From the IMG/VR virus record IMGVR_UViG_3300025389_001063: a stretch of 64,000 nucleotides of DNA; one strand, 5' to 3'. Below the pieces are notes generated by a model, which saw nothing but the letters and a program-made list of their open reading frames with translations, was not told the DNA's origin and ran no database searches. This DNA is from a virus. Its lineage: Duplodnaviria; Caudoviricetes. This document shows, one piece after another, positions 1 to 64,000 of this stretch (the first letter of the stretch is position 1; every line of letters begins with the position of its first letter). The translations under genes were made by a program, and so were the position numbers.

Positions 1-2
1 TA

Positions 3-3000
3 ATACCTAATGGCAGTCTTCCTTTTCCTGGAGAAATAACTTTAGAAGTTATTTCAGGAACTATTCCTAGAGGAATGAGAATACAAGATTTAACAATTAC
101 TGGAGTTCCTTTTGAAGTTGACATTCTTGAAAAATATAGATTTGTTTTAAGAGCAATAAATGCTGACGGATTTTCTGATAGAACTTATTCTATAACTGTA
201 GATGGTCCAACTATTCCTGCATGGGAAACACCAGCGGGAGACTTAGAAATAGGAGCCTCCGGCCAAAGATCAACATTAAATGTTCAATTGTTAAAGACCG
301 AAGCAACTTCAGGATCTACTAGATTACAATTAGCTTCAGTTTTTGGTTTAAAAGTAGATAGTGTTGTTACTTGTGACAATTATCCTGGAGCTATATTAAC
401 AGATACCAAAATAATAAAAATAGATTATGTTAATAAGTTCATATATTTAGATAAACCTTTACAAAGTATAATACCAACCTTGTATTATCCTCCTAGTCCT
501 TTATATAAATTTACCGTATACTCAGTTGGCAGTAATCTTGGTTTGCAAAATACTCTAGTAGTAAACTCAATTGATAATTTGTTAGTGGGAGATATTATTG
601 TTGATTCTTCACTTACCAAATATCTCGCATTAGGTACTATTATTCAATCTATTGATTTTGAAGGTAAAATTCTTACACTCAGTAAACCACTACTGCAAAC
701 AATTCCGAATGGAACAAAATTCTTTGCAAGTCACCCTAATAATACAGAAATTAATTGCACTTATACTTTTTATCATACAAATTTGTTTGTTTTAGATAAT
801 CAATATGTTGATTATCAACTCAACGCCATTGATAGTGATACTGCTGCTGGTGCTACATTAACATATTCTATTCCTCCAAACGGTGGTACATTACCTTTAG
901 GATTATCATTATCATCCGACGGTGTAATATCTGGTTTTACTTCGGCATTATTAGCTAACGAACAAGTAGAAGATAATGGAAATTATGATATGCAACTTTA
1001 CGACAAGTATGCATACGATTACGGTGTTAGACCTTATAACGGCTTTGATAGTTTTCTATATGACACTACAATTTATGATTATTGGAATAATACAATAACT
1101 CCAAGAAAACTTAATCGATATTATGAATTTAAAGTTAGGATCACTGACAGTGCTAATGGTTTATATTCTGATAGAAAATTTCGAATATTTGTCATAGGAG
1201 ATACTTATTTTAGAGCAGATACTACAGTATTACAAGTAGGTAATAGCATTTATACAACTGACGTTTCTGCTATACGTTCTCCTTACTGGCTCAGTCCATC
1301 ATATTTAGGAAAGAGAAGAGCTAATAATTATATAACAACATTATTAGAAGTATTTGTATCACCAACATTATCGGGTGTTTTAGGATTTGTTTTAGACCCT
1401 GTTAACGACGATGGAACTCCTAGTATTCTTCCTCCGGGTATGCAACTAGATCAAATTGCAGGATACATCTATGGTGATGTTCCTTACCAACCGGCGGTAA
1501 CTAAAACGTATAAATTTACTGTTAGAGCAATAAATTATGATCCTGCTAATCCAATCTATAGTCATGCTGCATTTACAACTCAAAATATTTCAGCTGGCCA
1601 ATATACATTATATGTAGATTCTGTTTCAGATATTGAAATCAATAGTTTAATTACACAACCACCAGGAACATCATATATAACTCCAGGTTCTGTCATATCT
1701 GGAATTGATGTACATAATAAAACAATTACACTCAATACACCGATATTAACAACTATACCATCAGGAACAAGATTCTTATTCAGTTATCTTGCTAGTACGG
1801 CTAAAACCTTTACTATAGATATACTTGGTCAAGTTGACAGTACTATCCAATTTATTACTCCTGGAAATCTTGGAACTATACCTGCTAACTTTATTAGCCA
1901 ATTATCAGTTGTAGCTAAAACAACTGTTCCAAATGCTGTATTAAATTATACATTAATGGGAGGAAGTTTACCACCTGGACTAACTTTAGTTAATGACGGT
2001 ACTATACAAGGAAAAGTTAATCAATATGCTACAACAAGTAATCCCGGATTAACTAGTTTTGATGGCAACAAAACAACTTTTGACAAATTTAATACTACTA
2101 TAGATCGAGACTATAAATTTATTGTTCTCGCACAAGATCAATTTAAACTTAGTGCAGTTACAAAAGTCTTTACTGTATCTATAACTACTCCTAATAATTT
2201 ACTTTATAGTAATCTTTATGTGAAACCATTTTTAACTTCTACTAAAAGATCTGAGATTGCTTCATTTTTTAGTAACACAAGTATTTTTGATCTAAGTATG
2301 ATTTATAGATCAAGCGATCCCGAGTTTGGTATACAATCACAATTAAAGATGCTCTTATATGCAGGTATTCAGACAAAAGATGCTGCCGAATATGCTGCTG
2401 CTTTAAATCGAAGTTCTAAAAAAAGATATCGTTTTGGAAGTGTTAAAAAAGCAATAGGAAAAACTCCAGGAACTAACAATATTGTATATGAAGTCATTTA
2501 TGTGGAAATTCTCGATGATTTAGAAAATAGTAATGGTAGTGTTTCTAGCCAGATTTCTACTAGATTTTTAGATAAAAAACAATCTGTAAATCAAGGAAGA
2601 AGAGATACGTGGGACGCTCATCCAGATACCAATGTATCTGACAATTTATTATCATCAGCAGAAGACACATTGCCTAGAATCTGGATGCAAGATAAGATCT
2701 TATCTACTGATCAAGGAAGTCAAAAAGTTAGTGATATCAATAAAACATCAGTTTTTGGAAATAGTACTACAAATATTAGAACTAATATTTCTAATATTGG
2801 TGATACTGAAAGAAACTTTTTACCACTCTGGATGAGAACTGCACAAACATATAGCGGTGTAGCACAAGGTTTTACAAAAGCAGTGGTTCTTTGTTATGCC
2901 TTACCCGGGTATGGTGACACAATTATTAATAATATAAAGAATTTAGGTATAGATTTTAAAAACATAGACTTTACAGTTGATCGTGTCATAATTGACTCAG

Positions 3001-3062
3001 TTGAAGGGCAAGTCGGCGATAAATATATCGCATTTGGAGCAAGAGAGATTATAAATGGCTAG
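3..3062 (+). CDS. Large virion structural protein with Ig-like (He_PIG-type) repeats, probable baseplate component; 5' end lies upstream of the window
   Basis: Frame is open from base 3 (IPNGSLPFPGEITLEVISGTIPRGM...). Repeated G-x-LP-x-G-L/M motifs (GGTLPLGLSLSSDGVISG, ILPPGMQLD, GGSLPPGLTLVNDGTIQG) and YxFxVRA strands. Confidence 0.65.
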   Translation: MPNGSLPFPGEITLEVISGTIPRGMRIQDLTITGVPFEVDILEKYRFVLRAINADGFSDRTYSITVDGPTIPAWETPAGDLEIGASGQRSTLNVQLLKTEATSGSTRLQLASVFGLKVDSVVTCDNYPGAILTDTKIIKIDYVNKFIYLDKPLQSIIPTLYYPPSPLYKFTVYSVGSNLGLQNTLVVNSIDNLLVGDIIVDSSLTKYLALGTIIQSIDFEGKILTLSKPLLQTIPNGTKFFASHPNNTEINCTYTFYHTNLFVLDNQYVDYQLNAIDSDTAAGATLTYSIPPNGGTLPLGLSLSSDGVISGFTSALLANEQVEDNGNYDMQLYDKYAYDYGVRPYNGFDSFLYDTTIYDYWNNTITPRKLNRYYEFKVRITDSANGLYSDRKFRIFVIGDTYFRADTTVLQVGNSIYTTDVSAIRSPYWLSPSYLGKRRANNYITTLLEVFVSPTLSGVLGFVLDPVNDDGTPSILPPGMQLDQIAGYIYGDVPYQPAVTKTYKFTVRAINYDPANPIYSHAAFTTQNISAGQYTLYVDSVSDIEINSLITQPPGTSYITPGSVISGIDVHNKTITLNTPILTTIPSGTRFLFSYLASTAKTFTIDILGQVDSTIQFITPGNLGTIPANFISQLSVVAKTTVPNAVLNYTLMGGSLPPGLTLVNDGTIQGKVNQYATTSNPGLTSFDGNKTTFDKFNTTIDRDYKFIVLAQDQFKLSAVTKVFTVSITTPNNLLYSNLYVKPFLTSTKRSEIASFFSNTSIFDLSMIYRSSDPEFGIQSQLKMLLYAGIQTKDAAEYAAALNRSSKKRYRFGSVKKAIGKTPGTNNIVYEVIYVEILDDLENSNGSVSSQISTRFLDKKQSVNQGRRDTWDAHPDTNVSDNLLSSAEDTLPRIWMQDKILSTDQGSQKVSDINKTSVFGNSTTNIRTNISNIGDTERNFLPLWMRTAQTYSGVAQGFTKAVVLCYALPGYGDTIINNIKNLGIDFKNIDFTVDRVIIDSVEGQVGDKYIAFGAREIING

Positions 3063-3867
3063 TAATATTAATTATATCAGTATTGATGCAACATACCCTA
3101 TCGCAGGACAAGATAACGATAGTCAAGGTTTTAGAGATAATTACACAGTTATCAAAAACAACTTTCAAGTAGCACAGGGTGAAATCACCGATTTACAGCT
3201 TAATACTGCTAGACTTGACCAAGGTAACGTTAATTTTAATAATAATACAATTAGTTATGTAAATCTCAGCATATTTACTCAAGGTGTATATAATGGTGGA
3301 TTAGTTAGTTCTTCACCACTATTAGTTGATTATAGAAGTGGGCCTTATCAAATCTTCAACATCAGCAATGATGTTATTTTTAATATATCTGGATTTCCTA
3401 ATCTAACTAATTTGTCTAAACTAACAATGGAATTAACTGCTGATGACACTCTAAGAAATGTTACATTTTCATTTGCTGGATCAACTGCTGTTAAATATAG
3501 CGGTCGCTGGTATTCAAAAACTGTCGGAACAGTTAGTAATGTATTAGGTAGTGGCCCATGGACTGCAACTATTTCTGGATTGATTTCAACTACTGGTTTT
3601 TCCGTTGGTCAAACAATAACTGCTGTTTCTGAAACTGGTTCAATAGGAACTGGCACTGTTACTGTAACAGGTATTCCAACTTCTTCATCTATAACAATTC
3701 AAGTTGCTGCCGGTGGAACTACTCCTGTTCCTGGAATAGTTAGTTCTATTACATCATCATCGACCACAATTCCTGTAATAAGTTCAGTCAATCCTGTAAT
3801 TTTTGAATTTTGGACACATGATGGCGGAAATACGTTTTATGCAGATTATAGAGGACAATATACATAA
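3055..3867 (+). CDS. Putative virion structural protein (baseplate/fibre-associated)
   Basis: Overlaps the upstream stop; ATAAATA at 3019-3025; beta-rich T/S/G composition. Confidence 0.5.
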   Translation: MASNINYISIDATYPIAGQDNDSQGFRDNYTVIKNNFQVAQGEITDLQLNTARLDQGNVNFNNNTISYVNLSIFTQGVYNGGLVSSSPLLVDYRSGPYQIFNISNDVIFNISGFPNLTNLSKLTMELTADDTLRNVTFSFAGSTAVKYSGRWYSKTVGTVSNVLGSGPWTATISGLISTTGFSVGQTITAVSETGSIGTGTVTVTGIPTSSSITIQVAAGGTTPVPGIVSSITSSSTTIPVISSVNPVIFEFWTHDGGNTFYADYRGQYT

Positions 3868-3868
3868 T

Positions 3869-4102
3869 ATGCATCCTCTGCAATCTGATATTACTGACTT
3901 AACTGATCAAGAACTAGAAAATAAAATTCAGGAACTTAGTAAAAAATATTTTCAAGCTCTTAGATTTGTTCCAGGTGCTGCTTACCAAGTTTCAATGATA
4001 TTAGAAGGATATCGTTGGGAACAACAAAGAAGAATAATTAACAAAGAAAAACAAAAAGGCCCCGACGATCCGTCATTTGATGATCTTATTAATGTTGATT
4101 AG
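3869..4102 (+). CDS. Hypothetical protein
   Basis: Likely start MHPLQSD at 3869, one base after the upstream stop, with GAGGA upstream. Confidence 0.55.
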   Translation: MHPLQSDITDLTDQELENKIQELSKKYFQALRFVPGAAYQVSMILEGYRWEQQRRIINKEKQKGPDDPSFDDLINVD

Positions 4103-4131
4103 TTGACTTTTTTCAAAACATCTGTTAAATT
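4103..4131 (+). promoter_or_regulatory. Sigma70-like promoter, leaderless arrangement
   Basis: TTGACT(4103-4108)-N17-TAAATT(4126-4131) with TG extension, then 6 nt to ATG 4138; no SD. Confidence 0.65.
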
Positions 4132-4137
4132 AAGATT

Positions 4138-4791
4138 ATGACAGACGAAATTATACCTCACGCATGGCCTACTGAATTTTCATGTTTAATTTATGTAGAT
4201 GATCTTATCTTAATAAACAATTACAAATTTGAAGTTGGATTTGATACAGCAAGTTCTAATCCAATTTTACACGACGTAGCATTTGAAAAGGTACAAATGT
4301 TTTTTGACATTCTTATGAATAATAGTATCCTTATTTCTAAGACGTCTTTTAGAGAGAAGAAATTTAATTTTGGCAATAATTATGTTGAATTGCCAGATAT
4401 GCTTAATGATCAGACATTAGGTGCTGTTATATTTTCAAAACTTATATCTTTAGTAGGAGAAGATTTAATAATAAGTTATGTTAAAGTGTCTAGTGAATTA
4501 GGTAGAAATATACGTTTTACTATTGACGATAATTCTCCCGAATTACATATTCTTCTTCCTAATAAAGAAGATTGGTGGGAAAATGATGAAATTAAAAATC
4601 AACCATGGTGGATGAGACCAGATACTGCAACATATGATGAAGTATTATCAGGAGAAGACATTTATAAGGGAGAATTTGATTGGAACGAACACTTTGGTGA
4701 AGATTTAGAAAGAGCAAAGAATTTAGATATTAAAAAAACTAAGTTTGAAATTATACATGGCGGAAAAGATGAAATTAAACCAAATAAGTGA
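4138..4791 (+). CDS. Hypothetical protein
   Basis: 217-aa ORF directly behind a promoter; no recognised motif. Confidence 0.6.
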   Translation: MTDEIIPHAWPTEFSCLIYVDDLILINNYKFEVGFDTASSNPILHDVAFEKVQMFFDILMNNSILISKTSFREKKFNFGNNYVELPDMLNDQTLGAVIFSKLISLVGEDLIISYVKVSSELGRNIRFTIDDNSPELHILLPNKEDWWENDEIKNQPWWMRPDTATYDEVLSGEDIYKGEFDWNEHFGEDLERAKNLDIKKTKFEIIHGGKDEIKPNK

Positions 4792-5296
4792 GCCAATATT
4801 TACAAGTCAAGATCTTATACAAGAAATATATCATGGAAATTTAAAAAAATTAAGTCTATCTAAAGTAGACGAACACGATCTTGATTATATGTCATATATA
4901 GAATTTGTAAATAATAATAAATTAAGGGACTGGCCTTGTCCAGATGCTTATTTAGGAGAAAATAGAACTCAAAAAGAGTATGATTCTTTATTGCAATCAC
5001 AATGGTTTATGCCTGAGAAATATAAAAACTTTGATATTGAAGAATATGTTCTATCTTTGTGTGAGAATAAAATACAAACAGATAGAATAAATTTAGAACT
5101 AAAATTATTTAAAAAATACAACATGATTCCACTATTAAGATTCCTTAAATATCTGGTTGAAAAAATGAGGGAAGATAAAATAGTATGGGGAGTTGGAAGA
5201 GGTTCTAGTGTTGCTAGTTATTGTCTCTATCTTTTAGGAGTTCACAAAATAGATTCGATTAAATACAACCTAGATATTAAAGAATTCTTAAAATAG
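4769..5296 (+). CDS. DNA polymerase III alpha (DnaE)-like fragment lacking the catalytic aspartates
   Basis: C-terminus IVWGVGRGSSVASYCLYLLGVHKIDSIKYNLDIKEFLK matches the DnaE GPGRGS...LGIT.IDP..Y.L.FERFL block; ORF stops before the PDIDID motif. Confidence 0.7.
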   Translation: MKLNQISEPIFTSQDLIQEIYHGNLKKLSLSKVDEHDLDYMSYIEFVNNNKLRDWPCPDAYLGENRTQKEYDSLLQSQWFMPEKYKNFDIEEYVLSLCENKIQTDRINLELKLFKKYNMIPLLRFLKYLVEKMREDKIVWGVGRGSSVASYCLYLLGVHKIDSIKYNLDIKEFLK

Positions 5297-5306
5297 GAGA
5301 TTTACA

Positions 5307-5606
5307 GTGGTTAGAAAAACATATAGAAGTCTACAAGGAAAAATAGTAGACATGGAATTACTTGCTCAGAAAAACGAATTAACTCCAGCAATTGGAAATG
5401 TTCGCGTTAATGCCAGAGGTGATGAGTTAGGCCCTGGTGGAAAAATTATACGTAAAAGAGAGGATATCATAGCAGAATACTATGAGAATAATCCTAATGC
5501 TGTTAAAGATGAGATGTATGTAAAACCAAGAAATAAAGATACTGAGTTAGAAACTCCACCTAAAGAGATTGAATCTACTAATAAAACTAGAGAAAAAAAG
5601 AACTAA
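5307..5606 (+). CDS. Hypothetical protein (GTG start)
   Basis: GGAG SD upstream of GTG; 99 aa. Confidence 0.6.
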   Translation: MVRKTYRSLQGKIVDMELLAQKNELTPAIGNVRVNARGDELGPGGKIIRKREDIIAEYYENNPNAVKDEMYVKPRNKDTELETPPKEIESTNKTREKKN

Positions 5607-5615
5607 TTTACAAAA

Positions 5616-7115
5616 ATGCATCATGCATTAATATTTAACGTACATATATTTCACCGTCGTGTGCCCGGTGCTTACAGGATTGCAACCTTCTTAAGAGAAG
5701 AAGGTTGGGATGTTGAAGTTATTGATTGGGCTAACGAGTGGCCTGGAGAAGAAATAAAAGAATTATGTAGATCAAGAATTACAAAAGATACTGTTTTTTG
5801 TGGATTTAGTTGCTTTTTTGGCTATTGGCCCGATCATATGGAAGAACTATCACAATGGATTAAAAAAACATACCCAGATGTAAAATTAATTCTTGGTGGT
5901 TCAAGTACTCCAAGAATGAAATCAACTTCTATAGACTATTTTATTCACGGTTATGGTGAAAAAGCATTATTAGAACTAATATCAAGTATCATAGGAAATA
6001 CCCCTGGAAAAGGAATTAAATTTGATAAATCTTTTGGAAGAAAAAAAGTAATTAGAGCAATAGACGATTATCCTTCTTTCCCTATGAAAAAATTAATGAT
6101 AAAATATGAAAAACGAGATTTCATAGATCATAAAGAATGGCTCGGAATTGAATTTAGTCGAGGTTGTAAATTTAAATGTCTCTATTGTAATTTTCCTGTA
6201 TTAGGAGTCAAAGGAGATTATACTAGAGATGCTGACGATTTTTATTATCAGATGAGAGATGCTTATGATCGTTGGGGAGTTACTGGATATGTTTGTGCAG
6301 ACGAAACATTTAACGATTCCACCGAAAAACTTATTAAATTTGCCGATGCTGCTGAAAAACTTCCATTTGATCCATGGTTTAGTGGATTTATAAGAGCCGA
6401 TTTATTAGTTTCAAGACCACAAGACCAAGAACACCTTGCAAGATTGGGATTCTTAGGACACTTTTATGGTATTGAAACTATGAATTATCAGACTGCTAAA
6501 GTAATTGGTAAAGGTATGCATCCAGATAAATTATTATCGGGATTATTAGAAGCAAAAAAGTACTTTCTTAATAATGGGCAAAAAAGATATAGAGGAGAAA
6601 TTGCATTAGTATTAGGCTTACCACATGAAACTGAAGAAACTATACAAAAGTCTTTAAAATGGATTTCTGATAATTGGCAAGACGAATCACATAAAATTTG
6701 GCCTTTAGAAATACCCACTGACATTAAAGAAGATGTATTATCTGGATTGAGTTTAAATTATGAAAAATATGGATATAGAAAGTCTTCGAAAAGAATAAAA
6801 AAAGAAATTAATCTTCCTCGCGAAGTTACACATGTCTCTAAAAATATGAACTGGGAAAACGACGATTTAAGTTTAATACGTTGTAAAGAAATTATCGACA
6901 ACTGGTTTAATCATTCTATAAAAATGAAATATAATTTTCGACTTACTCCTTGGGAATTAGATTTGTATCTCAGTCACGGAAAAAATATAGACAATGTTTT
7001 AAACTTGACATTGCAAGAAATATATCCTAAAATATTAGAAAAATCATGGGAAATACATAATTCTAGAGTTAAAAAATATATTAAGAAAAAACTTAATGTG
7101 AAAGGTAAAAAATGA
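5616..7115 (+). CDS. Cobalamin-binding (class B-like) radical SAM protein
   Basis: SRGCKFKCLYCNFP (CxxxCxxC); N-terminal B12-binding-like domain (GAYRIATFLREEGWDVEVID...KLILGG); FYGIET and LVLGLPHET motifs. Confidence 0.8.
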   Translation: MHHALIFNVHIFHRRVPGAYRIATFLREEGWDVEVIDWANEWPGEEIKELCRSRITKDTVFCGFSCFFGYWPDHMEELSQWIKKTYPDVKLILGGSSTPRMKSTSIDYFIHGYGEKALLELISSIIGNTPGKGIKFDKSFGRKKVIRAIDDYPSFPMKKLMIKYEKRDFIDHKEWLGIEFSRGCKFKCLYCNFPVLGVKGDYTRDADDFYYQMRDAYDRWGVTGYVCADETFNDSTEKLIKFADAAEKLPFDPWFSGFIRADLLVSRPQDQEHLARLGFLGHFYGIETMNYQTAKVIGKGMHPDKLLSGLLEAKKYFLNNGQKRYRGEIALVLGLPHETEETIQKSLKWISDNWQDESHKIWPLEIPTDIKEDVLSGLSLNYEKYGYRKSSKRIKKEINLPREVTHVSKNMNWENDDLSLIRCKEIIDNWFNHSIKMKYNFRLTPWELDLYLSHGKNIDNVLNLTLQEIYPKILEKSWEIHNSRVKKYIKKKLNVKGKK

Positions 7116-7441
7116 AAATTAGACCAATTCTTGATCATGTAATTGTGGAAGATATGGAATTCGGTGAGCAACGAACTGCTAGCGGAATTATTATTGTTGA
7201 CGATGATGGGAAACAACATGGTATTAAACCTCGTTGGGGTAAAGTTTATGCTGTTGGACCTAAACAAGAAGATGTTAAGCCGGGCGATTGGATCCTTATA
7301 GAACATGGTCGTTGGACTAGAGGATTTAATTTTACAAACGACGATGGCTCTATTTTTACTTTGCGTAGAGTGGACACTGATGCTATTATAATGTCAAGTG
7401 ATAGAAAACCCACTGACACTTATACAGCAGGTGAAATATGA
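7112..7441 (+). CDS. groES: GroES-like co-chaperonin
   Basis: MKIRPILDHVIVE...RTASGIII...GKVYAVGP...VKPGDWIL pattern. Confidence 0.85.
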   Translation: MKIRPILDHVIVEDMEFGEQRTASGIIIVDDDGKQHGIKPRWGKVYAVGPKQEDVKPGDWILIEHGRWTRGFNFTNDDGSIFTLRRVDTDAIIMSSDRKPTDTYTAGEI

Positions 7442-7872
7442 GCAATATTGATCTAAACAAGTATAGAGAATTTGTAGAAGCAGTAACAAGTAAAGAAAGT
7501 AAAGATCTAACTTCATTTATGAATAGGTTAGATGACATCGACGCAAATTATATCGGTGATGGTGTTCATGGTCCCGACATAAACGTTCCACTAATGCTAA
7601 CAGCCGCAATTGGTATGGCTGCTGAGTGTGGAGAATTTTGTGAACTCCCAAAGAAAATCATCTTTCAAGGTAAACCTCTCAATGAAGATACACTCTTTCA
7701 TATGAAACGTGAACTTGGAGACATTATGTGGTATTGGGTTAATGCTTGTAATGCTTTAAGACTCGATCCTAATGAAGTTATTGCTGAAAATGTTCGCAAA
7801 CTTGAAGCAAGATATCCAGGCGGACACTTCGATGCTTTCTATAGTGAGAACCGTAAGGAAGGCGATCTCTAA
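7438..7872 (+). CDS. MazG-like nucleotide pyrophosphohydrolase
   Basis: GMAAECGEF...KRELGDIMWY...NVRKLEARYP motifs. Confidence 0.8.
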   Translation: MSNIDLNKYREFVEAVTSKESKDLTSFMNRLDDIDANYIGDGVHGPDINVPLMLTAAIGMAAECGEFCELPKKIIFQGKPLNEDTLFHMKRELGDIMWYWVNACNALRLDPNEVIAENVRKLEARYPGGHFDAFYSENRKEGDL

Positions 7873-8031
7873 ATGAAACTACCTACTGCTCCGTCGGGGC
7901 TTAGTACACTAGGAGTTACTGGTGTGGCTCTTATGGTACTTCATGTGTTAGGACATCTCAACGGTTGGGGTTGGCCTATTCTTTATGTTATATTAATTCT
8001 AATGGGAATCGGACAGGAGAATCGTAAATGA
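7873..8031 (+). CDS. Small membrane protein (52 aa; not in the supplied ORF track)
   Basis: MKLPTAPSGLSTLGVTGVALMVLHVLGHLNGWGWPILYVILILMGIGQENRK; starts right after the MazG stop and overlaps the next gene by ATGA. Confidence 0.65.
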   Translation: MKLPTAPSGLSTLGVTGVALMVLHVLGHLNGWGWPILYVILILMGIGQENRK

Positions 8032-8303
8032 AGTGGCTCGATAAATGGTTTGCTAAAAAATGTCGTCAGGCTTGGAACGAAGAACCATCGCCAAGCATAA
8101 TAAAAGTAAATGAAATTAGCAACGGACCTTCTTCTGATGGTATGAACATTAAAGTATGGGGTGCTACTGGCGGACATATTGTTGAATTCCGTAAGTATGA
8201 TCATACAACAGATCGCAACGATAATAGAATGTATATTATTCCAGCAGATAAGGATTTTAGCGAAAGTCTAACTAAAATTATTTCTATGGAGATGCTACGT
8301 TGA
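8028..8303 (+). CDS. Hypothetical protein
   Basis: ATGA coupling to the upstream gene and 4-nt overlap with the downstream start. Confidence 0.6.
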   Translation: MKWLDKWFAKKCRQAWNEEPSPSIIKVNEISNGPSSDGMNIKVWGATGGHIVEFRKYDHTTDRNDNRMYIIPADKDFSESLTKIISMEMLR

Positions 8304-9229
8304 AAGATCTCTGGGTAGAAAAGTATAGACCAAAAGAGATTAAAGACTATGTGTTTCGTGATGAAAACCAAAAAGCACAGGTAGAATCTTGGGTTAAGGA
8401 AGGTACTATTCCTCACTTATTGCTAAGTGGATCACCAGGTATTGGTAAAACAACACTTGCTAAAATGTTAATTCATGCTATTGACGTTAATGACTTTGAC
8501 GTATTAGTTGCTAATGGTTCTAAAGAGGGTAGAAAAGTAGAGTGGATTGACAAACTTATATCTTTTTGCCAAACTATTCCCTTTGGACCATACAAAGTTG
8601 TACTAATCGATGAGGCAGATTATATGAATCCTCATAGTACACAGCCAGCACTTCGCAATCTTATGGAAGAATATCATTCTACTGTAAGATTTATCTTAAC
8701 TTGTAACTATCCACACAAAATTATTCCAGCATTACACTCACGTTGTCAGGGATTTCATGTTGAAACTGTAGATAAAGACGAGTTTACAGCGAGAGTAGCA
8801 ACAATTCTTGTTAGTGAGAATATCGATTTAGATCTCGATACACTTGATACATTTGTTAAGGCAACATATCCAGATATGAGGAAATGTATTAATCTTGTTC
8901 AAATGAATTCATCTAGCGGTAAACTTGTGGAACCAGATAAAAATGATAAAAATGCTGCTGATTGGCATTTGAATATGGTTCAATTGTTTAAGGCTGGAAA
9001 AATTAGTGAAGCAAGAAAACTTGTTTGTAAAAATGCTCAGCCAGATGAAATGGAAGATATCTATCGTTGGTTGTATGATAATTTAGATATTATCAGTGAG
9101 GATGAATCTGTACAAGATAAGGCAATCTTACACATTAAACAGGGTCTTGTGGATCATACTCTAGTTGCTGATCCTGAAATCAATTTAGCAGCGACGTTAA
9201 TACGAATTGCTAATTTAGTAGAGAAGTAA
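8300..9229 (+). CDS. Clamp loader AAA+ subunit (RFC small subunit / T4 gp44-like)
   Basis: LWVEKYRP, SGSPGIGKTT (Walker A), LIDEADYM (Walker B), LHSRCQ; TTG start with GGAG. Confidence 0.9.
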   Translation: MKDLWVEKYRPKEIKDYVFRDENQKAQVESWVKEGTIPHLLLSGSPGIGKTTLAKMLIHAIDVNDFDVLVANGSKEGRKVEWIDKLISFCQTIPFGPYKVVLIDEADYMNPHSTQPALRNLMEEYHSTVRFILTCNYPHKIIPALHSRCQGFHVETVDKDEFTARVATILVSENIDLDLDTLDTFVKATYPDMRKCINLVQMNSSSGKLVEPDKNDKNAADWHLNMVQLFKAGKISEARKLVCKNAQPDEMEDIYRWLYDNLDIISEDESVQDKAILHIKQGLVDHTLVADPEINLAATLIRIANLVEK

Positions 9230-9245
9230 GGGCCGAAGCCCTTAC
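9226..9245. terminator. Hairpin between convergent genes, likely bidirectional terminator
   Basis: GTAAGGGC-CGAA-GCCCTTAC, perfect 8-bp stem. Confidence 0.6.
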
Positions 9246-9246
9246 A

Positions 9247-9984
9247 TTAATCTCCATAAATGTCTAATATCTCCTTAACCGCAGGATGTCTCTCAATATC
9301 CTTTTGACCAAAATTGACTATGTCAACATATTTTAGGTTCTCTTTGCTCTTGAGTAGTCTGATAAATTCGATCAAACCGTTGTCCTCAATGCGGTCAGCC
9401 TGCTTCAAATCGCCAGTTACTACCATTCTACTATTATCGCCTATGCGAGTTAGTAGCATTTTCATCTGGTTAGGTGTAGCATTCTGCATTTCGTCTGCTA
9501 TGATAAAAGCGTTCTTAAATGTTCTCCCTCTCATATAGGCTAAAGGACTTACTTCAATAACACCCTCTACGAGCATGTTTTGTATTTCCTTTGCGTAATA
9601 GTATTCCGCGAACACATCAAATATCGGGCGTGTCCAAGGTTCCATTTTCTTATTAAGATCCCCGGGTAAAAATCCGTGCTGTTCGTCAACACTTACTGCT
9701 GGGCGTGTTACAATGATCTTATCGATCTGCTTCTCTTTGAGCAATTTTATGGCTGTTTGAGTCGCTAGTAAAGTTTTGCCGGTTCCGGCAGGCCCAACTG
9801 CAAATAATACACTATTGTCTGGATTTTGTAGTTTAAGGAAATAAAGTTCCTGTGATCTATTGCGGGGTACTATTCGTACTTGTTTTTTCTTTTCTGGGAT
9901 ATATTCTTGTAAATCTATTACATTATTATTATTTCTATTATGATGTTGATTTTGTGCTTTTTTCTGTGCTCTTTGTCTGGACAA
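9247..9984 (-). CDS. phoH: PhoH-family ATPase
   Basis: GPAGTGKT, IADEMQN, VTGDLKQAD motifs; probable TTG start at 9984 with AAGGAG 8 nt upstream. Confidence 0.9.
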   Translation of the reverse strand: MSRQRAQKKAQNQHHNRNNNNVIDLQEYIPEKKKQVRIVPRNRSQELYFLKLQNPDNSVLFAVGPAGTGKTLLATQTAIKLLKEKQIDKIIVTRPAVSVDEQHGFLPGDLNKKMEPWTRPIFDVFAEYYYAKEIQNMLVEGVIEVSPLAYMRGRTFKNAFIIADEMQNATPNQMKMLLTRIGDNSRMVVTGDLKQADRIEDNGLIEFIRLLKSKENLKYVDIVNFGQKDIERHPAVKEILDIYGD

Positions 9985-10102
9985 ATGCAATGCTCCTTCA
10001 AATTGCTTTGTAGGACTACATATCCAAACCAGGACATGCGTCCCACACAATTATTTAAGTCCTACAAGAAAATCATAAGTGGATATATTAACTTTTGAAG
10101 CG

Positions 10103-10109
10103 ATAAATA
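10103..10109 (+). promoter_or_regulatory. T4-late-like promoter
   Basis: ATAAATA 21 nt upstream of ATG 10131; a divergent TAAATA (10052-10057) precedes phoH. Confidence 0.55.
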
Positions 10110-10130
10110 ACTAGTACAAGGGCCTATAAA

Positions 10131-10682
10131 ATGTTTGACGAAAAAGACATTATACGTAATATATCTACTATCTATGACAGCAATACTAGCCTTAAAGTTT
10201 TAAAAGATTTTGAGCGTGTTTTAGATGAATTGAACCTCTATGTTTTTAAAAACTGGGAAGATGGCGAACTTATAAGAGGTCCTAAGATCAGTCGTCACTG
10301 GGTTGAATGTTCTTTTATGTGGTTAGAAGACAATATGCCAGATCCTATGGGCGGTAAAAGATTATTAGATTATAACTGCAAAGTTGCATTTAAAAAAGAT
10401 ACTATAGAATCTCCACGCCTTATTAAAAAACCAAGCGATATACGTCCTAATAGTAAAAAAGGTAAATTAGAAGAACATCCAATTTGGATTGTTACTATTA
10501 AAATGCCAAAAACTTTAATGTTTGATATATTCAAAGGTTCAGTTCGTGGCCAAAAAGATAATAAAGTAGACTTAGAAAGTTTTTATCAAGATATAGATAC
10601 TGAACAAAATATGGGCGAAGAATCAGTTGAGATGCCACAAAATGAACAACCCATGGCCGGAGATATAAATGCAACTCAATGA
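10131..10682 (+). CDS. Hypothetical protein
   Basis: 183-aa ORF after a late-type promoter. Confidence 0.6.
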   Translation: MFDEKDIIRNISTIYDSNTSLKVLKDFERVLDELNLYVFKNWEDGELIRGPKISRHWVECSFMWLEDNMPDPMGGKRLLDYNCKVAFKKDTIESPRLIKKPSDIRPNSKKGKLEEHPIWIVTIKMPKTLMFDIFKGSVRGQKDNKVDLESFYQDIDTEQNMGEESVEMPQNEQPMAGDINATQ

Positions 10683-11394
10683 AGGCCTTAAATCAAAAGA
10701 TCTTAGCGATCTTGTAAAATCTGTATTCGAAGTAGATGCTTACAAGAGCAAAATGGGCGACGACGAAAATGTTGTTGTATTATCATTCGAAGTTACCGGA
10801 CATCAAGCAGCATTAGACTTAGTTGACTTTATCGAAAAAGGTTATGATTATGTTTTAGATGCTGATACTAGCAGTGGCGAAGATGATAACGGAAACTATA
10901 AAGTATTTGTTGAGATTGAAAGAGGACGTAAGATAGGTCAACAAATTCACGAAATTATGTATGGCTTAAATGAACTAACTGGTTGTTCTGATTGGAAATT
11001 TCGTTATTATAAAGATTATCATAGTCGACCATTAAATGAAATCGGAAGTATACCTAGTAGTGCTGAAGATTATCAAAAGAAGATGGAAGGTATATTTGAA
11101 AACGAGATGCGTTTCTTTTTTCGTAAAACTCCTCTCGATTACTTACTTGCTGAAAACAATATATTAACTTTCAAAAGACCGTTTACTAGTCCTATTAAAT
11201 TTAAATTAATTGAACACGGAACTAGAACTAATGTTATAAACAAACTTGCAGGGACTATACGTGTTGACGAAAGTTCTGTTAGTGAAACAATGTGGTTGAC
11301 AAAATATTTTGGTAACTATAATATTACAAAATACGGGAACCATTTTGTTTTTGAAAACGAAAATGTCGTTTTTGTTTTAGATCTCATAAAATAG
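10669..11394 (+). CDS. Hypothetical protein (N-terminus MQLNE|G resembles a prohead-protease site)
   Basis: 241-aa ORF overlapping the upstream stop, with GGAG SD. Confidence 0.6.
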   Translation: MQLNEGLKSKDLSDLVKSVFEVDAYKSKMGDDENVVVLSFEVTGHQAALDLVDFIEKGYDYVLDADTSSGEDDNGNYKVFVEIERGRKIGQQIHEIMYGLNELTGCSDWKFRYYKDYHSRPLNEIGSIPSSAEDYQKKMEGIFENEMRFFFRKTPLDYLLAENNILTFKRPFTSPIKFKLIEHGTRTNVINKLAGTIRVDESSVSETMWLTKYFGNYNITKYGNHFVFENENVVFVLDLIK

Positions 11395-11427
11395 TTCCCT
11401 TAACTATTTGGAGAGATAAGTATTGTC

Positions 11428-12312
11428 ATGAATTATTATGCTACATTAGGCGTAGAAAGAACTGCGTCACCCGAAGAAATTAAAGCAGCTTATCGTAAAT
11501 TAGCAATGAAACATCATCCTGATCGCGGCGGTGATGAAAAAATGTTTCAAGAAATTACACAAGCATATGAAATATTAAGCGACCCTTCTAAGAAATCTCA
11601 GTATGATATGGGTGGAATGAATAATAACCCCCAATGGCAACAATTTCATAGCGGACATCCATTTACTGGGGATCCTTTTGGAAATCCTTTTGGTGGTACA
11701 GGCGGTGGACATCCCTTTGAAGATATTTTTGCACAATTTGGATTTGGATTTCCGCATGGAAGACCTCAACCAAAAAATAATGATTTACAAATCAAAATAA
11801 AAGTTAGCCTTAGAGATAGTTTTCTTGGTAAATCTATGAATGTTAGTTACCCTTTACCTAGTGGTAAACAAGAGAATACAGAAATTAGAATCCCCCCTGG
11901 AGTAATTCCAGGTCAATCTATTAAATTAGGCGGACTTGGGGACGATAGTATACATGGTATTCCTAGAGGAGATCTTATTATTCATATCGAAGTCGATCGA
12001 GATAATAATTTTCATCGAGAAGATTTGTCATTAGTAACAAAAACAACTATCGATGTTTTTGATGCTATGCTAGGTTGCAAAAGAATAATAAAAAATATAG
12101 ACGATTCTGAAGTTGAAGTTACAATTAGACCAGGTACACAAAATGGTCAAAAATATTCTTGTAAAGGGCTGGGTTTTCCTAATATTAGATTTCCATCCGA
12201 TAGAGGAGATCTCGTCGTACAAGTTATAGTAACTACTCCAGTAATTACAGATACATCGTCAATAGAGAAAGTAAAAGAGATGGCAGAATATATCCGTAGA
12301 ACAAAAAAATAA
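11428..12312 (+). CDS. dnaJ: DnaJ/CbpA-type co-chaperone (J domain, G/F region, C-terminal domain; no zinc finger)
   Basis: NYYATLGV...KHHPDRGG (HPD motif), G/F-rich linker, GDLIIHI and GDLVVQV repeats. Confidence 0.9.
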   Translation: MNYYATLGVERTASPEEIKAAYRKLAMKHHPDRGGDEKMFQEITQAYEILSDPSKKSQYDMGGMNNNPQWQQFHSGHPFTGDPFGNPFGGTGGGHPFEDIFAQFGFGFPHGRPQPKNNDLQIKIKVSLRDSFLGKSMNVSYPLPSGKQENTEIRIPPGVIPGQSIKLGGLGDDSIHGIPRGDLIIHIEVDRDNNFHREDLSLVTKTTIDVFDAMLGCKRIIKNIDDSEVEVTIRPGTQNGQKYSCKGLGFPNIRFPSDRGDLVVQVIVTTPVITDTSSIEKVKEMAEYIRRTKK

Positions 12313-12315
12313 CTA

Positions 12316-12344
12316 TTGATAATGTTCAATATCTGCTTTATATT
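12316..12344 (+). promoter_or_regulatory. Sigma70-like promoter, leaderless arrangement
   Basis: TTGATA-N17-TATATT, then 6 nt to ATG 12351; no SD. Confidence 0.6.
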
Positions 12345-12350
12345 AATGAT

Positions 12351-12845
12351 ATGTTAGACCTTAAATACGAACCTTACCCACTGTTACATATGCCACTGGC
12401 AAAATATGAATTTGATCAAGACACAAAAGAACTTGAGAAATTAATGATCGAAACTATGAAAAAATATCGTGGTATCGGTCTTGCTGCTAGTCAAGTCGAT
12501 ATCCCATATCAAATGTTTGTAATGGGAACTGATTTAGTTGAAGGATTTATTGAACCAACAATATTCATTAATCCTTCTATTACTAAAGTTAGTGAAGAGA
12601 GAACTCTCGACAAAGAAGGATGTTTAAGTTTTCCAAATTTATGGCTAAAGGTTGAAAGACCTTCTTGGATTGAAGCAATATATCAAAGTGTCGACGGTAA
12701 ATGGAATGAGATTAGAGTTGAAGGATATATGGCTAAATGCTTTCAACATGAGTTTGATCATCTACACGGAGTATGCTATACTGATAGAGTAGGTAGATTG
12801 AAATTAGAAATGGCTATCAAAAAGATGCGAAAGGGTAAGAAATGA
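12351..12845 (+). CDS. def: Peptide deformylase
   Basis: GIGLAASQV, EGCLS and QHEFDHLHG: all three PDF motifs. Confidence 0.95.
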   Translation: MLDLKYEPYPLLHMPLAKYEFDQDTKELEKLMIETMKKYRGIGLAASQVDIPYQMFVMGTDLVEGFIEPTIFINPSITKVSEERTLDKEGCLSFPNLWLKVERPSWIEAIYQSVDGKWNEIRVEGYMAKCFQHEFDHLHGVCYTDRVGRLKLEMAIKKMRKGKK

Positions 12846-15109
12846 TTTTAGAGCCAAGTGAAGACTTACAAATTATCTATGATCGGGCAATAGAGATTGC
12901 TAATTCACACCAACATGAATATCTTACCTTAGAACATCTTGTTTTATCTATTGCTAGTGATGAAAAATTTGCTACATTCTTAAATTCATATTCAGGAGAT
13001 CTAGATTATGTTCGCGTAAATCTAGAACATTTCATTAAAACTAATCTTAATGACATTGTAAATGACAGTAAAAAAATTAATCCTCAAAAAACACAGACAG
13101 TTGATCGTTGTCTTAATAGAGCATTTACACAAGTATTATTTCAAGGTCGTCAAAAAATAGAAGTTAACGATCTATTTCTTAGTATTCTAAATGAAAGAAA
13201 AAGTTACTCAGTTTACTATCTTAATAAAGCAGGGTTTACTAAAGAAAAATTTAGTGATTATGTCGATGAAGAAACAATCCAAGTAGACGACGAAACAGTT
13301 AATCCAGGTCAAGTTGATAAACTATTATCACAATTTACAACTAATATGAATCAACAAGTTCAGAAAAATAAAATTGATCCTGTTATTGGCCGTGAAACCG
13401 AAATTGAAAGTATTATTCTTGCTCTTGGACGTCGTAATAAAGCAAACGTGATTCTAGTAGGTGATCCAGGTGTTGGTAAAACTGCTATTGCTGAAGGACT
13501 TGCCTTTGAAATTGTTAATGGTGATGTTCCAGAATTTATTCAAGATAATACGATTTATAATTTAGATATCGGTGCTATGATTGCTGGATCAAAGTATCGC
13601 GGTGAATTTGAAGAAAGGCTTAAAGCAGTTCTCAAAGCTATCGAAAAGAAAGGTAAGGCAATCATCTTTATCGACGAAGCTCATATGATGAGTGGTGCTG
13701 GATCAAGTAGTAGCAATCCAAATGATATGGCTAATATGTTAAAGCCTGCTCTAAGTAAAGGTGCTATTAAAGTTATTGCTTCCACAACTTGGGAAGAATA
13801 TCGTAAACACTTTGAAAAGGATCGTGCTTTAATGCGTCGATTCCAACGTGTAACTGTTGATGAACCAACAGCAGAAGTTGCTATAGATATTCTTAAAGGT
13901 ATTAAGAAGTATTACGAAAAGTTTCACAAGGCAGAAATTACAGATGCTGCTATCGAGGACGCTGTTAAATTATCAGTTAAGTACCTCACTGATAAGAAGT
14001 TACCGGATAAGGCAATTGATCTTATTGACCTTGCTTGTTCTAGATTTAAACTTGATGCTAGTAAAGCACGAGTTGTTACAAAGAAAAGTATTGAATTTGA
14101 ATTAAGTAAGATGGTTAAACTTCCTATCGAAGCAGTTGCTGAAACAGAAAGCGAAGGACTTGCTAATCTTGAAGAAAATATGAAGCATAAAGTCTTTGGA
14201 CAGGACAAAGCAATCGACGATGTTTTAGATAAAATCTTTATTGCTCGTGCTGGACTTAAAGATCCTACTAAACCAATTGGTAGTTTCTTGTTTGTTGGCC
14301 CAACTGGATGCGGTAAGACCGAGACAGCAAAGCAACTAGCAGATAATCTTGCTGTGAACTTAATTCGCTTTGATATGAGTGAATATCAAGAGAAACATAG
14401 TGTTGCTAAGTTGATCGGCTCGCCACCAGGTTATGTTGGCTACGAAGAAAACGCAGGTATGTTAATCACTAAGGTTCAAGAACATCCACATTGTGTTCTA
14501 CTTCTTGACGAGATTGAAAAGGCTCATCCAGATGTTAGTAATGTACTACTCCAGTTAATGGATAATGGTATGGTTACTGGATCAAATGGCAAGGTTGCTG
14601 ATTGCCGTAATGTTATCTTAATTATGACATCTAATCTTGGTGCCAAGGATAGTGAAAGACAAACTATTGGCTTCTCTACAGAAGAGCGATACAACGACGG
14701 CGAAGATGCGATGACAAACTTCTTTGCTCCAGAGTTTCGCAATAGATTAGACGGTGTTATTAAGTTTAACAAGTTGGGCAAAGAGAGTATGGAACATATT
14801 GTTAAGAAGTTCATTAAGGATCTTAACAACTTGCTTGCCGAGAAAAATGTAAAGGTAGAAGTTAACGATAATGGAATGGCTCTACTCGTTAAGAGAGGAT
14901 TCAATCCAAAGATGGGTGCTCGTCCGTTAGCAAGAATTATTGATACTGATATTAAGAAACCACTTAGTCGAGAAATGCTATTTGGTAAACTTAAGAACGG
15001 TGGCATAGTTGATGTTGACGCAGAAGGAAAAGATGTTATACTGAACTTCAGAGGATCTAATGAGAATACACAAGACGGACAAACTCTTTTACCGCTCTTT
15101 TCCATATAA
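12842..15109 (+). CDS. clpA: ClpA-like Clp protease ATP-binding subunit
   Basis: Clp N domain (HEYLTLEHL); two Walker A motifs (GDPGVGKT, GPTGCGKT); GSPPGYVGY; IGF ClpP-docking loop; no ClpB coiled coil. Confidence 0.9.
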   Translation: MILEPSEDLQIIYDRAIEIANSHQHEYLTLEHLVLSIASDEKFATFLNSYSGDLDYVRVNLEHFIKTNLNDIVNDSKKINPQKTQTVDRCLNRAFTQVLFQGRQKIEVNDLFLSILNERKSYSVYYLNKAGFTKEKFSDYVDEETIQVDDETVNPGQVDKLLSQFTTNMNQQVQKNKIDPVIGRETEIESIILALGRRNKANVILVGDPGVGKTAIAEGLAFEIVNGDVPEFIQDNTIYNLDIGAMIAGSKYRGEFEERLKAVLKAIEKKGKAIIFIDEAHMMSGAGSSSSNPNDMANMLKPALSKGAIKVIASTTWEEYRKHFEKDRALMRRFQRVTVDEPTAEVAIDILKGIKKYYEKFHKAEITDAAIEDAVKLSVKYLTDKKLPDKAIDLIDLACSRFKLDASKARVVTKKSIEFELSKMVKLPIEAVAETESEGLANLEENMKHKVFGQDKAIDDVLDKIFIARAGLKDPTKPIGSFLFVGPTGCGKTETAKQLADNLAVNLIRFDMSEYQEKHSVAKLIGSPPGYVGYEENAGMLITKVQEHPHCVLLLDEIEKAHPDVSNVLLQLMDNGMVTGSNGKVADCRNVILIMTSNLGAKDSERQTIGFSTEERYNDGEDAMTNFFAPEFRNRLDGVIKFNKLGKESMEHIVKKFIKDLNNLLAEKNVKVEVNDNGMALLVKRGFNPKMGARPLARIIDTDIKKPLSREMLFGKLKNGGIVDVDAEGKDVILNFRGSNENTQDGQTLLPLFSI

Positions 15110-15761
15110 AGCAACACTAGCAGGTGATTGGGCCTTTGCGGCCCGTTACTTTAAAAATAAAGATATCCCCCGAATCCAAAGTAAAGATCTTACTGATTGG
15201 GGGAGATCCAATCGTGCTGCTATGCGTTATCCAAATGAAGTTACTAAACTAATCCAACTCCTTTCTCAATATGACCGAGAACAATTGAGAATGAGACAAG
15301 AAGGATATATCCTTAATGTTTTTTTCAAGGATCGCAATATTCTTAATCAACTTCAAGCAGTTTCTAGTGATGAATTTGTTGTTGAATTTTGGGAACCAGA
15401 GAGTGACGACGCACTCAATTATTTGTTAACAAATCAAAGAATTGAAGTTAAGAAAGCACTTACACACGGTTGCCGTTATAAGGTTGTTCTAAAAGGAGAT
15501 GCTGCTAAAATTAGTAATCAATCTAGAATAAACTTTATAAATTTATGCGATAGAAATCCTATACAGTTTAGGTTAACAGAGTCTATGAAGATTGCTATTA
15601 GAAGTAAACCTAAATACTTCTGGGGTACTAGTTATTTCTATGTAAAAGAAGAGAAATTCTTGCTAATGGCACAAATGATTCTGCAACCCATTATCAAGGA
15701 AGTAGTAAAAATTGTAACTTATGATGAAGTCAAACAGGAAGAGGCACTAAATGGCAAGTAA
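15060..15761 (+). CDS. Hypothetical protein
   Basis: 233-aa ORF overlapping both neighbours. Confidence 0.55.
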   Translation: MRIHKTDKLFYRSFPYKATLAGDWAFAARYFKNKDIPRIQSKDLTDWGRSNRAAMRYPNEVTKLIQLLSQYDREQLRMRQEGYILNVFFKDRNILNQLQAVSSDEFVVEFWEPESDDALNYLLTNQRIEVKKALTHGCRYKVVLKGDAAKISNQSRINFINLCDRNPIQFRLTESMKIAIRSKPKYFWGTSYFYVKEEKFLLMAQMILQPIIKEVVKIVTYDEVKQEEALNGK

Positions 15762-16041
15762 CTTTATTGATCTGGCAAAAATACTCGCAGAGCGTAAACT
15801 TCTGCGTGAAGGCATAACAATATCTGCTAAAGTTCCAGTACGTGGCTTTGGTGGTGCTCCGATGACTGCTATCCGTAAAGGTATGATTACCAAAATAAAT
15901 GAAGATGGTTTTGATGCTTTGTATGAAGATCGCAAGAATAGATCCACTAAGTATGAAGATCTTACCGAAGTTGAAGGTATGGAACTTCCCCGTTACGCAC
16001 AAGCATACCGCGTTAAAGTAGTTCTTAAGAAGCCTAAATAA
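15751..16041 (+). CDS. Hypothetical protein
   Basis: 96 aa; GAGG SD upstream. Confidence 0.55.
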   Translation: MASNFIDLAKILAERKLLREGITISAKVPVRGFGGAPMTAIRKGMITKINEDGFDALYEDRKNRSTKYEDLTEVEGMELPRYAQAYRVKVVLKKPK

Positions 16042-16052
16042 GCACATAAGCG

Positions 16053-16089
16053 TCTTCCTGCTCTAAAGATAAATATTGGAGCAGGAAGA
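16053..16089 (+). promoter_or_regulatory. Late promoter inside an 11-bp hairpin that covers the RBS of gene 16095
   Basis: TCTTCCTGCTC(16053-63)/GAGCAGGAAGA(16079-89) perfect inverted repeat; ATAAATA at 16069-75 in the loop. Confidence 0.7.
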
Positions 16090-16094
16090 TTCTC

Positions 16095-16508
16095 ATGGCC
16101 GCAAATAGCACAGTAATAATACCATCAACAAGTCACAATTCCACAGACGCTAATCCTATTTCTCTTGTCGGCAGTAAGTATAAAGGTGCTGGCTTTTATG
16201 GGTTAGGCGACGGATTTCATACCGTTCAGATACAAACCACAACATTTTCAGGAACAATTCAAATACAGGGAACACTAGCATCTAATCCAACCGATGAAGA
16301 TTGGATTAATGTTAGGTTTGGTGCTGTTGGTGGATTCGCAGTTGATACTACAGGACTTATTACAACTGGTGAATATTTAGATTTTATTGGTTTAACTACT
16401 GCTTCAGTTAATACTGTTTATAATTTCACAGGTAATTTTGTATGGATTAGAGCCAATATTAGTAATTGGACTGCCGGTACTGTAAATCAAGTGTTACTTA
16501 ATTTTTAA
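16095..16508 (+). CDS. Putative virion structural protein (beta-sandwich)
   Basis: Late promoter; GNFVWIRA-type C-terminal strands; heads the fibre cluster. Confidence 0.5.
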   Translation: MAANSTVIIPSTSHNSTDANPISLVGSKYKGAGFYGLGDGFHTVQIQTTTFSGTIQIQGTLASNPTDEDWINVRFGAVGGFAVDTTGLITTGEYLDFIGLTTASVNTVYNFTGNFVWIRANISNWTAGTVNQVLLNF

Positions 16509-16519
16509 GGGTACTATAA

Positions 16520-18469
16520 ATGACACAACAAATTATTAATATAGGTAGCGGAGAATTAGCAGGTGACGGAGAAACACTTCGTTCGGCATTTTCAAAGATT
16601 AATGAAAACTTTAACGATCTCTATTCGAATGAATTTAATGTAATAGTAAGTGATATTACTCCTAATAATTCAAGTACAGGTGAATTGTGGTTTAGTAGTC
16701 TCGATGGTAGATTGTATGTTTATTACGACACTACTTGGGTTGATGCTAATCCATCATCAAATGTTACAAATAAATTAACTAGTCCAGACACTAGCAAAAT
16801 TGTAGTTTTAGATAATAGTGGTAATTTAACGTTGCCAAGTGGTGGTATTATTAAAAATCACGATGGTACACAATATGGCAGTAGTATTGATACTGGATCA
16901 TTCCATTTTGATGGAAACACTCTAAACAGTAGCGGCATTAGTATGCAGTTAGTACCAGACGACGAAGGTGCTACATATATTGTTATTCCATCAAACGCTT
17001 ATGGAGAATTACAGCCTCTTACTATTGCTAATGGCTTAGGAGAGGTTGATATTGTATCCGCAGGAGGACAGTGGACATTTGGACATGATGGTGTATTAGC
17101 ATTAGCAGGCGATTTAAACTTTATATACGGTGGTGCTATATTTGAAGGCGGACATGGTATAGCAGGTCGTAGTTGGAGAACAGGATTAAACATTGTAGGT
17201 AGTCAGACTACACCAACAGACCCAATACGCATTTATCCAGCAGGCGAAGACGGCAAAGGTTTTGGCATGGGCACAGTCAATGTTAAAAACGATTGTGTTG
17301 AGATTTATGGTAATAATCAAGGCGACGGCAATGGTGTTAAGTGGACATTTGCTCATGATGGTACATTAACATTACCATCTAACGGTAATTTGAATTTTGG
17401 ACAACCTTCTATAAGAGCACCTAATGTTTCATATAAAAACGAATTAATAACATTATATGATTTTCAAAATTTAGGACATGAAATAAATTACGGTATCGGA
17501 GTTGAGAATCACAATATATGGATGGCGGTTGATGCTTCAACAGCAGGATTTAAATGGTATGCTGGTGAAACTTCAATATTACAACTAAACGGTGACGGAA
17601 CTATTTCGTTCTTAAACAATACATTAAAGACACCTGTAAGTTCTGGGGCATATATTGATGGTATATCCTCAATATCTTTAGAAACACCATTTACTAATCC
17701 TTTAATATTTGCGGGACAACCTGCTACATGGGTTACTAATGGCTTAAAGATTGTAATATCTGGAGTTTCAATACCTAGTGAAGTAAATGGAACTTGGTAT
17801 ATTCAAAGTTATAATAGTTATGGATTTAGAATATTCCACGATGCGGCACTAACACAGCCAGTTGACGCAAGTAGTTGGTCAGGATATACTGGCGGTGGAC
17901 AAATTTTTTACGCCCCAACTTCATCAAACCTTAACGTAGATATAAATTCAAATGTTTGGACATTTGGCACAGACGGTACACTTAATCTTCCACTATTAGT
18001 AACTAGTAACGCAATTATTCAAACACCAGGCACTATAACTCTTAAAGCCATAAATGCTAATTTCAACTTTGGGTGGGATGGTAGTTTAACACTTCCTGGA
18101 TTAATTTTAGCCAAACAGGGATTACCAGGTACTAATGCTGGTTATAGTTTCGGCGGTACTGAAGGTGGTAGCGATACTGGTATGTTTAGTAACCAAGATG
18201 GACACTTAAAATTCTACACTAATAATAGATTAGTGTCTGAACTTACAGATAATGATACTCATTTATATGTTTACTCTGCTGATTATAATACTACTTACGA
18301 TTGGCATTTTGATAGAACAGGTGAATTAACCGTACCAACAGGTGGAACTATTTCATATTCACCAACAACTCCAAGTAATTGGAACGGTACCGCACCCACT
18401 ACAATACAAGAAGCATTAGATAGAATAGCCGCACTACTTAAAACACTAAATGGTGGTGTTGGTGCTTAA
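16520..18469 (+). CDS. Tail fibre / virion appendage protein
   Basis: N-terminal INIGSGELAGDGETLRSAFSKINENFNDLY anchor-like domain; repeated WTFGxDGxLTLP modules. Confidence 0.7.
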   Translation: MTQQIINIGSGELAGDGETLRSAFSKINENFNDLYSNEFNVIVSDITPNNSSTGELWFSSLDGRLYVYYDTTWVDANPSSNVTNKLTSPDTSKIVVLDNSGNLTLPSGGIIKNHDGTQYGSSIDTGSFHFDGNTLNSSGISMQLVPDDEGATYIVIPSNAYGELQPLTIANGLGEVDIVSAGGQWTFGHDGVLALAGDLNFIYGGAIFEGGHGIAGRSWRTGLNIVGSQTTPTDPIRIYPAGEDGKGFGMGTVNVKNDCVEIYGNNQGDGNGVKWTFAHDGTLTLPSNGNLNFGQPSIRAPNVSYKNELITLYDFQNLGHEINYGIGVENHNIWMAVDASTAGFKWYAGETSILQLNGDGTISFLNNTLKTPVSSGAYIDGISSISLETPFTNPLIFAGQPATWVTNGLKIVISGVSIPSEVNGTWYIQSYNSYGFRIFHDAALTQPVDASSWSGYTGGGQIFYAPTSSNLNVDINSNVWTFGTDGTLNLPLLVTSNAIIQTPGTITLKAINANFNFGWDGSLTLPGLILAKQGLPGTNAGYSFGGTEGGSDTGMFSNQDGHLKFYTNNRLVSELTDNDTHLYVYSADYNTTYDWHFDRTGELTVPTGGTISYSPTTPSNWNGTAPTTIQEALDRIAALLKTLNGGVGA

Positions 18470-18471
18470 CG

Positions 18472-18478
18472 ATAAATA
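18472..18478 (+). promoter_or_regulatory. T4-late-like promoter
   Basis: ATAAATA in the intergenic gap before gene 18502. Confidence 0.55.
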
Positions 18479-18501
18479 TCGAATAACAAGGACAACTAAA
18501 G

Positions 18502-20055
18502 ATGGCCATATTAAATTTTCCAAGTAATCCAAATGTAGGAGATCAGTATACTGGCGATAACGGTACTACATATATTTGGGATGGTGTTAAATGGGTAGGT
18601 CATGCTGCTGCTGGAACTGCTGGCACAAATAGCATTTATAGTGGATCAAATGTTTTACAAGTAGATTCAGGTGGTAATCTTATTGCTCCAGCATATACAT
18701 TTCCTAATACAACAGGTACAACTGGACAAGTATTATCTTGGCCCGGTAGCGGAACTACCCTAGTATGGACTACTCAAAGCGGAGGAAGTGGTGGACCAAC
18801 AGATAGATTAATCAGTCCAGATACTACAAAAACATTTATATTAGACAATACTGGCACATTAACATTACCAAGTGGCGGATCCCTAACAAATGACAACGGA
18901 CTATTAGGACCAGAAGGTGGTTATAGTTATATCAGTGATTACAATCAAAACAATTACTTCTATGTAGATGAAAATAGTTCTCAAATTGTTACACTTTATG
19001 GTCAATGGACATTTGATAACGATGGAAATATAACATTACCACTAGTAACAAAAATGAATTCAGGTGGTATTAATACTACCAATTCTGTAGAATTTGGTAC
19101 AGAAGTAGCAACTGATCCTTATCCACCGTTTGGTATTGCTAATATCACTAACAGTGAAATTTATATGAGTGGTGGTTCAGCAGAAAGTCGCATCATCACA
19201 AATGCTAGTACAGGCAGTTTAATTTATACAGGTGTTGAGAATGTTGAATTACCAGGATTTGCTGGTATGGTTGCTATTGATCCAAATGTCGATAGCCAAT
19301 ACAGCATCGATATAGATAGTAATGGAAATATATTATTAGGTGCTGTTCAAGAATATGGTACATTAACATCAACAGATGGATATACAGCAGGATTAGGTGT
19401 TCTTAATTATAATTATACAATAAATGGTATATTGGCTAATCAAAGTATAACAGCATTAACTGGATCAATAGGTATTTCAATGAAGACTGATCGTGGGCAG
19501 ATATGGTTTGGTAATCAACCAGAACCAGGCGGACCTACACACTTCCACATAATGAAAGGTTCGCTTAGTTATGGAAATATGGATCTTATCTTCGGAGACG
19601 ACTTTAACTTCATCAAATTACCTTATTCAGAAGACAATGTAACAATTACAGCAACAACTTCTGGTATTCAAGCAACATGGCAATTTAGTGGGGACGAAGG
19701 TACTTTAACTTTACCAAATGGTTCAGAAATTTATGCGCTCTCTCCTACTAACACCGTTATTGCTGGTCCACAGAATTTCTCAATTTATACAACAGAATCT
19801 CCAGGATGGACTTTCCAAACTGATGATGGTTTACGTTTTCCAGATAATACTGTACAGACTACTGCTTGGGATTATCGTAATTTAGAAAATATTGATATGG
19901 ATGGCGGAGCAGCCAGCACAGTATACAGCGTGAATGTTAGATTTGCTGAAGGTGGTGCGGCTGGTACGAGATTTAGCAACACAGATCCTAACTACAATGG
20001 TGCTAGCGCATACGGTGCTGAACCAGAATTTACTTTAGACGGCGGAAGAGCATAA
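18502..20055 (+). CDS. Tail fibre-like protein
   Basis: FPSNPNVGDQY...YIWDGVKW N-terminus; WTF.DG.LTLP modules shared with neighbours. Confidence 0.65.
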   Translation: MAILNFPSNPNVGDQYTGDNGTTYIWDGVKWVGHAAAGTAGTNSIYSGSNVLQVDSGGNLIAPAYTFPNTTGTTGQVLSWPGSGTTLVWTTQSGGSGGPTDRLISPDTTKTFILDNTGTLTLPSGGSLTNDNGLLGPEGGYSYISDYNQNNYFYVDENSSQIVTLYGQWTFDNDGNITLPLVTKMNSGGINTTNSVEFGTEVATDPYPPFGIANITNSEIYMSGGSAESRIITNASTGSLIYTGVENVELPGFAGMVAIDPNVDSQYSIDIDSNGNILLGAVQEYGTLTSTDGYTAGLGVLNYNYTINGILANQSITALTGSIGISMKTDRGQIWFGNQPEPGGPTHFHIMKGSLSYGNMDLIFGDDFNFIKLPYSEDNVTITATTSGIQATWQFSGDEGTLTLPNGSEIYALSPTNTVIAGPQNFSIYTTESPGWTFQTDDGLRFPDNTVQTTAWDYRNLENIDMDGGAASTVYSVNVRFAEGGAAGTRFSNTDPNYNGASAYGAEPEFTLDGGRA

Positions 20056-21119
20056 TGGCAAACAGAATACAACTAAGACGAGATCACAGCACAAACTGGA
20101 CTAGGATAAATCCCGTCCTTAGCGACGGTGAACCAGGTTTAGAAATAGACACTAATAAGGTCAAATATGGCAATGGAGCCACAGCCTGGCGTGATTTAGG
20201 TTATGCTGGTGCTGGGTTTCGCTATGCCCGCATACAAGAAGGAATTCCATCAACACCCTTAACCAGCATCACAGGCATAGATGACGATGGCCTAAGTCTA
20301 ACCAGCAATAATTTCGCACAGTTAATGTGGGTACCTAATACCGATACTGTAACACTAGTTGATATCAACGGAGACACTGGAGGTCCCGCTCATTTCAGTT
20401 GGGCCTATGTGGATGATACGGGATTTAATGTAGAAAACAAGCAACCAAGTTCGAATTTTAATTGGCAGTTTAATTTCGACGGCTCCACGCAGTTCCCTTA
20501 TTATAAATTTCCAACCGCAGATGGTTCGGCCAATCAGGTATTAAAGACCGACGGCAATGGAACATTGAGCTGGACTACTATATCTGCCACCACAAATCAA
20601 CTGGTCAGCGGCAGTTTTACAGTAAGTTTAGATAGTGGCACAGGTGTATTAACCGTACCTGGATTTATGAATTTAACCTACAGCCAAGGTGGCGCCGATA
20701 CAATGAACTTTGGCACAGGCCCTGGAGGTGGAAGTATCAATGCCACGTCAGGCAAAAGCATTTATCTAACCACCAATGGAGGTGACGAACAGTGGGTTTT
20801 TGGCACAGATGGTGTTTTAACTCTAAGCACCTCAAGTACAATCCTAGGTAATAATGTTGATCCTAATGTCTATATCGAAACAGTCAGTGGCGGTACAACA
20901 AATACTTGGACATTTAGTACAACTGGTACATTAACATTACCAGACGGTGGTACATTAAGAATCAAAGGATCACCACCAAACACTAGCAAAGGTGTAGCAG
21001 GTGATAAGGCAGGTATGATAGCATTTAGCACAGGATTTATCTATCATTGTTACAATGATTACACAGACGGTACTGGAGATATCTGGGGTCGCGTTGCTAT
21101 AGATAACGGTACTTTCTAA
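20055..21119 (+). CDS. Tail fibre with Mtd/hyaluronidase-like N-terminal domain
   Basis: RIQLRRD...NPVLSDGEPGLEIDTNKVKYGNGATAWRDLGY. Confidence 0.7.
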   Translation: MANRIQLRRDHSTNWTRINPVLSDGEPGLEIDTNKVKYGNGATAWRDLGYAGAGFRYARIQEGIPSTPLTSITGIDDDGLSLTSNNFAQLMWVPNTDTVTLVDINGDTGGPAHFSWAYVDDTGFNVENKQPSSNFNWQFNFDGSTQFPYYKFPTADGSANQVLKTDGNGTLSWTTISATTNQLVSGSFTVSLDSGTGVLTVPGFMNLTYSQGGADTMNFGTGPGGGSINATSGKSIYLTTNGGDEQWVFGTDGVLTLSTSSTILGNNVDPNVYIETVSGGTTNTWTFSTTGTLTLPDGGTLRIKGSPPNTSKGVAGDKAGMIAFSTGFIYHCYNDYTDGTGDIWGRVAIDNGTF

Positions 21120-21120
21120 T

Positions 21121-22476
21121 ATGTCAATAACTATTCGTTCAGCACAGACTATACGAAACGGAGTAACTCTGCGGGGAAATAGAGGAGACTATATTTTATA
21201 CCTAGATGCAGCCAATCCTGCCAGTTATCCAGGAACAGGCGGTACTTGGTATGATCTCAGTGGTTACGGACGTGATGCCACTCTAGTGAACGCTCCTACT
21301 TTTAACTACAATTCTATCGATTTTGATTATAACAGCAGTCAATTCGCTGTGATAGGTCCAACCGATATGTTTAGCGGTGGAGATATGACTGCTATTGGTT
21401 GGGTCTATATCCGCAGTTACCAAAGCTGGAGCAGATTATTTGATTTTGGTAATGGCGAACTACAAAATAATGTCTTAATAGCCATCAGTGAAGGAACATT
21501 TGGTCTTCCTGTTTATAGCACTATTGGGGGGGATGACATATACAGTAGTCAAACACTTCCCTTAAATCAATGGGTACAATTAGTGGCTGTACAATCAGGT
21601 TCTAATGGTTTAATATACATTAACGGAACACAGGTTGCTAATGCTACTAACACAGGAATAGCTAGTGTTACAAGAAATTACAATTATATAGGTCGCAGTA
21701 ACTGGCCTAGTGATGCTTATCTAGACGGCAAAGTGTCTAGTCTAAAGATATGGAACCGTGCCCTAACTGTTAGTGAAATCCTAGCAGACTATAATAACAA
21801 TCGACCTACTTCACTTCCTATATTATTTGAACTAGATGCCAAACACTATTCCGGCTCTGGCACAGACTGGGTGGATCTTAGCAACCATGGACGAGATGCT
21901 ACCATATATGGCAATCCTTCCTGGGACAACAGCGATGCGGGTGGCAGTTTCGTCTTTACACACGATACCACTCAATATATTGAAGTACCAGGTAGTAGTA
22001 GCGGTTGGGGGTTAAACACCGCCAGTAACAATCCCAATGCTAGTTTTAGCGTATGGGCCAAGATTTCTCCTTTTGGATATTTTCAACACATTGCTGGATG
22101 GCGTGGTGGACTAAACTTCTGGTTCCTTATATCACCCACTGGCCAAGTAGAAGCCAGATTTGATGGCGGAACACCTCTAGATATAAATCTAGATTATACT
22201 CCCTATTACAACACATGGACTCAGGCTACATTTGTCGTTGATTCTGCTAACAGCCAAACTAGGATTTATATCAATGGTACACTGGTAGGAAGTCACGATA
22301 GCATCACGGGTGTATTTGGAACAGGATCTACTAACTTTAGATTAGGTTGTGATGCTGTGGGTGATAACTTTGCTATGAATGGTAAAATAGGTGGGGCTAT
22401 AGCCTATAGCCGAGCCCTTACACAAGAGGAAATTACCGAGGAATTTAATAGAACCAAGACAAGGTACGGACTATGA
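21121..22476 (+). CDS. Tandem LamG/concanavalin-A-like lectin domain protein
   Basis: Two repeats of LDA...SY.G.G..W.DLS..G.DATL and YSRALT..EI...Y/FN. Confidence 0.8.
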   Translation: MSITIRSAQTIRNGVTLRGNRGDYILYLDAANPASYPGTGGTWYDLSGYGRDATLVNAPTFNYNSIDFDYNSSQFAVIGPTDMFSGGDMTAIGWVYIRSYQSWSRLFDFGNGELQNNVLIAISEGTFGLPVYSTIGGDDIYSSQTLPLNQWVQLVAVQSGSNGLIYINGTQVANATNTGIASVTRNYNYIGRSNWPSDAYLDGKVSSLKIWNRALTVSEILADYNNNRPTSLPILFELDAKHYSGSGTDWVDLSNHGRDATIYGNPSWDNSDAGGSFVFTHDTTQYIEVPGSSSGWGLNTASNNPNASFSVWAKISPFGYFQHIAGWRGGLNFWFLISPTGQVEARFDGGTPLDINLDYTPYYNTWTQATFVVDSANSQTRIYINGTLVGSHDSITGVFGTGSTNFRLGCDAVGDNFAMNGKIGGAIAYSRALTQEEITEEFNRTKTRYGL

Positions 22477-22487
22477 ACCTAACTAAC

Positions 22488-22494
22488 ATAAATA
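22488..22494 (+). promoter_or_regulatory. T4-late-like promoter
   Basis: ATAAATA followed by GGAG SD and ATG 22514. Confidence 0.55.
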
Positions 22495-22513
22495 CGAATA
22501 TCGGAGATATCAA

Positions 22514-24964
22514 ATGGCAAGTAAAATTCAACTAAGAAGAGACCTAGCCGCAAGTTGGGGAAATATAAACCCAATACTAGCGCAGGGCGAACCTGGTGCG
22601 GAACTAGATACGGGTAAAATGAAGTTGGGAGACGGGATAACAGCCTGGAATCAACTGCCCTACACTAGTTCAAATGATTACGAAGACAAGTTTGTTTTCT
22701 TATTTTCAGGAGGCGATTATTATGCCGCAGGAAACAGCACCAGCCGTGATGGCTTACACTGGACTGGAACTGATATCAACAGCGAATTTTGGAATGGCGA
22801 TTACAACAGTTCCTATGCTTATGACCTAGCAGTAGGCAATGGTCGTGTGGCTTATCTAGTTTATAATGAAATCTTTGATCGTAACCTTGTGATGTACAGC
22901 GAAACTCCAGGTAGTGCCTTAGTGGATCCAAACATCACTAGATTCCTAGAAGAACAAGGAGCCAACATACAGCGCAGTTGGGTTACCAGCCAAGACTTCT
23001 ATAACTATCTGTTTAGCAACAGTGGTAATCAAAACTGGGTCACAGTGTTCGGTCCAAACGGTGAACCTATCAATTGGCAAGGTATCAAATTCCAAGGCGG
23101 TTATTTCATAGCCTATGGTAGTTATTTAGACTCAGTAATCAATGATGGTCGCGAGCGTCCTTACTTTGTCTACAGCACAGATGCTGTACATTGGACACGC
23201 GGTTATGTGGATTTGACTTTTGTTACCAACAAAATGGACGCATACGCCAATACCTACAATAACAACTCCAATGATTATGCCATTAGGGGTGTAAACTACA
23301 ACGGTCATGGTTGGTTGTTTAACATGAAGTACTGGTGGGACAGTATCGACAATGATACATCTACTGGTGCTTTTTACTTGACCGATCTTTCAATGGGATT
23401 CACCAGCGACAGTTGGTTCCCAATGAACGGCGCCTACAGCATGAATTTTGATGGACAAGGTTGGGGCGGATACATGGGTGATGACCGCATGATATTCAAC
23501 AGCAACACAGATCCACGAGTGGGTGGTTGGCGAGAAGTCAATATTAGCGATGCCCAACAGGAAGTATGGGGAGATCATGCTAGTACCAATTGGAGCGGCA
23601 GTCGTTCATTTGTAGCTGGTCCTCTAGCAGATGGTACTCCTATGTTCATGGTACCACTCGGTAATGGTCGTGTTCTGACCACTACCAATCAAGGCGCCAG
23701 TTTTGGTGGATCAACTCCTGCCGCTCGTGTAGACAGCATCGTAGACTTCTACGGTGCCAGTCCTGCTGAGATACTTACATACAATGAAAACAACAGTGGC
23801 AATACTGGTATACAACAGGTAGTGATCACCGGATCACTGAATGGTCAGGCAGATGGAACATTCTATGCCCAGCAATATGATGACTATGCTTATAAACTTT
23901 ATCATGACTATGCTCTAAGTTATCCAGTCGACGGCACAGGTTGGACTAATGGTAATTTATTCGATAATGCCTATATCACATTTACACAGCAAGGTATAGA
24001 ACTAATTTATATTACCTACGGTGGTGGCAAGTTCGTAGCATTCAGCGATAACTGTGCCAACAACTACATGACCGAAGATGGCTATAACTGGAAATATGGT
24101 TTTGCGTGGAATGTGGTAGGTGATTTTGATTTTAACGCAGAACATATCGCCTATGGTCGTGTTAGCACAGATGGACAGATTGTAGTCAATGATGAAACTT
24201 ACCCAGGTGGTGCTAACAGCCTTACATTGGGCAACAACTTTGATGTACAGGTCAACAGCGGAGATCCATTATCATCTGAGACACAGAATAATGGCAATGG
24301 TCGAGATTTGTCGGATGGTACTGGCTATCTAAGCATCCGTCCTTATAACGCTCAGTGGCGTATTGGCGCTTATGGTAGAACCGACGGAGGCCCAAACCCA
24401 TACAGTTTCCTAGGTTCAGATGACTACTATGATACATTTAATGGTCCAGATTACAGCGGTCAGCCATCATATTTTCCTGGAGGTCCAGACATACGACTAA
24501 CCACATTCTGGGGTGACTGGTATTTTACATCTAATCCTACTCACGATTATAATCAACTTATAATGTCAAACGATGCCGATATCGTAACGGTAGATCAAGA
24601 AAGTTTCTTGAAAGATATACCTCGTAATTATCAAACCAGTGCTACAAGTTATACATTGGCATTGACTGATCGTGGTAGATTTGTTTGGTTTGATGGTACA
24701 GCAGGCAATGTCACTGTAACCCTTCCGGCCAATGCCACTACAAATTTCCCTATTGGTGCTAGGATACAGTTAGGCATCTCAGGTGTTACTGACAACAGTA
24801 GGCAGATAACTGTAACACCCGCAGGAGGAGTAACACTAAGAGGCAGAGAAGACAACAACAGTCCAGGTGCTGGTTCGTTGATCATCCGTAGCGATATGTT
24901 AGTAACTTTGACACAGGTTGATACAGACTTTTGGATCCTAAGCGGCCCATACATAACAGATTAA
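22514..24964 (+). CDS. Tail fibre / receptor-binding protein: Mtd-like N-terminus plus BNR/beta-propeller-like body
   Basis: KIQLRRDLAASWGNINPILAQGEPGAELDTGKMKLGDG; SxDGxxW repeats (SRDGLHW, STDAVHW, TEDGYNW). Confidence 0.7.
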   Translation: MASKIQLRRDLAASWGNINPILAQGEPGAELDTGKMKLGDGITAWNQLPYTSSNDYEDKFVFLFSGGDYYAAGNSTSRDGLHWTGTDINSEFWNGDYNSSYAYDLAVGNGRVAYLVYNEIFDRNLVMYSETPGSALVDPNITRFLEEQGANIQRSWVTSQDFYNYLFSNSGNQNWVTVFGPNGEPINWQGIKFQGGYFIAYGSYLDSVINDGRERPYFVYSTDAVHWTRGYVDLTFVTNKMDAYANTYNNNSNDYAIRGVNYNGHGWLFNMKYWWDSIDNDTSTGAFYLTDLSMGFTSDSWFPMNGAYSMNFDGQGWGGYMGDDRMIFNSNTDPRVGGWREVNISDAQQEVWGDHASTNWSGSRSFVAGPLADGTPMFMVPLGNGRVLTTTNQGASFGGSTPAARVDSIVDFYGASPAEILTYNENNSGNTGIQQVVITGSLNGQADGTFYAQQYDDYAYKLYHDYALSYPVDGTGWTNGNLFDNAYITFTQQGIELIYITYGGGKFVAFSDNCANNYMTEDGYNWKYGFAWNVVGDFDFNAEHIAYGRVSTDGQIVVNDETYPGGANSLTLGNNFDVQVNSGDPLSSETQNNGNGRDLSDGTGYLSIRPYNAQWRIGAYGRTDGGPNPYSFLGSDDYYDTFNGPDYSGQPSYFPGGPDIRLTTFWGDWYFTSNPTHDYNQLIMSNDADIVTVDQESFLKDIPRNYQTSATSYTLALTDRGRFVWFDGTAGNVTVTLPANATTNFPIGARIQLGISGVTDNSRQITVTPAGGVTLRGREDNNSPGAGSLIIRSDMLVTLTQVDTDFWILSGPYITD

Positions 24965-24976
24965 GGAAGACATAAC

Positions 24977-25432
24977 ATGACATTAAGACAAGTAAAAAGA
25001 GCCAGCGATCTACATCCTAAAGCCGCAGGTCCCAAACCACAGGCTGTAGTATGGAGTGCTATAGGAGATGATACTGAAACCAAACTGAGTGTGGTCTTGT
25101 TAACTAAACACGGTGCCTCAGTTACAGTTAACAAGTTAGACAATAACCCTACACTAAAAACACAGTTTACTACCACTTATCCTGAACAGAAAAAATTACC
25201 TTATATTGTAGTTGACGGGACTGCTATCGGTGGATTTAAAGAACTAAAATTAAATCCTACTTACTCTTTAATTAAGGCACCTACTCCAAAGGCTGCTCCA
25301 GTTAAACCAACCAAATTTGGTAATGGTAGTGGTATAACTCCAATAGCAGAAGGACAAAAAGCATATAATTCAATTCGTGCTCCTAAGGCACCAGTTGTAC
25401 CAAAGACTCTACCAGAGGCACCAAAGAAGTAA
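24977..25432 (+). CDS. Glutaredoxin-like fold lacking cysteines, with a Pro/Lys-rich tail
   Basis: KKLPYIVVDGTAIGGFKELK resembles the Grx TVP.IFI.G..IGG..DL motif; no Cys in the protein. Confidence 0.5.
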   Translation: MTLRQVKRASDLHPKAAGPKPQAVVWSAIGDDTETKLSVVLLTKHGASVTVNKLDNNPTLKTQFTTTYPEQKKLPYIVVDGTAIGGFKELKLNPTYSLIKAPTPKAAPVKPTKFGNGSGITPIAEGQKAYNSIRAPKAPVVPKTLPEAPKK

Positions 25433-25434
25433 TT

Positions 25435-26250
25435 ATGTTAAAGAGAGAACCTAGATACCCAAACAGAACTTTAGCAATAAGTCCTACGCCAAGATATAAT
25501 TGGCGTCCGGATAAATCAGATTCAAGAGATTATATATTTGAAAAATTAAACACTATTCCGGCAACTTTGCCCCCTAGTGTTGACCTAAGATCTCATTGTC
25601 CACCTATTGTAGATCAAGGACAAGTTGGATCATGTACTGGTTGTGCTATTGCCGGTATTATTGGTTACTACGATAATACACATAATAAAAGCGGGATTGT
25701 TGTTAGTAGATTGTTTATCTATTATCAAGAACGCCTTTTAGAAGGTACTATTTATTATGATGCTGGTGCTTATATACGTGACGGTATTAAAGCATGTAAT
25801 CAATGGGGTGCTCCTCTAGAAACACTTTGGCCATATCTAGCAAATAAAGTAACTACTCGTCCTAGCACTGGAGCATATACTGATGCTGCTAAACGCAAAG
25901 CGGGTACTTATCAAAAAGTTACTACACAAGCGGCAGGTATTAAAGCCTCACTGAATCTTGGATTTCCTGTAGTGGTTGGATTTACTGTTTATGCAAGTTT
26001 TGAAGGTAATACAAATAATACAACAGGCATGATGCCTTATCCTAATACTTCTTCAGAACAAATATTAGGTGGACATGCTGTAGCAGTTGTAGGTTATGAT
26101 GATAACTTGAATGGTGGTAGATTTATTTGCCGTAATAGTTGGGGAACTAATTGGGGTGATCATGGTTACTTCTATATGCCTTACCAAGTTATTAACAATG
26201 CCAATATGAGTAGCGACTTCTGGGCAATCACTGGCGTAAGTAATCCATAA
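25435..26250 (+). CDS. Papain-family (C1A) cysteine peptidase
   Basis: VDLR...DQGQVGSCT (Gln/Cys), GGHAVAVVGYD (His), RNSWG (Asn). Confidence 0.9.
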   Translation: MLKREPRYPNRTLAISPTPRYNWRPDKSDSRDYIFEKLNTIPATLPPSVDLRSHCPPIVDQGQVGSCTGCAIAGIIGYYDNTHNKSGIVVSRLFIYYQERLLEGTIYYDAGAYIRDGIKACNQWGAPLETLWPYLANKVTTRPSTGAYTDAAKRKAGTYQKVTTQAAGIKASLNLGFPVVVGFTVYASFEGNTNNTTGMMPYPNTSSEQILGGHAVAVVGYDDNLNGGRFICRNSWGTNWGDHGYFYMPYQVINNANMSSDFWAITGVSNP

Positions 26251-26253
26251 CAC

Positions 26254-26282
26254 TTGACTTTGTTGACATAAGATATTATATT
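26254..26282 (+). promoter_or_regulatory. Sigma70-like promoter
   Basis: TTGACT-N17-TATATT, with a second TTGACA at 26263; 9 nt to ATG 26292; no SD. Confidence 0.55.
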
Positions 26283-26291
26283 ACTAATATT

Positions 26292-26480
26292 ATGTCAAAG
26301 AAGTGCGAACTTATTCATCCAGAAACTGGCAAGAAAATGCTTGCTGAAATCCTTCAGCAGGACAAGTTACGTATGACTGTTCGCCCAGATGGCACTAAAA
26401 TTGAGATCTTTTTAGTGCGTGGCGACACTACGATCCCCTATCGAGGACGCTTCAAAGGTCAGTACTTCACAGTCCAATAA
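26292..26480 (+). CDS. Small hypothetical protein (SH3-like beta strands)
   Basis: 62 aa behind a sigma70-like promoter. Confidence 0.55.
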   Translation: MSKKCELIHPETGKKMLAEILQQDKLRMTVRPDGTKIEIFLVRGDTTIPYRGRFKGQYFTVQ

Positions 26481-26484
26481 TTTG

Positions 26485-26506
26485 ATAAATATCCTATAGA
26501 AGGATA
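26485..26506 (+). promoter_or_regulatory. Late promoter overlapping a short hairpin that covers the SD
   Basis: ATAAATA 26485-91; TATCCT(26490-95)/AGGATA(26501-06). Confidence 0.5.
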
Positions 26507-26511
26507 GAACC

Positions 26512-26835
26512 ATGAAAATTCTTGAACTTATGGAAGCAGTTACTCAAAGCGACTTCATGAGAGAAGATTGGCAAAAAGTCAATAAGAAAGATAAAACAGA
26601 CGGTATGAGTAAAAAAGCCGTTAAAGCCTATCGCCGTGAACATCCTGGCAGTAAACTAAAAACTGCTGTTACTACCAAACCAAGCAAATTGAAAAAAGGT
26701 TCTAAGGACGCTAAAAGACGCAAGAGTTTCTGTGCTAGAATGAGTGGCATGAAAAAGAAAAATGCTAGTGCTAAAACTAAGAGAGATCCAGACAGCCCAA
26801 TCAATAAGGCATTGCGTCGTTGGAACTGTGAGTAA
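26512..26835 (+). CDS. Basic Lys-rich protein, putative internal head protein
   Basis: MKILELME N-terminal motif; KRRKSFCARM...KALRRWNC is a type I recognise from T4-like cyanophage hypotheticals. Confidence 0.6.
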   Translation: MKILELMEAVTQSDFMREDWQKVNKKDKTDGMSKKAVKAYRREHPGSKLKTAVTTKPSKLKKGSKDAKRRKSFCARMSGMKKKNASAKTKRDPDSPINKALRRWNCE

Positions 26836-26837
26836 TT

Positions 26838-28871
26838 ATGTTTTTAAGAGAATTCTTTTATAGATCAAACCCAATTATTATTGAAGGTGGTAATGTACAA
26901 ATTGGCCCGCACAGTGCGGAAAGAATCAATTTGAAGAAAATTCCACGCAATCAAATTGTTCCGATTATTGACAATCTATTACATTCAGTCAATTCTGCTT
27001 TCCAATCAAAATTTAAGACTCCACTTTGGTCGCCACAACTACTACAGAAAAAAGAATTCCTCAGTGGATCGGCATTTCACTTTCTCAATCCAGGAATTCC
27101 AGATGAAAAATTTGTTCAACATAAACCTAGTGTTGGAGATATTGACACAATGGTTGATAAAAATAAAAGAGAACAAGTAGAACAATTTTTAAATTCAGTT
27201 ACAAACAAAAAGATTGGTCCTGCTACATTACTTGGCTTTAAACCTAATCCTGGAGGTGATCAATTTATTACATTATGGGAATTCAGTGAGCCACCAATCA
27301 AGATACAAATTGATTTAGAACTTGTAGAATTCCACGGTGCTGGTCCAAGTGAATGGTCAAAGTTTAGTCACTCTAGTGATTGGGCAGACCTCGAAGCAGG
27401 TGTTAAAGGAGTATTCCACAAATACTTATTAAGAGCATTTACTACAAATACTCTCAAAGATCGTCTCGTACAAATGAAAACAAAACTTAAACCAGTTAAG
27501 AGTACAGACGTTGCCTTTGCTGTTACTGGTGGTATGAGAGAAAAATATAAACCAGTTTTAGATGCTAATGGTAAACAAAAAGTTGTAGACGGGTTACCTG
27601 TATATACAGAAGTTCCAGCAAAAGACTCAACATATGTTAATTCAACAGAAGGCATGTTTGAATTAATATTTGGTAAACCACCGGTAGGAGGAGAAGAAAA
27701 ACTCCTCGGTTCATTTATAGGTGGATTACAATTAGCAAACAAATATCTTGATGATGAACATAAAAAGTTATTGCTAGATGGTTTTGTTAATACACTATTT
27801 GGACAAACTGCTCAAGAACTTTATAAAGGTGATCCAGAATCAGATCGTGCTGAAAAAGAAGTTGCTCTCAAAACTATGCTTGAAAAATTAGGCATGAAGA
27901 TGGACACAAATATACAGCAAATGGAAAAGTCTTTTTACAGTAATTATAAAATGGATGAAGAATTAGACGAAGAGGAAGTTGTTTCAAGTCGTCGTACAGG
28001 AATTAGCCATCTACAAGGTATGAAAGATTTAGAGTTTATTGAACTTATTAAGAAAATTAAAAACGAATATCAAGGTAAATTAAGCAACGTAAAGATGACT
28101 CTTAAAGTTGATGGTCTCGGTGCTCGCTTTGGTAAAGACGCAGAAGGTCGTCCATTTTTTGAAAGTTCAAGAAGCGGACCAATCTTTACAGCAGGTTCAT
28201 TTATATCACATGCTAAAAGCAGAGGATTTGAAGGTGAAAAACTTGCTCGTGCTGAAAAGTATGACGAAATTTATAACCTAGTCGTTAACAGTGACTTTGT
28301 TAAGAAGTTACCTAATGATATTAAAATTCATTGTGAGATACTTTATAATCCAATGGCAGAAGAAACAGAGAATGGCTTGAAGTTTGTCACAGTTTCTTAT
28401 GATAGAAAACTACTAGGCGAAGTAATGACTATTGTTCCATTCTACGCAGAAGTTGCTTCTACTGGACAAAAGTATTCTAAGAGTGAACAAATTAAAGACG
28501 AACTAATTAGATCTGGTAGTGGTAATGGTATTAAATTTGTTGATGACAGATTAATGTCAGACACTATCGATATTACTGGCGAAATTGATCCATTACTAAC
28601 AATGATCAACGATCGCTTTATTGCTAAACTTACATCAAGAACTAAAGCAGACGCTGAAGAAAAGTCGCAACTAAAGGCTATGGTTCAAAGTGTTAAGGAC
28701 AATTTGGCAGATTATATCTTTAGACATCCAAGCATTGCTGGTAAAGATAAATTGGGCAAAGACATTGAAGGTATTATACTTCATAGAGATAAAGAAGCCC
28801 CACTAAAGATCACTACTCCAGATTTTAAGCAAGCAATCGCAGCAAAGAAGAACCCAAATGTTGTTAAGTGA
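26838..28871 (+). CDS. Two-domain protein: Pol-beta-like nucleotidyltransferase plus RNA-ligase-like (KxDG) domain
   Basis: N half SGSAF...GDIDTMVD...IQIDLE; C half TLKVDG (motif I), HCEILY (III), EGIILH (IV), LKI (V); halves joined by acidic MDEELDEEE. Confidence 0.6.
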   Translation: MFLREFFYRSNPIIIEGGNVQIGPHSAERINLKKIPRNQIVPIIDNLLHSVNSAFQSKFKTPLWSPQLLQKKEFLSGSAFHFLNPGIPDEKFVQHKPSVGDIDTMVDKNKREQVEQFLNSVTNKKIGPATLLGFKPNPGGDQFITLWEFSEPPIKIQIDLELVEFHGAGPSEWSKFSHSSDWADLEAGVKGVFHKYLLRAFTTNTLKDRLVQMKTKLKPVKSTDVAFAVTGGMREKYKPVLDANGKQKVVDGLPVYTEVPAKDSTYVNSTEGMFELIFGKPPVGGEEKLLGSFIGGLQLANKYLDDEHKKLLLDGFVNTLFGQTAQELYKGDPESDRAEKEVALKTMLEKLGMKMDTNIQQMEKSFYSNYKMDEELDEEEVVSSRRTGISHLQGMKDLEFIELIKKIKNEYQGKLSNVKMTLKVDGLGARFGKDAEGRPFFESSRSGPIFTAGSFISHAKSRGFEGEKLARAEKYDEIYNLVVNSDFVKKLPNDIKIHCEILYNPMAEETENGLKFVTVSYDRKLLGEVMTIVPFYAEVASTGQKYSKSEQIKDELIRSGSGNGIKFVDDRLMSDTIDITGEIDPLLTMINDRFIAKLTSRTKADAEEKSQLKAMVQSVKDNLADYIFRHPSIAGKDKLGKDIEGIILHRDKEAPLKITTPDFKQAIAAKKNPNVVK

Positions 28872-29532
28872 ATTATTTGAAGCAAGCACAGAAGTTGCTA
28901 TTATATTTGGAAGGTTTAATCCTCCACACAAAGGTCATAAGGCTGCGTGGGAAATTGCTGCCCAATCACCAATATGGTATATAGGTACCAATAAGTCCAC
29001 CATTGGACCAAAAGATCCTTTGCCTTATGATGTTAAGATTAAAGCAATGCAAGTAATTTGGCCAGATATTAAAGGACACATTGTTGCTGAACAAAGTTGG
29101 CTAACTCTTTGCTCAAGAGTATTCGAAGAACACGGTGATGTTATTCTTAATGTTGTTACTGACGAAGAATATGTTTTTAAACTCATTGCACAATATAACG
29201 GTGTAGAAGGTAAACAACATGGATTTTATAAATTTACAACAATAAATCCAAAACCTAGTCCAAGAATAAGTTCTGCTACTGACCTAAGAGCCGCAGTTAC
29301 TAACGATAATCCAGATGCGTTTGCTAAGGCTGCTGGTGTTCCTGCTGATACATTAATTGCTGGTGTTCCATATTTTGAACTTGTAAAAAAATATATGACC
29401 CCAGACCCTAAAGTTAAAACAAAGAAAACAAAAGAAGAATGTGCCGGCGTTGGTATTGTAACAAAACAAAACTCTACAGCAGATGTTGGATCTGGAACTA
29501 TTAAAAAGAATATGAAGGCGTTTAAATTATGA
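28858..29532 (+). CDS. HIGH-motif cytidylyltransferase/NMNAT-like nucleotidyltransferase
   Basis: FGRFNPPHKGH, DPLPY, ISSATDLR. Confidence 0.8.
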   Translation: MLLSELFEASTEVAIIFGRFNPPHKGHKAAWEIAAQSPIWYIGTNKSTIGPKDPLPYDVKIKAMQVIWPDIKGHIVAEQSWLTLCSRVFEEHGDVILNVVTDEEYVFKLIAQYNGVEGKQHGFYKFTTINPKPSPRISSATDLRAAVTNDNPDAFAKAAGVPADTLIAGVPYFELVKKYMTPDPKVKTKKTKEECAGVGIVTKQNSTADVGSGTIKKNMKAFKL

Positions 29533-29732
29533 ACATTAAAGAACTTCAAAAATTAGCAGGTATTACATCTGAAGAAAAGACAGATGAAAATATTTCTACT
29601 GCTTATGCTGATAAACGCAAGAAAGAAAAAGAAGAAAACATATCACCAGGATCAGATGAATGGTTCAAACTCTGGTTCAAAAGAAAACCAGGTCTAGGCA
29701 TGCCCCCAGTATTTCGTGGAAGAAAAAAATGA
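29529..29732 (+). CDS. Small hypothetical protein
   Basis: MNIKELQKLAGI motif; coupled to both neighbours by ATGA overlaps. Confidence 0.6.
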   Translation: MNIKELQKLAGITSEEKTDENISTAYADKRKKEKEENISPGSDEWFKLWFKRKPGLGMPPVFRGRKK

Positions 29733-30856
29733 GATTAAGAGAAGTATTTGAAGATATACAAGGACCAGGAGTTACAACTGCTCCATTCTTAAAGGATGGA
29801 CCTCTTAAGGTTTCTAAACACTTTACAAGTCGTCTTAAAGAGAGAGATTTAGATCTAAAAACTGTTGCTCGTTTTATTAGCAAAGCAATTAAAAAGAATA
29901 AAGCAGAGATAGAAGCACTTCCAGTTGATACATCATTTATTCTAAAATCTAAAATAGGTTTAGGTGTTGCTATTGTTAAACAAGAAACTCCAGATGGAAT
30001 TGTATACTTGATTAATACAGCTCATCCACAATTTAGTGTTGGAGCAAATCAAGAAGTATTTTTAGGTGATAGTAAACTACTTGATAAGAAGACTCCAACT
30101 ATCGGAGAACTTGCTGAAAAATATCACACAAGTCTTATTGCTGTTGAACTTCAACTTAAAAAAGGCATCAAGGTTGAAATGGAACACACTAAGAAACACA
30201 GTGTGGCAAAAGAAATTGCTTTAGACCATTTGGGAGAAGATTTATATTATTATGAAAAATTAGCCAAAGTAGAAAAAAATGAGTCTTGTGGACCTAGTTG
30301 TACCTGTCCAAAATGTAAAGCAACAAATGAAGGTCAATTTAGAGCAGATGATGTTGAGGAATTCAAACCGAGTAAAAGTCAATTAGGCGATCTAAAATCC
30401 AAATATCTCCCAGATTGGGAAATGTTAGATCATAGAATTCTACAAGCAGATTATAATGCTAAAGATCATAGACATGCTGAAAAGTTTATTGAGAGAATCA
30501 ATAAAATTAGTGAAGAAATGGATCATTTTTGTGAAGTAACTCAAGATGTTGCTGAAGTTACAGTAAAGACTACAACATCAGATGTTAAGGGGTTAACACT
30601 TTTAGATTTCCAAATTGCCATGCGTATAGATAACTTGGCAGAGAAAATGGATATTGAACAGATCCGTTCAAAAGGTAATTTTGATGAAAACTTTGCGGAC
30701 GGAAAAGGTCCAGGTAGACCAGGAGATAGTGCTAGACACGGCATACCTAAAGGTGCTACAATAGCACAGTTAGAAAAGGCATCAAAGGCAAAAGGACGCA
30801 AAGGTCAATTGGCACGTTGGCAATTGAATATGCGTAGAGGTAAAAAGAAAGGCTAA
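29729..30856 (+). CDS. Multidomain protein including a pterin-4a-carbinolamine dehydratase-like domain
   Basis: Likely start MRLREVFE (ATGA overlap). LPDWE...F...I..ISEEMDHF.EV...V.V...T.DV.GLT.LDF.IA..ID is PCD-like; also GIKVEMEHT...EIALDHL.E...YY module and a basic C-terminal module. Confidence 0.6.
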   Translation: MRLREVFEDIQGPGVTTAPFLKDGPLKVSKHFTSRLKERDLDLKTVARFISKAIKKNKAEIEALPVDTSFILKSKIGLGVAIVKQETPDGIVYLINTAHPQFSVGANQEVFLGDSKLLDKKTPTIGELAEKYHTSLIAVELQLKKGIKVEMEHTKKHSVAKEIALDHLGEDLYYYEKLAKVEKNESCGPSCTCPKCKATNEGQFRADDVEEFKPSKSQLGDLKSKYLPDWEMLDHRILQADYNAKDHRHAEKFIERINKISEEMDHFCEVTQDVAEVTVKTTTSDVKGLTLLDFQIAMRIDNLAEKMDIEQIRSKGNFDENFADGKGPGRPGDSARHGIPKGATIAQLEKASKAKGRKGQLARWQLNMRRGKKKG

Positions 30857-30858
30857 AA

Positions 30859-31209
30859 ATGTATAACAAAGTTGATGATAGATCTGAAGAAATGTTTATT
30901 GGATGTGAATGTAATTCCCCGGCACATATTATTCGTGTTAGTTATTGGGACTGGGGATTAAAAGATTCTCCTGAATTTTATTTTGAACTCCAAAGCGATA
31001 TGCCTCATAGTTTCTTTACACGAGTAAAGAAGGCTTTTAATTATATATTCTTTGGTACTCGTTTAGATTGGCACGATGTTATTCCTAAAGCAGATGATCT
31101 TCGTAAACTCCAGATTCTTATTTCTAAATATTTAGATCGCTATGATCATTATGAGGCTCATTGTAAGATTGAATGGAAAAAGAAAAAGGAGTCAAATGAA
31201 ACTATTTGA
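30859..31209 (+). CDS. Hypothetical protein
   Basis: 116 aa; CECxxxxH near the N-terminus. Confidence 0.55.
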   Translation: MYNKVDDRSEEMFIGCECNSPAHIIRVSYWDWGLKDSPEFYFELQSDMPHSFFTRVKKAFNYIFFGTRLDWHDVIPKADDLRKLQILISKYLDRYDHYEAHCKIEWKKKKESNETI

Positions 31210-31738
31210 ACTTAATCAAAACATAGGGAAACATGTTCCTGAAATCTATGTCGACATGGATGGTGTACTTGCTGATTTCTTTGGGGAGTGGGCAAAATTA
31301 GATGGTGTAGATCATTATAAAGATATTGATAATCCAGAAGCAAAATTAGCTCTAGTTAGAGAACATCCAAACTATTGGATTAATCTTCCTGTATTACCAA
31401 ACGCAGGTAAATTAATGGGATTTATTAAAAAGAATTTTGGACACTATAATATTTGTTCAAGTCCACTTGCTGGTGATCCACAATGCGAACCACAAAAGAG
31501 ATTGTGGGTTAAGAAACATCTAGCAGGCTTTCCACCAGATCATGTAATCATTACAGAAAACAAAGCAGCATATGCTACACAAGCAGACGGATCACCAAAT
31601 ATTTTAATTGATGACTTTGGTAAAAATATTGCCGCCTGGAATAACGCAGGCGGCATTGGTATCAAACATAAAGATCATAAATTAGATAGAACTTTAAATG
31701 AATTAGCAAATTATATAAATGCTAGATCTCAAGCATAA
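31196..31738 (+). CDS. HAD-family 5'(3')-deoxyribonucleotidase-like phosphatase
   Basis: YVDMDGVLADF (DxDxV), SSP, K, LIDDFGKN; start MKLFEL with AAGGAG. Confidence 0.85.
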   Translation: MKLFELNQNIGKHVPEIYVDMDGVLADFFGEWAKLDGVDHYKDIDNPEAKLALVREHPNYWINLPVLPNAGKLMGFIKKNFGHYNICSSPLAGDPQCEPQKRLWVKKHLAGFPPDHVIITENKAAYATQADGSPNILIDDFGKNIAAWNNAGGIGIKHKDHKLDRTLNELANYINARSQA

Positions 31739-31956
31739 TCTGGATCAATATTATCTGGATCGATTTCAATAATGATTTTTCCGTCTTCGTCGTAAATCTT
31801 TACTTTATCTGCTTCTAGTTTCTTTGCAAATTCTAGTGCTTCTTCGTAAACTAAGAAAGAGAACAATTCAAGTTCTACTTCTTCACCTTCATGAAATTTA
31901 AAAGATTTCATCTTAAATGGGTACGTGTGATATCCCCAATCGATTTTTTTGGTCAT
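31729..31956 (-). CDS. Small hypothetical protein (paralog of 31984-32172)
   Basis: EEALEFAKKLEADKVKIYDEDGKIIIEI; AGGAG SD. Confidence 0.6.
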   Translation of the reverse strand: MTKKIDWGYHTYPFKMKSFKFHEGEEVELELFSFLVYEEALEFAKKLEADKVKIYDEDGKIIIEIDPDNIDPDYA

Positions 31957-31983
31957 TTATTTTCTCCTATAATTATTATATAT

Positions 31984-32172
31984 TTAAGCGTAAGTGGTAG
32001 GTGAGTCTGGAATTATTTCGTGTATTAATTCGCCAATCTCATTGTAAATTTTAACGGAATATGCTTCTACCGTTCTTGCAAAAGCAATAGCATCTTGTTC
32101 TAATTCAAAGAAAAAATGTTTAGATTCTACAATACCATTATTCCAATTAAATGTTGTAGTCTTGAATTTCAT
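31984..32172 (-). CDS. Small hypothetical protein (paralog of 31729-31956)
   Basis: QDAIAFARTVEAYSVKIYNEIGELIHEI; both proteins end in YA. Confidence 0.6.
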   Translation of the reverse strand: MKFKTTTFNWNNGIVESKHFFFELEQDAIAFARTVEAYSVKIYNEIGELIHEIIPDSPTTYA

Positions 32173-32174
32173 TG

Positions 32175-33233
32175 TTACTCTCCGTTAAAATATTTTACCC
32201 AAATATCGCGGGTGTTATTAGTATAATTAGTCAAATTCTTCTGATTTATTCCCACATTCTGCTGTGGGAAATTATATGCTTTTATAATTTGTTCAGCAAT
32301 GTTTTTACTGTCAACTGGATTAGCATTAAACTCTTTACAACTCCACGGTATTTCATTAGATCCTACAAGAGGAACACCTTGACTTATAAGATCAGCACCA
32401 ACAATATTAAATGTTTCACTGAAACTAACTTGTAAGCCAATATCCATTGTAGCACATAATTCTAGAAATTGTTCTCTAGGGCGCCACTCATGTGATATCA
32501 TTTCATGCCCACTATCTATAAGTTGAATAAACAGTCCACGTAAATTATGTAATACAGCATCCCCCTTCATTTCAATACGTCCAGCATTAATATGAAATCT
32601 TAATTTTTTATTAAGAATTTTACAAGAATCAAGTGCTCCAAATGCTTGTAATAAGTGATTTTTTAGTGGACGAACTGCACCAAAACAACAAATGTCTAGA
32701 TGTTTTTTATCTTTGTTAAATTCTTTAGTTACATAGTCTTGAGGATAGTAGTTTGGCATGTAAACTATTTTTTCTTTAATTTTATCTTTATCCCATCCCA
32801 TTTTAATTTTAGCATAAGTTTTAATTTCGTGCATCATACGTGGGGCATTAATTCCTAATATGATATTTGGAAATGTAAAATAATCTCCAATCCAATTCAT
32901 TGCGATTCCTTCGCCTGCTAGGAAAGGCATTTCACTGTGTAGTCGTATAATCCAAGTAATTTTAGGATGCAACTTTGTTAAAATATAAAATTTACTAGGA
33001 ACAACCCAAAGTGCTTCAATAATAACATGAGTTGGTCTATGCTTTGTGACTAACTTATCTATACAGTTATTATCTATTGCTACTTCCATCTCAGATTCTA
33101 TTCCAGAATCTTTTAACATTTGATCCATAAAACTGGCACTATTATAAAGTCCAGTACTTAATCCTTTTGCATTGTGTTTGACAAGGTCGTAGTCTTCTCT
33201 TCTCTTCAAAATGAATAGAACACGTTTTTTCAT
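32175..33233 (-). CDS. GT-B fold glycosyltransferase (GT4-like)
   Basis: FGAVRPLKNH and VSFSETFNIVGAD...GVPLVGS motifs; late-type ATAAATA on the minus strand at 33262-33268. Confidence 0.7.
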   Translation of the reverse strand: MKKRVLFILKRREDYDLVKHNAKGLSTGLYNSASFMDQMLKDSGIESEMEVAIDNNCIDKLVTKHRPTHVIIEALWVVPSKFYILTKLHPKITWIIRLHSEMPFLAGEGIAMNWIGDYFTFPNIILGINAPRMMHEIKTYAKIKMGWDKDKIKEKIVYMPNYYPQDYVTKEFNKDKKHLDICCFGAVRPLKNHLLQAFGALDSCKILNKKLRFHINAGRIEMKGDAVLHNLRGLFIQLIDSGHEMISHEWRPREQFLELCATMDIGLQVSFSETFNIVGADLISQGVPLVGSNEIPWSCKEFNANPVDSKNIAEQIIKAYNFPQQNVGINQKNLTNYTNNTRDIWVKYFNGE

Positions 33234-33298
33234 AAAACTCCCGTCTGTAAATCTTTCCGTCTATTTATCGACACATATATCTTTGGTGAGAAAAGAAC

Positions 33299-33305
33299 AT
33301 AAATA
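33299..33305 (+). promoter_or_regulatory. T4-late-like promoter, divergent from the GT4 promoter
   Basis: ATAAATA upstream of ATG 33328. Confidence 0.55.
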
Positions 33306-33327
33306 TTAGTAAAGAAAGGGCAGCAAC

Positions 33328-33597
33328 ATGAAAATAAAAGAACTTATCGAAGCAGCCACAGCAGGTGCTACATCCTCAGGAAGTATAGCAACAGTTGTAA
33401 GCCCACAATTAAGCCCAGGTAAAGCACGTGGCAAAACATCTTATACAGGATCACCAGGAAAAAGTGGAACAAAGGCTCCACCACAACCTAAGGTAGTACA
33501 ACCTAAATCAAAACTAGGTACTACTAAAAATGCTCTCGATATGAAGGCAAACATCTTTGGTCAACCCAAAGAAAGCGTAACAGTTATAAAGAGATAA
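33328..33597 (+). CDS. Basic low-complexity protein, putative internal head protein
   Basis: MKIKELIE|AATAGATSSGSIA. Confidence 0.6.
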   Translation: MKIKELIEAATAGATSSGSIATVVSPQLSPGKARGKTSYTGSPGKSGTKAPPQPKVVQPKSKLGTTKNALDMKANIFGQPKESVTVIKR

Positions 33598-33599
33598 TC

Positions 33600-34316
33600 A
33601 TGCTGCTACGCGATTTCGTTGAACAACATGTTTCTGATGCCGTTGTGTTCCACGATGAACTTAATCCTGTCTTTTGGACTAATAATAAAATGAAGCCTAT
33701 GATTCGCTATAAACTTTTACAAGTTGCTATGGATTTTGTCAAGTTCATAGGTGTTAAAGAATTAGGTCTCACAGATGTTATTATGACTGGATCAAACGCC
33801 AGTTACAATTATACAAAGCATAGTGATGTTGATCTACACCTTGTAGTTAAAATTCCCGATAGCGATGTATTCAAGCAATTATATGACTCCAAGAAGGGTC
33901 TTTGGAACGAACAACATGACGTTAAAATTAAAGGGTATGACGTTGAAGTTTATGTTCAAGACGCCGATGAGCCTCATATAAGTTCAGGCATGTACAGTAT
34001 ACTTAACGACGAGTGGATTAAAGAGCCAAAGCCCGTTAAGCCTAAAATTAATGATATGAGTGTTGAACACAAATATGAAGAAATTCATGCTGCTATTGAA
34101 GAAGCAGTTCATGATGGTGATAAAGCCAAGTTAGAAAAACTCAAAGACGATATTAAAAAGATGCGTCAAAGCGGTCTCCAAAAAGAAGGAGAATTTAGCG
34201 TTGAGAATTTGGTTTTTAAGATGTTGCGTAATCTAGGTGACATGGATATGTTAGTCAATGTTATAGCAAGGTTGCGTGACAAAGAACTCAGTATAGAACA
34301 CGTTCACGAGGAGTAA
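33600..34316 (+). CDS. Pol-beta superfamily nucleotidyltransferase
   Basis: TGSNASYNYTKHSDVDLH (GS...DxD) and VEVYV; MLLRDFVE N-terminus. Confidence 0.75.
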   Translation: MLLRDFVEQHVSDAVVFHDELNPVFWTNNKMKPMIRYKLLQVAMDFVKFIGVKELGLTDVIMTGSNASYNYTKHSDVDLHLVVKIPDSDVFKQLYDSKKGLWNEQHDVKIKGYDVEVYVQDADEPHISSGMYSILNDEWIKEPKPVKPKINDMSVEHKYEEIHAAIEEAVHDGDKAKLEKLKDDIKKMRQSGLQKEGEFSVENLVFKMLRNLGDMDMLVNVIARLRDKELSIEHVHEE

Positions 34317-34321
34317 TCACA

Positions 34322-34612
34322 ATGACATATGAATTTGATACACATCAGTCCACAAATAAAATTAATTGGGCTGATTTCGATCTCTTATGGGAAAATTATT
34401 ATACCGTCAGAGCCATACCTCGTGGAAATCTCAAGAAAAAAGCCTTATCCTATATCGACGAACATGAGTATAAAAACGGCTGGAGTAAGCATACACAACG
34501 TAAACTTGTGGTAAAATCAAAGAAGATCAGAAAAAGTTCCAAAAAGGCTGATCGTATGTTTGACTCGCAGTTAACCGATATGGTCAACTGGTACATCCAC
34601 TTTTACCAGTAA
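34322..34612 (+). CDS. Hypothetical protein
   Basis: 96 aa; GAGGAG SD. Confidence 0.55.
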   Translation: MTYEFDTHQSTNKINWADFDLLWENYYTVRAIPRGNLKKKALSYIDEHEYKNGWSKHTQRKLVVKSKKIRKSSKKADRMFDSQLTDMVNWYIHFYQ

Positions 34613-34614
34613 GG

Positions 34615-34647
34615 ATAAATATTAGTAAATTATAAGGATTTACTAAT
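34615..34647 (+). promoter_or_regulatory. Late promoter followed by a 10-bp hairpin overlapping the SD and start codon
   Basis: ATAAATA 34615-21; ATTAGTAAAT(34621-30)/ATTTACTAAT(34638-47). Confidence 0.55.
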
Positions 34648-36328
34648 GAACCTTTCTGACCTGTTATCTGAATCTGAAATTCAGCAACTAGACGAGTTAA
34701 AAGCAGGAAAGTATGCTCATATAGCGAGTTTATTAGGTGCTCTTGCTGCTCAACACGGTGGCAAGGCAGCTGATGCTGCTACTGTTGGTTGGAAGCAACA
34801 AGCACCACATGCTTTAGCAACATTAGCAACTTATGCCGATACTAAAAAACTAGGTGCCCTACCTGCTACATTAAGTTCTGACGAACTTAATAGAGATGAA
34901 GACGAATTAAGACGTAGAGAAAAATATAGAAAAATTGGTAGATTAGTTTCTCCTAAAGATGAAAGTTTAGACGAGGGTGTAGTTGCCCGTAGAGGCAATA
35001 AAGTAATTCTTGGTTCTCTAGAATTACAACTTTATCCAGATCATGTTTTTTATGTAGTTAATGGTGGGAAAGAAGCAGATCTAAGCATTTATAAGGACGG
35101 AGCGTTTAAGCCTCCTCGCAATAATGAAATCTATTTGAAGGATGCTGGTAAGCATGGCGTTCCAGACGTATTCTCAAAGGTAATTGCTAAATTCTTTGCT
35201 ACTCAAAGCATAGATGATGTTGTTAATGATTTAGAAACTCTATATAGAAATCATGTTAAGAAAGAAGATTTAGACGAAGGAAAGTATAATGAACTTTTCC
35301 TTAGAGGATTAGTTGGTGCTATTATGGCAGGTGGAATTTCTTATGGTATCGATTATGCCAAAGAGAAAACTGCTGATCTTGATAAAGCAGGATTACACGC
35401 ACTTTATAAAAGTATCGATCCACACGAATATAAACAACTTACACAAAAAATACCACTCAAAGACAAAAAAGGTCTTAATTCTATATTAAGCAAATTGAAG
35501 GAACATGCCATGAAAATGGAAGATCTAGATGAAGGTTGGGTATCTATTAGTGATCCTAAAACTGGTAAAACAAACACTTATGGTAAAAAGCCAAAAGAGA
35601 AACCAGAAGTCGGTGAACCAGGAACTAATTGGCAGAAACATTCTAAACAAGGTGGTAGTAAGATATCACTTACTAAACCTATTGAAGAAGGTAATAAAGA
35701 AAATAAAGCAAAGAAGAAAGAAGTTATTCCACCAAAAAGTCGTCCTAAAGATAAGATGAGTTCATTTGATCCACGTAAAGATCTTAAAATGAGAGAAAGT
35801 GAATACGACGGTGAAGGATCTTTCTTAAAGAATGAATTACAGACTATTGCTAGAGTTGCTACTCACCTTGCTCGCGATTTAGACAATGACGAGAATGTTC
35901 CAACATGGGTAATATCAAAGATATCACAAAGCAAAGGTATGCTTGTTGGTGCTATGGATTATATGATTAGCAAACATGAACGTGGTATTCAACCAATGGA
36001 TGAAGAAGAAAAGGATTGGTCAAGTCGTTATAGAGTAGGTTGTACTCTTGTTGATCGTAATTCACCTGCTGCTTCTAACAGAAATAAAAAGATCTTTAAG
36101 AATGTTTGGGTAAGAGCAGAAGACGAATTTGATGCTAAAAAAGTTGCTCAAATCTATTATCGCAAAAAAGGATACAGTGTAATTAATTGCGAAATTACAA
36201 CTCCAAATGAATCAATGAGTGAAGAAAAGCAAAGACTTGATGCTAAATGCTGGAAAGGTTATCGCAAGGCTGGAACTAAAATGAAGGGCGGCGTCAGAGT
36301 TAATAATTGTGTTAAGAGTGGAAAATAA
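34646..36328 (+). CDS. Modular protein / putative polyprotein of internal head peptides
   Basis: Unrelated 40-100 aa modules separated by LDE|G, IEE|G, MRE|S, MDE|E and MSE|E. Confidence 0.55.
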   Translation: MNLSDLLSESEIQQLDELKAGKYAHIASLLGALAAQHGGKAADAATVGWKQQAPHALATLATYADTKKLGALPATLSSDELNRDEDELRRREKYRKIGRLVSPKDESLDEGVVARRGNKVILGSLELQLYPDHVFYVVNGGKEADLSIYKDGAFKPPRNNEIYLKDAGKHGVPDVFSKVIAKFFATQSIDDVVNDLETLYRNHVKKEDLDEGKYNELFLRGLVGAIMAGGISYGIDYAKEKTADLDKAGLHALYKSIDPHEYKQLTQKIPLKDKKGLNSILSKLKEHAMKMEDLDEGWVSISDPKTGKTNTYGKKPKEKPEVGEPGTNWQKHSKQGGSKISLTKPIEEGNKENKAKKKEVIPPKSRPKDKMSSFDPRKDLKMRESEYDGEGSFLKNELQTIARVATHLARDLDNDENVPTWVISKISQSKGMLVGAMDYMISKHERGIQPMDEEEKDWSSRYRVGCTLVDRNSPAASNRNKKIFKNVWVRAEDEFDAKKVAQIYYRKKGYSVINCEITTPNESMSEEKQRLDAKCWKGYRKAGTKMKGGVRVNNCVKSGK

Positions 36329-36564
36329 TGGCAAACCTAACAGTACAAACACCTTACAATCCAAATAGACCAACTAACCCAGAAGATCCAAATGGTATTG
36401 CTCATGCTGAAAGTGCTAATCCCGCTGATACACAGAAGGATCGTGCCGCAGCAAAGAAGTCTTGGGCACAATATGTCCAAGATTGGAAAGTAGCACAACA
36501 AACAGGTGATAGTTCAGGTCCAGCACAGTTTCCAACAGGAACAGTAATTTATCCAAACGATTGA
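36328..36564 (+). CDS. Hypothetical protein
   Basis: 78 aa; overlaps the upstream stop. Confidence 0.55.
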   Translation: MANLTVQTPYNPNRPTNPEDPNGIAHAESANPADTQKDRAAAKKSWAQYVQDWKVAQQTGDSSGPAQFPTGTVIYPND

Positions 36565-36569
36565 TTAAA

Positions 36570-36576
36570 ATAAATA
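36570..36576 (+). promoter_or_regulatory. T4-late-like promoter
   Basis: ATAAATA, AAGGA SD, ATG 36596. Confidence 0.5.
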
Positions 36577-36595
36577 CACTAACAAGGATTTTATT

Positions 36596-36946
36596 ATGAA
36601 AGTAGACGAATTAATCAAAACCATCCTTAACATGGTAGACAAACAGGAAAATCCTGAAGGTGTTGTTAAGACCGATGCTGATACAAAGCGTCTAAAGCCA
36701 GTAGAAATTAAGAATCAAAAAGGTGCTGAACAGGCAGCCGAAGCAGGCGATCACAATGCTCAAAAGAAATGCGATGGTCAGCAAATAATGACTTTTCCGC
36801 TACAACAAAAACACGAACTATTAAAGAAAACAGTTGATGTACCTAATCAATTTGATAAACAAGAAAATGATGAATTAAACCGTATTAAGAAAATGGCAGG
36901 TCTAACAATTATACATCACGATGATTCAACACCATTTGATGATTAA
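36596..36946 (+). CDS. Hypothetical protein
   Basis: MKVDELIK N-terminus; [12 protein letters not shown] resembles ELQKLAGI of gene 29529. Confidence 0.6.
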
Positions 36947-36954
36947 GGAGTCTA

Positions 36955-39900
36955 GTGGTGGCTGTAACAGAGAAACTATTCACAAGTAGAGCAAAAGGTG
37001 TAGATGCTGATCTTTATGTAGGAGAAAAAGGTCGCTTATTCTACAACGAACCAGATGGTACAGGCATTGCTCCTATATTAAGATATAGTGATGGTGCTAC
37101 TGTTGGCGGTGTTCCCCTATTAGGTGGCACTGTAATTGTAAGTAATAATCCACCTAACAATCCAAATACTGGTGAGTTGTGGTTTGACAACCTCGATGGT
37201 AGATTATATGTTTTTTACGACAATACTTGGGTTGATACAAATCCTGCTAGTCAATATACTTTACTACCTGCTACAAATTCAAGTCTTGGTGGTGTTATAG
37301 TTGGTGGAAATATACAAGTCGATGTTAATGGAACAATTAGTGTAGACTTTACCGGACTTGCTACAGAAACTTATGTTAATACTGCTATTACAAATGCCTT
37401 CGAACAATATAATGATTTAGGTAACTTATCAGTTGGTGGTACAGATTTACAAACTATCTATGGTAGCGTTAATAATGCCGACATTGCTATAACACCTAGT
37501 GGTTCAGGATTATTACAAACTTCTGGTATAAGAGTAATTAATCCCCTACTACAGTCTCCACAAGTAGGTTCAATTGTATCGGCACAAAGTAGTATTGTTG
37601 CTAATATCGCTAACATTTATCTAGCAGCCATTTTAGATCACGGTGATGATGCTGATTTAGTTCCCCCAATTTATGGATTAACAAATGGTATCACTGGTGG
37701 TCCTTATACAGTTTATCAATTAGTTACTGCTCCTGTTATTACCCTACAAATTGGAGATATCATAGCAGGTCCTGCTATACCTGTTGGTAGCACTATTATC
37801 TATGTAGGTTCTGATACATACGCTGATATTATAATCACCAGCAGTAATTTCGCACCAGGGGCTACTTTACCTTATGCTGATCCTACTAACACTACTGTTC
37901 CAACTACAGTTTCTCGTGCTGTGGTTAATGCTGGATTAAGCATAGTTACACACCCTGATGTAGATATCACTCTAAATGCCGGTACTGGTGGACATATTGT
38001 TCCTCACAGTGACATTGTTCCTTTTACTACTAGTACATGGAATTTAGGAACAAGTGCTCGTAGATTTAAGGAAGTATGGTTAGGTGCTGGCACAATCTAT
38101 ATACAAGATGAAACGCTAGGAAACGACCAAGCAATCGGTGCTAGAGATGGATTAGTTTATATCGCAGGTGGTGCTGGACTTAAGGTTGGCGAGTTTACAT
38201 TAATAGATAATGAAATTAAAATTACAGATCCTACTAGAGATATTATAGTAGGTTCCATTACTGCTACTGGTAATGTTACATTTAATCGTCCATTACAGGT
38301 AGCAAACAATTCAGGTATCATAACATTCCAAGTTGAACGAGGCGGTAAGACTGATATTTTCTCTCCAGGCCTACCTTTGGGACAATCTGCTTTAAGTATT
38401 AATGCTACTATAGGTCGTAATGAATATGGATTAGTTTCTCCTCTCGGCGGCAGTCTTATTCATGCTACTGCTAAAGAAGGCTCTATTGGTTTTATAACTA
38501 TAGATAGTTTTTCTGATGTGGCTGGAGGAGGTGGCACCGCATTTGTTGGTCGTAGATTCCGCGGAACTGTTAGTAGTCCGGCAGCAGTTCAGCAGGGCGA
38601 CACTATGGCCGTATTTGCTACTAATGGGTATAACGGAACTGATATCAGAACAGGTGTAAGTAGTGCTCGAATAACATTCAAAGCGGCTGAAAACTTTAAT
38701 TCAACTTCACAATCAGCCTATACAGAATTTAGAAATCAAGTTGTTGGCACTGGTGTGGACGCTGTTTCTGCTATAATCGACGCAAATGGTTTAACTTTAC
38801 CTAGTGGTGCTTTAGGTGGAATTGGAAATGTTGGAATTACATTCCGTAATAACACAAGACAAATAACCGCACCAACTGTTATACCAAGTCAAACAGGATA
38901 TGCTGGATATTACTTAAGAACCGACGGCGTTGCTGGTGGTACAGATATTAATGGTAATACTACTTCGGGTACATTAAGTTGGCAACCTATTCCACAAGCG
39001 ATTGTTTATAAAGGTGCTTGGGATGCTAATGCTAACTCACCTAGTTTAAGTACTACAACCCCTACAGGATTACAAGCAGGTTGGGAATATTCAATTTCGA
39101 CTACTGGTACACAAGATATCGGTAGTGGTTCGCAAACATATAGTGCTGGTGGATTTGTTATCTTTAACGGATCAACATGGGAATATATACCACCAGTAAG
39201 TGGCGTTGTTAGTATAGAATTTGATAGTGGGTCAGCATATACCGGAAGTGTACAAGTACAAAGTTCAGATATTGTTAGCACTATAGATACTGGAGCATTG
39301 CCAATCAATAAATTAGCATCAAATTCAGTAACTGTTACAGCCGGTACTGGAATGAGCGGTGGTGGTACTGTTTCTCTAGGTGGATCGATTACATTAACTA
39401 ATGCTGGTGTTACAGGTATAACTGGTGGTACTGGTATTAGTGTTAATACAAGCACTGGATCTGTTACAGTTACTAACTCAGGTGTTACTAGCATATCTGC
39501 TACTAATCATATTTCAGTAAATAACAGCACAGGTTCTGTAACTGTTACATCAGATGCTACAAGCAATTCAACAGCAAATACCATAGCATTAAGAAATGGT
39601 GTAGGTGGGATTGACGCACAAGACTTTACTGCTACTCATGATGTAAGTGTATTAACTGACCATGGTGCCTTTAACTACGGAACTTTAAGTTATAGTGATA
39701 CTGGTATTATGGCTGATTTTAGTTATAGTACCATCCTCTATAATCAAGTAGTTGTACAAAATACTAATAGTGCTAATAGTGCTAGTGCCAATTATATTGT
39801 AAGTAACGACCAAGGAACAGCAAATACCTATTACGGTGAGTTAGGCATGAACTCCAGTACCTTTAGCGGTAGTGGTAGTCTTAATTTACCAAATGCTGTT

Positions 39901-41388
39901 TATCTTAACAGTGTATCAAGTGATTTAGTATTAGGTACGACAGGAACTTTACATTTTAATATTAATGGTACTGATGCTGCTTATATCAATAGTTCAGGTG
40001 TTGCTACATTTGCTAATACTATTCAAGGAACTATATCAAGCCTAAGTAATCATACTACAACTGATTTAGCAGAAGGTACTAACAAGTATTATACAGATTA
40101 TAGAGCCCGTCATGCTATCAGTGCTGGTGCTGGTATTAGTTACGATAATTCAACTGGTATTATTAGCAGCAATATTACTGTTGGGCCAACTGGTCCTCAA
40201 GGTCCTACTGGTCCAACTGGTGCTCCTAGTAATGTAACTGGTCCCACAGGATGGACTGGACCACAAGGTGCTGCTGGTACAAATGGAACCAATGGAGCCA
40301 CTGGACCTACAGGATGGACTGGACCACAAGGTGCTGCTGGTACAAATGGAACCAATGGAGCCACTGGACCTACAGGATGGACAGGACCACAAGGTGCTGC
40401 CGGCACAAATGGAACTAATGGAGCCACAGGACCTACTGGATGGACTGGACCTCAAGGTACACAGGGAAATGTTGGACCAACTGGTCCTATTGGTTGGACT
40501 GGACCACAAGGTGCTGCTGGTACAAATGGAACCAATGGAGCCACTGGACCTACAGGATGGACAGGACCTCAAGGCATACAAGGCGTAACTGGTCCCACAG
40601 GATGGACTGGACCACAAGGTGCTGCGTCAACAGTAACTGGTCCTACTGGATGGACTGGTCCTACTGGATGGACTGGACCACAAGGTGCTGCGTCAACAGT
40701 AACTGGTCCTACTGGATGGACTGGTCCTACTGGAGCAACTGGTCCTACTGGTGCTACTTATGTATTACCAACTGCTGGTGTTGGATCTGGAGGTACATTA
40801 GGTGGTGTTAAAGTTGATGGCACAAGTATTACTATTTCAAGTGGTGTTATAAGTGCTACAAGTAATGGTATAGGTGGTAATCAATTAGTATATGTATTAA
40901 ATTCTCAACAAACTATCGGAAATGCTAAAAATACATTATTAAGTTTATTTGGGTTAACTAACGGCGTTGTATTGGCCTCAAATACTCGCTATCAATATGA
41001 AATATTGTTTAATGCTCAATGTAACAAGGCTGGAGTATTAAGTTATGCTTTAGCACTAAGTGGTGGTGCTGTAGTAGCACAACATAACTACAATGTATTA
41101 TCTAACAAAACTACAACTATAGATACCTATACTGCCGGTGTTACTATGATGAGTTTGAACGCAACTGGTGCTACAATTACTACAGCACAAACAGTAGCCG
41201 ACACCGCAACATTTACTCACACTATAATACAAGGGACTATTGATGTAACTACTGGCGGTAATGTTAATTTTATGGTAAGTCAAGATCAAAATACTCCAGT
41301 AACTTGGACTATAAATGCCGGGTCTTATATCAAATTATTACCGTTAGGTGCTATTGGTGCTAACACAGTTGATGGTACTTGGTCATAA
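36955..41388 (+). CDS. Long tail fibre with a collagen-like (Gly-X-Y) segment
   Basis: 1477 aa; fibre-type N-terminus; VTSITAGTGI-type stalk repeats; about 190 aa of Gly-X-Y; C-terminal beta domain. Confidence 0.8.
40258..40740 (+). repeat. Collagen-coding tandem repeats (63-bp and 66-bp units)
   Basis: 63-bp unit ([21 protein letters not shown]) at 40258, 40321, 40384 and 40501; 66-bp unit ([20 protein letters not shown]) at 40609 and 40675. Confidence 0.9.
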
Positions 41389-41433
41389 TTAAAGCAAGTT
41401 AGATAACTGTACAACTTACCCATAAATATTTTT

Positions 41434-42057
41434 ATGAGAGTAAGCAAAGCCCAATTTACTAATGATCCAAGTATTAGAAACGCAATTAGTGTTGATAGCG
41501 TTCTTTCACTTGACATGAAATACTTTGATAAAGAAGGTTTTGAACTCAACAAACTCGAGCAGGCATATTACAAAGTTAATAGCATACACATTGGACATAC
41601 CCTATATCACATCTGTTGCCAACAAGAATGGATAATAGGATCTTATGAACCTCTACAAGGTCCTTACTTTGATCATTGTATGATCTTAACAAGATTTGAT
41701 TATCAAGGTGCTGCTCGTGAACAATTAGAGAAATTTACTCCAAGAAGACCATGCCTAAACAAACTACTAAAAATAAAACCAAAGTATGGCGTTGATGTTA
41801 GCATGGAATATCAATGGCCGGATGGTGATATCTCAGAAATCTTCCATATTGAAATAGATCGTTATAGTAAAGACGAAATACTAGAGTGGAAAGAAAAATT
41901 AGAAAACATTGTTCTTAATACCGATTGGGCAGATGCTATGAACAGCATCATGCTTCGCAAATCAGAATGGGAACTAATGAACGCCGATGATCAAAGTGAT
42001 TGGCGTTGTCAATTTTTAGGATTACCTAGAGCATACGATACAATTAAGGTTTTATAA
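41434..42057 (+). CDS. Hypothetical protein
   Basis: 207 aa; ATAAATA(41422-28) only 5 nt before ATG. Confidence 0.6.
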
Positions 42058-43228
42058 TTTCCACAAGAGCATTTACTAAATCTTCAATCATAGCATCAGT
42101 GTGAAGTGGTGTTGGAGCAAATCTTAATCTTTCAGATCCCACAGGAACAGTAGGATAATTAATGCACTGAGAATATATATCATAATCATTTAATAATCTA
42201 TCACTTATCTCTTTACATTTTTTTGCATCATTAACCATAACTGGAACAATGTGAGTTTCATTTTTTAATAATGTTATTCCTGCGTCTCTTAATTTATTCT
42301 TTAAGGTACTAGCACGTTCTTGATGTTTAATTCGTAATTCATTATGTTCTTTTAAGTATTTAACACTCGCCATTGCTCCAGCACAAAGCACAGGGCTTAT
42401 TGATGTTGTAAAAATGAAACCGTTAGCGAGACTCCTAATGCTGTCAATGACAACATTATCAGCAGCAATATAACCGCCACCCACTCCATAAGCCTTTCCC
42501 AAAGTTCCGTTAATAATGTCAATGCGTTTCTGAAGACCATACTTTTCACTTTTTCCTCCTCCTGTCTCTCCGTATAAACCAACTGCATGAACTTCGTCGA
42601 GATATGTGATAGCACCGTACTTGTCTGCTAAATCACATATCTCTCTCAAATTACTCACATACCCATCCATGCTATACACTGACTCAAATACTATACAAGG
42701 TGTTCCTTTAATTTCTTTTAATACATCTTCTAAATGGTTCATGTCATTGTGATTATAAATCACCTTCGGTGCTCTACTGTGACGCATACCTTCAATCAAT
42801 GAATTATGATTCTTACTGTCTGATACAAACACAATATCTTTTACAATTTTACTCAGAGCAATTAATGCCCATTCATTTGCTACATAAGCACTACTGAACA
42901 ACAAAGCCCGTTCTTTACTATGTAATCCTGCTAATTCATGTTCTAGGGCAACATGATAATGAGTAGTACCTGCTATGTTTCTTGTGCCACCACTACCTGC
43001 ACCAACAGCATCTAATGCTGTTCGCATAGCATCTAGCACTACTTTATGCTGACCCATTCCAAGATAATCATTAGAACACCAATTCACTATTTTTTTAATA
43101 CAATAGGGACCATACCAAAGAGCATGTGGATAATCTCCACACTCTCTTAATATATCGTTAAAAACTCTATACTTGCCCGCAAACTTTAAATCTGTTATAG
43201 TTTGTTCAAATAGACTTTTGTTAATCAT
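42044..43228 (-). CDS. hemA: 5-aminolevulinate synthase (PLP-dependent, Shemin pathway)
   Basis: [49 protein letters not shown] (PLP Lys), NYPTVP.G.ERLR; likely start MINKS at 43228. Confidence 0.9.
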
Positions 43229-43256
43229 TGTATTACTTATTAATAAATATTGTCTC
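43229..43256. promoter_or_regulatory. Back-to-back late-type promoters, both near-leaderless
   Basis: Minus strand ATAAGTA(43240-34)-N5-ATG(43228); plus strand ATAAATA(43243-49)-N7-ATG(43257). Confidence 0.55.
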
Positions 43257-43853
43257 ATGAAATCGTTTGTGATATATCTTCCGGGTCATACCCTAACTGA
43301 AGAACACTTGCCCACTTTACAAAAAAGTGCTAAAAAACACAATTGGAATGTTGAACTCTTTGAAGGTATAGATGGTAGAAAAGTTCCTTTTACACATAAG
43401 ATAGATCATAGATATCCCAAAGCAGTTTCTGAATTAGAAAGACCCGGAGTTCGTGGTTGTTTTATGAGTCACTATCTACTTTGGAAGAAATGTTTAGAAT
43501 TAAATGAAACAATTGGCATCTTTGAAAGCGATATTATCTTTTATAAAAGTCCGCCATTACTAACAAAAGAATACGACCTTGTAAAATTAGATGGATTTAA
43601 GAGAGCCAAACCTGCGTCTACAGGTAATTGGCATAAAGGTGCTCATGCTTATATCTTACACCCAAGTGGTGCTAAAAAAATGGTAGATTGGACAGACACC
43701 TGGGGAGCCAGTCCAGCAGACTTTATGTTAGGTAACAAGGTTGTTAATATGAAATATGATTATGATGAACGAGTTAAATTAGCCAATCTAGGTTCTAGTC
43801 TTACTAGGAATTTAGAAGAAGAGATGTTAAACTTACAAAATAAGGAGATATAA
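43257..43853 (+). CDS. Glycosyltransferase family 25-like
   Basis: [36 protein letters not shown] motifs. Confidence 0.8.
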
Positions 43854-44111
43854 ATGAGTCGTGTTTATGGCCCAGAAGAAAAGGCAAAATTATTAAGCGT
43901 TATTGATCAAGGTGTTGCTGTACTACAAGAAGTTGACGACCTAAAAGGTGGACTTCGTGATACTATTAAGGCAATTGCTGAAGAATTAGATATTAAACCA
44001 AGTTTACTTTCAAAAGCAGTTAATGTTGCTTATAAGCGTAATTGGGGTGAGGCTCAGTCAGAGATGGAAGAACTAGAAAACATTCTAGTTACAACAGGTC
44101 GAGATCATTGA
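43854..44111 (+). CDS. DsbA/GapR-like dsDNA-binding protein
   Basis: Helical KLLSVI...LQEVDDLKGGLRDTIKAIAEELDIKP pattern. Confidence 0.55.
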   Translation: MSRVYGPEEKAKLLSVIDQGVAVLQEVDDLKGGLRDTIKAIAEELDIKPSLLSKAVNVAYKRNWGEAQSEMEELENILVTTGRDH

Positions 44112-44332
44112 CTTCAGGTGAGAAGCCATATCAGTGGTTAGCGTGGATTGGAACTGTTTGTGTTCTAATTTCTTCCTTTATGGCTTCTCGTAATCTTTAT
44201 CCGTGGTATGCCTATGGTTATATATTTTCTAATTTTATTTGGATACTCATAGGCATTCTTTGGAAAGAAAAAACTATTATTACTATCAATACTGGTGTTA
44301 ATATTATATACATTGCTGGTCTTTTTAGATAA
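44108..44332 (+). CDS. Small three-TM membrane protein (PnuC/SemiSWEET-like half unit)
   Basis: Three hydrophobic segments; TTG start. Confidence 0.5.
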   Translation: MTSGEKPYQWLAWIGTVCVLISSFMASRNLYPWYAYGYIFSNFIWILIGILWKEKTIITINTGVNIIYIAGLFR

Positions 44333-44334
44333 GA

Positions 44335-44386
44335 GTCGTTGCCTTAAGCAACATGTAGACGGTATGCGAGCCATAAGTCGCGGGAG
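44335..44386 (+). promoter_or_regulatory. Structured 5' leader of the DNA polymerase gene
   Basis: GTTGC-CTTAA-GCAAC hairpin flanked by GTC/GAC, then GCGA-N8-TCGC abutting the GGGAG SD. Confidence 0.4.
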
Positions 44387-44392
44387 TAACTA

Positions 44393-47062
44393 ATGTCATA
44401 TGTGGATGGAATTTTTGATAGAACAAATGATCAAATTAAAATTGTTGAGAGAGTAGACGGCAAGAGACATTATAAAGAATATCCTGCTCGTTATGTCTTT
44501 TATTATCCAGATGCTAAAGGTAAGTACGAAAGCGTATATGGAGAAAAGTTAAGTCGTGTTAGTGCTCGCAATCAGAAGGACTTTCACAAAGAACTTAAAA
44601 TACATTCTGGAAAAAGAATGTACGAAAGCGACATTAATCCGATTTTCAAATGTTTAGAAGAACACTACTTAAACATAGATGCCCCGGAGTTACACATTGC
44701 GTTTTTCGATATTGAGACTGATTTTGATCCTGAGCGAGGCTTTGCTGATCCTAGTGACCCTTTTATGGGTATCACTGCCATTTCGGTACATCTTAAATGG
44801 TTAAACAGATTAGTAACACTTGCTGTTCCTCCTAAAGGATTAACAGTAGAACAAGCACAAGAACAATGTGCTGAATTTGAAGATTGTTTTATATTTGCTC
44901 GTGAAGCAGATATGCTAGAAACATTCCTTGATTTAATAGATGACGCAGATATATTAAGTGGTTGGAATTCGGAAGGTTACGACGTTCCTTATACTGTTAA
45001 TCGAGTAGCAAGAGTCTTAAGCAAAGAAGATACTAGACGTTTCTGCTTGTGGGATCAATTTCCCAAGAAACGAGAATTTGAAAAGTACGGACGTCAAATG
45101 GTTACATATGACTTTGTTGGTCGCGTACATCTTGACAGTCTTGAACTTTATAGAAAATACACTTATGAAGAAAGACATACATATCGACTTGATGCTATCG
45201 GTGAGATGGAAATAGGCGAACGTAAAACTGTTTACGAAGGCACACTTGATCAACTTTATAACAATGACTTTAGAACATTTATTGAATATAACAGGCAAGA
45301 CGTCGCACTACTTAACAAACTTGATGACAAATTAAGATTTATTGATTTGAGTAACGAACTTGCTCATGCTAACACCGTTCTACTTCAAACAACTATGGGT
45401 GCCGTTGCTGTTACTGAACAAGCAATTATAAATGAGGCTCATCGTCGAGGACTAATTGTTCCTAATCGTCCAAAGCGTGATGAAAGCGAAAATACACAAG
45501 CCGCAGGTGCTTATGTCGCTTATCCAAAAAAGGGATTACACGATTGGATCGGCAGTATGGATATTAACTCACTGTATCCAAGTGCTATTAGAGCATTGAA
45601 CATGGCTCCAGAAACAATCATTGGTCAGTTACGTCCGGAACATACAGACGAATACATCGAAACACAAATGAGATTACATAAGAAATCATTTGCTGCGGCA
45701 TGGGAAGGTCGATTCTCTACTTTTGAATATGATTGGGTTATGGATAAAGACAAAGGCAAAGAAATTACTGTTGATTGGGAGAATGGTGAATCAACTGTAA
45801 TGAGTGGAGCAGAGATTTATAAACTAATCTTTGATAGTCATAATCCTTGGATGATTACTTCCAATGGCACAATCTTTACACATGAGTTTGAAGGTGTTAT
45901 TCCTGGACTTCTAAAGCGTTGGTATGCCGAACGTAAAGAACTTCAGGCAAAGGCCAAAGAAGCATTAAAAGCAGATAACAAAGTAGAACATGCTTTTTGG
46001 GATAAGCGTCAGTTAGTTAAAAAGATTAACTTGAACAGTTTGTATGGTGCTATTCTTAATGCTGGTTGTCGTTTCTTCGATAAGCGTATTGGACAATCAA
46101 CTACTCTTGTTGGTAGGCAGGTTGCTAAACATATGGCATCAAAAGTTAATGAGATTGTAGCAGGAGAATATGATCACATTGGTAAGGCTATTATATATGG
46201 TGATACCGACTCTGTTTATTTCTCAGCATACAATGTCTTAAAGAAAGATATTGAGGCTGGAAACATTCCCTGGAGTAAAGATAATGTTATTAGCCTCTAT
46301 GATCAAATATCAGATGAAGTAAATGGAACATTCTCCAACTTCATGCTAAATGCCTTCCACTGTCCAAAGAGTCGCGGTGAAGTTATTAAGGCTGGTCGTG
46401 AAATTGTTGCCAGCAAAGGCTTGTTCATTACTAAAAAGCGTTATGCTGTTCTTTATTATGATTCAGAAGGCAAGAGATATGACGTTGATGATAAACCAGG
46501 CAAGATCAAGGCAATGGGCTTAGACCTTAAGAGATCAGATACCCCAGAGTTCATGCAAGACTTTTTAAGTAAGATCCTTGATCGCGTTCTAAATAATGCC
46601 AAGGAGGAAGAAATTCTTGATATGATTACACAATTTAGAATAGACTTTAAGAGTAGACCTGGATGGGAAAAAGGTTCTCCAAAGAGAGCAAACAATATTA
46701 CCGAATATATGAAGAAAGAACAAAAGGCCGGTAAGGCAAATATGCCGGGACATGTTAGAGCAAGTCTTAATTGGAATACTCTTAAGAAGATGTATAACGA
46801 TAACTATTCCATTACTATCAGTGACGGTTCAAAAGTTATTGTTTGTAAACTAAAACATAACCCAATGGGCTTTACATCTGTTGCGTATCCAGTTGACGAG
46901 CTAAGACTACCACAGTGGTTTAAAGATTTACCATTTGATGATGCTAGTATGGAAGCAGCAATTATCGATGCTAAACTAGACAACCTTATTGGCGTTCTAG
47001 AATGGAATCTTACGAGTACATCTGAATCTACAACGTTCAATAAATTATTTGCTTTTGACTGA
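44393..47062 (+). CDS. Family B DNA polymerase (T4 gp43-like)
   Basis: Exo I FDIETD; DINSLYPS; KINLNSLYG; YGDTDS; KKRY. Confidence 0.95.
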   Translation: MSYVDGIFDRTNDQIKIVERVDGKRHYKEYPARYVFYYPDAKGKYESVYGEKLSRVSARNQKDFHKELKIHSGKRMYESDINPIFKCLEEHYLNIDAPELHIAFFDIETDFDPERGFADPSDPFMGITAISVHLKWLNRLVTLAVPPKGLTVEQAQEQCAEFEDCFIFAREADMLETFLDLIDDADILSGWNSEGYDVPYTVNRVARVLSKEDTRRFCLWDQFPKKREFEKYGRQMVTYDFVGRVHLDSLELYRKYTYEERHTYRLDAIGEMEIGERKTVYEGTLDQLYNNDFRTFIEYNRQDVALLNKLDDKLRFIDLSNELAHANTVLLQTTMGAVAVTEQAIINEAHRRGLIVPNRPKRDESENTQAAGAYVAYPKKGLHDWIGSMDINSLYPSAIRALNMAPETIIGQLRPEHTDEYIETQMRLHKKSFAAAWEGRFSTFEYDWVMDKDKGKEITVDWENGESTVMSGAEIYKLIFDSHNPWMITSNGTIFTHEFEGVIPGLLKRWYAERKELQAKAKEALKADNKVEHAFWDKRQLVKKINLNSLYGAILNAGCRFFDKRIGQSTTLVGRQVAKHMASKVNEIVAGEYDHIGKAIIYGDTDSVYFSAYNVLKKDIEAGNIPWSKDNVISLYDQISDEVNGTFSNFMLNAFHCPKSRGEVIKAGREIVASKGLFITKKRYAVLYYDSEGKRYDVDDKPGKIKAMGLDLKRSDTPEFMQDFLSKILDRVLNNAKEEEILDMITQFRIDFKSRPGWEKGSPKRANNITEYMKKEQKAGKANMPGHVRASLNWNTLKKMYNDNYSITISDGSKVIVCKLKHNPMGFTSVAYPVDELRLPQWFKDLPFDDASMEAAIIDAKLDNLIGVLEWNLTSTSESTTFNKLFAFD

Positions 47063-47077
47063 GAACCTAAGTATAAT
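47049..47077 (+). promoter_or_regulatory. Sigma70-like promoter
   Basis: TTGCTT-N17-TATAAT. Confidence 0.6.
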
Positions 47078-47097
47078 ATGAACATATGGAGAATGAA

Positions 47098-47829
47098 ATG
47101 TTAGACTTTTTAAGAGATTTAGTTCAACACACCCACTCACTAGGTGTTATTGACCTTGTAAAGATTACAGGCACAAAAGATTCAACTGCTATTGACGCAA
47201 TGGCAGAGAATAGAACAGTTATTGTTCAGGCAGAAACAAAGAATCCAGTTAAGGAAGTAAGTGGTACATTTGGTATGCCTAACCTTAACAAGTTAGACTT
47301 ACACTTAAAGAATCCAGAGTATAAAGAAGGTGCTCATATTGAAGTTGTTTGGGATAAGCGTAACGGAGAAGATACACCAGTTGAAATACTTTTTGAAAAT
47401 GCTGCTGGCGACTTTAAGAATGAATATAAGTTAATGGGTCAAGCACTTATCAATGAGAAACTAAAGACTGTTAAGTTCAAGGGTGCTACTTGGCAAGTTG
47501 AGTTTGAACCAAGCGTTACAAGTATTGCTCGTATGAAATTACAGGCTGCGGCACATACAGAGGAATCAGTATTCCTTGTTAAGACAGACAACAATGATCT
47601 TAAAGTGTTCTTTGGTGATGCTAGTACACACGAAGGTAGTTTTGTATTCCAACCAGGTATTACAGGTAAACTAAAACAGAATTGGTCTTATCCAATTGCT
47701 CAATTTATTAGCATACTTGGCCTAGGTGGCGACAAGACTATTAAGTTCAGTGACGACGGTGTTGCTCTTATTACTGTTGACAGTGGACTTGCTGTTTACA
47801 ACTATTACATTCCGGCACAAACAAAATGA
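47098..47829 (+). CDS. Putative sliding clamp (gp45/PCNA-like)
   Basis: About 245 aa, directly after the polymerase, alpha/beta pattern; clamp loader present in window; alternative start at 47086. Confidence 0.6.
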   Translation: MLDFLRDLVQHTHSLGVIDLVKITGTKDSTAIDAMAENRTVIVQAETKNPVKEVSGTFGMPNLNKLDLHLKNPEYKEGAHIEVVWDKRNGEDTPVEILFENAAGDFKNEYKLMGQALINEKLKTVKFKGATWQVEFEPSVTSIARMKLQAAAHTEESVFLVKTDNNDLKVFFGDASTHEGSFVFQPGITGKLKQNWSYPIAQFISILGLGGDKTIKFSDDGVALITVDSGLAVYNYYIPAQTK

Positions 47830-47933
47830 CCGAATTCGAGTTGCTTTATATCGGAACACCTATTGTATTAATAGTACTAGCAGGTATTATTATTTTAATA
47901 TGCTATCTGCTAGAGAAAAAAGGACTTTTATGA
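47826..47933 (+). CDS. 35-aa single-TM membrane peptide (not in the ORF track)
   Basis: MTEFELLYIGTPIVLIVLAGIIILICYLLEKKGLL; ATGA overlaps with both neighbours. Confidence 0.6.
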   Translation: MTEFELLYIGTPIVLIVLAGIIILICYLLEKKGLL

Positions 47934-49471
47934 ACGAGAATTTAACGGCAACACAGAATGACTATGCGGTTTTCCTACCTGCCGTTAGTACTTTCTATTC
48001 AACATTTATAGGGAAACAACGATTTAGCAACTATGTAGATCCTACTCGAATACCAGCAGGATTTACTAACGGTGTCGAAGGATTAAACTTCTTTGATCCA
48101 GAAAAAGGTTACTTCTATTACAAGTGGGGATTGTATTCAGCAGGTCATGCTGAATTAGATCTCAATAAGATTAGCGAAAAGGAAGATATGTTTCGCAAAC
48201 GACCACGCAACGGTGATAGCATTGTTGTTGGTGATAGTGGAGGCTTCCAGATCGGTAAAGGCGTTTGGGAAGGTGATTGGAAAGATCCTAATTGTCCTAA
48301 GGCCAAGAAGAAAAGAGAACAAGTCCTTGCTTGGATGGATGCTCTTATGGACTATGGAATGATTCTCGATATTCCGGCATGGGTTGCTCGTAGTCCGGCA
48401 GGTGCTAAAGCAACTGGTATTAGTTCTTATCAAGAAGCAGTTAATGCTACATTCATTAACAATGATTATTTTATTAGAAACAGAAATGGGAGTTGTAAGT
48501 TTTTAAATGTTTTACAAGGTGAAAACCATACCGAGGCCGACGATTGGTACGATCGTCAAAAAAAGTATAGCGATCCTAAAGTATATCCAAATGAACATTT
48601 CAACGGGTGGTCTATGGGTGGTCAAAATATGTGCGATGTTCATCTTGTTTTACGTCGTCTTGTGGCTCTTCGTTATGATGGGCTAATTGAAAAAGGTAAA
48701 CAAGATTGGATGCATTTTCTTGGTACAAGTAAACTAGAGTGGGCATGTTTATTAACTGATATACAACGAGCAGTTCGTAAATATCACAACGAGAACTTTA
48801 CTGTTTCTTTTGATTGTGCTAGTCCTTTTCTTGCTACTGCTAATGGACAAGTTTATATTCAGACAGAAACTCCACATCATAAGAAGTGGACATATCGAAT
48901 GGTTCCTTCTATAGATGATAAAAAATATGCTACAGATACAAGAACATTCCGTGATGCTGTTTTACAAGATGGTATTTTTAAGAACTTTACCGACTCTCCA
49001 ATTAGTTCACGTTCTTTAGTCAAAGATGTTTGTATCTATAAGCCAGGCGATCTAAATAAGAATGGTAAGGAAGGTAGAACTTCTTGGGATAGTTTTTCAT
49101 ATGCCATTCAAATGGGACATAATGTATGGATGCATATTAATTCGGTTCAAGAAGCAAATAGACAATATGATAATAAAGTGATTCCAAACATGTTATTTAT
49201 GGACGGATTTGATAGGCTTTATTTCAAAGATGTAGTGGATAGAATCTTTGAGACTGATGATCGCGACAAAGCATTAGAACTCGTCGACGATTATAACAAG
49301 TTCTGGATTAGCATTATCGGAACAAGAGGTGCTACTGGAAAAAAGACCGTCAATTCTTCAACATTCTTTAATAAACATTTCGACGTTGAAGAAACGCCGG
49401 TCGAACATCATCTAGATGACAGCGGTCTAGATGAAAGTAATCTTGAAAAGTTAGAGGAGTCTGTAGAATGA
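47930..49471 (+). CDS. TGT-fold guanine transglycosylase (DpdA-like)
   Basis: GDSGGFQ, MILDIP, NVLQG, GWSMGG, HFLG, SFDCASP, GHN motifs; no CxCxxC zinc site; true start likely 47930. Confidence 0.8.
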   Translation: MNENLTATQNDYAVFLPAVSTFYSTFIGKQRFSNYVDPTRIPAGFTNGVEGLNFFDPEKGYFYYKWGLYSAGHAELDLNKISEKEDMFRKRPRNGDSIVVGDSGGFQIGKGVWEGDWKDPNCPKAKKKREQVLAWMDALMDYGMILDIPAWVARSPAGAKATGISSYQEAVNATFINNDYFIRNRNGSCKFLNVLQGENHTEADDWYDRQKKYSDPKVYPNEHFNGWSMGGQNMCDVHLVLRRLVALRYDGLIEKGKQDWMHFLGTSKLEWACLLTDIQRAVRKYHNENFTVSFDCASPFLATANGQVYIQTETPHHKKWTYRMVPSIDDKKYATDTRTFRDAVLQDGIFKNFTDSPISSRSLVKDVCIYKPGDLNKNGKEGRTSWDSFSYAIQMGHNVWMHINSVQEANRQYDNKVIPNMLFMDGFDRLYFKDVVDRIFETDDRDKALELVDDYNKFWISIIGTRGATGKKTVNSSTFFNKHFDVEETPVEHHLDDSGLDESNLEKLEESVE

Positions 49472-49671
49472 CTGATGACAAACTAAATTCACATTACAGA
49501 GTAGTAAAAGCAAGACATGACGAACTTGACAAAAAGATCGAGGAAGCATATAATCACTATGTTAGTGATGACGAACTTCATAAGATGAAAGTTGAGAAAC
49601 TACATCTTAAAGAAGAAATGGCTAAAATTGAAGCAATTAAAAGTGGTTTTCACGGATATCAAGCAACCTAA
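49468..49671 (+). CDS. DUF465/YdcH-like coiled-coil protein
   Basis: RHDELDKKIEE...LHKMKVEKLHLKEEM. Confidence 0.55.
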   Translation: MTDDKLNSHYRVVKARHDELDKKIEEAYNHYVSDDELHKMKVEKLHLKEEMAKIEAIKSGFHGYQAT

Positions 49672-49680
49672 GGAAATAAA

Positions 49681-50274
49681 ATGAAGAGAGACTACGACAA
49701 TGGTGTTAAAGATGATGTCAAATTCTTTGTTGGCACGGAAATAGAGCATACTCCTGCTTACGAAAAGAAAACACTCTTTGTCGTAGGCTTACAGAATCCA
49801 GATAAGGTTGCTAAACTTGCTCAAGCAATGGATATAGATCATATCTATCTCGGTGCTAATCATAGTTTTAATAATACTAATCTTATGTACTGGGAGGCAG
49901 TTATTTTAGAATTACTTAAAAGAGACTTTTGGGTAACTTTAGATTTTGATTACAAATATTATGAAGATATTATGGATAGTCTTGCTTATTGGAATGAACA
50001 TGATAGATTTATTTCACAAATTAGTATAAAATTACCTTATACATCACTACTTAATTACAATACCTGTATTAAGATTGACGACAAAGACTTTAGAGCAACT
50101 AATCCGGGTGTATGGGTACATCATTTACACGACTTACAGGATCGTAAAAAGTTTACAGATTGGTCACAATATGGCAAAGACACTCCAATAGTTGTAGATG
50201 AACCTAACGAAACTGCTACAACTGTTATAGAAGATGAAATTTTAATTGTGGAGACAGTATACAATGGCGCCTGA
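49681..50274 (+). CDS. Hypothetical protein within the deazaguanine locus
   Basis: 197 aa; HIYLGANHSF, WVTLD and KIDDKDF blocks; AAGGA SD. Confidence 0.6.
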   Translation: MKRDYDNGVKDDVKFFVGTEIEHTPAYEKKTLFVVGLQNPDKVAKLAQAMDIDHIYLGANHSFNNTNLMYWEAVILELLKRDFWVTLDFDYKYYEDIMDSLAYWNEHDRFISQISIKLPYTSLLNYNTCIKIDDKDFRATNPGVWVHHLHDLQDRKKFTDWSQYGKDTPIVVDEPNETATTVIEDEILIVETVYNGA

Positions 50275-50626
50275 TAGTGGAATGATATGGGTTACTTTTC
50301 GTAAGGAAGGTATTCACAAATATCCAGCAGCATTAGATGATCCTAATCTTGCTGATGTTAGTTTTCTCGGTTATCCACATAGACATATGTTCCATTTCAA
50401 AGTTTGGATTGAAGTATTTCATGAAGACCGAGAAATTGAATTTATTCAATTTAAGCGTTGGCTAGAAAGTTTGTATAGCGGAACACTCGAATTAAGTTAC
50501 AAAAGTTGCGAAATGATTGCACAAGATTTATATCTTCAAATTAAACAAAAATATCCAGGGCGTGAGACTTGGATTGAAGTTAGTGAGGATGGAGAAAATG
50601 GCTGTTTCAAACAATGGAAAAACTAA
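50264..50626 (+). CDS. QueD-like T-fold protein with an atypical LxxxHRHxF motif
   Basis: FLGYPHRHMF instead of CxxxHGH; SCEMIA; VSEDGENG. Confidence 0.7.
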   Translation: MAPDSGMIWVTFRKEGIHKYPAALDDPNLADVSFLGYPHRHMFHFKVWIEVFHEDREIEFIQFKRWLESLYSGTLELSYKSCEMIAQDLYLQIKQKYPGRETWIEVSEDGENGCFKQWKN

Positions 50627-50639
50627 GGAGAACAATATA

Positions 50640-50846
50640 ATGGCGTTTAGTAGATATCCTGATATTAATAAAATCTTTGATGAATTAGATGCTTATCTAG
50701 CATTTTGTAAAGAGTTTGGTTACGTGTATAATGAGAAGGACTTATATAATTTCAAGACACCATATGGTCAATTTGATCGTTGGAAGCGAGGCCAAAGAAT
50801 AACAAACAATTGGAGAGAAGATAGATTCAATGTTGTATCTAGTTGA
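50640..50846 (+). CDS. Small hypothetical protein
   Basis: Start MAFSRY with AAGGAG. Confidence 0.6.
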   Translation: MAFSRYPDINKIFDELDAYLAFCKEFGYVYNEKDLYNFKTPYGQFDRWKRGQRITNNWREDRFNVVSS

Positions 50847-51912
50847 TTTGGAACCAGTCGATACTCGTTATACTTCACAATGGAGAAAATATCTACCTCT
50901 TCAATTAAGAGATGCAGGTATTGAAACAACCATTATACCAGGAGGACATGTTCCACAAACTTTAACTCCAGGTGCTTTTTTAAACTTTGCCGGTACTAAT
51001 AATTACAAAAGCCAACAAATGTTAAGAATAAGTCAATTATTCTCAAATGGATCTATCAAGGACGGTGATTATTTCTTATATACCGATGCTTGGAACCCTA
51101 CCGTTATACAATTAAAGTATATGGCAGAATTACTAGGTATTAAGATTAAAATTGGTGGTATGTGGCATGCTGGTAGTTATGATCCTCAAGACTTTCTAGG
51201 TAGGCTCATAGGTGATGTTCCTTGGGTAAGAAATGCTGAGGCATCTATGTTTCATTGCTATGATCATAATTTCTTTGCTACCGAATTTCATCTCAAAATG
51301 TTTCTTAAAGAACTGTTTGGCGAAGATGACATTGAGGGATGGAAAGAATATTATCCAGGAACATTGCTTGTCGGATGGCCGATGGAATATCTTTACGAAT
51401 TATTAGCACCATATATGCCTGTTCCTAAAGAAAATATAATAGTATTTCCTCATAGACTAGCACCAGAAAAACAGCCTGAGATATTTGATGATCTTGCAAT
51501 GTCTATGGAAGATTATGAATACAAGTGGATTAAAGCACAAGAAACTGTATTAACAAAAAATGAATATTATAGATTGTTAGGTCAAAGTAAAATAGTCTTT
51601 AGTGCTAATTTACAAGAAACATTAGGTATAAGTGTATATGAAGGTGCAATGGTTGGATCATTCCCGTTAATGCCAAATAGATTAAGTTATAAAGAAATGT
51701 GGCCGGCAGATTCTCTGTATCCAAGTGAATGGACAGAAAGTTGGGATTCATACCTAGAACATAAAGACAAACTAATAAATGTTATACACCGAATAATGAA
51801 TTCGTATGATATACCAATGTTAGTTGAATCTAGAAGAATTGCCGAAGAAGTTGGTGAAAAATTCTTTAACGGTAAAGAGATTTATAAGACTATAATTGAC
51901 TCTACAACCTAA
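50830..51912 (+). CDS. GT-B glycosyltransferase embedded in the deazaguanine locus
   Basis: FPHRLAPEKQP and QETLGISVYEG (E-x7-E) motifs. Confidence 0.75.
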   Translation: MLYLVDLEPVDTRYTSQWRKYLPLQLRDAGIETTIIPGGHVPQTLTPGAFLNFAGTNNYKSQQMLRISQLFSNGSIKDGDYFLYTDAWNPTVIQLKYMAELLGIKIKIGGMWHAGSYDPQDFLGRLIGDVPWVRNAEASMFHCYDHNFFATEFHLKMFLKELFGEDDIEGWKEYYPGTLLVGWPMEYLYELLAPYMPVPKENIIVFPHRLAPEKQPEIFDDLAMSMEDYEYKWIKAQETVLTKNEYYRLLGQSKIVFSANLQETLGISVYEGAMVGSFPLMPNRLSYKEMWPADSLYPSEWTESWDSYLEHKDKLINVIHRIMNSYDIPMLVESRRIAEEVGEKFFNGKEIYKTIIDSTT

Positions 51913-51924
51913 ATAGTATACAAT
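51896..51924 (+). promoter_or_regulatory. Sigma70-like promoter for folE
   Basis: TTGACT-N17-TACAAT. Confidence 0.65.
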
Positions 51925-51964
51925 TAACAAATCGCAATCCACTGCGTTAACATCGGAGAAAGAA

Positions 51965-52657
51965 ATGACAATGACTAACTGTACTTGCAATGGCACAGCC
52001 GCTGCTATTGCTCAACGTCTAAAAGATAAAGGCGTTAGATTTTTTTGTAATGATAATATTAGTGAATATATCTTTCCTGAAGAACACGATCTGCTTCTAG
52101 CAGAAGTCGAAGAAAACATGAAGAAGGTTCTCGAAAGTCTTGTCATTGATACAGAAAACGATCATAATACAAACGATACTGCTCATCGTGTTGCTAAAAT
52201 GTTTATGAATGAAATCTTTGCTGGTCGGTATGAGCCACAACCAAAGATTACAGCATTTCCAAATGCTAATTCTTATGATGAACTTTATGTAACTGGTCCC
52301 ATTACTATTCGTTCAACTTGTGCCCATCATTTTCAAGGTATTAGAGGTAGAGCATATATTGGAGTATTTCCAGGTAAAAATGTTATCGGATTAAGTAAAT
52401 TTAATCGTATCACAGATTGGATTGCTAGTCGTCCACAAATACAAGAAGAAATGACTGTACAAGTTGCTGATGCAATTGAAAAAGCAACAAAAGCAGAAGG
52501 TGTTGCTGTTCTCATACAAGCAGAACATTTGTGTATGACACATCGGGGTGTAAAAGAACACGAGAGTGATATGACAACTTCTATTATGCGTGGTGCTTTT
52601 AGATCTGATCCACATTTGAAACAAGAATTTTTTAATATAGTAGCGAGGATGAAATAA
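51965..52657 (+). CDS. folE: GTP cyclohydrolase I
   Basis: STCAHHF, GLSKFNRI, RPQIQEEMT, HLCMTHRGV. Confidence 0.95.
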   Translation: MTMTNCTCNGTAAAIAQRLKDKGVRFFCNDNISEYIFPEEHDLLLAEVEENMKKVLESLVIDTENDHNTNDTAHRVAKMFMNEIFAGRYEPQPKITAFPNANSYDELYVTGPITIRSTCAHHFQGIRGRAYIGVFPGKNVIGLSKFNRITDWIASRPQIQEEMTVQVADAIEKATKAEGVAVLIQAEHLCMTHRGVKEHESDMTTSIMRGAFRSDPHLKQEFFNIVARMK

Positions 52658-53122
52658 ATGTCATGGCTAAAAGGTATGCTTGAAAATAGTAGTACAAGTA
52701 CAAGTAATGGAACATATGGAGTAGTAGGTGCTACAACTCCTTCCACGTTACCATATACATCTCCAACAACAAATATTGTAGGACCAACTCCTACTACTGT
52801 TCCTAATGGTGGATATTACAGTGGAAGTGGTGGCGGAAATATATCTACTACAACTTATCCATATGTTACAACAGGTACAGGTGGATTACAAAATAATTAT
52901 GGTAATAATATTCATATTAGTGGTACAAATCCTACATTAGCGACAGATAAAGTAAAAATTAATCTTAATGAATTAGGTGAATTAATATCTGTAATAAAAG
53001 AACGTTTATTAATCATTACACCAAATTTTGAAAAGATGGAAAAATATCAAGCATTAAAGAAAGCATACGATCATTATAAATTATTAGAATCGATGCTTGG
53101 AGACGAAGGTGACAAAAAATAA
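52658..53122 (+). CDS. Hypothetical protein: low-complexity T/G/S N-terminus and helical C-terminus
   Basis: C-terminal YQALKKAYDHYK. Confidence 0.55.
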   Translation: MSWLKGMLENSSTSTSNGTYGVVGATTPSTLPYTSPTTNIVGPTPTTVPNGGYYSGSGGGNISTTTYPYVTTGTGGLQNNYGNNIHISGTNPTLATDKVKINLNELGELISVIKERLLIITPNFEKMEKYQALKKAYDHYKLLESMLGDEGDKK

Positions 53123-53597
53123 TAGTATATGGGGTAAAGGTAAAAACGGTGAAGATCTTTGTATAACATCAGACATGCTAGATAGTTGGCAAAAACATGT
53201 TGATCAAATTAATTTGGAAAAAACAATGATTAATACAGGAACAATTACAATACCAAGTAACAATACTATAGATCTTAGTAATATCACTATTGATGCTAGT
53301 AGCAGTAACAATATGTATTACACTAATAGTGATGGAACAATAAGCACTATTACATTATCACCTCCAAGTGCTAGTAATACTTCTTCCACTTATACAATAG
53401 ACACCGAAAGATATTGGGATACTCACAGTGATTTTTTTCGACAAATGCGAGAATTTGAAGACATTATGCCTTCCTTGACAAAAGTCGAAGAAATGTGTAG
53501 TATGTATCCATCACTAGATAAAGCCTTTGAAAATTTCAAAGCCATTTATAATCTAGTTAAAGATGATTACGAGGCAAGAAAAAACAATGATACCTAA
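53097..53597 (+). CDS. Hypothetical protein, probable paralog of 52658
   Basis: T/S/N-rich middle; C-terminal YPSLDKAFENFK. Confidence 0.55.
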   Translation: METKVTKNNSIWGKGKNGEDLCITSDMLDSWQKHVDQINLEKTMINTGTITIPSNNTIDLSNITIDASSSNNMYYTNSDGTISTITLSPPSASNTSSTYTIDTERYWDTHSDFFRQMREFEDIMPSLTKVEEMCSMYPSLDKAFENFKAIYNLVKDDYEARKNNDT

Positions 53598-54084
53598 GAC
53601 ATATATCTCATGGCAAGACGTTCAAGGACATGTAAACAATATAGCAGTAAAACTATATCGAGATAATTGGACACCTGATTACATTGTAGGTATACATAGT
53701 GGTGGATCCATTCCTGCTGTTATGCTCTCTAAAATGTTAGGTATTAAATCATATAGTCTCGATGTTAGACTTCGCGACAACGACGAAGATCCAGAAACTA
53801 ATGCTTGGATGAGTGAAGATGCTTTTAATGGTATAAAGATTCTAGTTGTAGACGATATCAACGACAGTGGTGCTACTATTAATTGGATTAAAAAAGATTG
53901 GAAAGATAGTTCTTTGCCTTATGATATTAAATGGGATACTATATTTGGAGATAATGTAAAATTTGCTACAATGATTAATAATCTATCTAGTAATTCGACT
54001 GTAGATTATTACTCAACTGAGATTAATAAAGCAGAAAAAGACGAATGGATTGTTTTTCCTTGGGAAGATTTTTGGAGTAGATAA
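53587..54084 (+). CDS. Type I phosphoribosyltransferase (xanthine/guanine PRT-like)
   Basis: ILVVDDINDSGAT PRPP-binding loop; WIVFPWE C-terminus. Confidence 0.85.
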   Translation: MIPKTYISWQDVQGHVNNIAVKLYRDNWTPDYIVGIHSGGSIPAVMLSKMLGIKSYSLDVRLRDNDEDPETNAWMSEDAFNGIKILVVDDINDSGATINWIKKDWKDSSLPYDIKWDTIFGDNVKFATMINNLSSNSTVDYYSTEINKAEKDEWIVFPWEDFWSR

Positions 54085-54281
54085 TGGATAAGATAGCATA
54101 TTTTCTTTCAATCTTAGCAGGTATAATGTTAATTGTACTAACTGTAACTCATATGTCTCAAGCCAAAAAGTTTCTTGTTGATATTGAAACAGAATTAACA
54201 ACTATTAACAAATCTTTAAAACATTTGAATAGAGATTTTAGTAATTTTCCTCCCAACTTATCTGATCTAGAAAAAAGATAA
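54084..54281 (+). CDS. Small membrane-anchored protein
   Basis: N-terminal hydrophobic helix followed by a coiled coil. Confidence 0.5.
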   Translation: MDKIAYFLSILAGIMLIVLTVTHMSQAKKFLVDIETELTTINKSLKHLNRDFSNFPPNLSDLEKR

Positions 54282-54283
54282 TA

Positions 54284-54312
54284 TTGACATTTACGTTTAG
54301 AAAGCGTATATT
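54284..54312 (+). promoter_or_regulatory. Sigma70-like promoter, leaderless arrangement
   Basis: TTGACA-N17-TATATT, then 6 nt to ATG 54319; no SD. Confidence 0.7.
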
Positions 54313-54318
54313 AATATT

Positions 54319-55170
54319 ATGAAAATCAAAATATCAGAAATCTTTTACAGTCTGCAAGGCGAAGGACAGTATATAGGTGTTCCTAGTATCTTTTTAAGAA
54401 CATTTGGATGTAATTTTACCTGCGGCGGATTTGGAATGCCACGAGGAAAAGTTTCTACTGAAAGAGATGAGATTGCTAAAAAATCTCTCGAATATATTGA
54501 TTATAAAAATTTGCCATTAGTTAGCACAGGTTGTGACAGTTATGCTTCTTGGGATCCTAGATTTAAACATCTATCACCTTTTATGGAAGTCGTAGATATT
54601 GTTGATCGTTTTCAAAAACTACTTCCAGATAGAAAGTTTGGAGAAAAACATTTAATTATTACAGGAGGCGAACCTTTATTAGGTTGGCAACGTTCTTATC
54701 CAGAATTAATTGCTGAGATTTATAATCGAGAAATGAATCTAAAATATTTGACTTTTGAAACTAATGGAACTCAACCATTAGAAGAAAATTTTAAAAAATT
54801 CTTAATCGAGTTAGTTGAAACATTTGGAATAGAAATTACATTTTCAATTAGTTCCAAACTTCCATGTAGTGGTGAAAAGTTTGATGATGCTATTAAACCA
54901 GAAGTTGTAAAAGATTATCTTACTATTCCAAACAGAAGTTATTTCAAATTTGTCATTGCTAATGAACAGGATGCATTAGATGCTCAAGCAGCATTAGGAG
55001 AATATAAGAAAGCAGGAATTGATATTCCAGTTTACTTAATGCCAATCGGTGGTACTAATTCAGTATACGAAATGAATGAAAGACAAGTTGCAGATTATGC
55101 TAGGGATATTGGATATAGGTTTAGTCCACGTATTCAAGTTCCACTATATAAAAATGAATGGGGGACCTAA
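54319..55170 (+). CDS. queE: 7-carboxy-7-deazaguanine synthase (radical SAM)
   Basis: SEIFYSLQGEG, FLRTFGCNFTC...GCDS, ITGGEPL, ETNGT, SPR.Q motifs. Confidence 0.9.
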   Translation: MKIKISEIFYSLQGEGQYIGVPSIFLRTFGCNFTCGGFGMPRGKVSTERDEIAKKSLEYIDYKNLPLVSTGCDSYASWDPRFKHLSPFMEVVDIVDRFQKLLPDRKFGEKHLIITGGEPLLGWQRSYPELIAEIYNREMNLKYLTFETNGTQPLEENFKKFLIELVETFGIEITFSISSKLPCSGEKFDDAIKPEVVKDYLTIPNRSYFKFVIANEQDALDAQAALGEYKKAGIDIPVYLMPIGGTNSVYEMNERQVADYARDIGYRFSPRIQVPLYKNEWGT

Positions 55171-55508
55171 TGGGACTTTGGAATTGGATTTTACACGGTG
55201 CGTTTGAACCAAAAAAAGAAGAACAAGCAGTTGAGCAACCAAAAGTTAAAAAACCAAAATTAACAGAAAAAGAACGTGCTACAAAAAACAAAGAACCATT
55301 TGTACAAGTTCTAGAAACTCATGTTGATCCAAATAATCCAGCAAATGGATACTTTGAATTAGATTGGAACAGTTACTTCATTGACGATTTACGAAAAGCA
55401 GGTTATACTGGTAAAACTGAAGAGGAGATAATTGATCAATGGTTCAAACAATTATGCCAGAACATACTAGCAGAAGAACAAATGAACAAGGTAGTCCGAA
55501 TCACATGA
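55158..55508 (+). CDS. Hypothetical protein
   Basis: 116 aa; GYFELDWN block. Confidence 0.6.
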   Translation: MGDLMGLWNWILHGAFEPKKEEQAVEQPKVKKPKLTEKERATKNKEPFVQVLETHVDPNNPANGYFELDWNSYFIDDLRKAGYTGKTEEEIIDQWFKQLCQNILAEEQMNKVVRIT

Positions 55509-56470
55509 ACTATATAATTGTAGATACTGCTAACACATTTTTTCGAGCCCGACATGTTGTTCGCGGAGATGCTGATATTAAAATAGGAATGGCACTACAT
55601 GTTACATTGGCAAGTATTAAAAAAGCATGGCAAGACTTTAACGGCAATCATGTCGTCTTTTGCTTGGAGGGTCGTTCTTGGCGCAAGGACTATTATCCAC
55701 CTTATAAGCGTAATAGGACAGAGGCTCGCGCCGCTCTAACTGAAAAGGAGGCGGAAGAGGATAAACTTTTCTGGGAAACATTTGATAAGTTTAAAGAATT
55801 TATTATCGAAAAAACTAATTGTACTGTACTTCAAAACGATCAACTTGAGGCTGATGACCTTATTGCAGGATGGATTGAATCTCATCCTAATGACAATCAC
55901 ATTATTATCTCTACTGATTCCGATTTTGTCCAGCTTATTGCTCCAAATGTTAAACAATATCACGGAATTAACGAACACATCATTACAAATGAAGGAACCT
56001 TTACTCTTAAAGGAAAACCGGTTATTGATAATAAAACTAAACAACCCAAAGGAGCAATTGATCCAGAATGGCTTCTTTTTGAAAAGTGTATGCGTGGTGA
56101 CCCGACTGATAATGTCTTTTCAGCCTATCCAAAGGTGCGTAAGAATAAACTTCAAGAAGCTTATGAAGATCGTAGAAATAAAGGTTTTGCATGGAATAAT
56201 CTTATGTTACAGCGTTGGGTTGATCACGAAGGCGCTGAACATCGTGTACTCGATGATTATGAACGCAATCGCAGACTTATTGATCTTAAATCTCAACCGG
56301 ATGAAATTAAACAAATCATCCAAGATGTTGTTAGAACAAATAGTATTCCTAAGAATGTTGAACAAGTAGGAATAAGATTAATGAAATTCTGCGGATTATT
56401 TGATCTTGTTAAAATTTCAGAACAAGCACAACAATATGTTGAACCCTTAAATGCAAAATATCCGGAGTAA
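55505..56470 (+). CDS. 5'-3' exonuclease / T4 RNase H-like flap endonuclease
   Basis: IVDTANTFFRA, SWRKDYYPPYKRNR, EADDLI, STDSDFVQL, GDPTDNV. Confidence 0.9.
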   Translation: MNYIIVDTANTFFRARHVVRGDADIKIGMALHVTLASIKKAWQDFNGNHVVFCLEGRSWRKDYYPPYKRNRTEARAALTEKEAEEDKLFWETFDKFKEFIIEKTNCTVLQNDQLEADDLIAGWIESHPNDNHIIISTDSDFVQLIAPNVKQYHGINEHIITNEGTFTLKGKPVIDNKTKQPKGAIDPEWLLFEKCMRGDPTDNVFSAYPKVRKNKLQEAYEDRRNKGFAWNNLMLQRWVDHEGAEHRVLDDYERNRRLIDLKSQPDEIKQIIQDVVRTNSIPKNVEQVGIRLMKFCGLFDLVKISEQAQQYVEPLNAKYPE

Positions 56471-56474
56471 TAAA

Positions 56475-56945
56475 ATGGAAATGAAAGCAAAGCCAGTTAT
56501 TGATGGTAAGTTTTGGATTATCGAGAGTGGAGTTAATCGTGTTGGAACTTTACAAAGAGACGAATCGAATAAGTTTATACTTGTTTCGAATAAACAAAAA
56601 GCGGTTTTTAAAGATGTTAAAACTTTGGAAAAGCAATTTGGAAAAAACTTTTTTGTTACAGCAAAGACAGAAAAGTCTTCTAAAGACGCAAATGAAATTT
56701 ACGGATATCCAACAAATTGCGACCCACATAATCCGATGTATGATATCAAACGTAAATTACCTTTGTTCACCAAGAGCGATGCCAGCAAGAGCGTTTATTG
56801 TGCTGGTTATTATGCTATACGTTTTGACAAAGGTTGGGTAAGAAGTTTTTGTCCAAAATTAATTACTATACAAAGATACAATCATAAAGGTCCCTTTAAA
56901 ACAGAACTAGAATTAAAACAGGTTTTAAGTAATGTCAACAGATAA
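56475..56945 (+). CDS. Hypothetical protein
   Basis: Likely start MEMKAKPV with GGAG upstream. Confidence 0.6.
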   Translation: MEMKAKPVIDGKFWIIESGVNRVGTLQRDESNKFILVSNKQKAVFKDVKTLEKQFGKNFFVTAKTEKSSKDANEIYGYPTNCDPHNPMYDIKRKLPLFTKSDASKSVYCAGYYAIRFDKGWVRSFCPKLITIQRYNHKGPFKTELELKQVLSNVNR

Positions 56946-57165
56946 GATATCAATAGCAATATTAGAAGATTTCATTAAAAAAGTTCGTCTTGCCTCTAAA
57001 GGTGGACAAAAAGAGATAAAAATACCTGTTTCCGAAGCAGAGAATATTGTACATAATCTCAGTCTATTAACTCTAAGAATTTTAGATAGATCTCAAAAAA
57101 TAGAACCAAAAGAAGAGGTTATAAGCATTGTTATGGATGGCGGGGGATTCGAAGAAAAGCGATAA
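56932..57165 (+). CDS. Hypothetical protein
   Basis: 77 aa, overlapping the upstream stop. Confidence 0.55.
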   Translation: MSTDKISIAILEDFIKKVRLASKGGQKEIKIPVSEAENIVHNLSLLTLRILDRSQKIEPKEEVISIVMDGGGFEEKR

Positions 57166-57194
57166 ATATTGTCATACTTATTAAGGAAGTATGA
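57162..57194 (+). promoter_or_regulatory. Late promoter plus hairpin over the SD/start
   Basis: ATAAATA 57162-68; TCATACTT(57172-79)/AAGTATGA(57187-94). Confidence 0.5.
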
Positions 57195-57490
57195 TCATGA
57201 GTCGTCCAAAGCCAACGGTAATATTAGAATATACTAATAAGAAGAATTATAAAGTAGAACAGATTCTAGACGCTGAGGCAATCTGGGCAGTATTCTATAA
57301 AAATCAACCTTTTAATTTGAAAAGCAGTTCACTTGTATCAAACTATCCAGGTCCAAAGTATAAAAAAACTTCATTCTCAAATCCAGGACACGCTCACAAT
57401 TTGGCTAAAAAGTTAAATACCATGTTCAAGTGTGAGGATTTTACGGTTGTTAAACTCACACAAGGTGAGACCGTAATATGCGAGGATTAA
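57191..57490 (+). CDS. Hypothetical protein
   Basis: 99 aa; start 57191 or 57197. Confidence 0.65.
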   Translation: MIMSRPKPTVILEYTNKKNYKVEQILDAEAIWAVFYKNQPFNLKSSSLVSNYPGPKYKKTSFSNPGHAHNLAKKLNTMFKCEDFTVVKLTQGETVICED

Positions 57491-57873
57491 AAGAAGTATA
57501 TACTAAAATATTTCTATCACAAACTGGATTACCATCAGATCCGGATTCTGTCCACAAATACATTTTTAAATGGTGGAAGAATCCTCGAGAAAAATTAAAC
57601 TCTGGCCTTACCTTAACTGAAGAAGGATTTGAATTTCTCGTAACTAAACTTGGACTTAAATGCTATAGAGTTCCATTTCCAAAAGATTTTGAATTTACTG
57701 TACAAGTTGTACTTTGGTTAGACAAGTTTTTAGATTGTCCAAATTATTATAACAAAAAAGAAATATACGTATTTAAAGAAAAGAAAGCCGCGGAACTTCT
57801 TCTATTCTCTGGTGACGTCCGAAAATACGGACTAGCTAAAGCAATGGCTCGTCAACGTGAATTGGAACGTTGA
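57478..57873 (+). CDS. Hypothetical protein
   Basis: 131 aa; overlaps the upstream stop. Confidence 0.6.
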   Translation: MRGLKEVYTKIFLSQTGLPSDPDSVHKYIFKWWKNPREKLNSGLTLTEEGFEFLVTKLGLKCYRVPFPKDFEFTVQVVLWLDKFLDCPNYYNKKEIYVFKEKKAAELLLFSGDVRKYGLAKAMARQRELER

Positions 57874-57948
57874 CAGATAGATAAGTGTTGACGCACAGTC
57901 TATAGGTGTTATAGTAGCAATATAGACGGAAACAAAGGAGCCAACACA

Positions 57949-59031
57949 ATGTCCGATCTTAGCGTTCGCACCGTAAGCATTAATGGAGCCAAAGCGGCTC
58001 TCCGACACGCATTTTCTAAGCGTCGTCCAATTTTCATCTGGGGCCCCCCAGGCATTGGTAAATCCGATGCTATTCATCAGTTAGGTACTGAACTTGAATC
58101 TCATGTTATCGACGTTCGACTTTCACTTTGGGAACCCACTGATATTAAAGGTATTCCATATTATAATTCTAATGACAATACAATGTCGTGGGCACCTCCG
58201 GTAGAATTACCTACTGAGGAATTTGCTAAACAATTCAAAAACATTATCTTATTCTTAGACGAGATGAATTCGGCTCCGCCCGCGGTGCAGGCTGCGGCTT
58301 ACCAACTAATTCTTAACCGTCGAGTTGGTACTTACAAGTTGCCTGATAATGTGCTCGTCGTTGCCGCTGGTAACCGCGAGGCAGATAAAGGTGTTACGTA
58401 TCGTATGCCTGCACCGCTGAGCAATCGTTTTGTTCACTTAGAACTGCGAGTTGACTTTGAAGATTGGTTAAACTGGGCTGTTGATAACAAGATACATAAA
58501 GACGTTGTTGGTTACCTGTCATTTGCTAAACAGGACTTGTATGACTTTGATCCAAAGACTGCAAGCCGTTCGTTTGCTACACCGCGTTCTTGGCAGTTCG
58601 TTAGCGAATTGTTAGACGATGACATCAACGATTCTACTACAGCAGATCTTGTATCAGGTGCTGTCGGTGAAGGTACGGCTGTTAAATTTATGGCACACCG
58701 CAAGGTTGCTGGACGTATGCCTAATCCAACTGACATTTTACATGGCAAGGTTAAAGAACTTAAAGTTAAAGAGATCTCCGCTATGTATTCGTTAACAGTA
58801 TCTTTGTGCTACGAACTCAAAGATATTGCTCAGAAGAAAGACAAGAAGTTTGATGATTTTGCTGATAACTTCTTCCGCTTTATGATGGATAATTTTGAGA
58901 CTGAACTTGTAGTTATGGGTGCTAAAATTGCTCTTACTAACTATGACTTGCCTCTAGATCCAAGCAAGATGAAGAACTTTGACGAGTTCCACGATCGCTT
59001 TGGCAAGTATGTTATCGCTGCGAACCAGTGA
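57949..59031 (+). CDS. MoxR-type AAA+ ATPase
   Basis: WGPPGIGKS, FLDEMN, AAGNR, LSNRF, TPRSW; AAGGAG SD and TTGAC promoter boxes upstream. Confidence 0.85.
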   Translation: MSDLSVRTVSINGAKAALRHAFSKRRPIFIWGPPGIGKSDAIHQLGTELESHVIDVRLSLWEPTDIKGIPYYNSNDNTMSWAPPVELPTEEFAKQFKNIILFLDEMNSAPPAVQAAAYQLILNRRVGTYKLPDNVLVVAAGNREADKGVTYRMPAPLSNRFVHLELRVDFEDWLNWAVDNKIHKDVVGYLSFAKQDLYDFDPKTASRSFATPRSWQFVSELLDDDINDSTTADLVSGAVGEGTAVKFMAHRKVAGRMPNPTDILHGKVKELKVKEISAMYSLTVSLCYELKDIAQKKDKKFDDFADNFFRFMMDNFETELVVMGAKIALTNYDLPLDPSKMKNFDEFHDRFGKYVIAANQ

Positions 59032-59042
59032 TGTTGGCAAGT

Positions 59043-59073
59043 GCCGTAGGAGGTTGAAAAAATCTCCTACGGT
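59043..59073 (+). terminator. Strong hairpin after the MoxR gene
   Basis: GCCGTAGGAGGTT-GAAAA-AATCTCCTACGGT (13-bp stem with two G-U pairs); no U tract. Confidence 0.5.
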
Positions 59074-59104
59074 GCTATATACATTTACATATTAGGAGAG
59101 TTCC

Positions 59105-60811
59105 ATGCTCACATATAAAGCACCTGTTGAAGAATCGTTATTTCTTATAAAAGATGTTCTTAAAGTTGATAATGATTTGTTAGAGCCTATTATTCAAGAA
59201 GCCGCTAAACTCGCTGAAGAAGTTATTGCTCCTACAAATCAAGAAGGTGACAACGTAGGTTGTTTTTGGACTAATGGTCCTGGATTAGAATATCCAGAAG
59301 TTGTAACTACTCAATCATTTAAAGAACCATGGAAACAATTTACAGAAGGTGGGTGGTGCGGATTAAATGTTCCAGAAGAATATGGAGGTCAAGGACAACC
59401 TTACCTTCTTGCTGCTGTTGTAAACGAATTTGTATCAGCAGCAAATATGTCATTTGGTCTATTTCCAGGTCTTACTCGTGGAGCAATCCAAGCACTATTA
59501 GAAGTTGCTACAGAAGAACAAAAACAAAAATACATTCCTATGATGGCTTCTGGTAAATGGACCGGCACTATGAATCTTACCGAACCGCATTGCGGAACTG
59601 ATCTCGGTTTGTTAAAGACAAAATCTATTCCAAATGAAGATGGAACATATTCTATTACTGGACAAAAGATTTTTATTAGTGCTGGTGATCACGATTTAAG
59701 TGAAAATATTATTCATCTTGTTCTTGCTCGTATCGAAGGAGCATCAGCAGGAACTAAAGGTATTAGTCTATTCATTGTTCCTAAATTCTTAGAAAATAAT
59801 GAAAGAAATAAAGTTACATGTGGAGCTATTGAAAAAAAGATGGGCATACATGGAAGTCCAACTTGTCAGATGTTTTTTGACAATGCCACAGGATACTTGT
59901 TAGGAGAGAAAGGAAAAGGTCTCATTCATATGTTTATTATGATGAATGAGGCAAGACTCGGAGTTGCTGTTCAAGGGTTAGGACAGAGTGATCTTGCTTA
60001 TCAAAATGCTGTTAAATATGCTATAGACCGATTACAAGGAAGATCATTAACTGGTGTTAAAAATGAACAAGGACCTGCTGATCCTATTATCGTTCATCCT
60101 GATGTTCGCCGTATGCTTATGGACATAAAATCTGTTAACATGCCAGGACGTTTGTTAATTTATAAGGCTGCTTTGCTTTGCGATAAGAAAGACGATCAAT
60201 CACAAGATATTCTCGGACTAATGACTCCTATCCTTAAAGGTGTTATGTCTGATTATGGTTTTGAAAATGCTGTAAAGGCACAACAGGTTTTTGGAGGACA
60301 CGGTTATATCAAAGAATGGGGCATGGAACAGATTGTTCGCGATGCTCGTATTGCCCAAATCTACGAAGGTGCTAATGGCATTCAAGCATTAGATCTAGTT
60401 GGACGTAAACTTCCAAAGAATATGGGTAGAGCAGTTCGTACTCAATTCAAACTTTTTGAAGAACAACTTGAAAAAGATTTGAATAACGAAAATGTAAACA
60501 AATGGGCATACTTTGTTGAGAGAGCATATCAAGATCTTAAGAAGGCTACAAATTGGCTTGTCCAAAATGGTATGAAAAATCCAGATAATGCTGGAAGTGC
60601 CTCATACGATTATATGAAACTTTTTGGACTTGTTTATATGGGATTTGCTTGGCTCGATATTATTAAAATCGCACAAGAAAAGAATATGAAAGACAAACTA
60701 ATTATGGCAGATTATTTTGTTGATCGTATTCTCCCAGAAACTTCGTTTCTTTGGAGCAAAATAGAAAGTGGATCTAAAAGCATGATGGATCTACCAGTTG
60801 ACAAGTTCTAA
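59105..60811 (+). CDS. Acyl-CoA dehydrogenase (long, DmdC/FadE-like)
   Basis: TMNLTEPHCGTDL, GQKIFIS, KMGIHGSPTC, MMNEARL, QVFGGHGY, RDARIAQIYEGANGIQA. Confidence 0.9.
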   Translation: MLTYKAPVEESLFLIKDVLKVDNDLLEPIIQEAAKLAEEVIAPTNQEGDNVGCFWTNGPGLEYPEVVTTQSFKEPWKQFTEGGWCGLNVPEEYGGQGQPYLLAAVVNEFVSAANMSFGLFPGLTRGAIQALLEVATEEQKQKYIPMMASGKWTGTMNLTEPHCGTDLGLLKTKSIPNEDGTYSITGQKIFISAGDHDLSENIIHLVLARIEGASAGTKGISLFIVPKFLENNERNKVTCGAIEKKMGIHGSPTCQMFFDNATGYLLGEKGKGLIHMFIMMNEARLGVAVQGLGQSDLAYQNAVKYAIDRLQGRSLTGVKNEQGPADPIIVHPDVRRMLMDIKSVNMPGRLLIYKAALLCDKKDDQSQDILGLMTPILKGVMSDYGFENAVKAQQVFGGHGYIKEWGMEQIVRDARIAQIYEGANGIQALDLVGRKLPKNMGRAVRTQFKLFEEQLEKDLNNENVNKWAYFVERAYQDLKKATNWLVQNGMKNPDNAGSASYDYMKLFGLVYMGFAWLDIIKIAQEKNMKDKLIMADYFVDRILPETSFLWSKIESGSKSMMDLPVDKF

Positions 60812-60849
60812 TAATATGCTATTATACTTGTATAACACGGAGATGTCTA

Positions 60850-62094
60850 ATGTCTACAGAAGTTGCTGAAAAACCAAAATCCAAAGTTGATCACCGTAAA
60901 ATTGAAGAAAAACTAATTACTGCTCGAGTTGGTCTACTTCTACGTCATTCATTCTTTGGTAATATGGCAACTCGTTTACGTATGGTAAATTGTGAGAACG
61001 ATTCGTTTATTAAAACTGCTGCTACAGACGGACGTCACTTTTATTATGCTCCAGAGTTTATTGATACCTTAAATCCAAAACAAACTGAGTTTGTCTTTGC
61101 TCACGAAGTACTACATAATGTGTTTGAGCATATGTTCCGCCGAGGAGACCGTGATCCTCAAATTTGGAACATTGCTACAGACTATGCTATCAATCAAATC
61201 CTTGTAGACGAGAAGATTGGTGAAAAGGTTTCACAAATTAAAATCTTCCAAGATAACAAATATCGTGGTAAGAGTGCTGAAGAAATCTACGACGAGATCT
61301 TTGAGAAATATGATATGGAACAATTACAGCAATTGGGTGAATTGTTAGACCAACATATGGATCCAGATAAGGATGGACAAGGAGAAGGCAAAGAAGGCGA
61401 AGGCAAATCCAAACGTGTTCAGTATAGCAAAGAAGAATTAAAAAAGATCCGCGATGAAATCAAAGAGGCTATGATTAGTGCTGCACAGAGTGCCGGTGCT
61501 GGCAATATTCCTGCCGGTGTGCGTCGTATGATTCAGGAGTTAACTGAACCAAAGATTAACTGGCGTGAATTATTAAAACAACAAATTCAAAGCACTATCC
61601 GTAACGACTACACCTGGATGCGTCCTTCACGCAAAGGTTGGCACACTGGTGCTATTCTTCCAGGTATGAATTTTGATCAAACTATCGATATTTGCGTTTG
61701 TGTTGATATGTCGGGGTCAATTACTAACGAGATGGGTAGAGATTTTTTAAGTGAAATCAAAGGTATCATGGATCAATTTAAAGACTTCAAATTGAAACTG
61801 TGGACTTTTGATACAGAAGTTTACGATCCAATTGATATTACTGCCGATAATATTCAAGACTTTGATTCGTACGAACTTAAGGGAGGTGGTGGAACTGACT
61901 TTGATGTTAACTGGATTTTTATGAAAGATGAACAAATCGTTCCTAAGAAATTCATTATGTTTACCGACGGTTATCCGTGGGGTTCGTGGGGCGACGAAGA
62001 TTATTGCGACACAATCTTTATTATCCACGGTCCAGAAACTATTAAGCCACCGTTTGGTACATATAGTCACTATGAATTTAGTAAACACTCATGA
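60850..62094 (+). CDS. Metallopeptidase-like (HExxH) plus vWA domain protein, MoxR partner
   Basis: AHEVLH; DMSGS (MIDAS); GGGGTDF; FTDG. Confidence 0.85.
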   Translation: MSTEVAEKPKSKVDHRKIEEKLITARVGLLLRHSFFGNMATRLRMVNCENDSFIKTAATDGRHFYYAPEFIDTLNPKQTEFVFAHEVLHNVFEHMFRRGDRDPQIWNIATDYAINQILVDEKIGEKVSQIKIFQDNKYRGKSAEEIYDEIFEKYDMEQLQQLGELLDQHMDPDKDGQGEGKEGEGKSKRVQYSKEELKKIRDEIKEAMISAAQSAGAGNIPAGVRRMIQELTEPKINWRELLKQQIQSTIRNDYTWMRPSRKGWHTGAILPGMNFDQTIDICVCVDMSGSITNEMGRDFLSEIKGIMDQFKDFKLKLWTFDTEVYDPIDITADNIQDFDSYELKGGGGTDFDVNWIFMKDEQIVPKKFIMFTDGYPWGSWGDEDYCDTIFIIHGPETIKPPFGTYSHYEFSKHS

Positions 62095-62375
62095 GAGAAT
62101 TTAAAGTTAACCCTCTCAATGTAATAGGAAGCAGGCGTCAAGAGTGCCTGCTTCCTCATATGGAACCTATGACTGCGCCAGTTAATGGATTATATCGTCA
62201 TGATATAATCGCATGGATAGATTCTAATCTAAAAGGAAGATATTGGATAGGATCTCTTACAAAATTAGAAGATAATAGAATTGTTTCATACGATGCTATT
62301 GCGTTTGAAGATCCACACGAATCAACTTTATTTTTATTAAGTTGTCCTCATTTGGCCAAAAATAAGGTAGCATAA
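62091..62375 (+). CDS. Hypothetical protein
   Basis: ATGA coupling. Confidence 0.55.
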   Translation: MREFKVNPLNVIGSRRQECLLPHMEPMTAPVNGLYRHDIIAWIDSNLKGRYWIGSLTKLEDNRIVSYDAIAFEDPHESTLFLLSCPHLAKNKVA

Positions 62376-62421
62376 TCCTCTTTCTGATTATATAATACAA
62401 AGACATAACAAGGAGTTACAC

Positions 62422-62676
62422 ATGTCTGATGAAGTTAATACAAACGACGCTCAAAATAATCCTGCTGCAAATGCACCAGCTCAAGACTCTGCTGATCTTG
62501 GATTACAAGACTTAGTTGCTATCAAATCAATTATCGATGTTGCTAGCGGTCGAGGTGCTTTTAAACCAAATGAAATGGTTGCTGTTGGTACTATTTACAG
62601 CAAGTTAGAAAGATTTCTAGAGGCTGCACAGAAACAAAGTCAGTTAGCACAAAACCAGGTTGTTCCTAATGCTTAA
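62422..62676 (+). CDS. Hypothetical protein
   Basis: AAGGAG SD; TATAAT at 62391. Confidence 0.6.
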   Translation: MSDEVNTNDAQNNPAANAPAQDSADLGLQDLVAIKSIIDVASGRGAFKPNEMVAVGTIYSKLERFLEAAQKQSQLAQNQVVPNA

Positions 62677-63313
62677 ACATATTGGCAAAATGAAGCACAA
62701 CGATGCTAAGGTTTGTGTAGTATATAGAACCTTACCTGGAGATGCTCATAGTGCCTTAGTAATCGGAACATCAAGTCTTATTGACGGTTATCATAATACT
62801 CTTATGAGTGTTGTTGAAAGTCAAGAAGGACAACAGGCTAATGAACTAGGAGATGCTCTATCAACACGTTTTTTCTCTGATGGGACAAATATTTTAGAAC
62901 AACTCCATTTAACTGGAAAATTAGTTAAGGTATCAACTGACAAAGTTTGGATGCTTCCGACGCCTTCTACTCAAATTTCATTAGATGAACTCAATCTTAT
63001 GATTGCTGAACAAAAAGGTGTTTCTTTAGATGATCTTTCAATCAAAGACGACATGCCTCATGTTAAAAAGAATGGAGAAAAAGAAGTTAGACTTCAAGAG
63101 ATTGATCTTACAAAAGACAATACAGAAGTTGACACATCTAATGAATTGCTAGAAGAATCAGTAGAAACAGAGTTACCTTCTGCTAGTAGTTATCGATCAC
63201 AAGCAGATAAACTCTATAAGGAAGCAGCCAGACTAAGAAAATTAGCGGACGAATTAGACCCTCCCAAAAATAAGAAGAAGATCAGTGCCAAAAAAAACGA
63301 GCAAACCGCTTAA
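62669..63313 (+). CDS. Hypothetical protein
   Basis: Likely start MLKHIGKMK. Confidence 0.6.
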   Translation: MLKHIGKMKHNDAKVCVVYRTLPGDAHSALVIGTSSLIDGYHNTLMSVVESQEGQQANELGDALSTRFFSDGTNILEQLHLTGKLVKVSTDKVWMLPTPSTQISLDELNLMIAEQKGVSLDDLSIKDDMPHVKKNGEKEVRLQEIDLTKDNTEVDTSNELLEESVETELPSASSYRSQADKLYKEAARLRKLADELDPPKNKKKISAKKNEQTA

Positions 63314-63605
63314 TCAAGACTTAATTGATCAATGGCCAGAAATCTTAGGAGATGTAAATTTAGACGCTATACCTATATTTTATCTTCATAGTGTAGTAAT
63401 TACGTTCCAGGATGGAAACGTCTGGAACGTAGTTCTCAAAAAAGAACATAAAGAATCGGATGGAGAAAAATTTACAGAAACATTAAACGAACTTTTTCAA
63501 AATTATGAAAAACAAATACAACATGTTGACTTTAGATTAGATATTGAAAAACTTAAAAAAGATATTATTAAATCTACTAATCAATTTACAAAGAGAAAAA
63601 GATGA
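63285..63605 (+). CDS. Hypothetical protein
   Basis: GTG start; 106 aa. Confidence 0.55.
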
Positions 63606-64000
63606 CTTTACGTAACGAAATAGATTTTGCTAACGACCCTAACTACGTTCCAGTTCTTGATCACGGTTTTGTAGGATTAGTAGATTATATGGGCAGTGAT
63701 GATGCTATTGTACAAGCAGCCCGTGTTAGTTATGGTAAAGGTACTAAAAGTGTAAACACAGATCGAGGCTTAATACGCTACCTCATGCGTCACGAGCATA
63801 CAACTCCTTTCGAAATGTGTGAAGTTAAATTTCATATTAAATTACCTATATTTGTAATGCGTCAATTAGTAAGACACAGAACAGCAAGTATGAATGAATA
63901 TTCTGCTCGCTATTCTGTGATTACTGATGAATTTTATATTCCACAACACGATCAATTAAAAGAACAGAGTGCAAATAATAAACAAGGCCGAGATGACGAT
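63602..64000 (+). CDS. thyX: Flavin-dependent thymidylate synthase, 3' truncated by the window end (not in the ORF track)
   Basis: [47 protein letters not shown] (ThyX signature). Confidence 0.95.

Follow-up and report, generated by a model that had tools for sequence, protein, structure and literature searches.

A short DnaE-like gene of an uncultured phage is very probably the nucleotide-binding half of a split minimal DNA polymerase III alpha

The window analysed here, a stretch of 64,000 nucleotides of the IMG/VR virus record IMGVR_UViG_3300025389_001063, contains a short gene that resembles a piece of the bacterial replicase DnaE and ends just before the catalytic aspartates, which raises the question of what such a piece could do in a phage that carries a replicase of another family. 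An earlier note, made from the sequence alone, had proposed that the gene encodes one part of a naturally split, minimal C-family enzyme with its catalytic half encoded elsewhere, in a phage with a complete family B replicase and clamp loader. The latter two were indeed recovered by Pfam matches, a family B polymerase with an exonuclease domain at 44393-47062 (DNA_pol_B) and an RFC/gp44-like clamp-loader ATPase at 8300..9229 on the plus strand (AAA, DNA_pol3_delta2, AAA_lid_RFC1 and Gp44_lid).

The gene in question lies at 4769..5296 on the plus strand, within a long run of genes on the same strand, and its frame, which opens with the ATG at 4769 and closes with the TAG at 5294-5296, comprises 175 codons without interruption. 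The 5' end overlaps the preceding gene by 23 nt. An in-frame ATG at 4757 is an alternative start that would add the residues MAEK, and the same four-residue extension is found in a few homologues. The following gene begins with a GTG at 5307, 10 nt past the stop codon and in a different frame, preceded by an AGGAG that overlaps this stop codon; a PDxDxD continuation is absent from it. Reading on in frame past the TAG leads to a second stop after five codons. In all these respects (clean reading frame, independently initiated next gene lacking the aspartate motif, no obvious frameshift) the description given in the earlier note proved accurate. A scan of positions 3700-9400 for promoters and terminators gave a result within the level expected by chance.

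The encoded protein, referred to below as the N-half, matches Pfam family DNA_pol3_alpha (PF07733) with residues 101-174 on profile positions 21-94 of 260 (E 4.9e-11; 43.2 bits, with a cut-off of 23.9 bits). This was the sole Pfam match, and no PHP domain was detected at E <= 1. Residues 16-175 match positions 22-171 of PHROG 11127 (annotated "DNA polymerase", 171 positions; E 2.6e-42). When a profile of 56 homologues was used, residues 103-174 aligned to residues 321-392 of E. coli DnaE, which end in ...LLFERFL. The GS (nucleotide-binding) motif block WGVGRGSSVASYCLYLLGVHKIDSIKYNLDIKEFLK, spanning W140-K175 (5186..5293, plus strand), aligns to DnaE 357-392 (GPGRGSGAGS...LLFERFL). The Pfam match and the profile alignment thus bear out that the C-terminus is the GRGS block of DnaE, ending at the equivalent of FERFL. 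In E. coli DnaE the residues after FERFL read NPERVS-MPDFDVDF, and the catalytic aspartates in MPDFDVDF are D401 and D403; the N-half stops six residues before them. DnaE and PolC unite the GS motif and three aspartates in a single chain, unlike the product of the window gene, which ends before D401.

Two parts can be distinguished in the N-half. Residues 1-75 (4769..4993, plus strand) constitute a beta/alpha region at the place of the PHP domain of DnaE and PolC; this region is specific to the phage family, has no counterpart in DnaE, and leaves only 75 residues in front of the palm part. It is modelled with a pLDDT of 86-93, and the residues D15, I20, Y21, G23, D37, Y43, W55, P56 and P58 are conserved in it (alignment of 56 sequences). 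Residues 76-175 (4994..5293, plus strand) correspond to the beginning of the DnaE palm (E. coli residues 278-393), so that the fold of the palm front and the GS motif are common to the N-half and to bacterial DnaE/PolC (E. coli structures 2hnh, 4jom and 5fku). In the AlphaFold2 model (mean pLDDT 86.6) they superpose on DnaE 278-393 (4jom) with a Z-score of 8.8 and an rmsd of 2.5 A over 93 residues (VIA-align), and likewise on M. tuberculosis DnaE1 305-413 and on PolC 823-964. All structural alignments with C-family polymerases begin at residue 69-79 of the N-half, and the first ~75 residues found no match in structure searches with the full model. In a Foldseek-independent search of 48,161 chains, all seven matches with Z >= 5 were DnaE or PolC, and the next match had a Z-score of 3.7. 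It was this structural aligner that settled the identity, since matches to solved structures by sequence and by Foldseek were weak: the N-half profile gave none at E <= 0.01, with DnaE at E 0.29, and the best Foldseek match of the model had an E-value of 0.13. Arp5, the sole solved-structure match of the single N-half sequence, was taken as a chance match. The lowest model confidence in the N-half is found at residues 136-146, a coil just before GRGS, which in the context of the model may be a strand awaiting its partner in a sheet.

Group 2.2 jumbo phages have been described to encode a phage-specific minimal Pol III alpha beside a family B polymerase, and this minimal enzyme is split over two distant genes, one for an N-terminal NTP-binding piece and one for a C-terminal Mg2+- and template-binding piece (Iyer et al. 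2021, Viruses 13:63, PMC7824862). A role in the synthesis of one strand or in repair was suggested for it, and it was used as a model of an ancestral Pol III (Iyer et al. 2021, PMC7824862). The window shows two traits of this group, namely a family B polymerase of the classic kind and a clamp loader resembling RFC, and the N-terminal piece of the group 2.2 enzyme has the same length, the same homology to the palm front, the same GRGS block, the same stop before the aspartates and the same gene order as the N-half of the window. Nothing essential differs between them; the window copy belongs to a phage of about 350 kb that has not been cultured. We conclude that 4769-5296 is very probably the N-terminal, nucleotide-binding half of the group 2.2 two-gene minimal Pol III alpha, which would be rebuilt with a partner of the family PHROG 11778. 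The split arrangement itself was already published from genomes in 2021, and the window adds one member to it and no new principle. In the literature searched, no experimental or biochemical study of the split mini-Pol III was found.

If the gene is one half of an enzyme, a short ORF starting with a PDIDID-like motif should occur elsewhere in the genome, as the earlier note had pointed out. This holds for related phages, in which most members of a family of about 190 residues (PHROG 11778, E 6e-65), referred to below as the C-half, start with M-P-D-I-D-I-D; in the phage's own IMG/VR record of 107,488 bp, which is 28% complete, no C-half was found with a full-sensitivity profile search (best E 0.26-0.28). 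The family was located by a scan with the finger profile PF17657 in XacN1 (a 188-aa ORF beginning M-D-I-D-I-D-I) and GAP32 (a 216-aa ORF), after which phmmer with these two sequences found the copy in MIJ3 (a 200-aa ORF identical to PA5oct EST35_0220). Scans with PF07733 of the own record and of the three complete phages detected the N-half only and no C-half, and the C-halves of the cultured phages lack the Pro of the P-D-x-D-x-D pattern. Some other candidates were rejected. The only match to this pattern at the DNA level, a 451-aa ORF of GAP32, has no resemblance to the C-half and by eye is of VWA/metallopeptidase type; a second PF07733 match in GAP32 (E 0.008) overlaps the dCMP deaminase gene and was dropped; and the 99-aa product of the gene directly downstream of the N-half, considered as catalytic half for its conserved h-V-D-M-E motif, was set aside after the true C-half family had been found.

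In 55 of the 84 IMG/VR C-halves the aspartate motif starts within two residues of the first Met, the commonest reading being M-P-D-I-D-I-D-F-A. Invariant residues of the C-halves are D2, D4, D6, K62, D64, R131, P132, K134, K161, H164 and Y168, and include a third aspartate in the motif K-x-D-F-L and the finger motifs I-R-P-x-K and F-K-K-x-H-A-x-x-Y. The C-half profile aligns to E. coli DnaE at 399-421 (MPDFDVDF), 596-641 (...ALFRPG) and 752-767 (GYGFNKSHSAAYAL), and the phage YFKLDFLN corresponds to the E. coli LVKFDFLG that holds D555 (matched by eye). The phage pair therefore keeps the equivalents of DnaE D401, D403 and D555 as well as the RP and KSH...Y finger motifs. A model of one member (pLDDT 93.1) superposes with residues 1-183 on E. 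coli DnaE 401-779 (Z 8.5 over 171 residues) and on Taq DnaE 462-841 (Z 9.5 over 184 residues); the best 13 matches in the structure search were all C-family polymerases, and the next had a Z-score of 3.4. Projected on DnaE, the N-half ends at about residue 393 and the C-half starts at 399-401, leaving only NPERVS between them. This junction, the M-P-D-I-D-I-D family in the relatives and the published description of the split (Iyer et al. 2021) together uphold the idea of a naturally split, minimal C-family enzyme with its catalytic half elsewhere.

From these comparisons a mechanism can be proposed. The N-half would contribute the helices at the front of the palm, together with the GS motif (GRGSS), to a nucleotidyltransferase fold of the Pol-beta type, its chain stopping in the loop before the strand that carries two metal-binding aspartates. 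In nucleotidyltransferases of the Pol-beta fold, the GS loop binds the incoming nucleotide by its triphosphate. The C-half, whose gene lies at a distance of tens to hundreds of kb, would contribute the helices of the fingers and a sheet bearing all three metal-binding aspartates. The two halves are predicted to dock non-covalently, with no intein involved, into one active site of about 365 residues, and the rebuilt enzyme would act alongside the family B replicase in replication or repair. Physical association of the halves and polymerase activity of the pair are predictions of this mechanism. Compared with DnaE, which has about 1,160 residues in one chain, the pair with its two chains retains the palm and the core of the fingers; PHP domain and thumb are absent, as are the larger part of the fingers and all that follows them in DnaE, including the clamp-binding motif, the OB fold and the tau-binding part. 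Since a thumb, a clamp-binding part and a proofreading domain are missing, processive templated synthesis is not assured. To our knowledge, no version of the bacterial replicase fold is smaller than this two-chain C-family core of ~365 residues.

The co-occurrence of the two halves across related phages, which had been suggested as a check, was found. The complete genomes of the cultured phages MIJ3, GAP32 and XacN1 each have exactly one gene for either half, with 15 to 43 kb between them. In a tblastn search of a phage collection, the C-half was found in 96 records and the N-half in 162, the surplus being mostly phages with a full-length DnaE (Gordonia and Bacillus phages). The numbers of records with N-half and with C-half in this search were equal for phages of Escherichia (34 and 34), Salmonella (8 and 8), Erwinia (8 and 8), Xanthomonas (4 and 4) and Yersinia (4 and 4). 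Among IMG/VR contigs of at least 200 kb that were picked for the N-half, four of six also have the C-half; it was missing from two long ones (55% and 66% complete) and from all 12 shorter fragments. Conversely, four of five long contigs picked for the C-half have the N-half, among them both that are 100% complete, in which about 180 and 208 kb separate the halves. The partner gene is predicted to be present in the window's own phage as well. Over all genomes tested, the spacing between the halves ranges from 15 to 208 kb.

The N-half family is large, with at least 7,980 homologues in a large protein collection. Among the 120 matches listed, the sequences are 49-77% identical to the N-half of the window, none exceeding 77%, and nearly all have a length of 171-182 residues. 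The exact protein was found on a contig of 351,300 bp, and several of the listed homologues are on contigs of 300-360 kb. A gene for an N-half of ~170-180 residues is also found in cultured jumbo phages, namely MIJ3 (a relative of PA5oct), GAP32 and other RaK2-like phages, XacN1 and RsoM2USA, where it is often annotated as "DNA polymerase III alpha subunit" (for instance MIJ3_00130, GAP32_323 and XacN1 ORF245); over residues 70-175, the window protein is 50-56% identical to these. Conservation was assessed in an alignment of 56 N-halves with 38-77% identity to the query. Invariant are W140, G141, G143, R144, G145, S146, S147, V148 and S150, and furthermore L153, L155, H159, Y166, L168, E172 and F173, and the C-terminus is EFL[KR] throughout, apart from rare short tails; in the window protein it is EFLK, which corresponds to E. 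coli DnaE 389-393. As the C-terminal block is nearly frozen across the 56 sequences, the GRGS block appears to be under strong purifying selection. The three findings that, by the earlier note, would refute the split were not made: complementary ORFs occur in the relatives, an intact DnaE at the locus is absent from them, and the GRGS block is invariant.

These observations bear on the reading of the gene as a decaying remnant of a full-length phage DnaE, or as a piece that is joined to its continuation by a frameshift, by readthrough or by a split intein. Full-length DnaE of Gordonia and Bacillus phages does match the same query, and an intein-split dnaE is known from cyanobacteria. However, the constant EFL[KR] end and the length of mostly 171-182 residues among the 120 matches listed are at odds with decay, and the second in-frame stop, the different frame of the next gene and the distance of 15-208 kb between the halves in every genome tested are at odds with frameshift or readthrough. 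As for an intein, an intein-N extension is missing from the N-halves, and no intein-C segment precedes the M-P-D with which most C-halves begin. We consider the chance of any such origin to be next to negligible. No fused protein with N- and C-half was found among the longer relatives of the N-half that were searched.

A single longer relative of the N-half was encountered, P0121 of 666 residues, in which it is fused to a ribonucleotide reductase barrel and which has no C-half.

Another reading takes the N-half as a stand-alone, non-catalytic piece of DnaE, which would serve as decoy or regulator by binding a partner of the host Pol III, or else would bind nucleotides or DNA, in either case independently of a second half. 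The N-half on its own indeed has no catalytic aspartates, its family-specific region of 75 residues has no assigned role, and the partner gene is absent from the 107-kb record that represents 28% of the genome. On the other hand, a complementary family begins where the N-half stops and co-occurs with it in complete genomes, and the best-conserved part is the catalytic GS motif rather than a known contact surface for the clamp, tau or epsilon; we know of no Pol III partner that docks on DnaE region 278-393. A stand-alone function is therefore highly improbable, and specifically the decoy of host DnaE that the earlier note had mentioned is disfavoured by the co-occurring C-half and by a conservation that peaks in the GS motif. 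Our own first reading, in which the N-half was a non-catalytic accessory protein, was dropped in the light of the split described by Iyer et al. (2021).

The genomic surroundings of the two halves were compared across loci. The N-half is followed in the window by the conserved 99-aa gene at 5307..5606 (plus strand, GTG start, PHROG 14844 at E 1.2e-14), whose product is 45-46% identical over ~55 residues to those of the genes directly after the N-half in MIJ3 and GAP32; homologues of ~100-130 residues immediately follow the N-half at 51 of the 57 loci. A gene for a GroES-like co-chaperonin comes next in the conserved order (7112..7441, plus strand; Pfam Cpn10, E 3.1e-9); 50 of the 57 loci have it, the median offset from the N-half being +835 nt. 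The clamp loader also belongs to this block; 40 of the 57 loci have a homologue, with a median of +3,008 nt downstream, and the same linkage is seen in MIJ3, GAP32 and XacN1. Compared with group 2.2 loci, the block in the window is interrupted before the GroES-like gene by an inserted gene for a B12-binding radical SAM protein (5616-7115), a homologue of which is found near the N-half in only eight of 56 relatives. For the C-half, a gene for a DnaG/Toprim primase follows ~1.2 kb downstream, both in PA5oct and in 66 of 84 loci. With the N-half near the clamp loader and the C-half near the primase, both halves sit in replication modules.

It is rather unlikely that the halves assemble into something other than a conventional replicative polymerase, namely an enzyme for short-patch or primer extension at the step between the primase and the clamp-loaded family B polymerase, one for repair or gap filling, or a template-independent nucleotidyltransferase. 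Such a role is in keeping with the loss of thumb, clamp-binding motif, OB fold and PHP domain, with a C-half that spans DnaE 401-779 in only 190 residues, with the full family B polymerase already present in the phage, with the proximity to primase and, at ~3 kb, to the clamp loader, and with the one-strand synthesis or repair that Iyer et al. (2021) themselves proposed. The finger motifs RP and KxHxxxY shared with DnaE are invariant, however, which fits the templated selection of dNTPs, and linkage to replication genes does not separate a replicase from non-replicase roles. More specifically, the pair may be a hand-off enzyme, lengthening DnaG-made primers until the family B polymerase with its loaded clamp continues the synthesis; the protein of 5307-5606 could be an additional, third subunit, or else tether the enzyme to the clamp loader or chaperonin. 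The frequent neighbourhood of the C-half and the primase (66 of 84 loci), and that of the N-half with the small protein (51 of 57) and the clamp loader (40 of 57), fit this hand-off without showing it, and we regard it as quite improbable in this specific form.

Two known types of C-family polymerase help to place the split minimal Pol III alpha. The first is the split DnaE of cyanobacteria, where the products of dnaE-n and dnaE-c are joined by protein trans-splicing. As in the phages, a C-family polymerase is thereby made from two genes that are far apart; unlike there, the phage junction has no intein segments, and the split site is a different one, before the catalytic aspartates. The phage product would be a non-covalent pair of minimal pieces, whereas the cyanobacterial product is a ligated, full-length enzyme. 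The second type is the full-length DnaE of group 3.2 jumbo phages and of Gordonia and Bacillus phages (PHROG 405), which is homologous to the N-half in the GRGS region (E 8e-10). These enzymes are single-chain and host-like, with a PHP domain, and serve as the main replicase of the phage, whereas in the phage studied here the main replicase is of family B.

The finding places a mini-Pol III core beside a family B replicase of archaeal/eukaryotic type and an RFC-like clamp loader. If the hand-off described above were true, it would make the mini-Pol III the phage counterpart of eukaryotic Pol alpha and not a second replicase. As cultured relatives are available (PA5oct and the RaK2-like phages), it can now be asked what a Pol III core without thumb and clamp-binding part does, and why giant phages keep it.

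The C-half, the separate family of about 190 residues that carries the catalytic aspartates of the split Pol III alpha, has fixed surroundings in 66 loci (L106, one of the IMG/VR C-half loci, at 4764-5747, and 65 others) and in phage PA5oct (MK797984.1, 145884-146912). It is preceded by a gene for a 230-residue protein (PHROG 11058) and followed, about 1.2 kb downstream, by a DnaG/Toprim primase. Also in this neighbourhood are an opposite-strand gene for a 123-residue protein (PHROG 11637) and, before the primase, a gene whose product of about 260 residues weakly matches PHROG 14467, a family of virion structural proteins.

A longer form of the N-half, the 175-residue front piece of this polymerase, was found outside the window in P0121, a 666-residue ENA protein encoded on a 5.6-kb contig. 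In this single protein a complete N-half (residues 7-175) is continued, without a change of reading frame, by the C-terminal portion of a ribonucleotide reductase barrel, and the C-half is absent from these 666 residues. P0121 may represent either a real fusion or the product of a lost stop codon.

The gene directly after the N-half in the window (5307-5606, + strand, GTG start) encodes a 99-residue protein (PHROG 14844) whose tail is charged and whose conserved N-terminal part, of about 55 residues, reads G-x-h-V-D-M-E/D ... N-A-R-G-D-x-L-G-P-G-G. A homologue lies directly 3' of the N-half in 51 of the 57 loci compared, as also in the jumbo phages MIJ3 and GAP32. This gene and that of a Cpn10/GroES-like protein (7112-7441, +) are usually adjacent; in the window they are separated by a B12-binding radical SAM enzyme (5616-7115, +; Pfam B12-binding and Radical_SAM), a homologue of which occurs near the N-half in only eight of 56 related loci. 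A MazG-like pyrophosphohydrolase is encoded at 7438-7872. The GroES-like gene also clusters with those of a full DnaJ, with J domain and C-terminal domain (11428-12312, +), and a ClpB-like two-ring AAA+ protein (12842-15109, +), together forming a phage chaperone set. The 99-residue protein may partner either the split polymerase or the GroES-like protein encoded downstream.

Follow-up and report, generated by a model that had tools for sequence, protein, structure and literature searches.

Why do ten proteins that otherwise have nothing in common begin in nearly the same way? The question arises in a window of 64,000 nucleotides, the whole stretch of DNA analysed here, from an uncultured marine jumbo phage whose contig comprises 107 kb and is 28% complete. 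The phage is a distant jumbo myovirus, with a polymerase 47-51% identical to those of Phosso and Atu_ph07. Between positions 26512 and 36946, in an array positioned between tail-fibre genes, ten plus-strand genes start with M-x-[LIV]-x-[ED]-[LFV]. A preliminary description of the locus, made from the sequence alone, interpreted these N-termini as capsid-targeting tags like those of T4 and the tagged proteins as injected cargo. All ten N-termini are present where it placed them. We consider it fairly likely that this common start serves as a T4-type leader for capsid targeting and processing, in a variant of the T4 system. Because the leader closely resembles the tag that loads proteins into the T4 head, the capsid of the phage probably holds enzymes and small basic proteins as cargo.

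An array of tagged, probably late genes

The motif is concentrated in the array. The preliminary description had proposed comparing its frequency here with that at other gene starts, and this comparison sets the region far above the rest of the 107-kb contig (10/16 genes versus 1 of ~115 elsewhere; Fisher p = 2.9e-10). Across 2450 genes from the array contig and related contigs, the strict motif occurs at 7.4% of protein starts versus after 0.51% of internal Met residues, a 14-fold difference. The tagged proteins are indeed otherwise unrelated, since their Pfam and PHROG content differs or is absent. Eight of the ten leaders have hydrophobic-x-E at residues 3-5. Asp occupies position 5 in the other two, which counts against cleavage of the T4 type, since Asp at the cleavage position is reported to block T4 processing (PMC9026906). 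A second hydrophobic-x-E site lies at residues 6-9 in six of the ten; such a site is also found at residue 16 of the 677-aa protein. The leaders of the genes at 29529, 31196 and 36596 have no second Glu site, a further point against the T4-type reading.

The first tagged gene (26512..26835, plus strand) lies 27 nt downstream of the late-type promoter motif ATAAATAT (26485..26492, plus strand). It encodes a basic DUF6321 module of 107 aa (pI 10.4) behind the leader MKILELME, with predicted cut sites at ILE5 and LME8; elsewhere, this module is fused inside larger tagged proteins. Gene 2 (26838..28871, plus strand) encodes 677 aa with a predicted Pol-beta-like nucleotidyltransferase and a predicted ATP-dependent RNA/DNA-ligase fold; it starts MFLREFFY, and its leader spans residues 1-16, ending in IIE before a conserved GGN. 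In gene 3 (28858..29532, plus strand; 224 aa, NMNAT/cytidylyltransferase-like), the leader MLLSELFE precedes the nucleotide-binding motif. Homologues in phages Ps15 and X1 lack this leader, and in relatives the module is joined to the gene 2 family. Gene 4 (29529..29732, plus strand; 67 aa, basic), with the N-terminus MNIKELQKLAGI (starting MNIKELQK), counts as a weaker member: a block specific to its family, E-L-x-K-L-A-G-I, overlaps the motif. Gene 5 (29729..30856, plus strand; 375 aa) has the leader MRLREVFE, an extra N-domain, DUF5661, a Pterin_4a-like domain and a basic C-terminal module, with an internal leader remnant, QEVFLGD, at residues 108-114. A longer ORF from 29660 was rejected, since the ATG at 29729 overlaps the gene 4 stop as ATGA. 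Gene 6 (31196..31738, plus strand; 180 aa), a predicted NT5C-type 5'(3')-deoxyribonucleotidase with the N-terminus MKLFELNQ, carries MKLFEL ~15 residues ahead of the HAD motif DMDGV. Its start is an internal ATG of an ORF from 31142, at which the ribosome-binding site is best; untagged homologues on three related contigs (L009, L041 and L091) begin MKKPEVYLDMDGV.

In the second half of the array, gene 7 (33328..33597, plus strand; 89 aa, pI 10.4) lies 29 nt behind a copy of ATAAATAT (33299..33306, plus strand), and its leader MKIKELIE is followed at once by a conserved ATAGATS module. Three small tagged proteins of the array are strongly basic (pI 9.6-10.4), as the internal proteins of T4 are. 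Gene 8 (33600..34316, plus strand; 238 aa) encodes a predicted NTP_transf_2 nucleotidyltransferase with the leader MLLRDFVE. Its family occurs in solo tagged, solo untagged and internal forms, two of the internal ones preceded by PLKE and TLDE. Gene 9 (34646..36328, plus strand; 560 aa), 31 nt downstream of ATAAATAT (34615..34622, plus strand), is a chain of modules behind MNLSDLLSE. Its internal junctions read L-D-E-G (Glu at 110, 211 and 296) and I-E-E-G (Glu at 348), and it ends in a Cys-bounded basic peptide. Gene 10 (36596..36946, plus strand; 116 aa, acidic), which begins MKVDELIK 26 nt behind ATAAATA (36570..36576, plus strand), is another weaker member, for which no homologues were found; its place is taken by another tagged gene (MRAREF) in the close relative L011, whose 677-aa protein is 84-88% identical.

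The genes that the preliminary description regarded as internal controls are untagged as it said. The one at 30859..31209 (plus strand, 116 aa), absent from L011, is a lineage-specific insertion. The minus-strand cassette at 31729..33233, with a 352-aa protein and two small paralogues, is likewise absent from L011 and is an insertion into the array. The conserved gene at 34322..34612 (plus strand, 96 aa) is untagged in L011 too. The gene at 36328..36564 (plus strand, 78 aa) can be added to them.

Late-type promoters, also part of that description, lie 26-31 nt upstream of four tagged genes (26512, 33328, 34646 and 36596), and the other six are coupled downstream. Of the 15 copies of the promoter motif on the whole contig, 12 precede a start by 20-40 nt (p = 6e-13). 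None of the eight other genes behind a full ATAAATAT copy, tail-fibre-like genes among them, bears the leader. The promoter motif common to both groups suggests that the array is expressed late, together with structural genes.

A portable leader with predicted cut sites

How does the leader relate to the proteins behind it? In the family of the 677-aa protein, it comprises 8-36 residues (median 16) ahead of the conserved GGN, and the residues just before GGN are strikingly constant: P3 is L or I in 99/106 and P1 is E in 105/106. The homologues that lack a leader, from phages Ps15 and X1 and from P0061, start M-GGN, precisely at the predicted cut site (P1'), and in Ps15 this start is preceded, five codons earlier, by a stop codon. 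AlphaFold gives residues 1-10 of the 677-aa protein a pLDDT below 50. NT5C and NTP_transf_2 homologues also occur both with and without the leader. The alignments and the model suggest that the leader lies outside the folded domain, is dispensable for it and behaves as a portable add-on. In L011, it is kept on all eight shared orthologues, once in variant form, even when ~100 residues behind it are missing, and the breakpoints fall at leader-like L-x-E sites. For example, the gene 9 orthologue joins MNFSDLLNE directly to GVVARRGN, which in the array phage follows SLDE at residue 110.

The same site recurs where modules are fused. Modules of the array are found elsewhere inside proteins of 1000-2135 aa, nearly all with a single N-terminal leader, and the traced junctions between fused modules show (I/L)-x-E. 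The start of the ATAGATS module is preceded by (I/L)-x-E in all five distinct internal or extended forms and by hydrophobic-x-E in 10/11 distinct N-terminal forms. The bodies of tagged proteins are not enriched in (L/I)-x-E, and L-D-E-G enrichment is not significant, so that the junction evidence comes from aligned boundaries in a few families.

Relatives provide the head context. In the 107-kb fragment of the array phage (28% complete), we did not find a gp21-type protease or a major capsid gene, and the protease link therefore comes from relatives: of ten large related fragments with the same leader family, four encode Peptidase_S77, the gp21 type, against 4.35 expected from summed completeness. 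On one related contig, at least five tagged genes lie directly beside the portal-core-protease-scaffold-MCP module, and three more begin MRA-x-E. A link to virions comes from Campylobacter phage IBB_35. There, gene 1-56 encodes a homologue of the N-domain of the 677-aa protein, with 31% identity (E = 7e-33), that begins MKLSELMFILE, then GGN. This protein was detected in purified virions by mass spectrometry with 17% coverage (PMC3322345 Table S2), in a proteome of whole virions, head and tail undivided, that does not include the N-terminal peptide of 1-56 (PMC3322345).

Explanations for the shared N-terminus

Portability, the (L/I)-x-E boundary, the T4-like consensus described below, the proteases and head context of relatives and the IBB_35 virion homologue are independent lines that partly support the capsid-cargo interpretation of the preliminary description; for the array phage itself, core docking, cleavage, head location and ejection are steps that we infer. 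The tagged genes would be transcribed late, and each product would bear an acidic-hydrophobic leader of 8-16 residues, by which the precursor docks into the scaffolding core as the prohead assembles. A gp21-type prohead protease would then cut after Glu at hydrophobic-x-Glu, removing the leader and separating fused modules. The mature proteins would remain in the DNA-filled head and most likely exit with the DNA at infection. The cargo would include small basic proteins, the Pol-beta-like nucleotidyltransferase/ligase, the NMNAT-like enzyme, the deoxyribonucleotidase and the second nucleotidyltransferase.

The tagged proteins could also be directed to the virion and processed without being injected effectors. 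They could be core or scaffold parts, DNA-condensing fillers, or enzymes for the packaged genome or for tail-fibre assembly, to be degraded or retained in the particle. N-termini of the same type head T4 gp21, gp22, gp67 and gp68, degraded core proteins (PMC9026906), and several members of the array are small and basic. The tail-fibre genes flanking the array, like those adjoining IBB_35 gene 1-56, fit this too, as does the ligase domain of gene 2, which resembles T4 Rnl1, annotated as also promoting tail-fibre attachment in T4. We nevertheless regard this explanation as unlikely. The array contains folded enzymes without an obvious assembly role (NMNAT-like, NT5C, NTP_transf_2), and in T4 the internal proteins and Alt, which have such leaders and persist after maturation, are ejected (PMC9026906). 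Furthermore, the gene set varies strongly among relatives, a pattern expected of accessory or effector genes more than of core assembly parts.

Two explanations dispense with the head altogether. The leader could be a recognition peptide for other machinery, either a co-located ClpB-like AAA+ protein with DnaJ or a modifying enzyme with multiple substrates. Among 83 related sources, 65 have the ClpB-like gene no more than 10 kb from the 677-family gene; for DnaJ the number is 51 and for a peptide deformylase 36. In most relatives, the ClpB-like/DnaJ pair is found in synteny with the array, and it may be what actually reads the leader. A cut after position 5 would also expose Leu or Phe, bacterial N-degron residues, in nine of the ten proteins. 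Yet this synteny may merely reflect the conserved gene order of one clade, and such a reader would leave unexplained the (L/I)-x-E junction, the homologues without a leader that begin at P1', the resemblance to the T4 sequence, the tagged genes in the head operon and the IBB_35 homologue in virions. As for a modifying enzyme, the radical-SAM genes near some homologues are of the QueE type and adjoin leaderless homologues too. We thus hold a reader of either kind to be rather improbable. Even less credible, to the point of being very improbable, is an N-terminus shared without any function at the protein level, through cassette shuffling at short repeated gene starts or first-codon selection for translation initiation. 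Leader-like repeats do flank the insertions of modules (MRLREVFE with QEVFLGD, SDLLSE with ESLDEG), and AAA- or TTA-rich starts are common in this AT-rich genome. However, the conserved Leu positions use the synonymous codons TTA, CTA, CTT and CTG, which indicates conservation at the protein level. The amino-acid pattern is retained across contigs of 35-41% G+C and 35-60% protein identity, and also at internal junctions, where no initiation takes place, whereas other late, highly expressed structural genes do without the leader.

If the T4-type leader is accepted, a broader proposal follows, which we advance tentatively as quite possible: an aquatic clade of the T4 superfamily and jumbo phages may use one address-and-cut pattern, leader plus (L/I)-x-E junctions, whereby modules would be loaded into the head either solo or as a giant polyprotein. 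If true, the injected proteome of uncultured phages could be read from the sequence, and the array phage would deliver a LigD-like Pol-beta nucleotidyltransferase/ligase and nucleotide-handling enzymes, ready-made, against host defences. On that view, the Leu or Phe that a cut after position 5 would expose may also make the injected proteins short-lived.

Comparison with T4 and other packaged proteomes

The closest counterpart is T4, as the preliminary description had noticed. The leader consensus of the clade, built from 265 distinct leaders on ~80 related contigs, is M-[RK]-[LIA]-x-E-[LF]-[FIL]-x-E, and its common form MRAKEFIAE has EFIAE in common with the T4 capsid-targeting sequence, MKTYQEFIAE (PMC8442874); consensus and T4 sequence have EF(I/L)xE in common (PMC8442874, PMC9026906, PMC5694885). 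T4 Alt begins MELITELFDE and gp24 MAKINELLRE; gp21 cuts after L/I-x-E, in Alt at ITE-6 (PMC5694885, PMC9026906). The capsid-targeting sequences of IPI-III and the Alt and gp24 propeptides are, like the leaders of the array, short (about 6-19 residues), acidic-hydrophobic and placed on otherwise unrelated proteins, and at the cut site, a predicted one in the array, Glu follows L/I-x. In both systems the genes are late, in the array judging by promoter motifs, the actual or proposed cargo consists of small basic proteins plus enzyme, and the set differs between relatives. The preliminary description had set the array apart from T4 for including full enzymes. This was imprecise: in T4, Alt, a full enzyme of 682 aa, is already packaged with a propeptide of this kind (PMC5694885), so tagged enzymes are no departure from it. 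The differences lie elsewhere. The array motif is one residue shorter than that of T4 (E-hydrophobic-hydrophobic-E), a point against the T4-type reading; its leaders reach 16 or more residues, and at least ten tagged genes, mostly for enzymes, form one array, known here from its sequence. In addition, the clade freely splits and fuses modules; the fused proteins can reach 2135 aa, and their traced junctions carry the same site. In the literature searched, we found no description of leader arrays outside T4 relatives.

Jumbo phages load many proteins into the head, including a virion RNA polymerase, and in phiKZ, 201phi2-1 and SPN3US a gp21-related protease cuts the propeptides of ejection and inner-body proteins (PMC5694885, PMC10052503). 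These cuts fall after the Glu of a three-residue motif, S/A/G-x-E or A-x-E, whereas P3 is L/I in the array; the propeptides of those phages are mostly longer than 100 residues and have no short common leader, unlike the short one common to all array members.

Finally, the polyvalent proteins of Iyer, Burroughs, Anand, de Souza and Aravind (2017, PMC5512222) are, in the parts of that study considered here, large multidomain phage proteins with several effector-like enzyme domains. They occur in phages and conjugative elements, and their predicted fate is packaging in the head, delivery with the DNA and processing into parts (PMC5512222). Relatives of the array phage resemble them in having proteins of 1000-2135 aa in which modules of the array are fused. 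The hallmark domains described there (zincin-like metallopeptidase, ART, methylase-helicase dyad, PBECR) were not detected in the proteins of the window, which thus do not qualify as polyvalent proteins in that sense. In the same account, polyvalent processing is ascribed to built-in peptidases, whereas that of the array would use predicted prohead-protease sites. Unlike the polyvalent proteins described there, the modules in the window are mostly separate genes, each with a leader of its own.

A leader-bearing gene array on a jumbo-phage fragment

The window belongs to a 107,488-bp IMG/VR viral contig with a CheckV completeness of 28% and a G+C content of 35%. The family-B DNA polymerase of this contig shares 47-51% identity with its counterparts in the jumbo myoviruses Sinorhizobium phage Phosso and Agrobacterium phage Atu_ph07, and further genes encode a clamp loader, a ClpB-like AAA+ protein, DnaJ, and several tail-fibre-like proteins. 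Given this polymerase kinship and gene content, we assign the contig to an uncultured jumbo phage within the wider T4 superfamily, of whose genome it is a part. Nothing among 50,697 phage records matched the array region in a megablast search, and an IMG/VR search with the 677-aa product of gene 2 (26838) as a single sequence was likewise negative. The roughly 80 related IMG/VR loci considered here were recovered with a family alignment of this protein.

The preliminary description had reported an array of about ten genes between 26512 and 36946 whose otherwise unrelated products begin with M-x-[LIV]-x-[ED]-[LFV]. All ten N-termini that it lists are present in the sequence, on the plus strand, and the proteins are indeed unrelated, since they have differing family content or none. 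Gene 5 starts at 29729, with its ATG overlapping the stop codon of gene 4, and gene 6 at 31196, an internal ATG that has the best ribosome-binding site. The motif heads 10 of the 16 genes in 26512-36946, compared with 1 of about 115 on the remaining contig (Fisher p = 2.9e-10). This single outside gene, otherwise unannotated, lies approximately 23.5 kb before window position 1; its product of about 70 aa begins MNLFELSTGE at an internal ATG that has a good ribosome-binding site. The conserved Leu positions of the leader are coded by TTA, CTA, CTT, and CTG, so conservation acts at the protein level.

The late-type motif ATAAATAT is found 27-31 nt 5' of 26512, 33328, and 34646, and ATAAATA occurs 26 nt 5' of 36596. 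Most plus-strand copies of the late motif on the contig (12/15) sit 20-40 nt ahead of a start codon (p = 6e-13), and the minus strand has one copy only. Eight other genes, tail-fibre-like ones included, follow a full copy and none encodes the leader, which is therefore not general to late genes.

Two parts of the array are missing from the close relative L011: an untagged gene (30859-31209) and a minus-strand cassette (31729-33233) encoding a 352-aa protein and two small proteins paralogous to each other. Both are recent insertions. Directly 3' of the array, 36955-41388 encodes a 1477-aa tail-fibre protein with long collagen-like G-x-x repeats. Several fibre-like proteins encoded upstream (20055, 22514) have a common conserved N-terminal domain of 50 residues. 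Among the tail-fibre and cargo genes lies a gene for a Peptidase_C1 (papain-family) cysteine protease (25435-26250), for which no homologue was detected in 82 related sources.

A portable leader and separately evolving modules

The leader is a portable N-terminal addition. The 106 metagenomic sequences homologous to the 677-aa protein share an invariant GGN, which stands behind a leader of 8-36 residues (median 16). Ahead of this GGN, position P3 of the predicted cut is L in 67 sequences, I in 32, V in 5, and M in 2, and P1 is E in 105 of the 106. Leaderless homologues starting with M-GGN exactly at the predicted boundary are encoded by Stenotrophomonas phage Ps15, where a stop codon lies five codons 5' of the start, by Xanthomonas phage X1, and by one metagenomic sequence. 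The NMNAT-like, NT5C, and NTP_transf_2 families also include both leader-bearing and leaderless members. No leader was found on the cyanophage DUF6321 homologues encoded between gp16 and gp17; hence, it is not part of the DUF6321 domain. AlphaFold models the 677-aa protein with a mean pLDDT of 87; the values are below 50 for residues 1-10 and average about 55 for residues 11-20, and the leader region shows just one short detached helix.

Leader and modules evolve as separate units. L011 has the same array, with a 677-aa orthologue that is 88% identical, and the leader is kept on all eight shared orthologues, in one case as a variant. The L011 orthologue of gene 5 keeps MRLREVFE and misses about 105 residues; in the window, a leader-like remnant, QEVFLGD, stands at the other edge of this extra domain. 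Similarly, the L011 orthologue of the 560-aa ORF (gene 9) has MNFSDLLNE directly joined to GVVARRGN, which in the window follows SLDE at residue 110. Across the roughly 80 related loci, the same modules occur either as tagged genes of their own or inside proteins of 1000-2135 aa, and nearly all of these fusions have a single N-terminal leader. Of the 11 distinct N-terminal forms of the 89-aa family (gene 7), 10 have hydrophobic-x-E ahead of the conserved ATAGATS block; the five distinct forms that are internal or extended all have (I/L)-x-E there. Two copies of an internal NTP_transf_2 domain follow PLKE and TLDE. These counts come from a per-module analysis, which replaced single-linkage clustering of the tagged proteins after shared modules had merged 348 of them into one cluster. 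A general excess of (L/I)-x-E in tagged proteins was considered and dropped, because the motif is rarer there than in untagged proteins (8.3 vs 10.7 per 1000 aa); nor do tagged proteins show a clear enrichment of L-D-E-G. The junction argument thus rests on aligned boundaries only.

Head genes, virion evidence, and rival readings

We think it probable, with considerable room for doubt, that the array represents a T4-type system of capsid-targeting and processing leaders in a distant clade of jumbo phages, with an enzyme-rich cargo that is freely split and fused. Searches of the 107,488-bp contig, 28% complete, identified neither the gp21 prohead protease (PF03420) nor gp23 (PF07068). Among ten large related fragments (30-62% complete) with the leader-bearing 677-aa family, four encode a Peptidase_S77, the T4-type prohead protease; summed completeness predicts 4.35 if every genome has one. 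In one 180-kb contig (G004, 34118-52498, loci L107-L108), at least five tagged genes directly adjoin a portal-core-protease-scaffold-capsid module, of which the portal and major head protein were confirmed by PHROGs. Three further head-side genes of this contig begin MRA-x-E, and its head-side tagged genes include one for a DUF6321 protein. Another tagged product begins MLLCELFD; its endolysin/chitinase-like C-terminal domain marks it as a candidate packaged cell-wall hydrolase. Tagged genes adjoin head modules on two more contigs (G001 and G005). Finally, Campylobacter T4-like phages encode a homologue of the N-domain of the 677-aa protein (31% identity, E = 7e-33). The vB_CcoM-IBB_35 copy, gene 1-56, has a product that starts MKLSELMFILE, then GGN; contig 1 of this phage has the leader on two genes only. 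The gene 1-56 product, with 17% coverage, is one of 38 proteins identified by ESI-MS/MS in purified virions, and so is gp21 (PMC3322345 Table S2).

The virion table gives neither the place of the gene 1-56 product in the particle nor the fate of its leader. Tagged proteins could be packaged yet not ejected, serving as core, filler, or assembly factors, which we regard as unlikely. A different machinery could also read the leader, such as the products of the syntenic ClpB-like and DnaJ genes. Genes for DnaJ, peptide deformylase, and a ClpB-like double-AAA+ protein lie 5' of the array (11428-15109), and within 10 kb of the 677-family gene they are found in 51, 36, and 65 of 83 related sources, respectively. 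This synteny is notable, but such a reader would leave both the boundary sites and the head context unexplained, and we consider it improbable; the conserved neighbours are possibly involved in folding or unfolding of the cargo. That the leader is a mere by-product of recombination or translation seems very improbable, since the use of synonymous codons and the pattern's conservation at internal junctions both contradict it.

Predicted cargo and comparison with T4

Nucleotide and nucleic-acid-end chemistry prevails in the predicted cargo set. Its products are a DUF6321 basic module (26512), the two-domain 677-aa enzyme (26838), an NMNAT/cytidylyltransferase-like protein (28858), a protein with DUF5661 and a Pterin_4a-like domain (29729), an NT5C deoxyribonucleotidase (31196), and an NTP_transf_2 nucleotidyltransferase (33600); those of 29529, 33328, 34646, and 36596 have no assigned family. 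Three small tagged proteins are strongly basic (pI 9.6-10.4). PDB sequence searches with three cargo proteins were uninformative, and a fold search was used instead. By this, the N-domain of the 677-aa protein matches DNA polymerase beta and its C-domain ATP-dependent RNA/DNA ligases (Naegleria and archaeal RNA ligases, T4 Rnl1, and DNA ligase IV). The product of 26838-28871 is thus a LigD-like combination of a Pol-beta-like nucleotidyltransferase and a ligase domain. In relatives, an NMNAT/FAD-synthetase-like domain is often fused to it; in Stenotrophomonas and Xanthomonas phages the protein is split into three genes adjoining queuosine/7-deazaguanine genes.

The cargo might plausibly take part in repair or counter-defence immediately upon entry. 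Should the leader indeed address proteins to the capsid, one could predict from sequence which proteins a phage delivers with its DNA; these are the phage proteins that host defences encounter first. Such prediction would serve uncultured marine and freshwater jumbo phages without proteomics. Candidates for such early roles are the Pol-beta-like nucleotidyltransferase/ligase, the NMNAT-like enzyme, the deoxyribonucleotidase, and the MNT-like nucleotidyltransferase. The leader could also act as a natural tag to load foreign proteins into non-T4 phage heads.

In the literature searched, we found no description of such a leader system beyond T4 relatives. T4 gp21 cleaves after L/I-x-E, with six residues removed from Alt at ITE-6; the first 10 residues of IPIII are enough for encapsidation, and diverse proteins follow CTS-like leaders in T-even phages (PMC5694885, PMC9026906, PMC3012670). 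The T4 record has the N-termini MELITELFDE (Alt), MAKINELLRE (gp24), MNEPQLLIE (gp21), MLKEQLIAE (gp22), and MEGLIE (gp67). The consensus of 265 distinct clade leaders is M-[RK]-[LIA]-x-E-[LF]-[FIL]-x-E, and MRAKEFIAE, one of the commonest, has EFIAE in common with the T4 capsid-targeting sequence (CTS) MKTYQEFIAE (PMC8442874). Unlike those of T4, the window leaders have a register one residue shorter (E-hydrophobic-hydrophobic-E), and two have Asp at position 5. Two short C-terminal segments, the Cys-bounded basic peptide of the 560-aa ORF (36200-36328; C-W-K-G-Y ... N-C-V-K) and roughly the final 32 residues of the NMNAT-like protein (29430-29532), recur at the C-termini of giant tagged proteins on other contigs; by analogy with the C-terminal propeptide of T4 Alt, they may be a second, C-terminal module. 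The small basic tagged proteins resemble T4 internal proteins, and a modular cargo whose genes split and fuse at protease sites would tie the T4 model of internal proteins to polyvalent proteins known from other phages.

Follow-up and report, generated by a model that had tools for sequence, protein, structure and literature searches.

We identified a cluster of leader-bearing genes whose products we read, with roughly even confidence, as a split three-enzyme protein plus an accessory nucleotidyltransferase (NTase), carried in the phage head and acting in extend-and-seal end repair. The core would comprise a PolX-like NTase, a KxDG RNA-ligase-type enzyme and a HIGH (NMNAT/PPAT-like) NTase, with a minimal Pol-beta NTase nearby as accessory. 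We established the folds, catalytic motifs, fusions and linkage, leader statistics and promoter motifs of these genes (Table 1). The window, a stretch of 64,000 nucleotides, comes from a 107-kb record covering about 28% of the genome of its source, a giant uncultured T4-like phage.

The original prediction named four tagged ORFs as (i) a Pol-beta-like NTase fused to a ligase-like domain, (ii) an NMNAT-like HIGH enzyme, (iii) a HAD phosphatase, and (iv) a second Pol-beta NTase. All four ORFs and their motifs are present on the + strand where they had been placed, and every domain call was upheld. The cargo had been called "dominated" by nucleotidyl transfer, which holds in the sense that four NTase domains occur in three of about ten tagged genes, along with one nucleotidase. 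The N-terminal motif common to these genes is genuine and forms a cluster, with ten ORF starts bearing it in 26512-36946 and very few in the record's other 97 kb or so. As to interpretation, the packaged cargo stood with the domain calls, and the Pnkp/Rnl1 analogy and stand-alone NAD+ rescue did not.

Domains of the tagged enzymes and their linkage

Table 1. Features of the tagged locus, in window coordinates
Feature	Position	Strand	Remarks
Late-promoter -10 motif GATAAATA	26484..26491	+	T4/cyanophage type; 27 nt before first tagged gene
Small basic DUF6321 protein	26512..26835	+	First tagged gene; Pfam DUF6321 E 6e-13
Leader of NTase-ligase protein, 16 residues	26838..26885	+	Ends I-I-E before G17-G18-N19; predicted capsid-targeting propeptide with prohead-protease site
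Pol-beta-superfamily NTase domain, aa 17-294	26886..27719	+	Family X palm and thumb likeness; G77-S78, D101, D103, D159/E161
Helical linker, aa 295-375	27720..27962	+	Joins both catalytic domains; DSSP of model
Covalent nucleotidyltransferase (RNA-ligase-type) domain, aa 376-677	27963..28871	+	K423-V-D-G and further motifs (see text)
HIGH-superfamily nucleotidyltransferase, 224 aa	28858..29532	+	HxGH (28927-28938), SSATxLR
Tagged protein with DUF5661, pterin-4a-carbinolamine dehydratase domain and basic tail module	29729..30856	+	Pfam
NT5C-type HAD 5'(3')-deoxyribonucleotidase, 180 aa from tagged Met	31196..31738	+	Motif I D-M-D-G-V at 31253-31267
Late-promoter motif CATAAATA	33298..33305	+	29 nt before tagged 89-aa gene preceding second NTase
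Second Pol-beta-superfamily NTase, 238 aa, with leader	33600..34316	+	NTP_transf_2, minimal/MNT-like; Pfam, phrog_36119

The 677-aa NTase-ligase protein gave a confident model (pLDDT 89), in which a Pol-beta/Pol-mu-like palm-thumb domain is followed by an RNA-ligase-type domain. In the N-domain, G77-S78, D101/D103 and D159/E161 (hG[GS], DxD and the third carboxylate) are invariant, the carboxylates lying on strands 101-107 and 153-163, and the modelled fold is a palm plus thumb like that of the Pol-beta superfamily and family X. The 8-kDa lyase and fingers of a complete PolX are absent; the domain begins at residue 17, and only the palm/thumb of Pol beta was matched. The RlaP HMM PF10127 did not match the N-domain in hmmscan at E 0.1, nor anything in the whole record at E 10. 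Motif I of the ligase-type domain is K423-V-D-G (K423 codon at 28104-28106), with K423, D425 and G426 invariant in 45 homologs. Motifs III (E500), IIIa (F516/Y521), IV (E644-G645) and V (K657), assigned by eye without superposition, are likewise invariant and in the correct order; motif V reads K657-x-T659, a single lysine with T659 in the place of the expected second one. No Pfam or NCBIfam model matched this domain, and its profile found no ligase in the PDB. Its modelled fold is that of a nucleotidyltransferase with no OB domain after it. Foldseek aligned the helical linker, at low TM, with the DNA-binding helices of DNA ligase IV or with domain Ia of LigA.

The HIGH gene overlaps the NTase-ligase gene by 14 nt; its product starts with a separate leader, in which L-F-E stands at 6-8, and carries a conserved tail module at its C-terminus. 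G18, H24, G26, H27, S139, T141 and R144, which make up the HxGH and ISSTxxR-type motifs, are invariant or nearly so. The 238-aa NTase matched Pfam NTP_transf_2 (PF01909) at 22.7 bits (cut-off 21), as fits an MNT-like enzyme; G64-S65 (33789-33794), D76-x-D78 (33825-33833) and E116 are all invariant and belong to 33 invariant residues in the family. The folds and the invariant catalytic residues count in favour of our main reading. Two further tagged proteins accompany this set: the DUF6321 protein, whose leader is M-K-I-L-E-L-M-E, and the DUF5661 protein, whose gene overlaps a 67-aa gene by an ATGA start/stop and parts of which occur fused into NTase-ligase relatives.

We compared the arrangement of these genes across 80 IMG/VR loci. 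The HIGH domain and the NTase-ligase lie in the same ORF in 75 and in separate adjoining ORFs in 4; hence, a single conserved three-enzyme protein is present in the window in split form. In the giant relatives P0377, P0381 and P0387 the 238-aa NTase, too, is fused to the NTase-ligase (45-49% identity), and in cyanophages S-CREM2 and S-CRM01 a homolog is found two genes away from the HIGH enzyme. A fusion in a polyvalent cargo protein can mean co-delivery and not a common pathway (PMC5512222). The cultured Xanthomonas phage X1 and Stenotrophomonas phage Ps15 carry an untagged operon of N-domain, a gene of unknown function, ligase domain and HIGH NTase. Because these homologs lack the leader, packaging is unnecessary for enzyme function.

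Probable substrate and function of the core

Inside the cell, the most likely task of the core would be "extend and seal" repair of ends, comparable to that of RlaP together with an RNA ligase. Nucleotides missing from a 3'-OH end would be put back by the PolX-like domain. Breaks with 3'-OH and 5'-phosphate ends would be closed by the ligase domain by way of adenylylated K423, with RNA a more probable substrate than DNA, and the HIGH domain would provide or regenerate an adenylylated cofactor for these reactions. We know of no precedent for a HIGH domain in repair. RlaP (PF10127), which is found beside RNA ligases, extends damaged 3' ends of RNA by 1-2 NMP (bioRxiv 10.64898/2025.12.29.696909; PMC7824862). 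Both systems couple a Pol-beta-superfamily NTase to an ATP-dependent RNA-ligase-type enzyme, a pairing recurrent in large phages. Unlike RlaP, the N-domain here gives no PF10127 match and resembles a PolX palm-thumb, and a single chain holds both NTase and ligase, with a HIGH NTase joined on and a capsid tag.

Phosphatase plus ligase had originally been likened to T4 Pnkp/Rnl1 repair, an analogy that our results do not support. The tagged start of the HAD gene is an internal Met at 31196, not 31142. The protein matched Pfam NT5C (PF06941) at 33 bits (cut-off 24.8), phrog_2643 at E 6.6e-26 and the human cytosolic and mitochondrial dNT structures (cdN/mdN) at E 1.5e-5, and its DMDGV, Ser, Lys and DD motif supply HAD motifs I-IV. 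A PNK-type HAD, as in the T4 Pnkp 3'-phosphatase, is not supported, since NT5C was the sole family listed at E 0.1. Linkage to the ligase gene is loose: this mononucleotidase gene lies near it in 10 of 80 loci and is fused to it in none. The tagged proteins contain no Walker A motif, and thus no polynucleotide kinase, nor is there a 2',3'-cyclic/3'-phosphatase among them. [quoted passage not shown] The NT5C phosphatase would be a nucleotide-pool enzyme merely co-located in the cargo locus. What the system shares with T4 Pnkp and Rnl1 is a phage ligase of the same superfamily, which may counter RNA-cleaving defences; in contrast to those early genes, the genes here are predicted to be late.

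The substrate could instead be DNA, which we consider unlikely. A PolX-like gap-filler and a ligase would then travel with the phage genome and mend its nicks, gaps or restriction cuts after injection, much as BER or NHEJ does, with parallels in ASFV Pol X plus ligase and in Pol mu/lambda plus ligase IV.

Less probable still is a set of enzymes that transfer nucleotides to host proteins or to small-molecule signals instead of repairing nucleic acids; the minimal NTase might, for example, AMPylate HEPN-type toxins or other defence proteins, with nucleotide messengers formed or removed by the KxDG and HIGH enzymes. The nearest PDB entries to the 238-aa profile do point this way, being an MNT-type minimal NTase (2rff, E 0.0095) and the AMPylase DrrA (E 0.026), but both matches are weak and non-significant. 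T4 Alt is a precedent for an injected protein modifier, and Iyer et al. predict protein NMPylation by the Pol-beta NTases of injected polyvalent proteins (PMC5512222). Against this, polynucleotide ligases are the best match of the ligase-type domain, which also retains their motif set, and a PolX-like palm-thumb is typical of enzymes acting on nucleic-acid 3' ends.

NAD+ rescue had also been proposed. We regard as very unlikely a stand-alone form of it, in which the 224-aa enzyme would act apart from the ligase as an NMN adenylyltransferase that restores NAD+ in the face of NADase defences (NARP2-like). The enzyme's GRFxPxHxGH and SSATxLR motifs recall archaeal NMNAT, NadM and NadR; the top 50 Foldseek hits are all NaMN/NMN adenylyltransferases (NadD/NadM/NMNAT); the best PDB profile matches are NadM, MJ0541 and NadR, though non-significant (E 0.017-0.07); and some homologs are labelled NMNAT by JGI. 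However, the protein falls under every curated cut-off (NCBIfam NMNAT NF002243, 13.2 bits vs 127; Pfam PF01467, 17 vs 21), and VIA structure comparison scored PPAT as an equal match (12.8, joint best with archaeal NMNAT at 12.8). Fusion of the HIGH domain to the ligase protein in most relatives argues against this reading, as do the absence of NAMPT from the 107-kb record (some 28% of the genome) and the NadE-NMNAT-NAMPT cluster of Xanthomonas phage X1, which is separate and 25 kb from its ligase-linked HIGH gene.

A different link to NAD+, to which we give similarly little probability, is that the AMP donor of the ligase-type domain is NAD+ rather than ATP, with the obligately attached NMNAT-like domain regenerating NAD+ from released NMN and ATP. 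If true, this would be a self-fuelling sealing enzyme, delivered pre-made by the head and still active after Sir2/TIR-type defences have destroyed the cell's NAD+. As a variant of this idea, the HIGH domain might add NAD-, FAD- or dephospho-CoA-type 5' caps that the other two domains process.

Leader, late-promoter motifs and predicted packaging

Among the best 120 homologs of each of three unrelated families, 98, 100 and 99 carry the leader M-x-L-R-E-[LF]-F (about 83%). We therefore have the pattern expected of capsid targeting, a short N-terminal leader (10-16 residues) common to unrelated proteins; T4-type capsid-targeting leaders are 10-19 residues long (PMC9026906; T4 CTS biology is reviewed there and in PMC3012670). 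The NTase-ligase family has 205 leader-bearing members, whose leaders end at a median position of 16, with E directly before GGN in 201 and L or I at -3 in 185. A further 47 members are leaderless and start directly at (M)GGN. The leaders thus end in (L/I)-x-E directly at the domain start, exactly where leaderless homologs begin, which we take as a predicted prohead-protease site. A prohead protease gene was not found in the 107-kb record, a search that was uninformative.

The promoter motifs point to late expression. On the + strand, the 12 copies of ATAAATA compare with an expectation of about 28, and 10 of them sit 26-36 nt upstream of a gene start. Its [G/C/A]ATAAATA forms precede the tagged units as well as structural and fibre genes and are depleted elsewhere; the tagged genes are themselves flanked by fibre genes. 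Position and depletion support late expression, as judged from sequence. GATAAATA probably drives the unit from 26512 through about 31738, within which we found no convincing + strand terminator. In cyanophage S-CREM2, gp154 (HIGH) and gp156 (NTase) lie behind a TATAAATA motif and were detected by MS in CsCl-purified virions, though the authors caution that non-structural proteins, when abundant, may be carried along in the purification of virions (PMC10665884).

The claim of packaged, injected cargo accordingly has four independent supports: the leader, the (L/I)-x-E site, the late-promoter motifs and the virion MS of S-CREM2 homologs. From these we infer leader cleavage and injection, and from the domains, substrates and every activity. 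Each protein would be made late with its T4-type leader, cut after (L/I)-x-E by the prohead protease, carried in the head in trimmed form and ejected with the DNA. That these are ordinary late cytoplasmic enzymes, with an N-terminus serving translation initiation, folding or turnover and virion detections due to contamination, is highly improbable: the X1 and Ps15 homologs do work without a leader and the co-purification caveat is on record, but the leader is conserved as protein sequence in three families unrelated to one another, finishes with a protease-type site where leaderless homologs start, is missing from the fused copies of the small NTase, and belongs to genes lying between fibre genes behind late-promoter motifs.

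Relation to known phage cargo

T4 IPI-III and Alt carry a capsid-targeting sequence, are processed by gp21 and are ejected with the DNA. Like them, the tagged set combines a short leader on unrelated proteins, a cleavage-type site after Glu, predicted late expression and a variable locus, and, as with Alt, the cargo is enzymatic. Unlike them, it consists of NTases and a ligase-type enzyme, where the T4 set has small basic inhibitors and an ADP-ribosyltransferase; its leader follows a different consensus, and processing and ejection are predicted.

The polyvalent proteins of Iyer, Burroughs, Anand, de Souza and Aravind (2017) are a second parallel, with the same predicted fate of delivery with DNA; relatives reaching about 2,100 residues chain together varied enzymatic and small modules, which are separate genes here. 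Targeting, however, is via a T4-type leader here and via MuF or portal fusion there. That survey reported no RNA-ligase association, and its Pol-beta NTases are mainly in Firmicute mobile elements (PMC5512222). S-CREM2 gp154, the virion-associated "cytidylyltransferase" of T4-like cyanophages, shares the HIGH family (profile E 1e-20, at only about 30% identity to our HIGH protein and over the N-terminal part), the late promoter and a small NTase neighbour (gp156), but cyanophages lack the NTase-ligase partner. The module had been called undescribed, which is fair of its biochemistry and not of its parts, akin as they are to T4 CTS cargo, polyvalent proteins and RlaP with RNA ligase.

In the extend-and-seal reading, the tagged enzymes probably enter the cell together with the DNA, ready to lengthen and join the ends of broken nucleic acids. 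Such pre-made enzymes would still work where the host has already blocked translation.

Genomic setting, leader and predicted late promoters

The window corresponds to the minus strand of an IMG/VR viral record of 107,488 bp, for which CheckV estimates 28% completeness. Blocks of fibre-like structural genes flank the studied region on both sides. In related contigs, the homologous locus has a DnaJ, deformylase and ClpB block on one side and DNA polymerase on the other. No match was returned when the region was compared by blastn with 50,697 phage records. The four enzyme ORFs of the original prediction were all found on the plus strand: the NTase-ligase, a HIGH-motif NTase, a HAD phosphatase and a 238-aa NTase. 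A scan of the plus strand of the cluster revealed no convincing terminator inside it. We note that the late plus-strand cluster is broken by an opposite-strand ORF of 352 aa; this ORF belongs to no family, gives faint glycosyltransferase hints and has no homolog in 80 related loci. A 116-aa Cys-rich ORF without the leader also lies within the cluster and weakly matches phrog_12660 ("virion structural protein", E 0.0035).

Positions of the features discussed (window positions unless a related locus, L001 to L007, is named)
Feature	Position	Strand	Remarks
Leader-bearing genes (10)	26512-36946	+	
NTase-ligase, 677 aa	26838-28871	+	two PHROGs, function unknown
HIGH NTase, 224 aa	28858-29532	+	
Tagged DUF5661/pterin-4a-carbinolamine dehydratase protein	29729-30856		dehydratase domain, Pfam E 1.4e-17
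Cys-rich ORF, 116 aa	30859-31209		
HAD protein	31196	+	Met of tagged start
Opposite-strand ORF, 352 aa	32175-33233	-	
238-aa NTase	33600-34316	+	
Mobile basic modules, window	26512-26835, 29434-29529, 30683-30853, 36212-36325		
Mobile basic modules, related loci	L001:16216-16410; L003:15824-16018		
Tagged 463-aa HAD protein	L003:14436-15827		related contig
Middle gene, phage X1	L005:6014-7018		
Middle gene, phage Ps15	L007:4414-5358		
Predicted late promoters, [G/C/A]ATAAATA (starts)	3019, 10103, 16069, 18472, 22488, 26485, 33299, 34615, 36570, 41422, 57162		

The ten tagged genes begin M-x-[ILVM]-x-[ED]-[LFVIM], and very few such starts occur elsewhere in the 107-kb record. The leader also occurs beyond this phage: among the top 120 homologs of each of three unrelated enzyme families, 98, 100 and 99 have it, with the consensus M-x-L-R-E-[LF]-F. 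In the NTase-ligase family it ends in (L/I)-x-E immediately before an invariant GGN, at a median position of 16: leader-bearing members (n = 205) have E at -1 in 201 cases and L or I at -3 in 185, and 47 further members, including the protein of Xanthomonas phage X1, begin exactly at (M)GGN. L/I-x-E is the cleavage consensus of the T4-type prohead protease. In T4, internal proteins reach the prohead core by means of propeptides of 10-19 residues, which gp21 cleaves off after a Glu (PMC9026906, PMC3012670). The prohead protease model PF03420 had no matches in the record, but it had none in the controls either.

The motif TATAAATA is absent from the 64-kb window, where 11 copies are expected. 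The plus strand has just 12 copies of ATAAATA versus approximately 28 expected, and 10 of these 12 precede a gene start by 26-36 nt. They do so at structural and fibre genes and at the genes beginning at 26512, 33328, 34646 and 36596, each the first of a tagged unit. The [G/C/A]ATAAATA set is predicted from sequence to be a clean map of the T4-type late promoters of this phage. Together with virion proteomics of homologs (described below), the clustering and conservation of the leader, the cleavage-type site and the late-promoter motifs support the tagged proteins as putative head cargo.

Domains of the tagged proteins

The 677-aa NTase-ligase has more than 400 metagenomic homologs, and the family of its N-domain, the Pol-beta/PolX-like palm-thumb portion, comprises 738 cluster representatives. 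Pfam and NCBIfam searches placed the protein in no family. In an alignment of 45 homologs, the invariant residues include G77, S78, D101, D103, D159, E161, K423, D425, G426, E500, E644, G645 and K657. The AlphaFold2 model has a mean pLDDT of 89, and the fold match of the N-domain is middling. We assign the C-terminal domain as a putative ligase based on its modelled fold and its motifs. Motif V contains a single lysine (K657-x-T659), and no OB domain follows it, as in RNA ligases. A profile of this domain found no ligase by sequence, and neither phmmer nor profile searches against PDB sequences produced a significant hit for the 677-aa protein, its ligase domain or the 238-aa protein. We ruled out RlaP as the identity of the N-domain (no HMM match) and the 238-aa NTase as its paralog (BLASTP E 1.4).

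The HIGH NTase profile reached a best E-value of only 0.017 against PDB sequences. Matches in Pfam, PHROG and PDB sequences identify the HAD protein as an NT5C 5'(3')-deoxyribonucleotidase. The 238-aa protein belongs to the NTP_transf_2 enzymes, and its GS and DxD motifs are invariant; the viral family that contains it has clusters of more than 1,000 members. DUF5661 and a pterin-4a-carbinolamine dehydratase domain occur together in another tagged protein, which would be an unusual enzyme as head cargo; the N-terminal part of that protein is fused immediately before the small NTase in the giant relative P0377. At the same locus of a related contig, a tagged 463-aa protein bears the classic HAD DxDxT motif (F-D-I-D-D-T-L), and it may be a different phosphatase in the slot held here by the NT5C enzyme.

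Linkage and fusion of the enzymes

Among the homologs of the 677-aa protein, many span 870-2,100 residues and have the HIGH domain as their C-terminal part. We used profiles to search the ORFs of 80 IMG/VR loci encoding an NTase-ligase relative. The HIGH NTase was part of the NTase-ligase ORF in 75 loci, a separate ORF in four and absent from one. The corresponding counts were 4, 13 and 63 for the 238-aa NTase, and 0, 10 and 70 for the NT5C HAD protein. In the window, the NTase-ligase and HIGH genes overlap by 14 nt and have one leader each. Based on these fusion counts and the overlapping genes, we consider the window to hold a conserved three-enzyme protein in split form. To our knowledge, this near-obligate fusion of the HIGH NTase to the NTase-ligase is without precedent, and it poses a biochemical puzzle.

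Two cultured phages (Xanthomonas phage X1 and Stenotrophomonas phage Ps15) encode the three parts as individual neighbouring genes without leaders, and the linkage is therefore not merely co-packaging. An unassigned gene of approximately 320-334 aa sits between their N-domain and ligase-domain genes. Despite its K-V-D-G string, we rejected the X1 copy as a ligase relative (hhalign probability 0.2%), and comparison with Pfam and PDB found no relation. The 238-aa enzyme also lies inside three giant relatives (P0377, P0381 and P0387) at 45-49% identity, where the fused copies lack its first 14-15 residues.

Short conserved basic C-terminal modules shuffle among these proteins (GVGI-TKQN...KAF-L, NFADGK-PGR-G, CWKGY...NCV tails and DUF6321). 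They can form the tail of a protein, stand alone as tagged genes of 64 aa, or be inserted between the NTase and ligase domains, as in the relatives P0365 and P0391.

In cyanophages S-CREM2 and S-CRM01, the genes for a homolog of the 238-aa enzyme and for the HIGH enzyme are two genes apart. The HIGH profile matches S-CREM2 gp154 (E 1e-20), which has the TATAAATA motif immediately upstream, and gp156 is 39% identical to the 238-aa enzyme. Mass spectrometry detected gp154 (annotated "cytidylyltransferase"), gp155, gp156 and gp160 in CsCl-purified S-CREM2 virions, with the authors' own warning of possible contamination; they also describe cytidylyltransferases as frequent in cyanophage virion proteomes (PMC10665884). 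The virion protein gp160 bears one of the mobile basic modules.

Possible activities and significance

A Pol-beta-superfamily NTase beside an RNA ligase represents an already established repair logic. Jumbo phages commonly encode RlaP, which extends the damaged 3' end of an RNA by one or two nucleotides ahead of ligation (PMC7824862; bioRxiv 10.64898/2025.12.29.696909). By analogy, the architecture of the NTase-ligase suggests the same extend-and-seal chemistry as RlaP plus ligase, though its N-domain is not RlaP by HMM; here the enzymes would be delivered pre-made.

As to the substrate, the modelled core fold favours RNA ligases. DNA is still in play, as argued by the PolX-like partner domain and by Foldseek alignments to ligase IV and LigA that include the helical linker. 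The proposed likeness to T4 Pnkp/Rnl1 healing and sealing is not supported: there is no kinase, and the sole phosphatase is a loosely linked mononucleotidase. Sealing by the NTase-ligase without help would therefore be limited to 5'-phosphate/3'-OH breaks. The tagged proteins of the window contain no Walker A motif; one occurs in 8 of the 80 fused relatives, perhaps by chance. NAD+ rescue by a free-standing HIGH enzyme, also part of the original prediction, is unlikely, as 75 of 80 relatives have the domain joined to the ligase in one protein, X1 has a NadE-NMNAT-NAMPT cluster separate from its ligase-linked HIGH enzyme, and no NAMPT was found within the 107-kb record (itself incomplete, at 28%). 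Speculatively, the ligase could use NAD+, with the HIGH domain regenerating this NAD+ from NMN.

The pieces themselves are known: T4 cargo with capsid-targeting leaders, polyvalent injected proteins (described earlier, PMC5512222), RlaP-ligase repair and a virion-associated cyanophage cytidylyltransferase. We found no account in the literature of a protein joining PolX-like, Rnl-like and HIGH enzymes, and Pfam has no model for either large domain. If an injected extend-and-seal module is true, many T4-like aquatic and giant phages would inject functional nucleic-acid repair enzymes with their DNA, and the T4 internal-protein idea, which covers inhibitors and an ADP-ribosyltransferase, would come to include a full enzymatic repair kit. 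It would account for the recurrent "cytidylyltransferases" of cyanophage virion proteomes and give two large families without a Pfam model a testable function. Phages would thereby have a means to overcome defences that halt translation before their own repair genes are expressed.

Follow-up and report, generated by a model that had tools for sequence, protein, structure and literature searches.

Does a giant, uncultured phage (IMG/VR record IMGVR_UViG_3300025389_001063) place a sugar on a 7-deazaguanine in its DNA? The question is raised by a group of genes, all on the + strand and adjoining the phage DNA polymerase, in which a glycosyltransferase (GT) lies among genes of 7-deazaguanine synthesis (Table 1). 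The window, i.e., the whole stretch of DNA that was analysed, comprises 64,000 nt of a 107-kb record; because the estimated completeness of that record is only 28%, the absence of a gene from the whole genome is not demonstrable with it. A preliminary description had named a DpdA-like transglycosylase, a QueD-like protein, a GT-B glycosyltransferase, FolE, a phosphoribosyltransferase (PRTase) and QueE, directly 3' of the polymerase and clamp, and both the genes and their position were confirmed. As a whole, the locus is read tentatively here, at somewhat under an even chance, as a replisome-linked DpdL-type 7-deazaguanine DNA-modification module with an added tailoring step.

Table 1. Genes of the module and its upstream border, in positions of the 64,000-nt window
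Feature	Position	Strand	Evidence or remark
Family B DNA polymerase (context; upstream module border)	44393..47062	+	PF00136 E 1.8e-39; PF03104 E 8e-17
Sliding clamp, PCNA-like	47086..47829	+	phrog_12062 E 1.6e-30
DpdA-like guanine transglycosylase, divergent TGT fold with C-terminal extension	47930..49471	+	513 aa
Small DUF465 protein; start overlaps DpdA stop codon	49468..49671	+	PF04325 E 3.7e-9
p197, conserved uncharacterised protein between DpdA and DpdL	49681..50274	+	197 aa
DpdL (QueD paralogue, proposed CDG decarboxylase)	50264..50626	+	T-fold; LGYPHRHMF
Small ORF, ~68 aa, start uncertain; end overlaps GT start	50640..50846	+	ORF call
GT4-like GT-B glycosyltransferase, predicted retaining and NDP-sugar dependent	50830..51912	+	AF2 and PDB fold matches
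FolE, GTP cyclohydrolase I	51965..52657	+	PF01227 E 9.8e-51; NCBIfam FolE E 1e-53 to 9e-46
Two low-complexity ORFs (154 and 166 aa; overlap 53097-53122)	52658..53597	+	Ser/Thr/Gly/Asn-rich N-termini, then helical C-terminal tails
Type I PRTase, xanthine/guanine-PRT-like	53563..54084	+	PF00156 E 9.2e-13; phrog_8995 E 6.6e-23
Small hydrophobic protein, 65 aa	54084..54281	+	weak phrog_2911 match, E 8.5e-4
QueE, 7-carboxy-7-deazaguanine synthase, radical SAM	54319..55170	+	phrog_2076 E 7.4e-50

The polymerase is found at this same place in PAC2 and Phosso, as well as in 62 of 80 IMG/VR loci, and the clamp shares 31% identity (E 3e-39) with the annotated proliferating cell nuclear antigen (PCNA) of PAC2. 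The DUF465 protein is probably not core to the module, as it was detected in no more than 4 of 80 related loci. For the small ORF preceding the GT, 37 of 80 loci have a tblastn match located between their DpdL and GT genes, and no family match (Pfam, PHROG) was found; neither low-complexity ORF matched a family, and the 166-aa ORF was found again in 12 of 80 loci.

The preliminary description took the locus, with its embedded GT and no QueC, as a candidate for an undescribed guanine hypermodification. By its sequence, the atypical QueD is DpdL: its LGYPHRHMF is an exact instance of the LxxxHRHxF signature of DpdL from Cellulophaga phage phiST, it matches phrog_17812 (E 5.3e-36), it is 60% identical to ACP17 DpdL (E 2e-37) and 34.5% to phiST DpdL (E 2e-9), and H39, E83 and E108 are common to it and canonical QueD proteins. 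A DpdL route to 2'-deoxy-7-deazaguanosine (dDG) without QueC has been published, in which phiST DpdL is the proposed 7-carboxy-7-deazaguanine (CDG) decarboxylase; phiST DNA contains 100% dDG, and E. coli carrying dpdA and dpdL made no dDG (Cui, Hutinet et al., NAR 2023; PMC10516641). With the DpdL signature present, the missing QueC agrees with this route and hence, like its combination with an atypical QueD, is not new. The inserted base, proposed earlier to be CDG or its decarboxylation product, is likely the latter, and the locus is supported as a 7-deazaguanine DNA-modification module without canonical QueC.

The reported lack of queC, queF and canonical queD holds within the window. Six-frame family searches over the whole 107-kb record found no QueF. 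They detected a canonical PTPS/QueD (55.9 bits, E 2.7e-16) encoded on the same strand, 13.9 kb upstream of the first base of the window. The only QueC candidate was a sub-threshold match (10.5 bits, E 0.025) to a divergent PP-loop gene of QueC-like type, which lies in a tail-linked locus ~3.8 kb beyond the window. No QueC scored above the cut-off in five complete genomes carrying the module. The PP-loop gene could send CDG to another product. Five NCBIfam QueE models matched the QueE protein in part, and its C31, C35, C72, E15 and TGGEP are invariant and common to the QueE proteins of phiST, ACP17, BUDD, BUCT-ZZ01, BCSR5 and PAC2.

The DpdA-like protein had no Pfam, PHROG or NCBIfam match, and its assignment comes from fold and catalytic motifs. 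The best 50 PDB matches of its AF2 model (pLDDT 67.7) were all tRNA-guanine transglycosylases (TGTs; best E 1.5e-7), and a broader DpdA profile, when run against the PDB, matched TGT chains exclusively (E 0.86-1.9), aligning DSGGFQ with residues 99-107 of Z. mobilis TGT and MxLD with the Asp156 motif. Residues D102, S103, G105, Q107, D147, G197, H262, G265 and D295 are invariant among homologues down to 16% identity, and the length of full-length homologues (511-523 aa) supports the ATG at 47930 as the start.

Sequence and model together identify the GT as a bona fide GT4-like enzyme. Its AF2 model (pLDDT 87.9) has GT4/GT5 enzymes as best PDB matches (glycogen synthase, BshA, MshA, PimB', LmbT) and the ACP17 GT as best viral fold match (TM 0.86); E263-x7-E271 (EX7E), R209 and K214 are invariant, and PF00534 was matched by seven of eight family members (best E 6.8e-12). 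The protein is acidic (pI 4.98), which, together with its likeness to GTs with small-molecule acceptors, does not suggest direct DNA binding.

That the GT belongs to the module is supported by its linkage to DpdL across phages. Among 50,697 phage records, GT occurs in 23, DpdL in 28 and both in 18 (Fisher p 6e-58, computed at record level). The GT lies 0-3 kb from DpdL in six of the seven cultured lineages with a GT homologue (PA5oct-likes, Phosso, ACP17, BUDD/X1, BUCT-ZZ01 and BCSR5), a count of only seven lineages in which adjacent genes need not share a substrate. IMG/VR loci seeded with DpdL contain the GT in 76 of 80 cases, in the order DpdA-p197-DpdL-GT-FolE; seeded with the BUCT-type GT, 75 of 80 contain DpdL, as do 4 of 4 seeded with the BUDD type. 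The GT begins right at the DpdA stop, or overlaps it, in ACP17 and PAC2. Furthermore, two GT classes with 21-24% mutual identity occupy one slot, while identity across the flanking PolB, DpdA and DpdL remains 55-75%. A T4-like cyanophage and the window's clade have BUCT-type GTs that are 69-74% identical, although the DpdL proteins of the two share only 38%. This repeated replacement by a distantly related GT4 suggests, by analogy with T-even glucosyltransferases, that the sugar or linkage diversifies under host-defence pressure.

Judged by sequence conservation, the xanthine/guanine-type PRTase and p197 are, like the GT, conserved members of the module. The PRTase has the PRPP motif VVDDINDSGAT and, as best NCBIfam match, xanthine PRTase (E 3.6e-15, below cut-off); it is also present in the PAC2 and BUCT-ZZ01 clusters and within reach in 36 of 80 loci (window's clade), while ACP17, BUDD and BCSR5 have the module with no PRTase in the cluster. 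A p197 gene is found in 72 of 80 IMG/VR loci; in ACP17, a homologue (33% identity, E 3e-20) immediately precedes DpdA. The p197 family comprises 810 clusters at 50% identity, its invariant residues are acidic and aromatic, and it had no Pfam or PDB match, profile searches included.

Two phage systems come closest. The phiST cluster likewise has FolE, QueD, QueE, an LxxxHRHxF DpdL and a TGT-superfamily transglycosylase (DpdA3), lacks canonical QueC and adjoins replication genes; unlike the window, it has MazG-like and P-loop genes instead of GT, PRTase and p197, and its 259-aa DpdA3 has no detectable sequence likeness to the window DpdA (hhalign probability 1.5%). The PA5oct-like Pseudomonas jumbo phages (Wroclawvirus, Arenbergviridae) share the gene set in near-identical order between polymerase/clamp and a 5'-3' exonuclease (PolB-PCNA-x-DpdA-GT-DpdL-x-epimerase-PRTase-QueE), with protein identities of 34% for DpdA, 43% for GT, 58% for DpdL and 32% for QueE. 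PA5oct differs in having the GT before DpdL, an extra short NAD-epimerase-like gene, no p197 homologue or FolE in the cluster, and HFH where the window DpdL reads HRH. PA5oct DNA, reported to carry a modified G, resists cutting at G-containing restriction sites and is attacked by nucleases sensing hypermodified G (PMC12191111).

Other comparisons concern single enzymes. HuiG of huimycin synthesis (Kutzneria albida), a GT4-type enzyme, uses the 2-amino group of a 7-deazapurine as acceptor for GlcNAc (PMC7439116; 10.64898/2026.04.15.718813). Likened by description, HuiG (PF13439; UDP-GlcNAc donor) resembles the phage GT in type and in its FolE/QueD/QueE cluster, but it belongs to an actinomycete secondary-metabolite pathway with QueC and an O-methyltransferase and gives rise to a free nucleoside-like metabolite rather than to modified DNA. 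PRTases of the TubE/ToyH type (tubercidin, toyocamycin) are, like that of the window, PF00156 proteins encoded with FolE/QueD/QueE, and the tubercidin pathway also uses CDG without QueC; they build a ribonucleotide antibiotic, whereas the window PRTase resembles xanthine/guanine salvage enzymes and lies beside a base-exchange enzyme that frees guanine. T4 alpha- and beta-glucosyltransferases are GT-B enzymes that add sugar post-replicatively to 5-hydroxymethylcytosine in DNA; their genes are variable and pass between related phages. They share the GT-B fold and the gene exchange with the window GT, but their acceptor is the side-chain hydroxyl of a pyrimidine, they were absent from its 50 best PDB and 50 best viral fold matches, and a hydroxymethylase was not found here. 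QTMAN/GTDC1, also a GT4-type GT-B enzyme, glycosylates a 7-deazaguanine derivative in nucleic acid, its acceptor being the cyclopentenediol of queuosine in tRNA; its fold match to the window GT (E 5e-8, 16% identity) is no better than many other GT4 matches.

From these data a pathway can be proposed. In keeping with their established family roles, FolE, the upstream QueD and QueE would turn GTP into CDG, from which DpdL, as has been proposed for phiST, would strip the carboxyl to give 7-deazaguanine. The divergent TGT-fold DpdA, by its fold, catalytic motifs and gene context, would then swap DNA guanine for the deazapurine, and the GT may transfer a hexose or N-acetylhexosamine from an NDP-sugar onto it, either at the 2-amino group of the free base, in the manner of HuiG, or once the base is in DNA. 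The PRTase would most simply recycle the released guanine to GMP, and p197 would be a helper with no role assigned. The T4 glucosyl-hydroxymethylcytosine analogy drawn earlier is not directly transferable, because 7-deazaguanine lacks a hydroxyl on a side chain; this would leave N2, O6 or a ring carbon as acceptor, and we know of no DNA glycosyltransferase using these. The idea of a sugar on the deazapurine nevertheless has strong comparative support, by sequence and analogy, in the linkage, the cassette swap, the lack of a ThyA-type hydroxymethylase in three complete relatives with the module, which makes hmC or hmU an unlikely GT target, and the HuiG precedent; we regard it as plausible, with a probability approaching one half.

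The strongest alternative, less probable but to be taken seriously, is that the base is plain dDG as in phiST, with the GT a passenger that acts on something else, such as a glycan of the host envelope, a protein of phage or host, or a small metabolite. Since phiST attains 100% dDG without a GT (PMC10516641), the enzyme is dispensable for the core pathway; in addition, it is acidic, its nearest folds use sugars, lipids and small molecules, and in Xanthomonas phage PhiXhv-12 a distant homologue has GlmS and a BshB-like deacetylase as neighbours, DpdL being absent. A passenger, however, would not be expected to stay beside DpdL or DpdA in six unrelated lineages and 76 of 80 loci, to give way to a distantly related GT4 in the identical slot, or to abut the DpdA stop as in ACP17 and PAC2.

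Two further readings are each unlikely. The GT might act on a free deazapurine that never enters DNA (a huimycin-like antimetabolite, storage or export form), or the sugar might be lost before or during exchange. The free-base substrate of HuiG and the acidic, small-molecule-like GT are compatible with this, and TGT-type pockets, which make tight contact with the 2-amino group, may not accommodate a base glycosylated at N2. A soluble product would bring no obvious gain to a lytic phage, the module is located among replication genes, and the DpdA is so divergent, with so large an extension, that a TGT-like pocket cannot be assumed. With similarly low probability, the PRTase and PRPP might form a 7-deaza-GMP analogue that is reduced, phosphorylated and incorporated by the polymerase, with DpdA in a minor or repair-like role. 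Retention of the PRTase in the cluster (36 of 80 loci of the window's clade, PAC2, BUCT-ZZ01), the QueC-free tubercidin route from CDG with a PRTase, the adjoining polymerase and clamp, and the MazG-like NTP pyrophosphohydrolase and P-loop protein of phiST favour such a nucleotide route, but DpdA keeps its TGT catalytic residues unchanged throughout the family, all known phage 7-deazaguanines are, in the published view, inserted post-replication, the ACP17, BUDD and BCSR5 modules lack an in-cluster PRTase, and the PRTase most resembles salvage enzymes. Finally, that the TGT-fold enzyme targets phage or host tRNA and the GT glycosylates a queuosine-like base, as QTMAN does, is very improbable: although tRNA-queuosine alpha-mannosyltransferase ranks tenth among the Swiss-Prot fold matches with the top identity in the list (16%), QTMAN_N (PF12038) was not detected in the window GT or five complete relatives, the locus lies within a replication module, PA5oct virion DNA is itself restriction-resistant (PMC12191111) and phiST, a DpdL phage, has dDG in its DNA (PMC10516641).

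If the proposed glycosylation occurs, virion DNA of this phage would bear a sugar-carrying 7-deazaguanine that blocks restriction. As the GT accompanies the deazaguanine gene set in many unrelated phages, the DNA of this phage may carry a sugar-bearing purine of a kind for which no description was found in the literature, an idea that is testable in cultured relatives such as PA5oct.

The deazaguanine genes form a tight, partly overlapping row on the plus strand, downstream of the genes for a family B polymerase and a PCNA-like clamp, and ORF and family searches recovered in it every part that the preliminary description had named. Within its 107,488-bp IMG/VR viral record, the window corresponds to positions 8368-72367 read on the reverse strand; its GC content is 30-43%. 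The record's estimated completeness of 28% points to a jumbo phage of about 350 kb, and metagenomic contigs as long as 356 kb encode close homologues of window proteins. The two low-complexity ORFs between FolE and the phosphoribosyltransferase (PRTase) have N-terminal parts rich in Ser, Thr, Gly and Asn and similar helical C-terminal tails, and the second of them recurs in 12 of 80 related loci. A promoter and terminator scan yielded 36 sites against 40 expected, no overall excess over chance; the sites include a perfect sigma-70 consensus, TTGACA-17-TATAAT, 5' of the gene for p197, a conserved 197-aa protein (49526-49554), and near-perfect ones just 5' of FolE (51896-51924) and QueE (54284-54312). 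The polymerase gene is a single ORF here; in PAC2, a PA5oct-like Pseudomonas phage, a Hef-like homing endonuclease gene splits the DNA polymerase gene (L003:2608-7834).

Genes of the replisome-linked deazaguanine row and its flanks (window coordinates)
Feature	Position	Strand	Basis
Family B polymerase	44393-47062	+	PF00136 E 1.8e-39
PCNA-like clamp	47086-47829	+	phrog_12062; 31% identity to PAC2 PCNA
513-aa DpdA-like protein with DSGGFQ	47930-49471	+	TGT fold and motifs
DUF465 protein	49468-49671	+	Family match
p197, 197 aa	49681-50274	+	Conserved family
DpdL, 120-aa T-fold protein	50264-50626	+	LGYPHRHMF
Small ORF	about 50640-50846	+	ORF call
360-aa glycosyltransferase (GT)	50830-51912	+	GT-B fold, motifs
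FolE	51965-52657	+	PF01227 E 9.8e-51
Two low-complexity ORFs	52658-53597	+	Sequence composition
PRTase	53563-54084	+	PF00156 E 9.2e-13
Small hydrophobic ORF	54084-54281	+	ORF call
QueE	54319-55170	+	phrog_2076 E 7.4e-50
5'-3' exonuclease	55439-56470	+	PF02739 E 1.7e-19

DpdL proteins are defined by the motif LxxxHRHxF, which replaces the CxxxHGH of QueD. They have been proposed to decarboxylate 7-carboxy-7-deazaguanine (CDG) to 7-deazaguanine and occur in phages that possess DpdA, FolE, QueD and QueE and lack QueC (Cui, Hutinet et al., NAR 2023, PMC10516641). In the Cellulophaga phage phiST, which encodes DpdL, all G is replaced by 2'-deoxy-7-deazaguanosine (dDG), and heterologous expression of dpdA and dpdL did not reconstitute dDG (PMC10516641). 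The T-fold protein of the window carries this signature, and in tblastn comparisons it is 34.5% identical to phiST CGPG_00067 (E 2e-9) and 60% identical to its counterpart in Acidovorax phage ACP17 (E 2e-37). It can be aligned with QueD proteins, with H39, E83 and E108 common to both. On signature and homology, the "atypical QueD" of the preliminary description is a DpdL, with CDG decarboxylation as its proposed activity. The absence of QueC and the unusual QueD, on which the interest of the preliminary description rested, therefore belong to a published pathway.

DpdA, FolE and QueE lie in the cluster, QueD lies 13.9 kb away, and QueC is not found above cut-off on a record of an estimated 28% completeness. 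Searching for queC and queD beyond the window located a canonical PTPS/QueD gene (PF01242, 55.9 bits) on the same strand, 13.9 kb upstream of window position 1, and a sub-cut-off QueC-like gene of the PP-loop type about 3.8 kb downstream of its end. The QueD stretch (L002:1-1938, equivalent to G000:C1 84744-86681) also holds an adjoining KdsA-like gene of the DAHP-synthase family (PF00793, E 4e-71) and a GT-A or nucleotide-sugar transferase-like gene; in 15 of 80 related loci the QueD gene is instead part of the deazaguanine cluster. The QueD proteins of this phage (L002:1462-1938, minus strand), ACP17 (L004:4795-5271) and phiST (L006:3331-3960) read CxxxHGY and not the textbook CxxxHGH. The QueC-like gene (L001:413-2397) encodes a 301-aa protein that contains SGGIDS as well as SC...CGKCFWC, a motif resembling that of QueC, and scores 10.5 bits against PF06508, where the cut-off is 22. 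Its atlas neighbors are viral clusters whose share of QueC-carrying members is 14-86%. It is convergent with an adjacent radical SAM/SPASM gene in a different, tail-linked locus, and since none of 160 related loci has a copy within 10 kb of DpdL, it is not counted in the module. No homologue was found in the phage collection, and comparison with a PAPS-reductase gene of Xanthomonas phage BUDD revealed no relation. QueC homologues can also form CDG amides, as for roseomycin, and this gene is the remaining caveat to the reading without QueC. QueC above cut-off is absent from five complete genomes that carry the module, and QueF has no match on the 107-kb record.

QueE residues C31, C35, C72, E15 and TGGEP are invariant among seven phage QueE proteins, including that of phiST, and the NCBIfam QueE models match the window protein in part, below their cut-offs. 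With three cluster cysteines and the substrate motifs in place, it qualifies as a radical SAM QueE. In the QueE proteins of DpdL clusters (window, L003, L004, L006, L007, L090 and L091) the cysteine triad is CX3C...C, as distinct from CX3CX2C or CX14CX2C, and the insert between the second and third cysteine varies from 0 to about 36 residues.

The transglycosylase is more divergent. It has no Pfam, PHROG, NCBIfam or PDB-sequence match, and PF01702, the Pfam TGT family, has no match anywhere on the contig. TGT or QTRT1 structures account for all of the 50 best Foldseek PDB matches to its AF2 model (pLDDT 67.7), the lowest E being 1.5e-7 and the TM by target about 0.5, and a broad profile that includes relatives down to 16% identity matches exclusively TGT chains in the PDB, at weak E-values of 0.86-1.9; a TGT (beta/alpha)8 fold is thereby predicted. 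In the Zymomonas mobilis TGT, the catalytic and substrate aspartates are Asp102, Asp156 and Asp280. The profile alignment places DSGGFQ on residues 99-107 of this enzyme and MxLD on its Asp156 motif, and D102, D147 and D295 (in FDCAS) of the phage protein are invariant down to 16% identity. These aspartates are thus present, the equivalent of Asp280 being assigned by motif alone. When compared by hhalign, the clade aligned with phiST DpdA3 at a probability of 1.5% and with the ACP17/BUDD group at 3.0%, neither being significant although the motifs line up. Because it lacks a PF01702 match and is not assigned to DpdA1-4, the protein is interpreted as a divergent branch within the DpdA/TGT superfamily that has no name of its own and would exchange guanine in DNA. 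DpdA and p197 are missing within 10 kb of DpdL in IMG/VR loci L012 and L030, the former also being devoid of GT, and in Sinorhizobium phage Phosso DpdA lies 170 kb from the cluster; DpdA is therefore not required inside it.

The glycosyltransferase has no Pfam, PHROG or NCBIfam match and none in a direct PDB-sequence search. Its AF2 model (pLDDT 87.9, pTM 0.87) has 393 PDB matches at E<=0.001, headed by GT4 and GT5 enzymes, and its best PDB and Swiss-Prot fold matches are the retaining GT4/GT5 enzymes glycogen synthase, BshA, MshA, PimB', LmbT and YqgM, in keeping with a predicted GT-B fold of two Rossmann domains. The closest viral fold match is an ACP17 protein (TM 0.86). In GT4-type enzymes an Arg/Lys pair binds the phosphates of the NDP donor. 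Among 32 homologues the EX7E motif (E263-x7-E271), R209 and K214 do not vary, and the Arg and Lys are kept across eight distant members. PF00534 fails to match the window protein at E<=0.01, and seven of eight family members match it at E<=1, the BUDD homologue at 6.8e-12.

A hydroxymethyl-pyrimidine acceptor is unlikely: in contrast to the T4-type DNA glucosyltransferase system, a ThyA-like hydroxymethylase that would supply hmC or hmU is missing here, as PF00303 matches neither the contig nor the complete ACP17, BUDD and Synechococcus phage BUCT-ZZ01 genomes, so that ThyA-made hydroxymethyl-pyrimidines cannot be the acceptor in those three phages. The tRNA-queuosine alpha-mannosyltransferase (QTMAN) is the tenth Swiss-Prot fold match and the one with the highest identity in the list, 16%. 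Its diagnostic N-terminal domain QTMAN_N (PF12038) is absent, with no match at E<=10 on the contig or in five complete relatives and none in a Pfam scan of eight GTs; the resemblance is one of analogy, not membership.

The case for a deazapurine acceptor comes mainly from the company that the gene keeps. Of the 50,697 records in the phage collection, 28 encode DpdL, 23 a member of the GT family and 18 both (Fisher p 6e-58 at the record level, which overstates independence). In six of the seven cultured lineages with a GT homologue, the gene lies 0-3 kb from DpdL, inside the deazaguanine cluster. The seventh, Xanthomonas phage PhiXhv-12 and its relatives, encodes a GT of 25% identity without DpdL, beside GlmS and a BshB-like deacetylase. 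The PhiXhv-12 row (L009:4789-8023) contains no deazaguanine genes, and these neighbors hint that UDP-GlcNAc may be the ancestral donor of the family. DpdL, for its part, is encoded without a detectable GT by phiST-like phages, by RHph_I1_18 and by a small number of others, so that the dependence is one-way: the GT accompanies DpdL, and DpdL can do without the GT. At least 581 loci in IMG/VR encode DpdL; the best 80 of these keep the order PolB-clamp-DpdA-p197-DpdL-GT-FolE-(PRTase)-(QueD)-QueE-exonuclease, and 76 of these 80 have the GT.

Gene order in cultured phages with DpdL and the GT
Phage	Order
PA5oct-like Pseudomonas jumbo phages	DpdA-GT-DpdL...PRTase-QueE
Sinorhizobium phage Phosso	clamp-x-DpdL-GT-x-FolE...QueE
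Acidovorax phage ACP17	QueD-x-FolE-p197-DpdA-GT-DpdL-QueE
Xanthomonas phages BUDD and X1	FolE...GT-DpdA-DpdL-QueE
Synechococcus phage BUCT-ZZ01	QueE-PRTase-x-QueD-FolE-x-x-DpdL-GT
Burkholderia phage BCSR5	DpdL...GT-x...QueE...FolE

The GT slot of the related IMG/VR loci (L010-L089 and L096-L175) is occupied by two deep GT4 classes, with 47-63% and 21-24% identity to the window GT, while the flanking genes are equally related in both groups (median identity 64-71% for PolB, 43-64% for DpdA and 72-73.5% for DpdL). Identity between the second class and the BUCT-ZZ01 GT is 69-74%, yet this T4-like cyanophage has a DpdL only 38% identical to that of the second-class loci and a DpdA that is not detectably similar. 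Because the GT is so much more conserved than DpdL between them, this gene appears to have moved between distant deazaguanine clusters, landing directly 3' of DpdL each time. The sequences thus indicate recent horizontal exchange of the GT alone, a pattern resembling, by analogy, the diversification of glucosyltransferases in T-even phages. That the GT is a mere passenger gene is hard to reconcile with such repeated landing beside DpdL.

The remaining partner, p197, forms a family of 810 clusters at 50% identity in a full-library HMM search and has no recognizable fold or domain. The protein has no Pfam, PHROG or NCBIfam match, and a 33-sequence profile has none in the PDB or Pfam. Pfam scans of ten longer relatives, p197-DpdL fusion tests and pairwise comparisons with a Phosso "glycosylase" and a PAC2 "epimerase" gave no identification, and a weak atlas match suggestive of a glycoside hydrolase (score 0.91, 139 shared features) was treated as noise. 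Its gene has a fixed position between DpdA and DpdL here and lies directly upstream of DpdA in ACP17. Carrying invariant Glu, Asp, Lys and Trp residues, p197 is a candidate for the missing enzyme of the DpdL route, perhaps acting as an enzyme-like helper.

Published work on related systems offers precedents for several steps. HuiG, a GT4-type enzyme encoded in a FolE/QueD/QueE cluster, transfers GlcNAc onto the 2-amino group of a 7-deazapurine base (PMC7439116; 10.64898/2026.04.15.718813), and the tubercidin pathway uses CDG and a PRTase without QueC. PA5oct, which is syntenic with the module, has restriction-resistant G sites and is subject to restriction by END nucleases, which respond to hypermodified DNA and one of which targets only phages with modified G; its QueE and PTPS genes were noted by the authors, and LC-MS was confined to other phages (PMC12191111). 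The text of the 2023 DpdL paper makes no mention of any glycosyltransferase (PMC10516641), and full-text searches turned up no published description of a glycosylated 7-deazaguanine in DNA.

A pathway that accommodates these genes would begin with the standard conversion of GTP to CDG by FolE, QueD and QueE. DpdL would then convert CDG to 7-deazaguanine, and DpdA would exchange G in DNA for the deazapurine, with the released guanine possibly salvaged by the PRTase to GMP, which would feed FolE again. The GT would move a sugar onto the deazapurine, either as the free base, for which N2 is the sole precedent, or as the inserted nucleotide. 7-Deazaguanine has no hydroxyl side chain, which is a weak point for sugar transfer, as is the acidity of the GT (pI 4.98) for a mechanism of DNA glycosylation. 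The module very probably modifies G in DNA with a 7-deazapurine, and the balance leans toward a role for the GT in the deazapurine pathway. That the final DNA base bears a sugar is possible, though it falls somewhat short of an even chance. The broader proposal is likewise tentative, with doubt slightly outweighing confidence: PA5oct, ACP17, BUDD and X1, BUCT-ZZ01, BCSR5, Phosso and other such phages may replace DNA guanine by a glycosylated 7-deazaguanine with the sugar on N2 or on a ring carbon freed by DpdL; its type would differ between phages as GT cassettes are swapped, an arms-race parallel to the glucosyl-hmC of T-even phages. The embedded GT, PRTase and p197 set this locus apart as a new variant of the known DpdL system, and a sugar-bearing deazaguanine is a serious and readily testable prediction.

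If the sugar is not real, the locus is an ordinary DpdL-type system with three conserved and unexplained partners, which is still a useful finding. If it is, DNA would have its first known purine with a sugar, the founder of a new class of natural bases, the glycosylated purines, and the eight known members of the 7-deazaguanine family would be joined by another. Such a base would also account for the modified G of PA5oct, a phage relevant to therapy, and for the failure of dpdA and dpdL alone to reconstitute dDG. Because the module is very common, with more than 7,600 DpdA-like proteins and 8,000 GT homologues found in protein searches in addition to the many DpdL loci, a real sugar would matter for the evasion of restriction, for defence systems responding to modified G, for efforts to sequence and clone environmental phage DNA and for enzymatic DNA-labelling tools.
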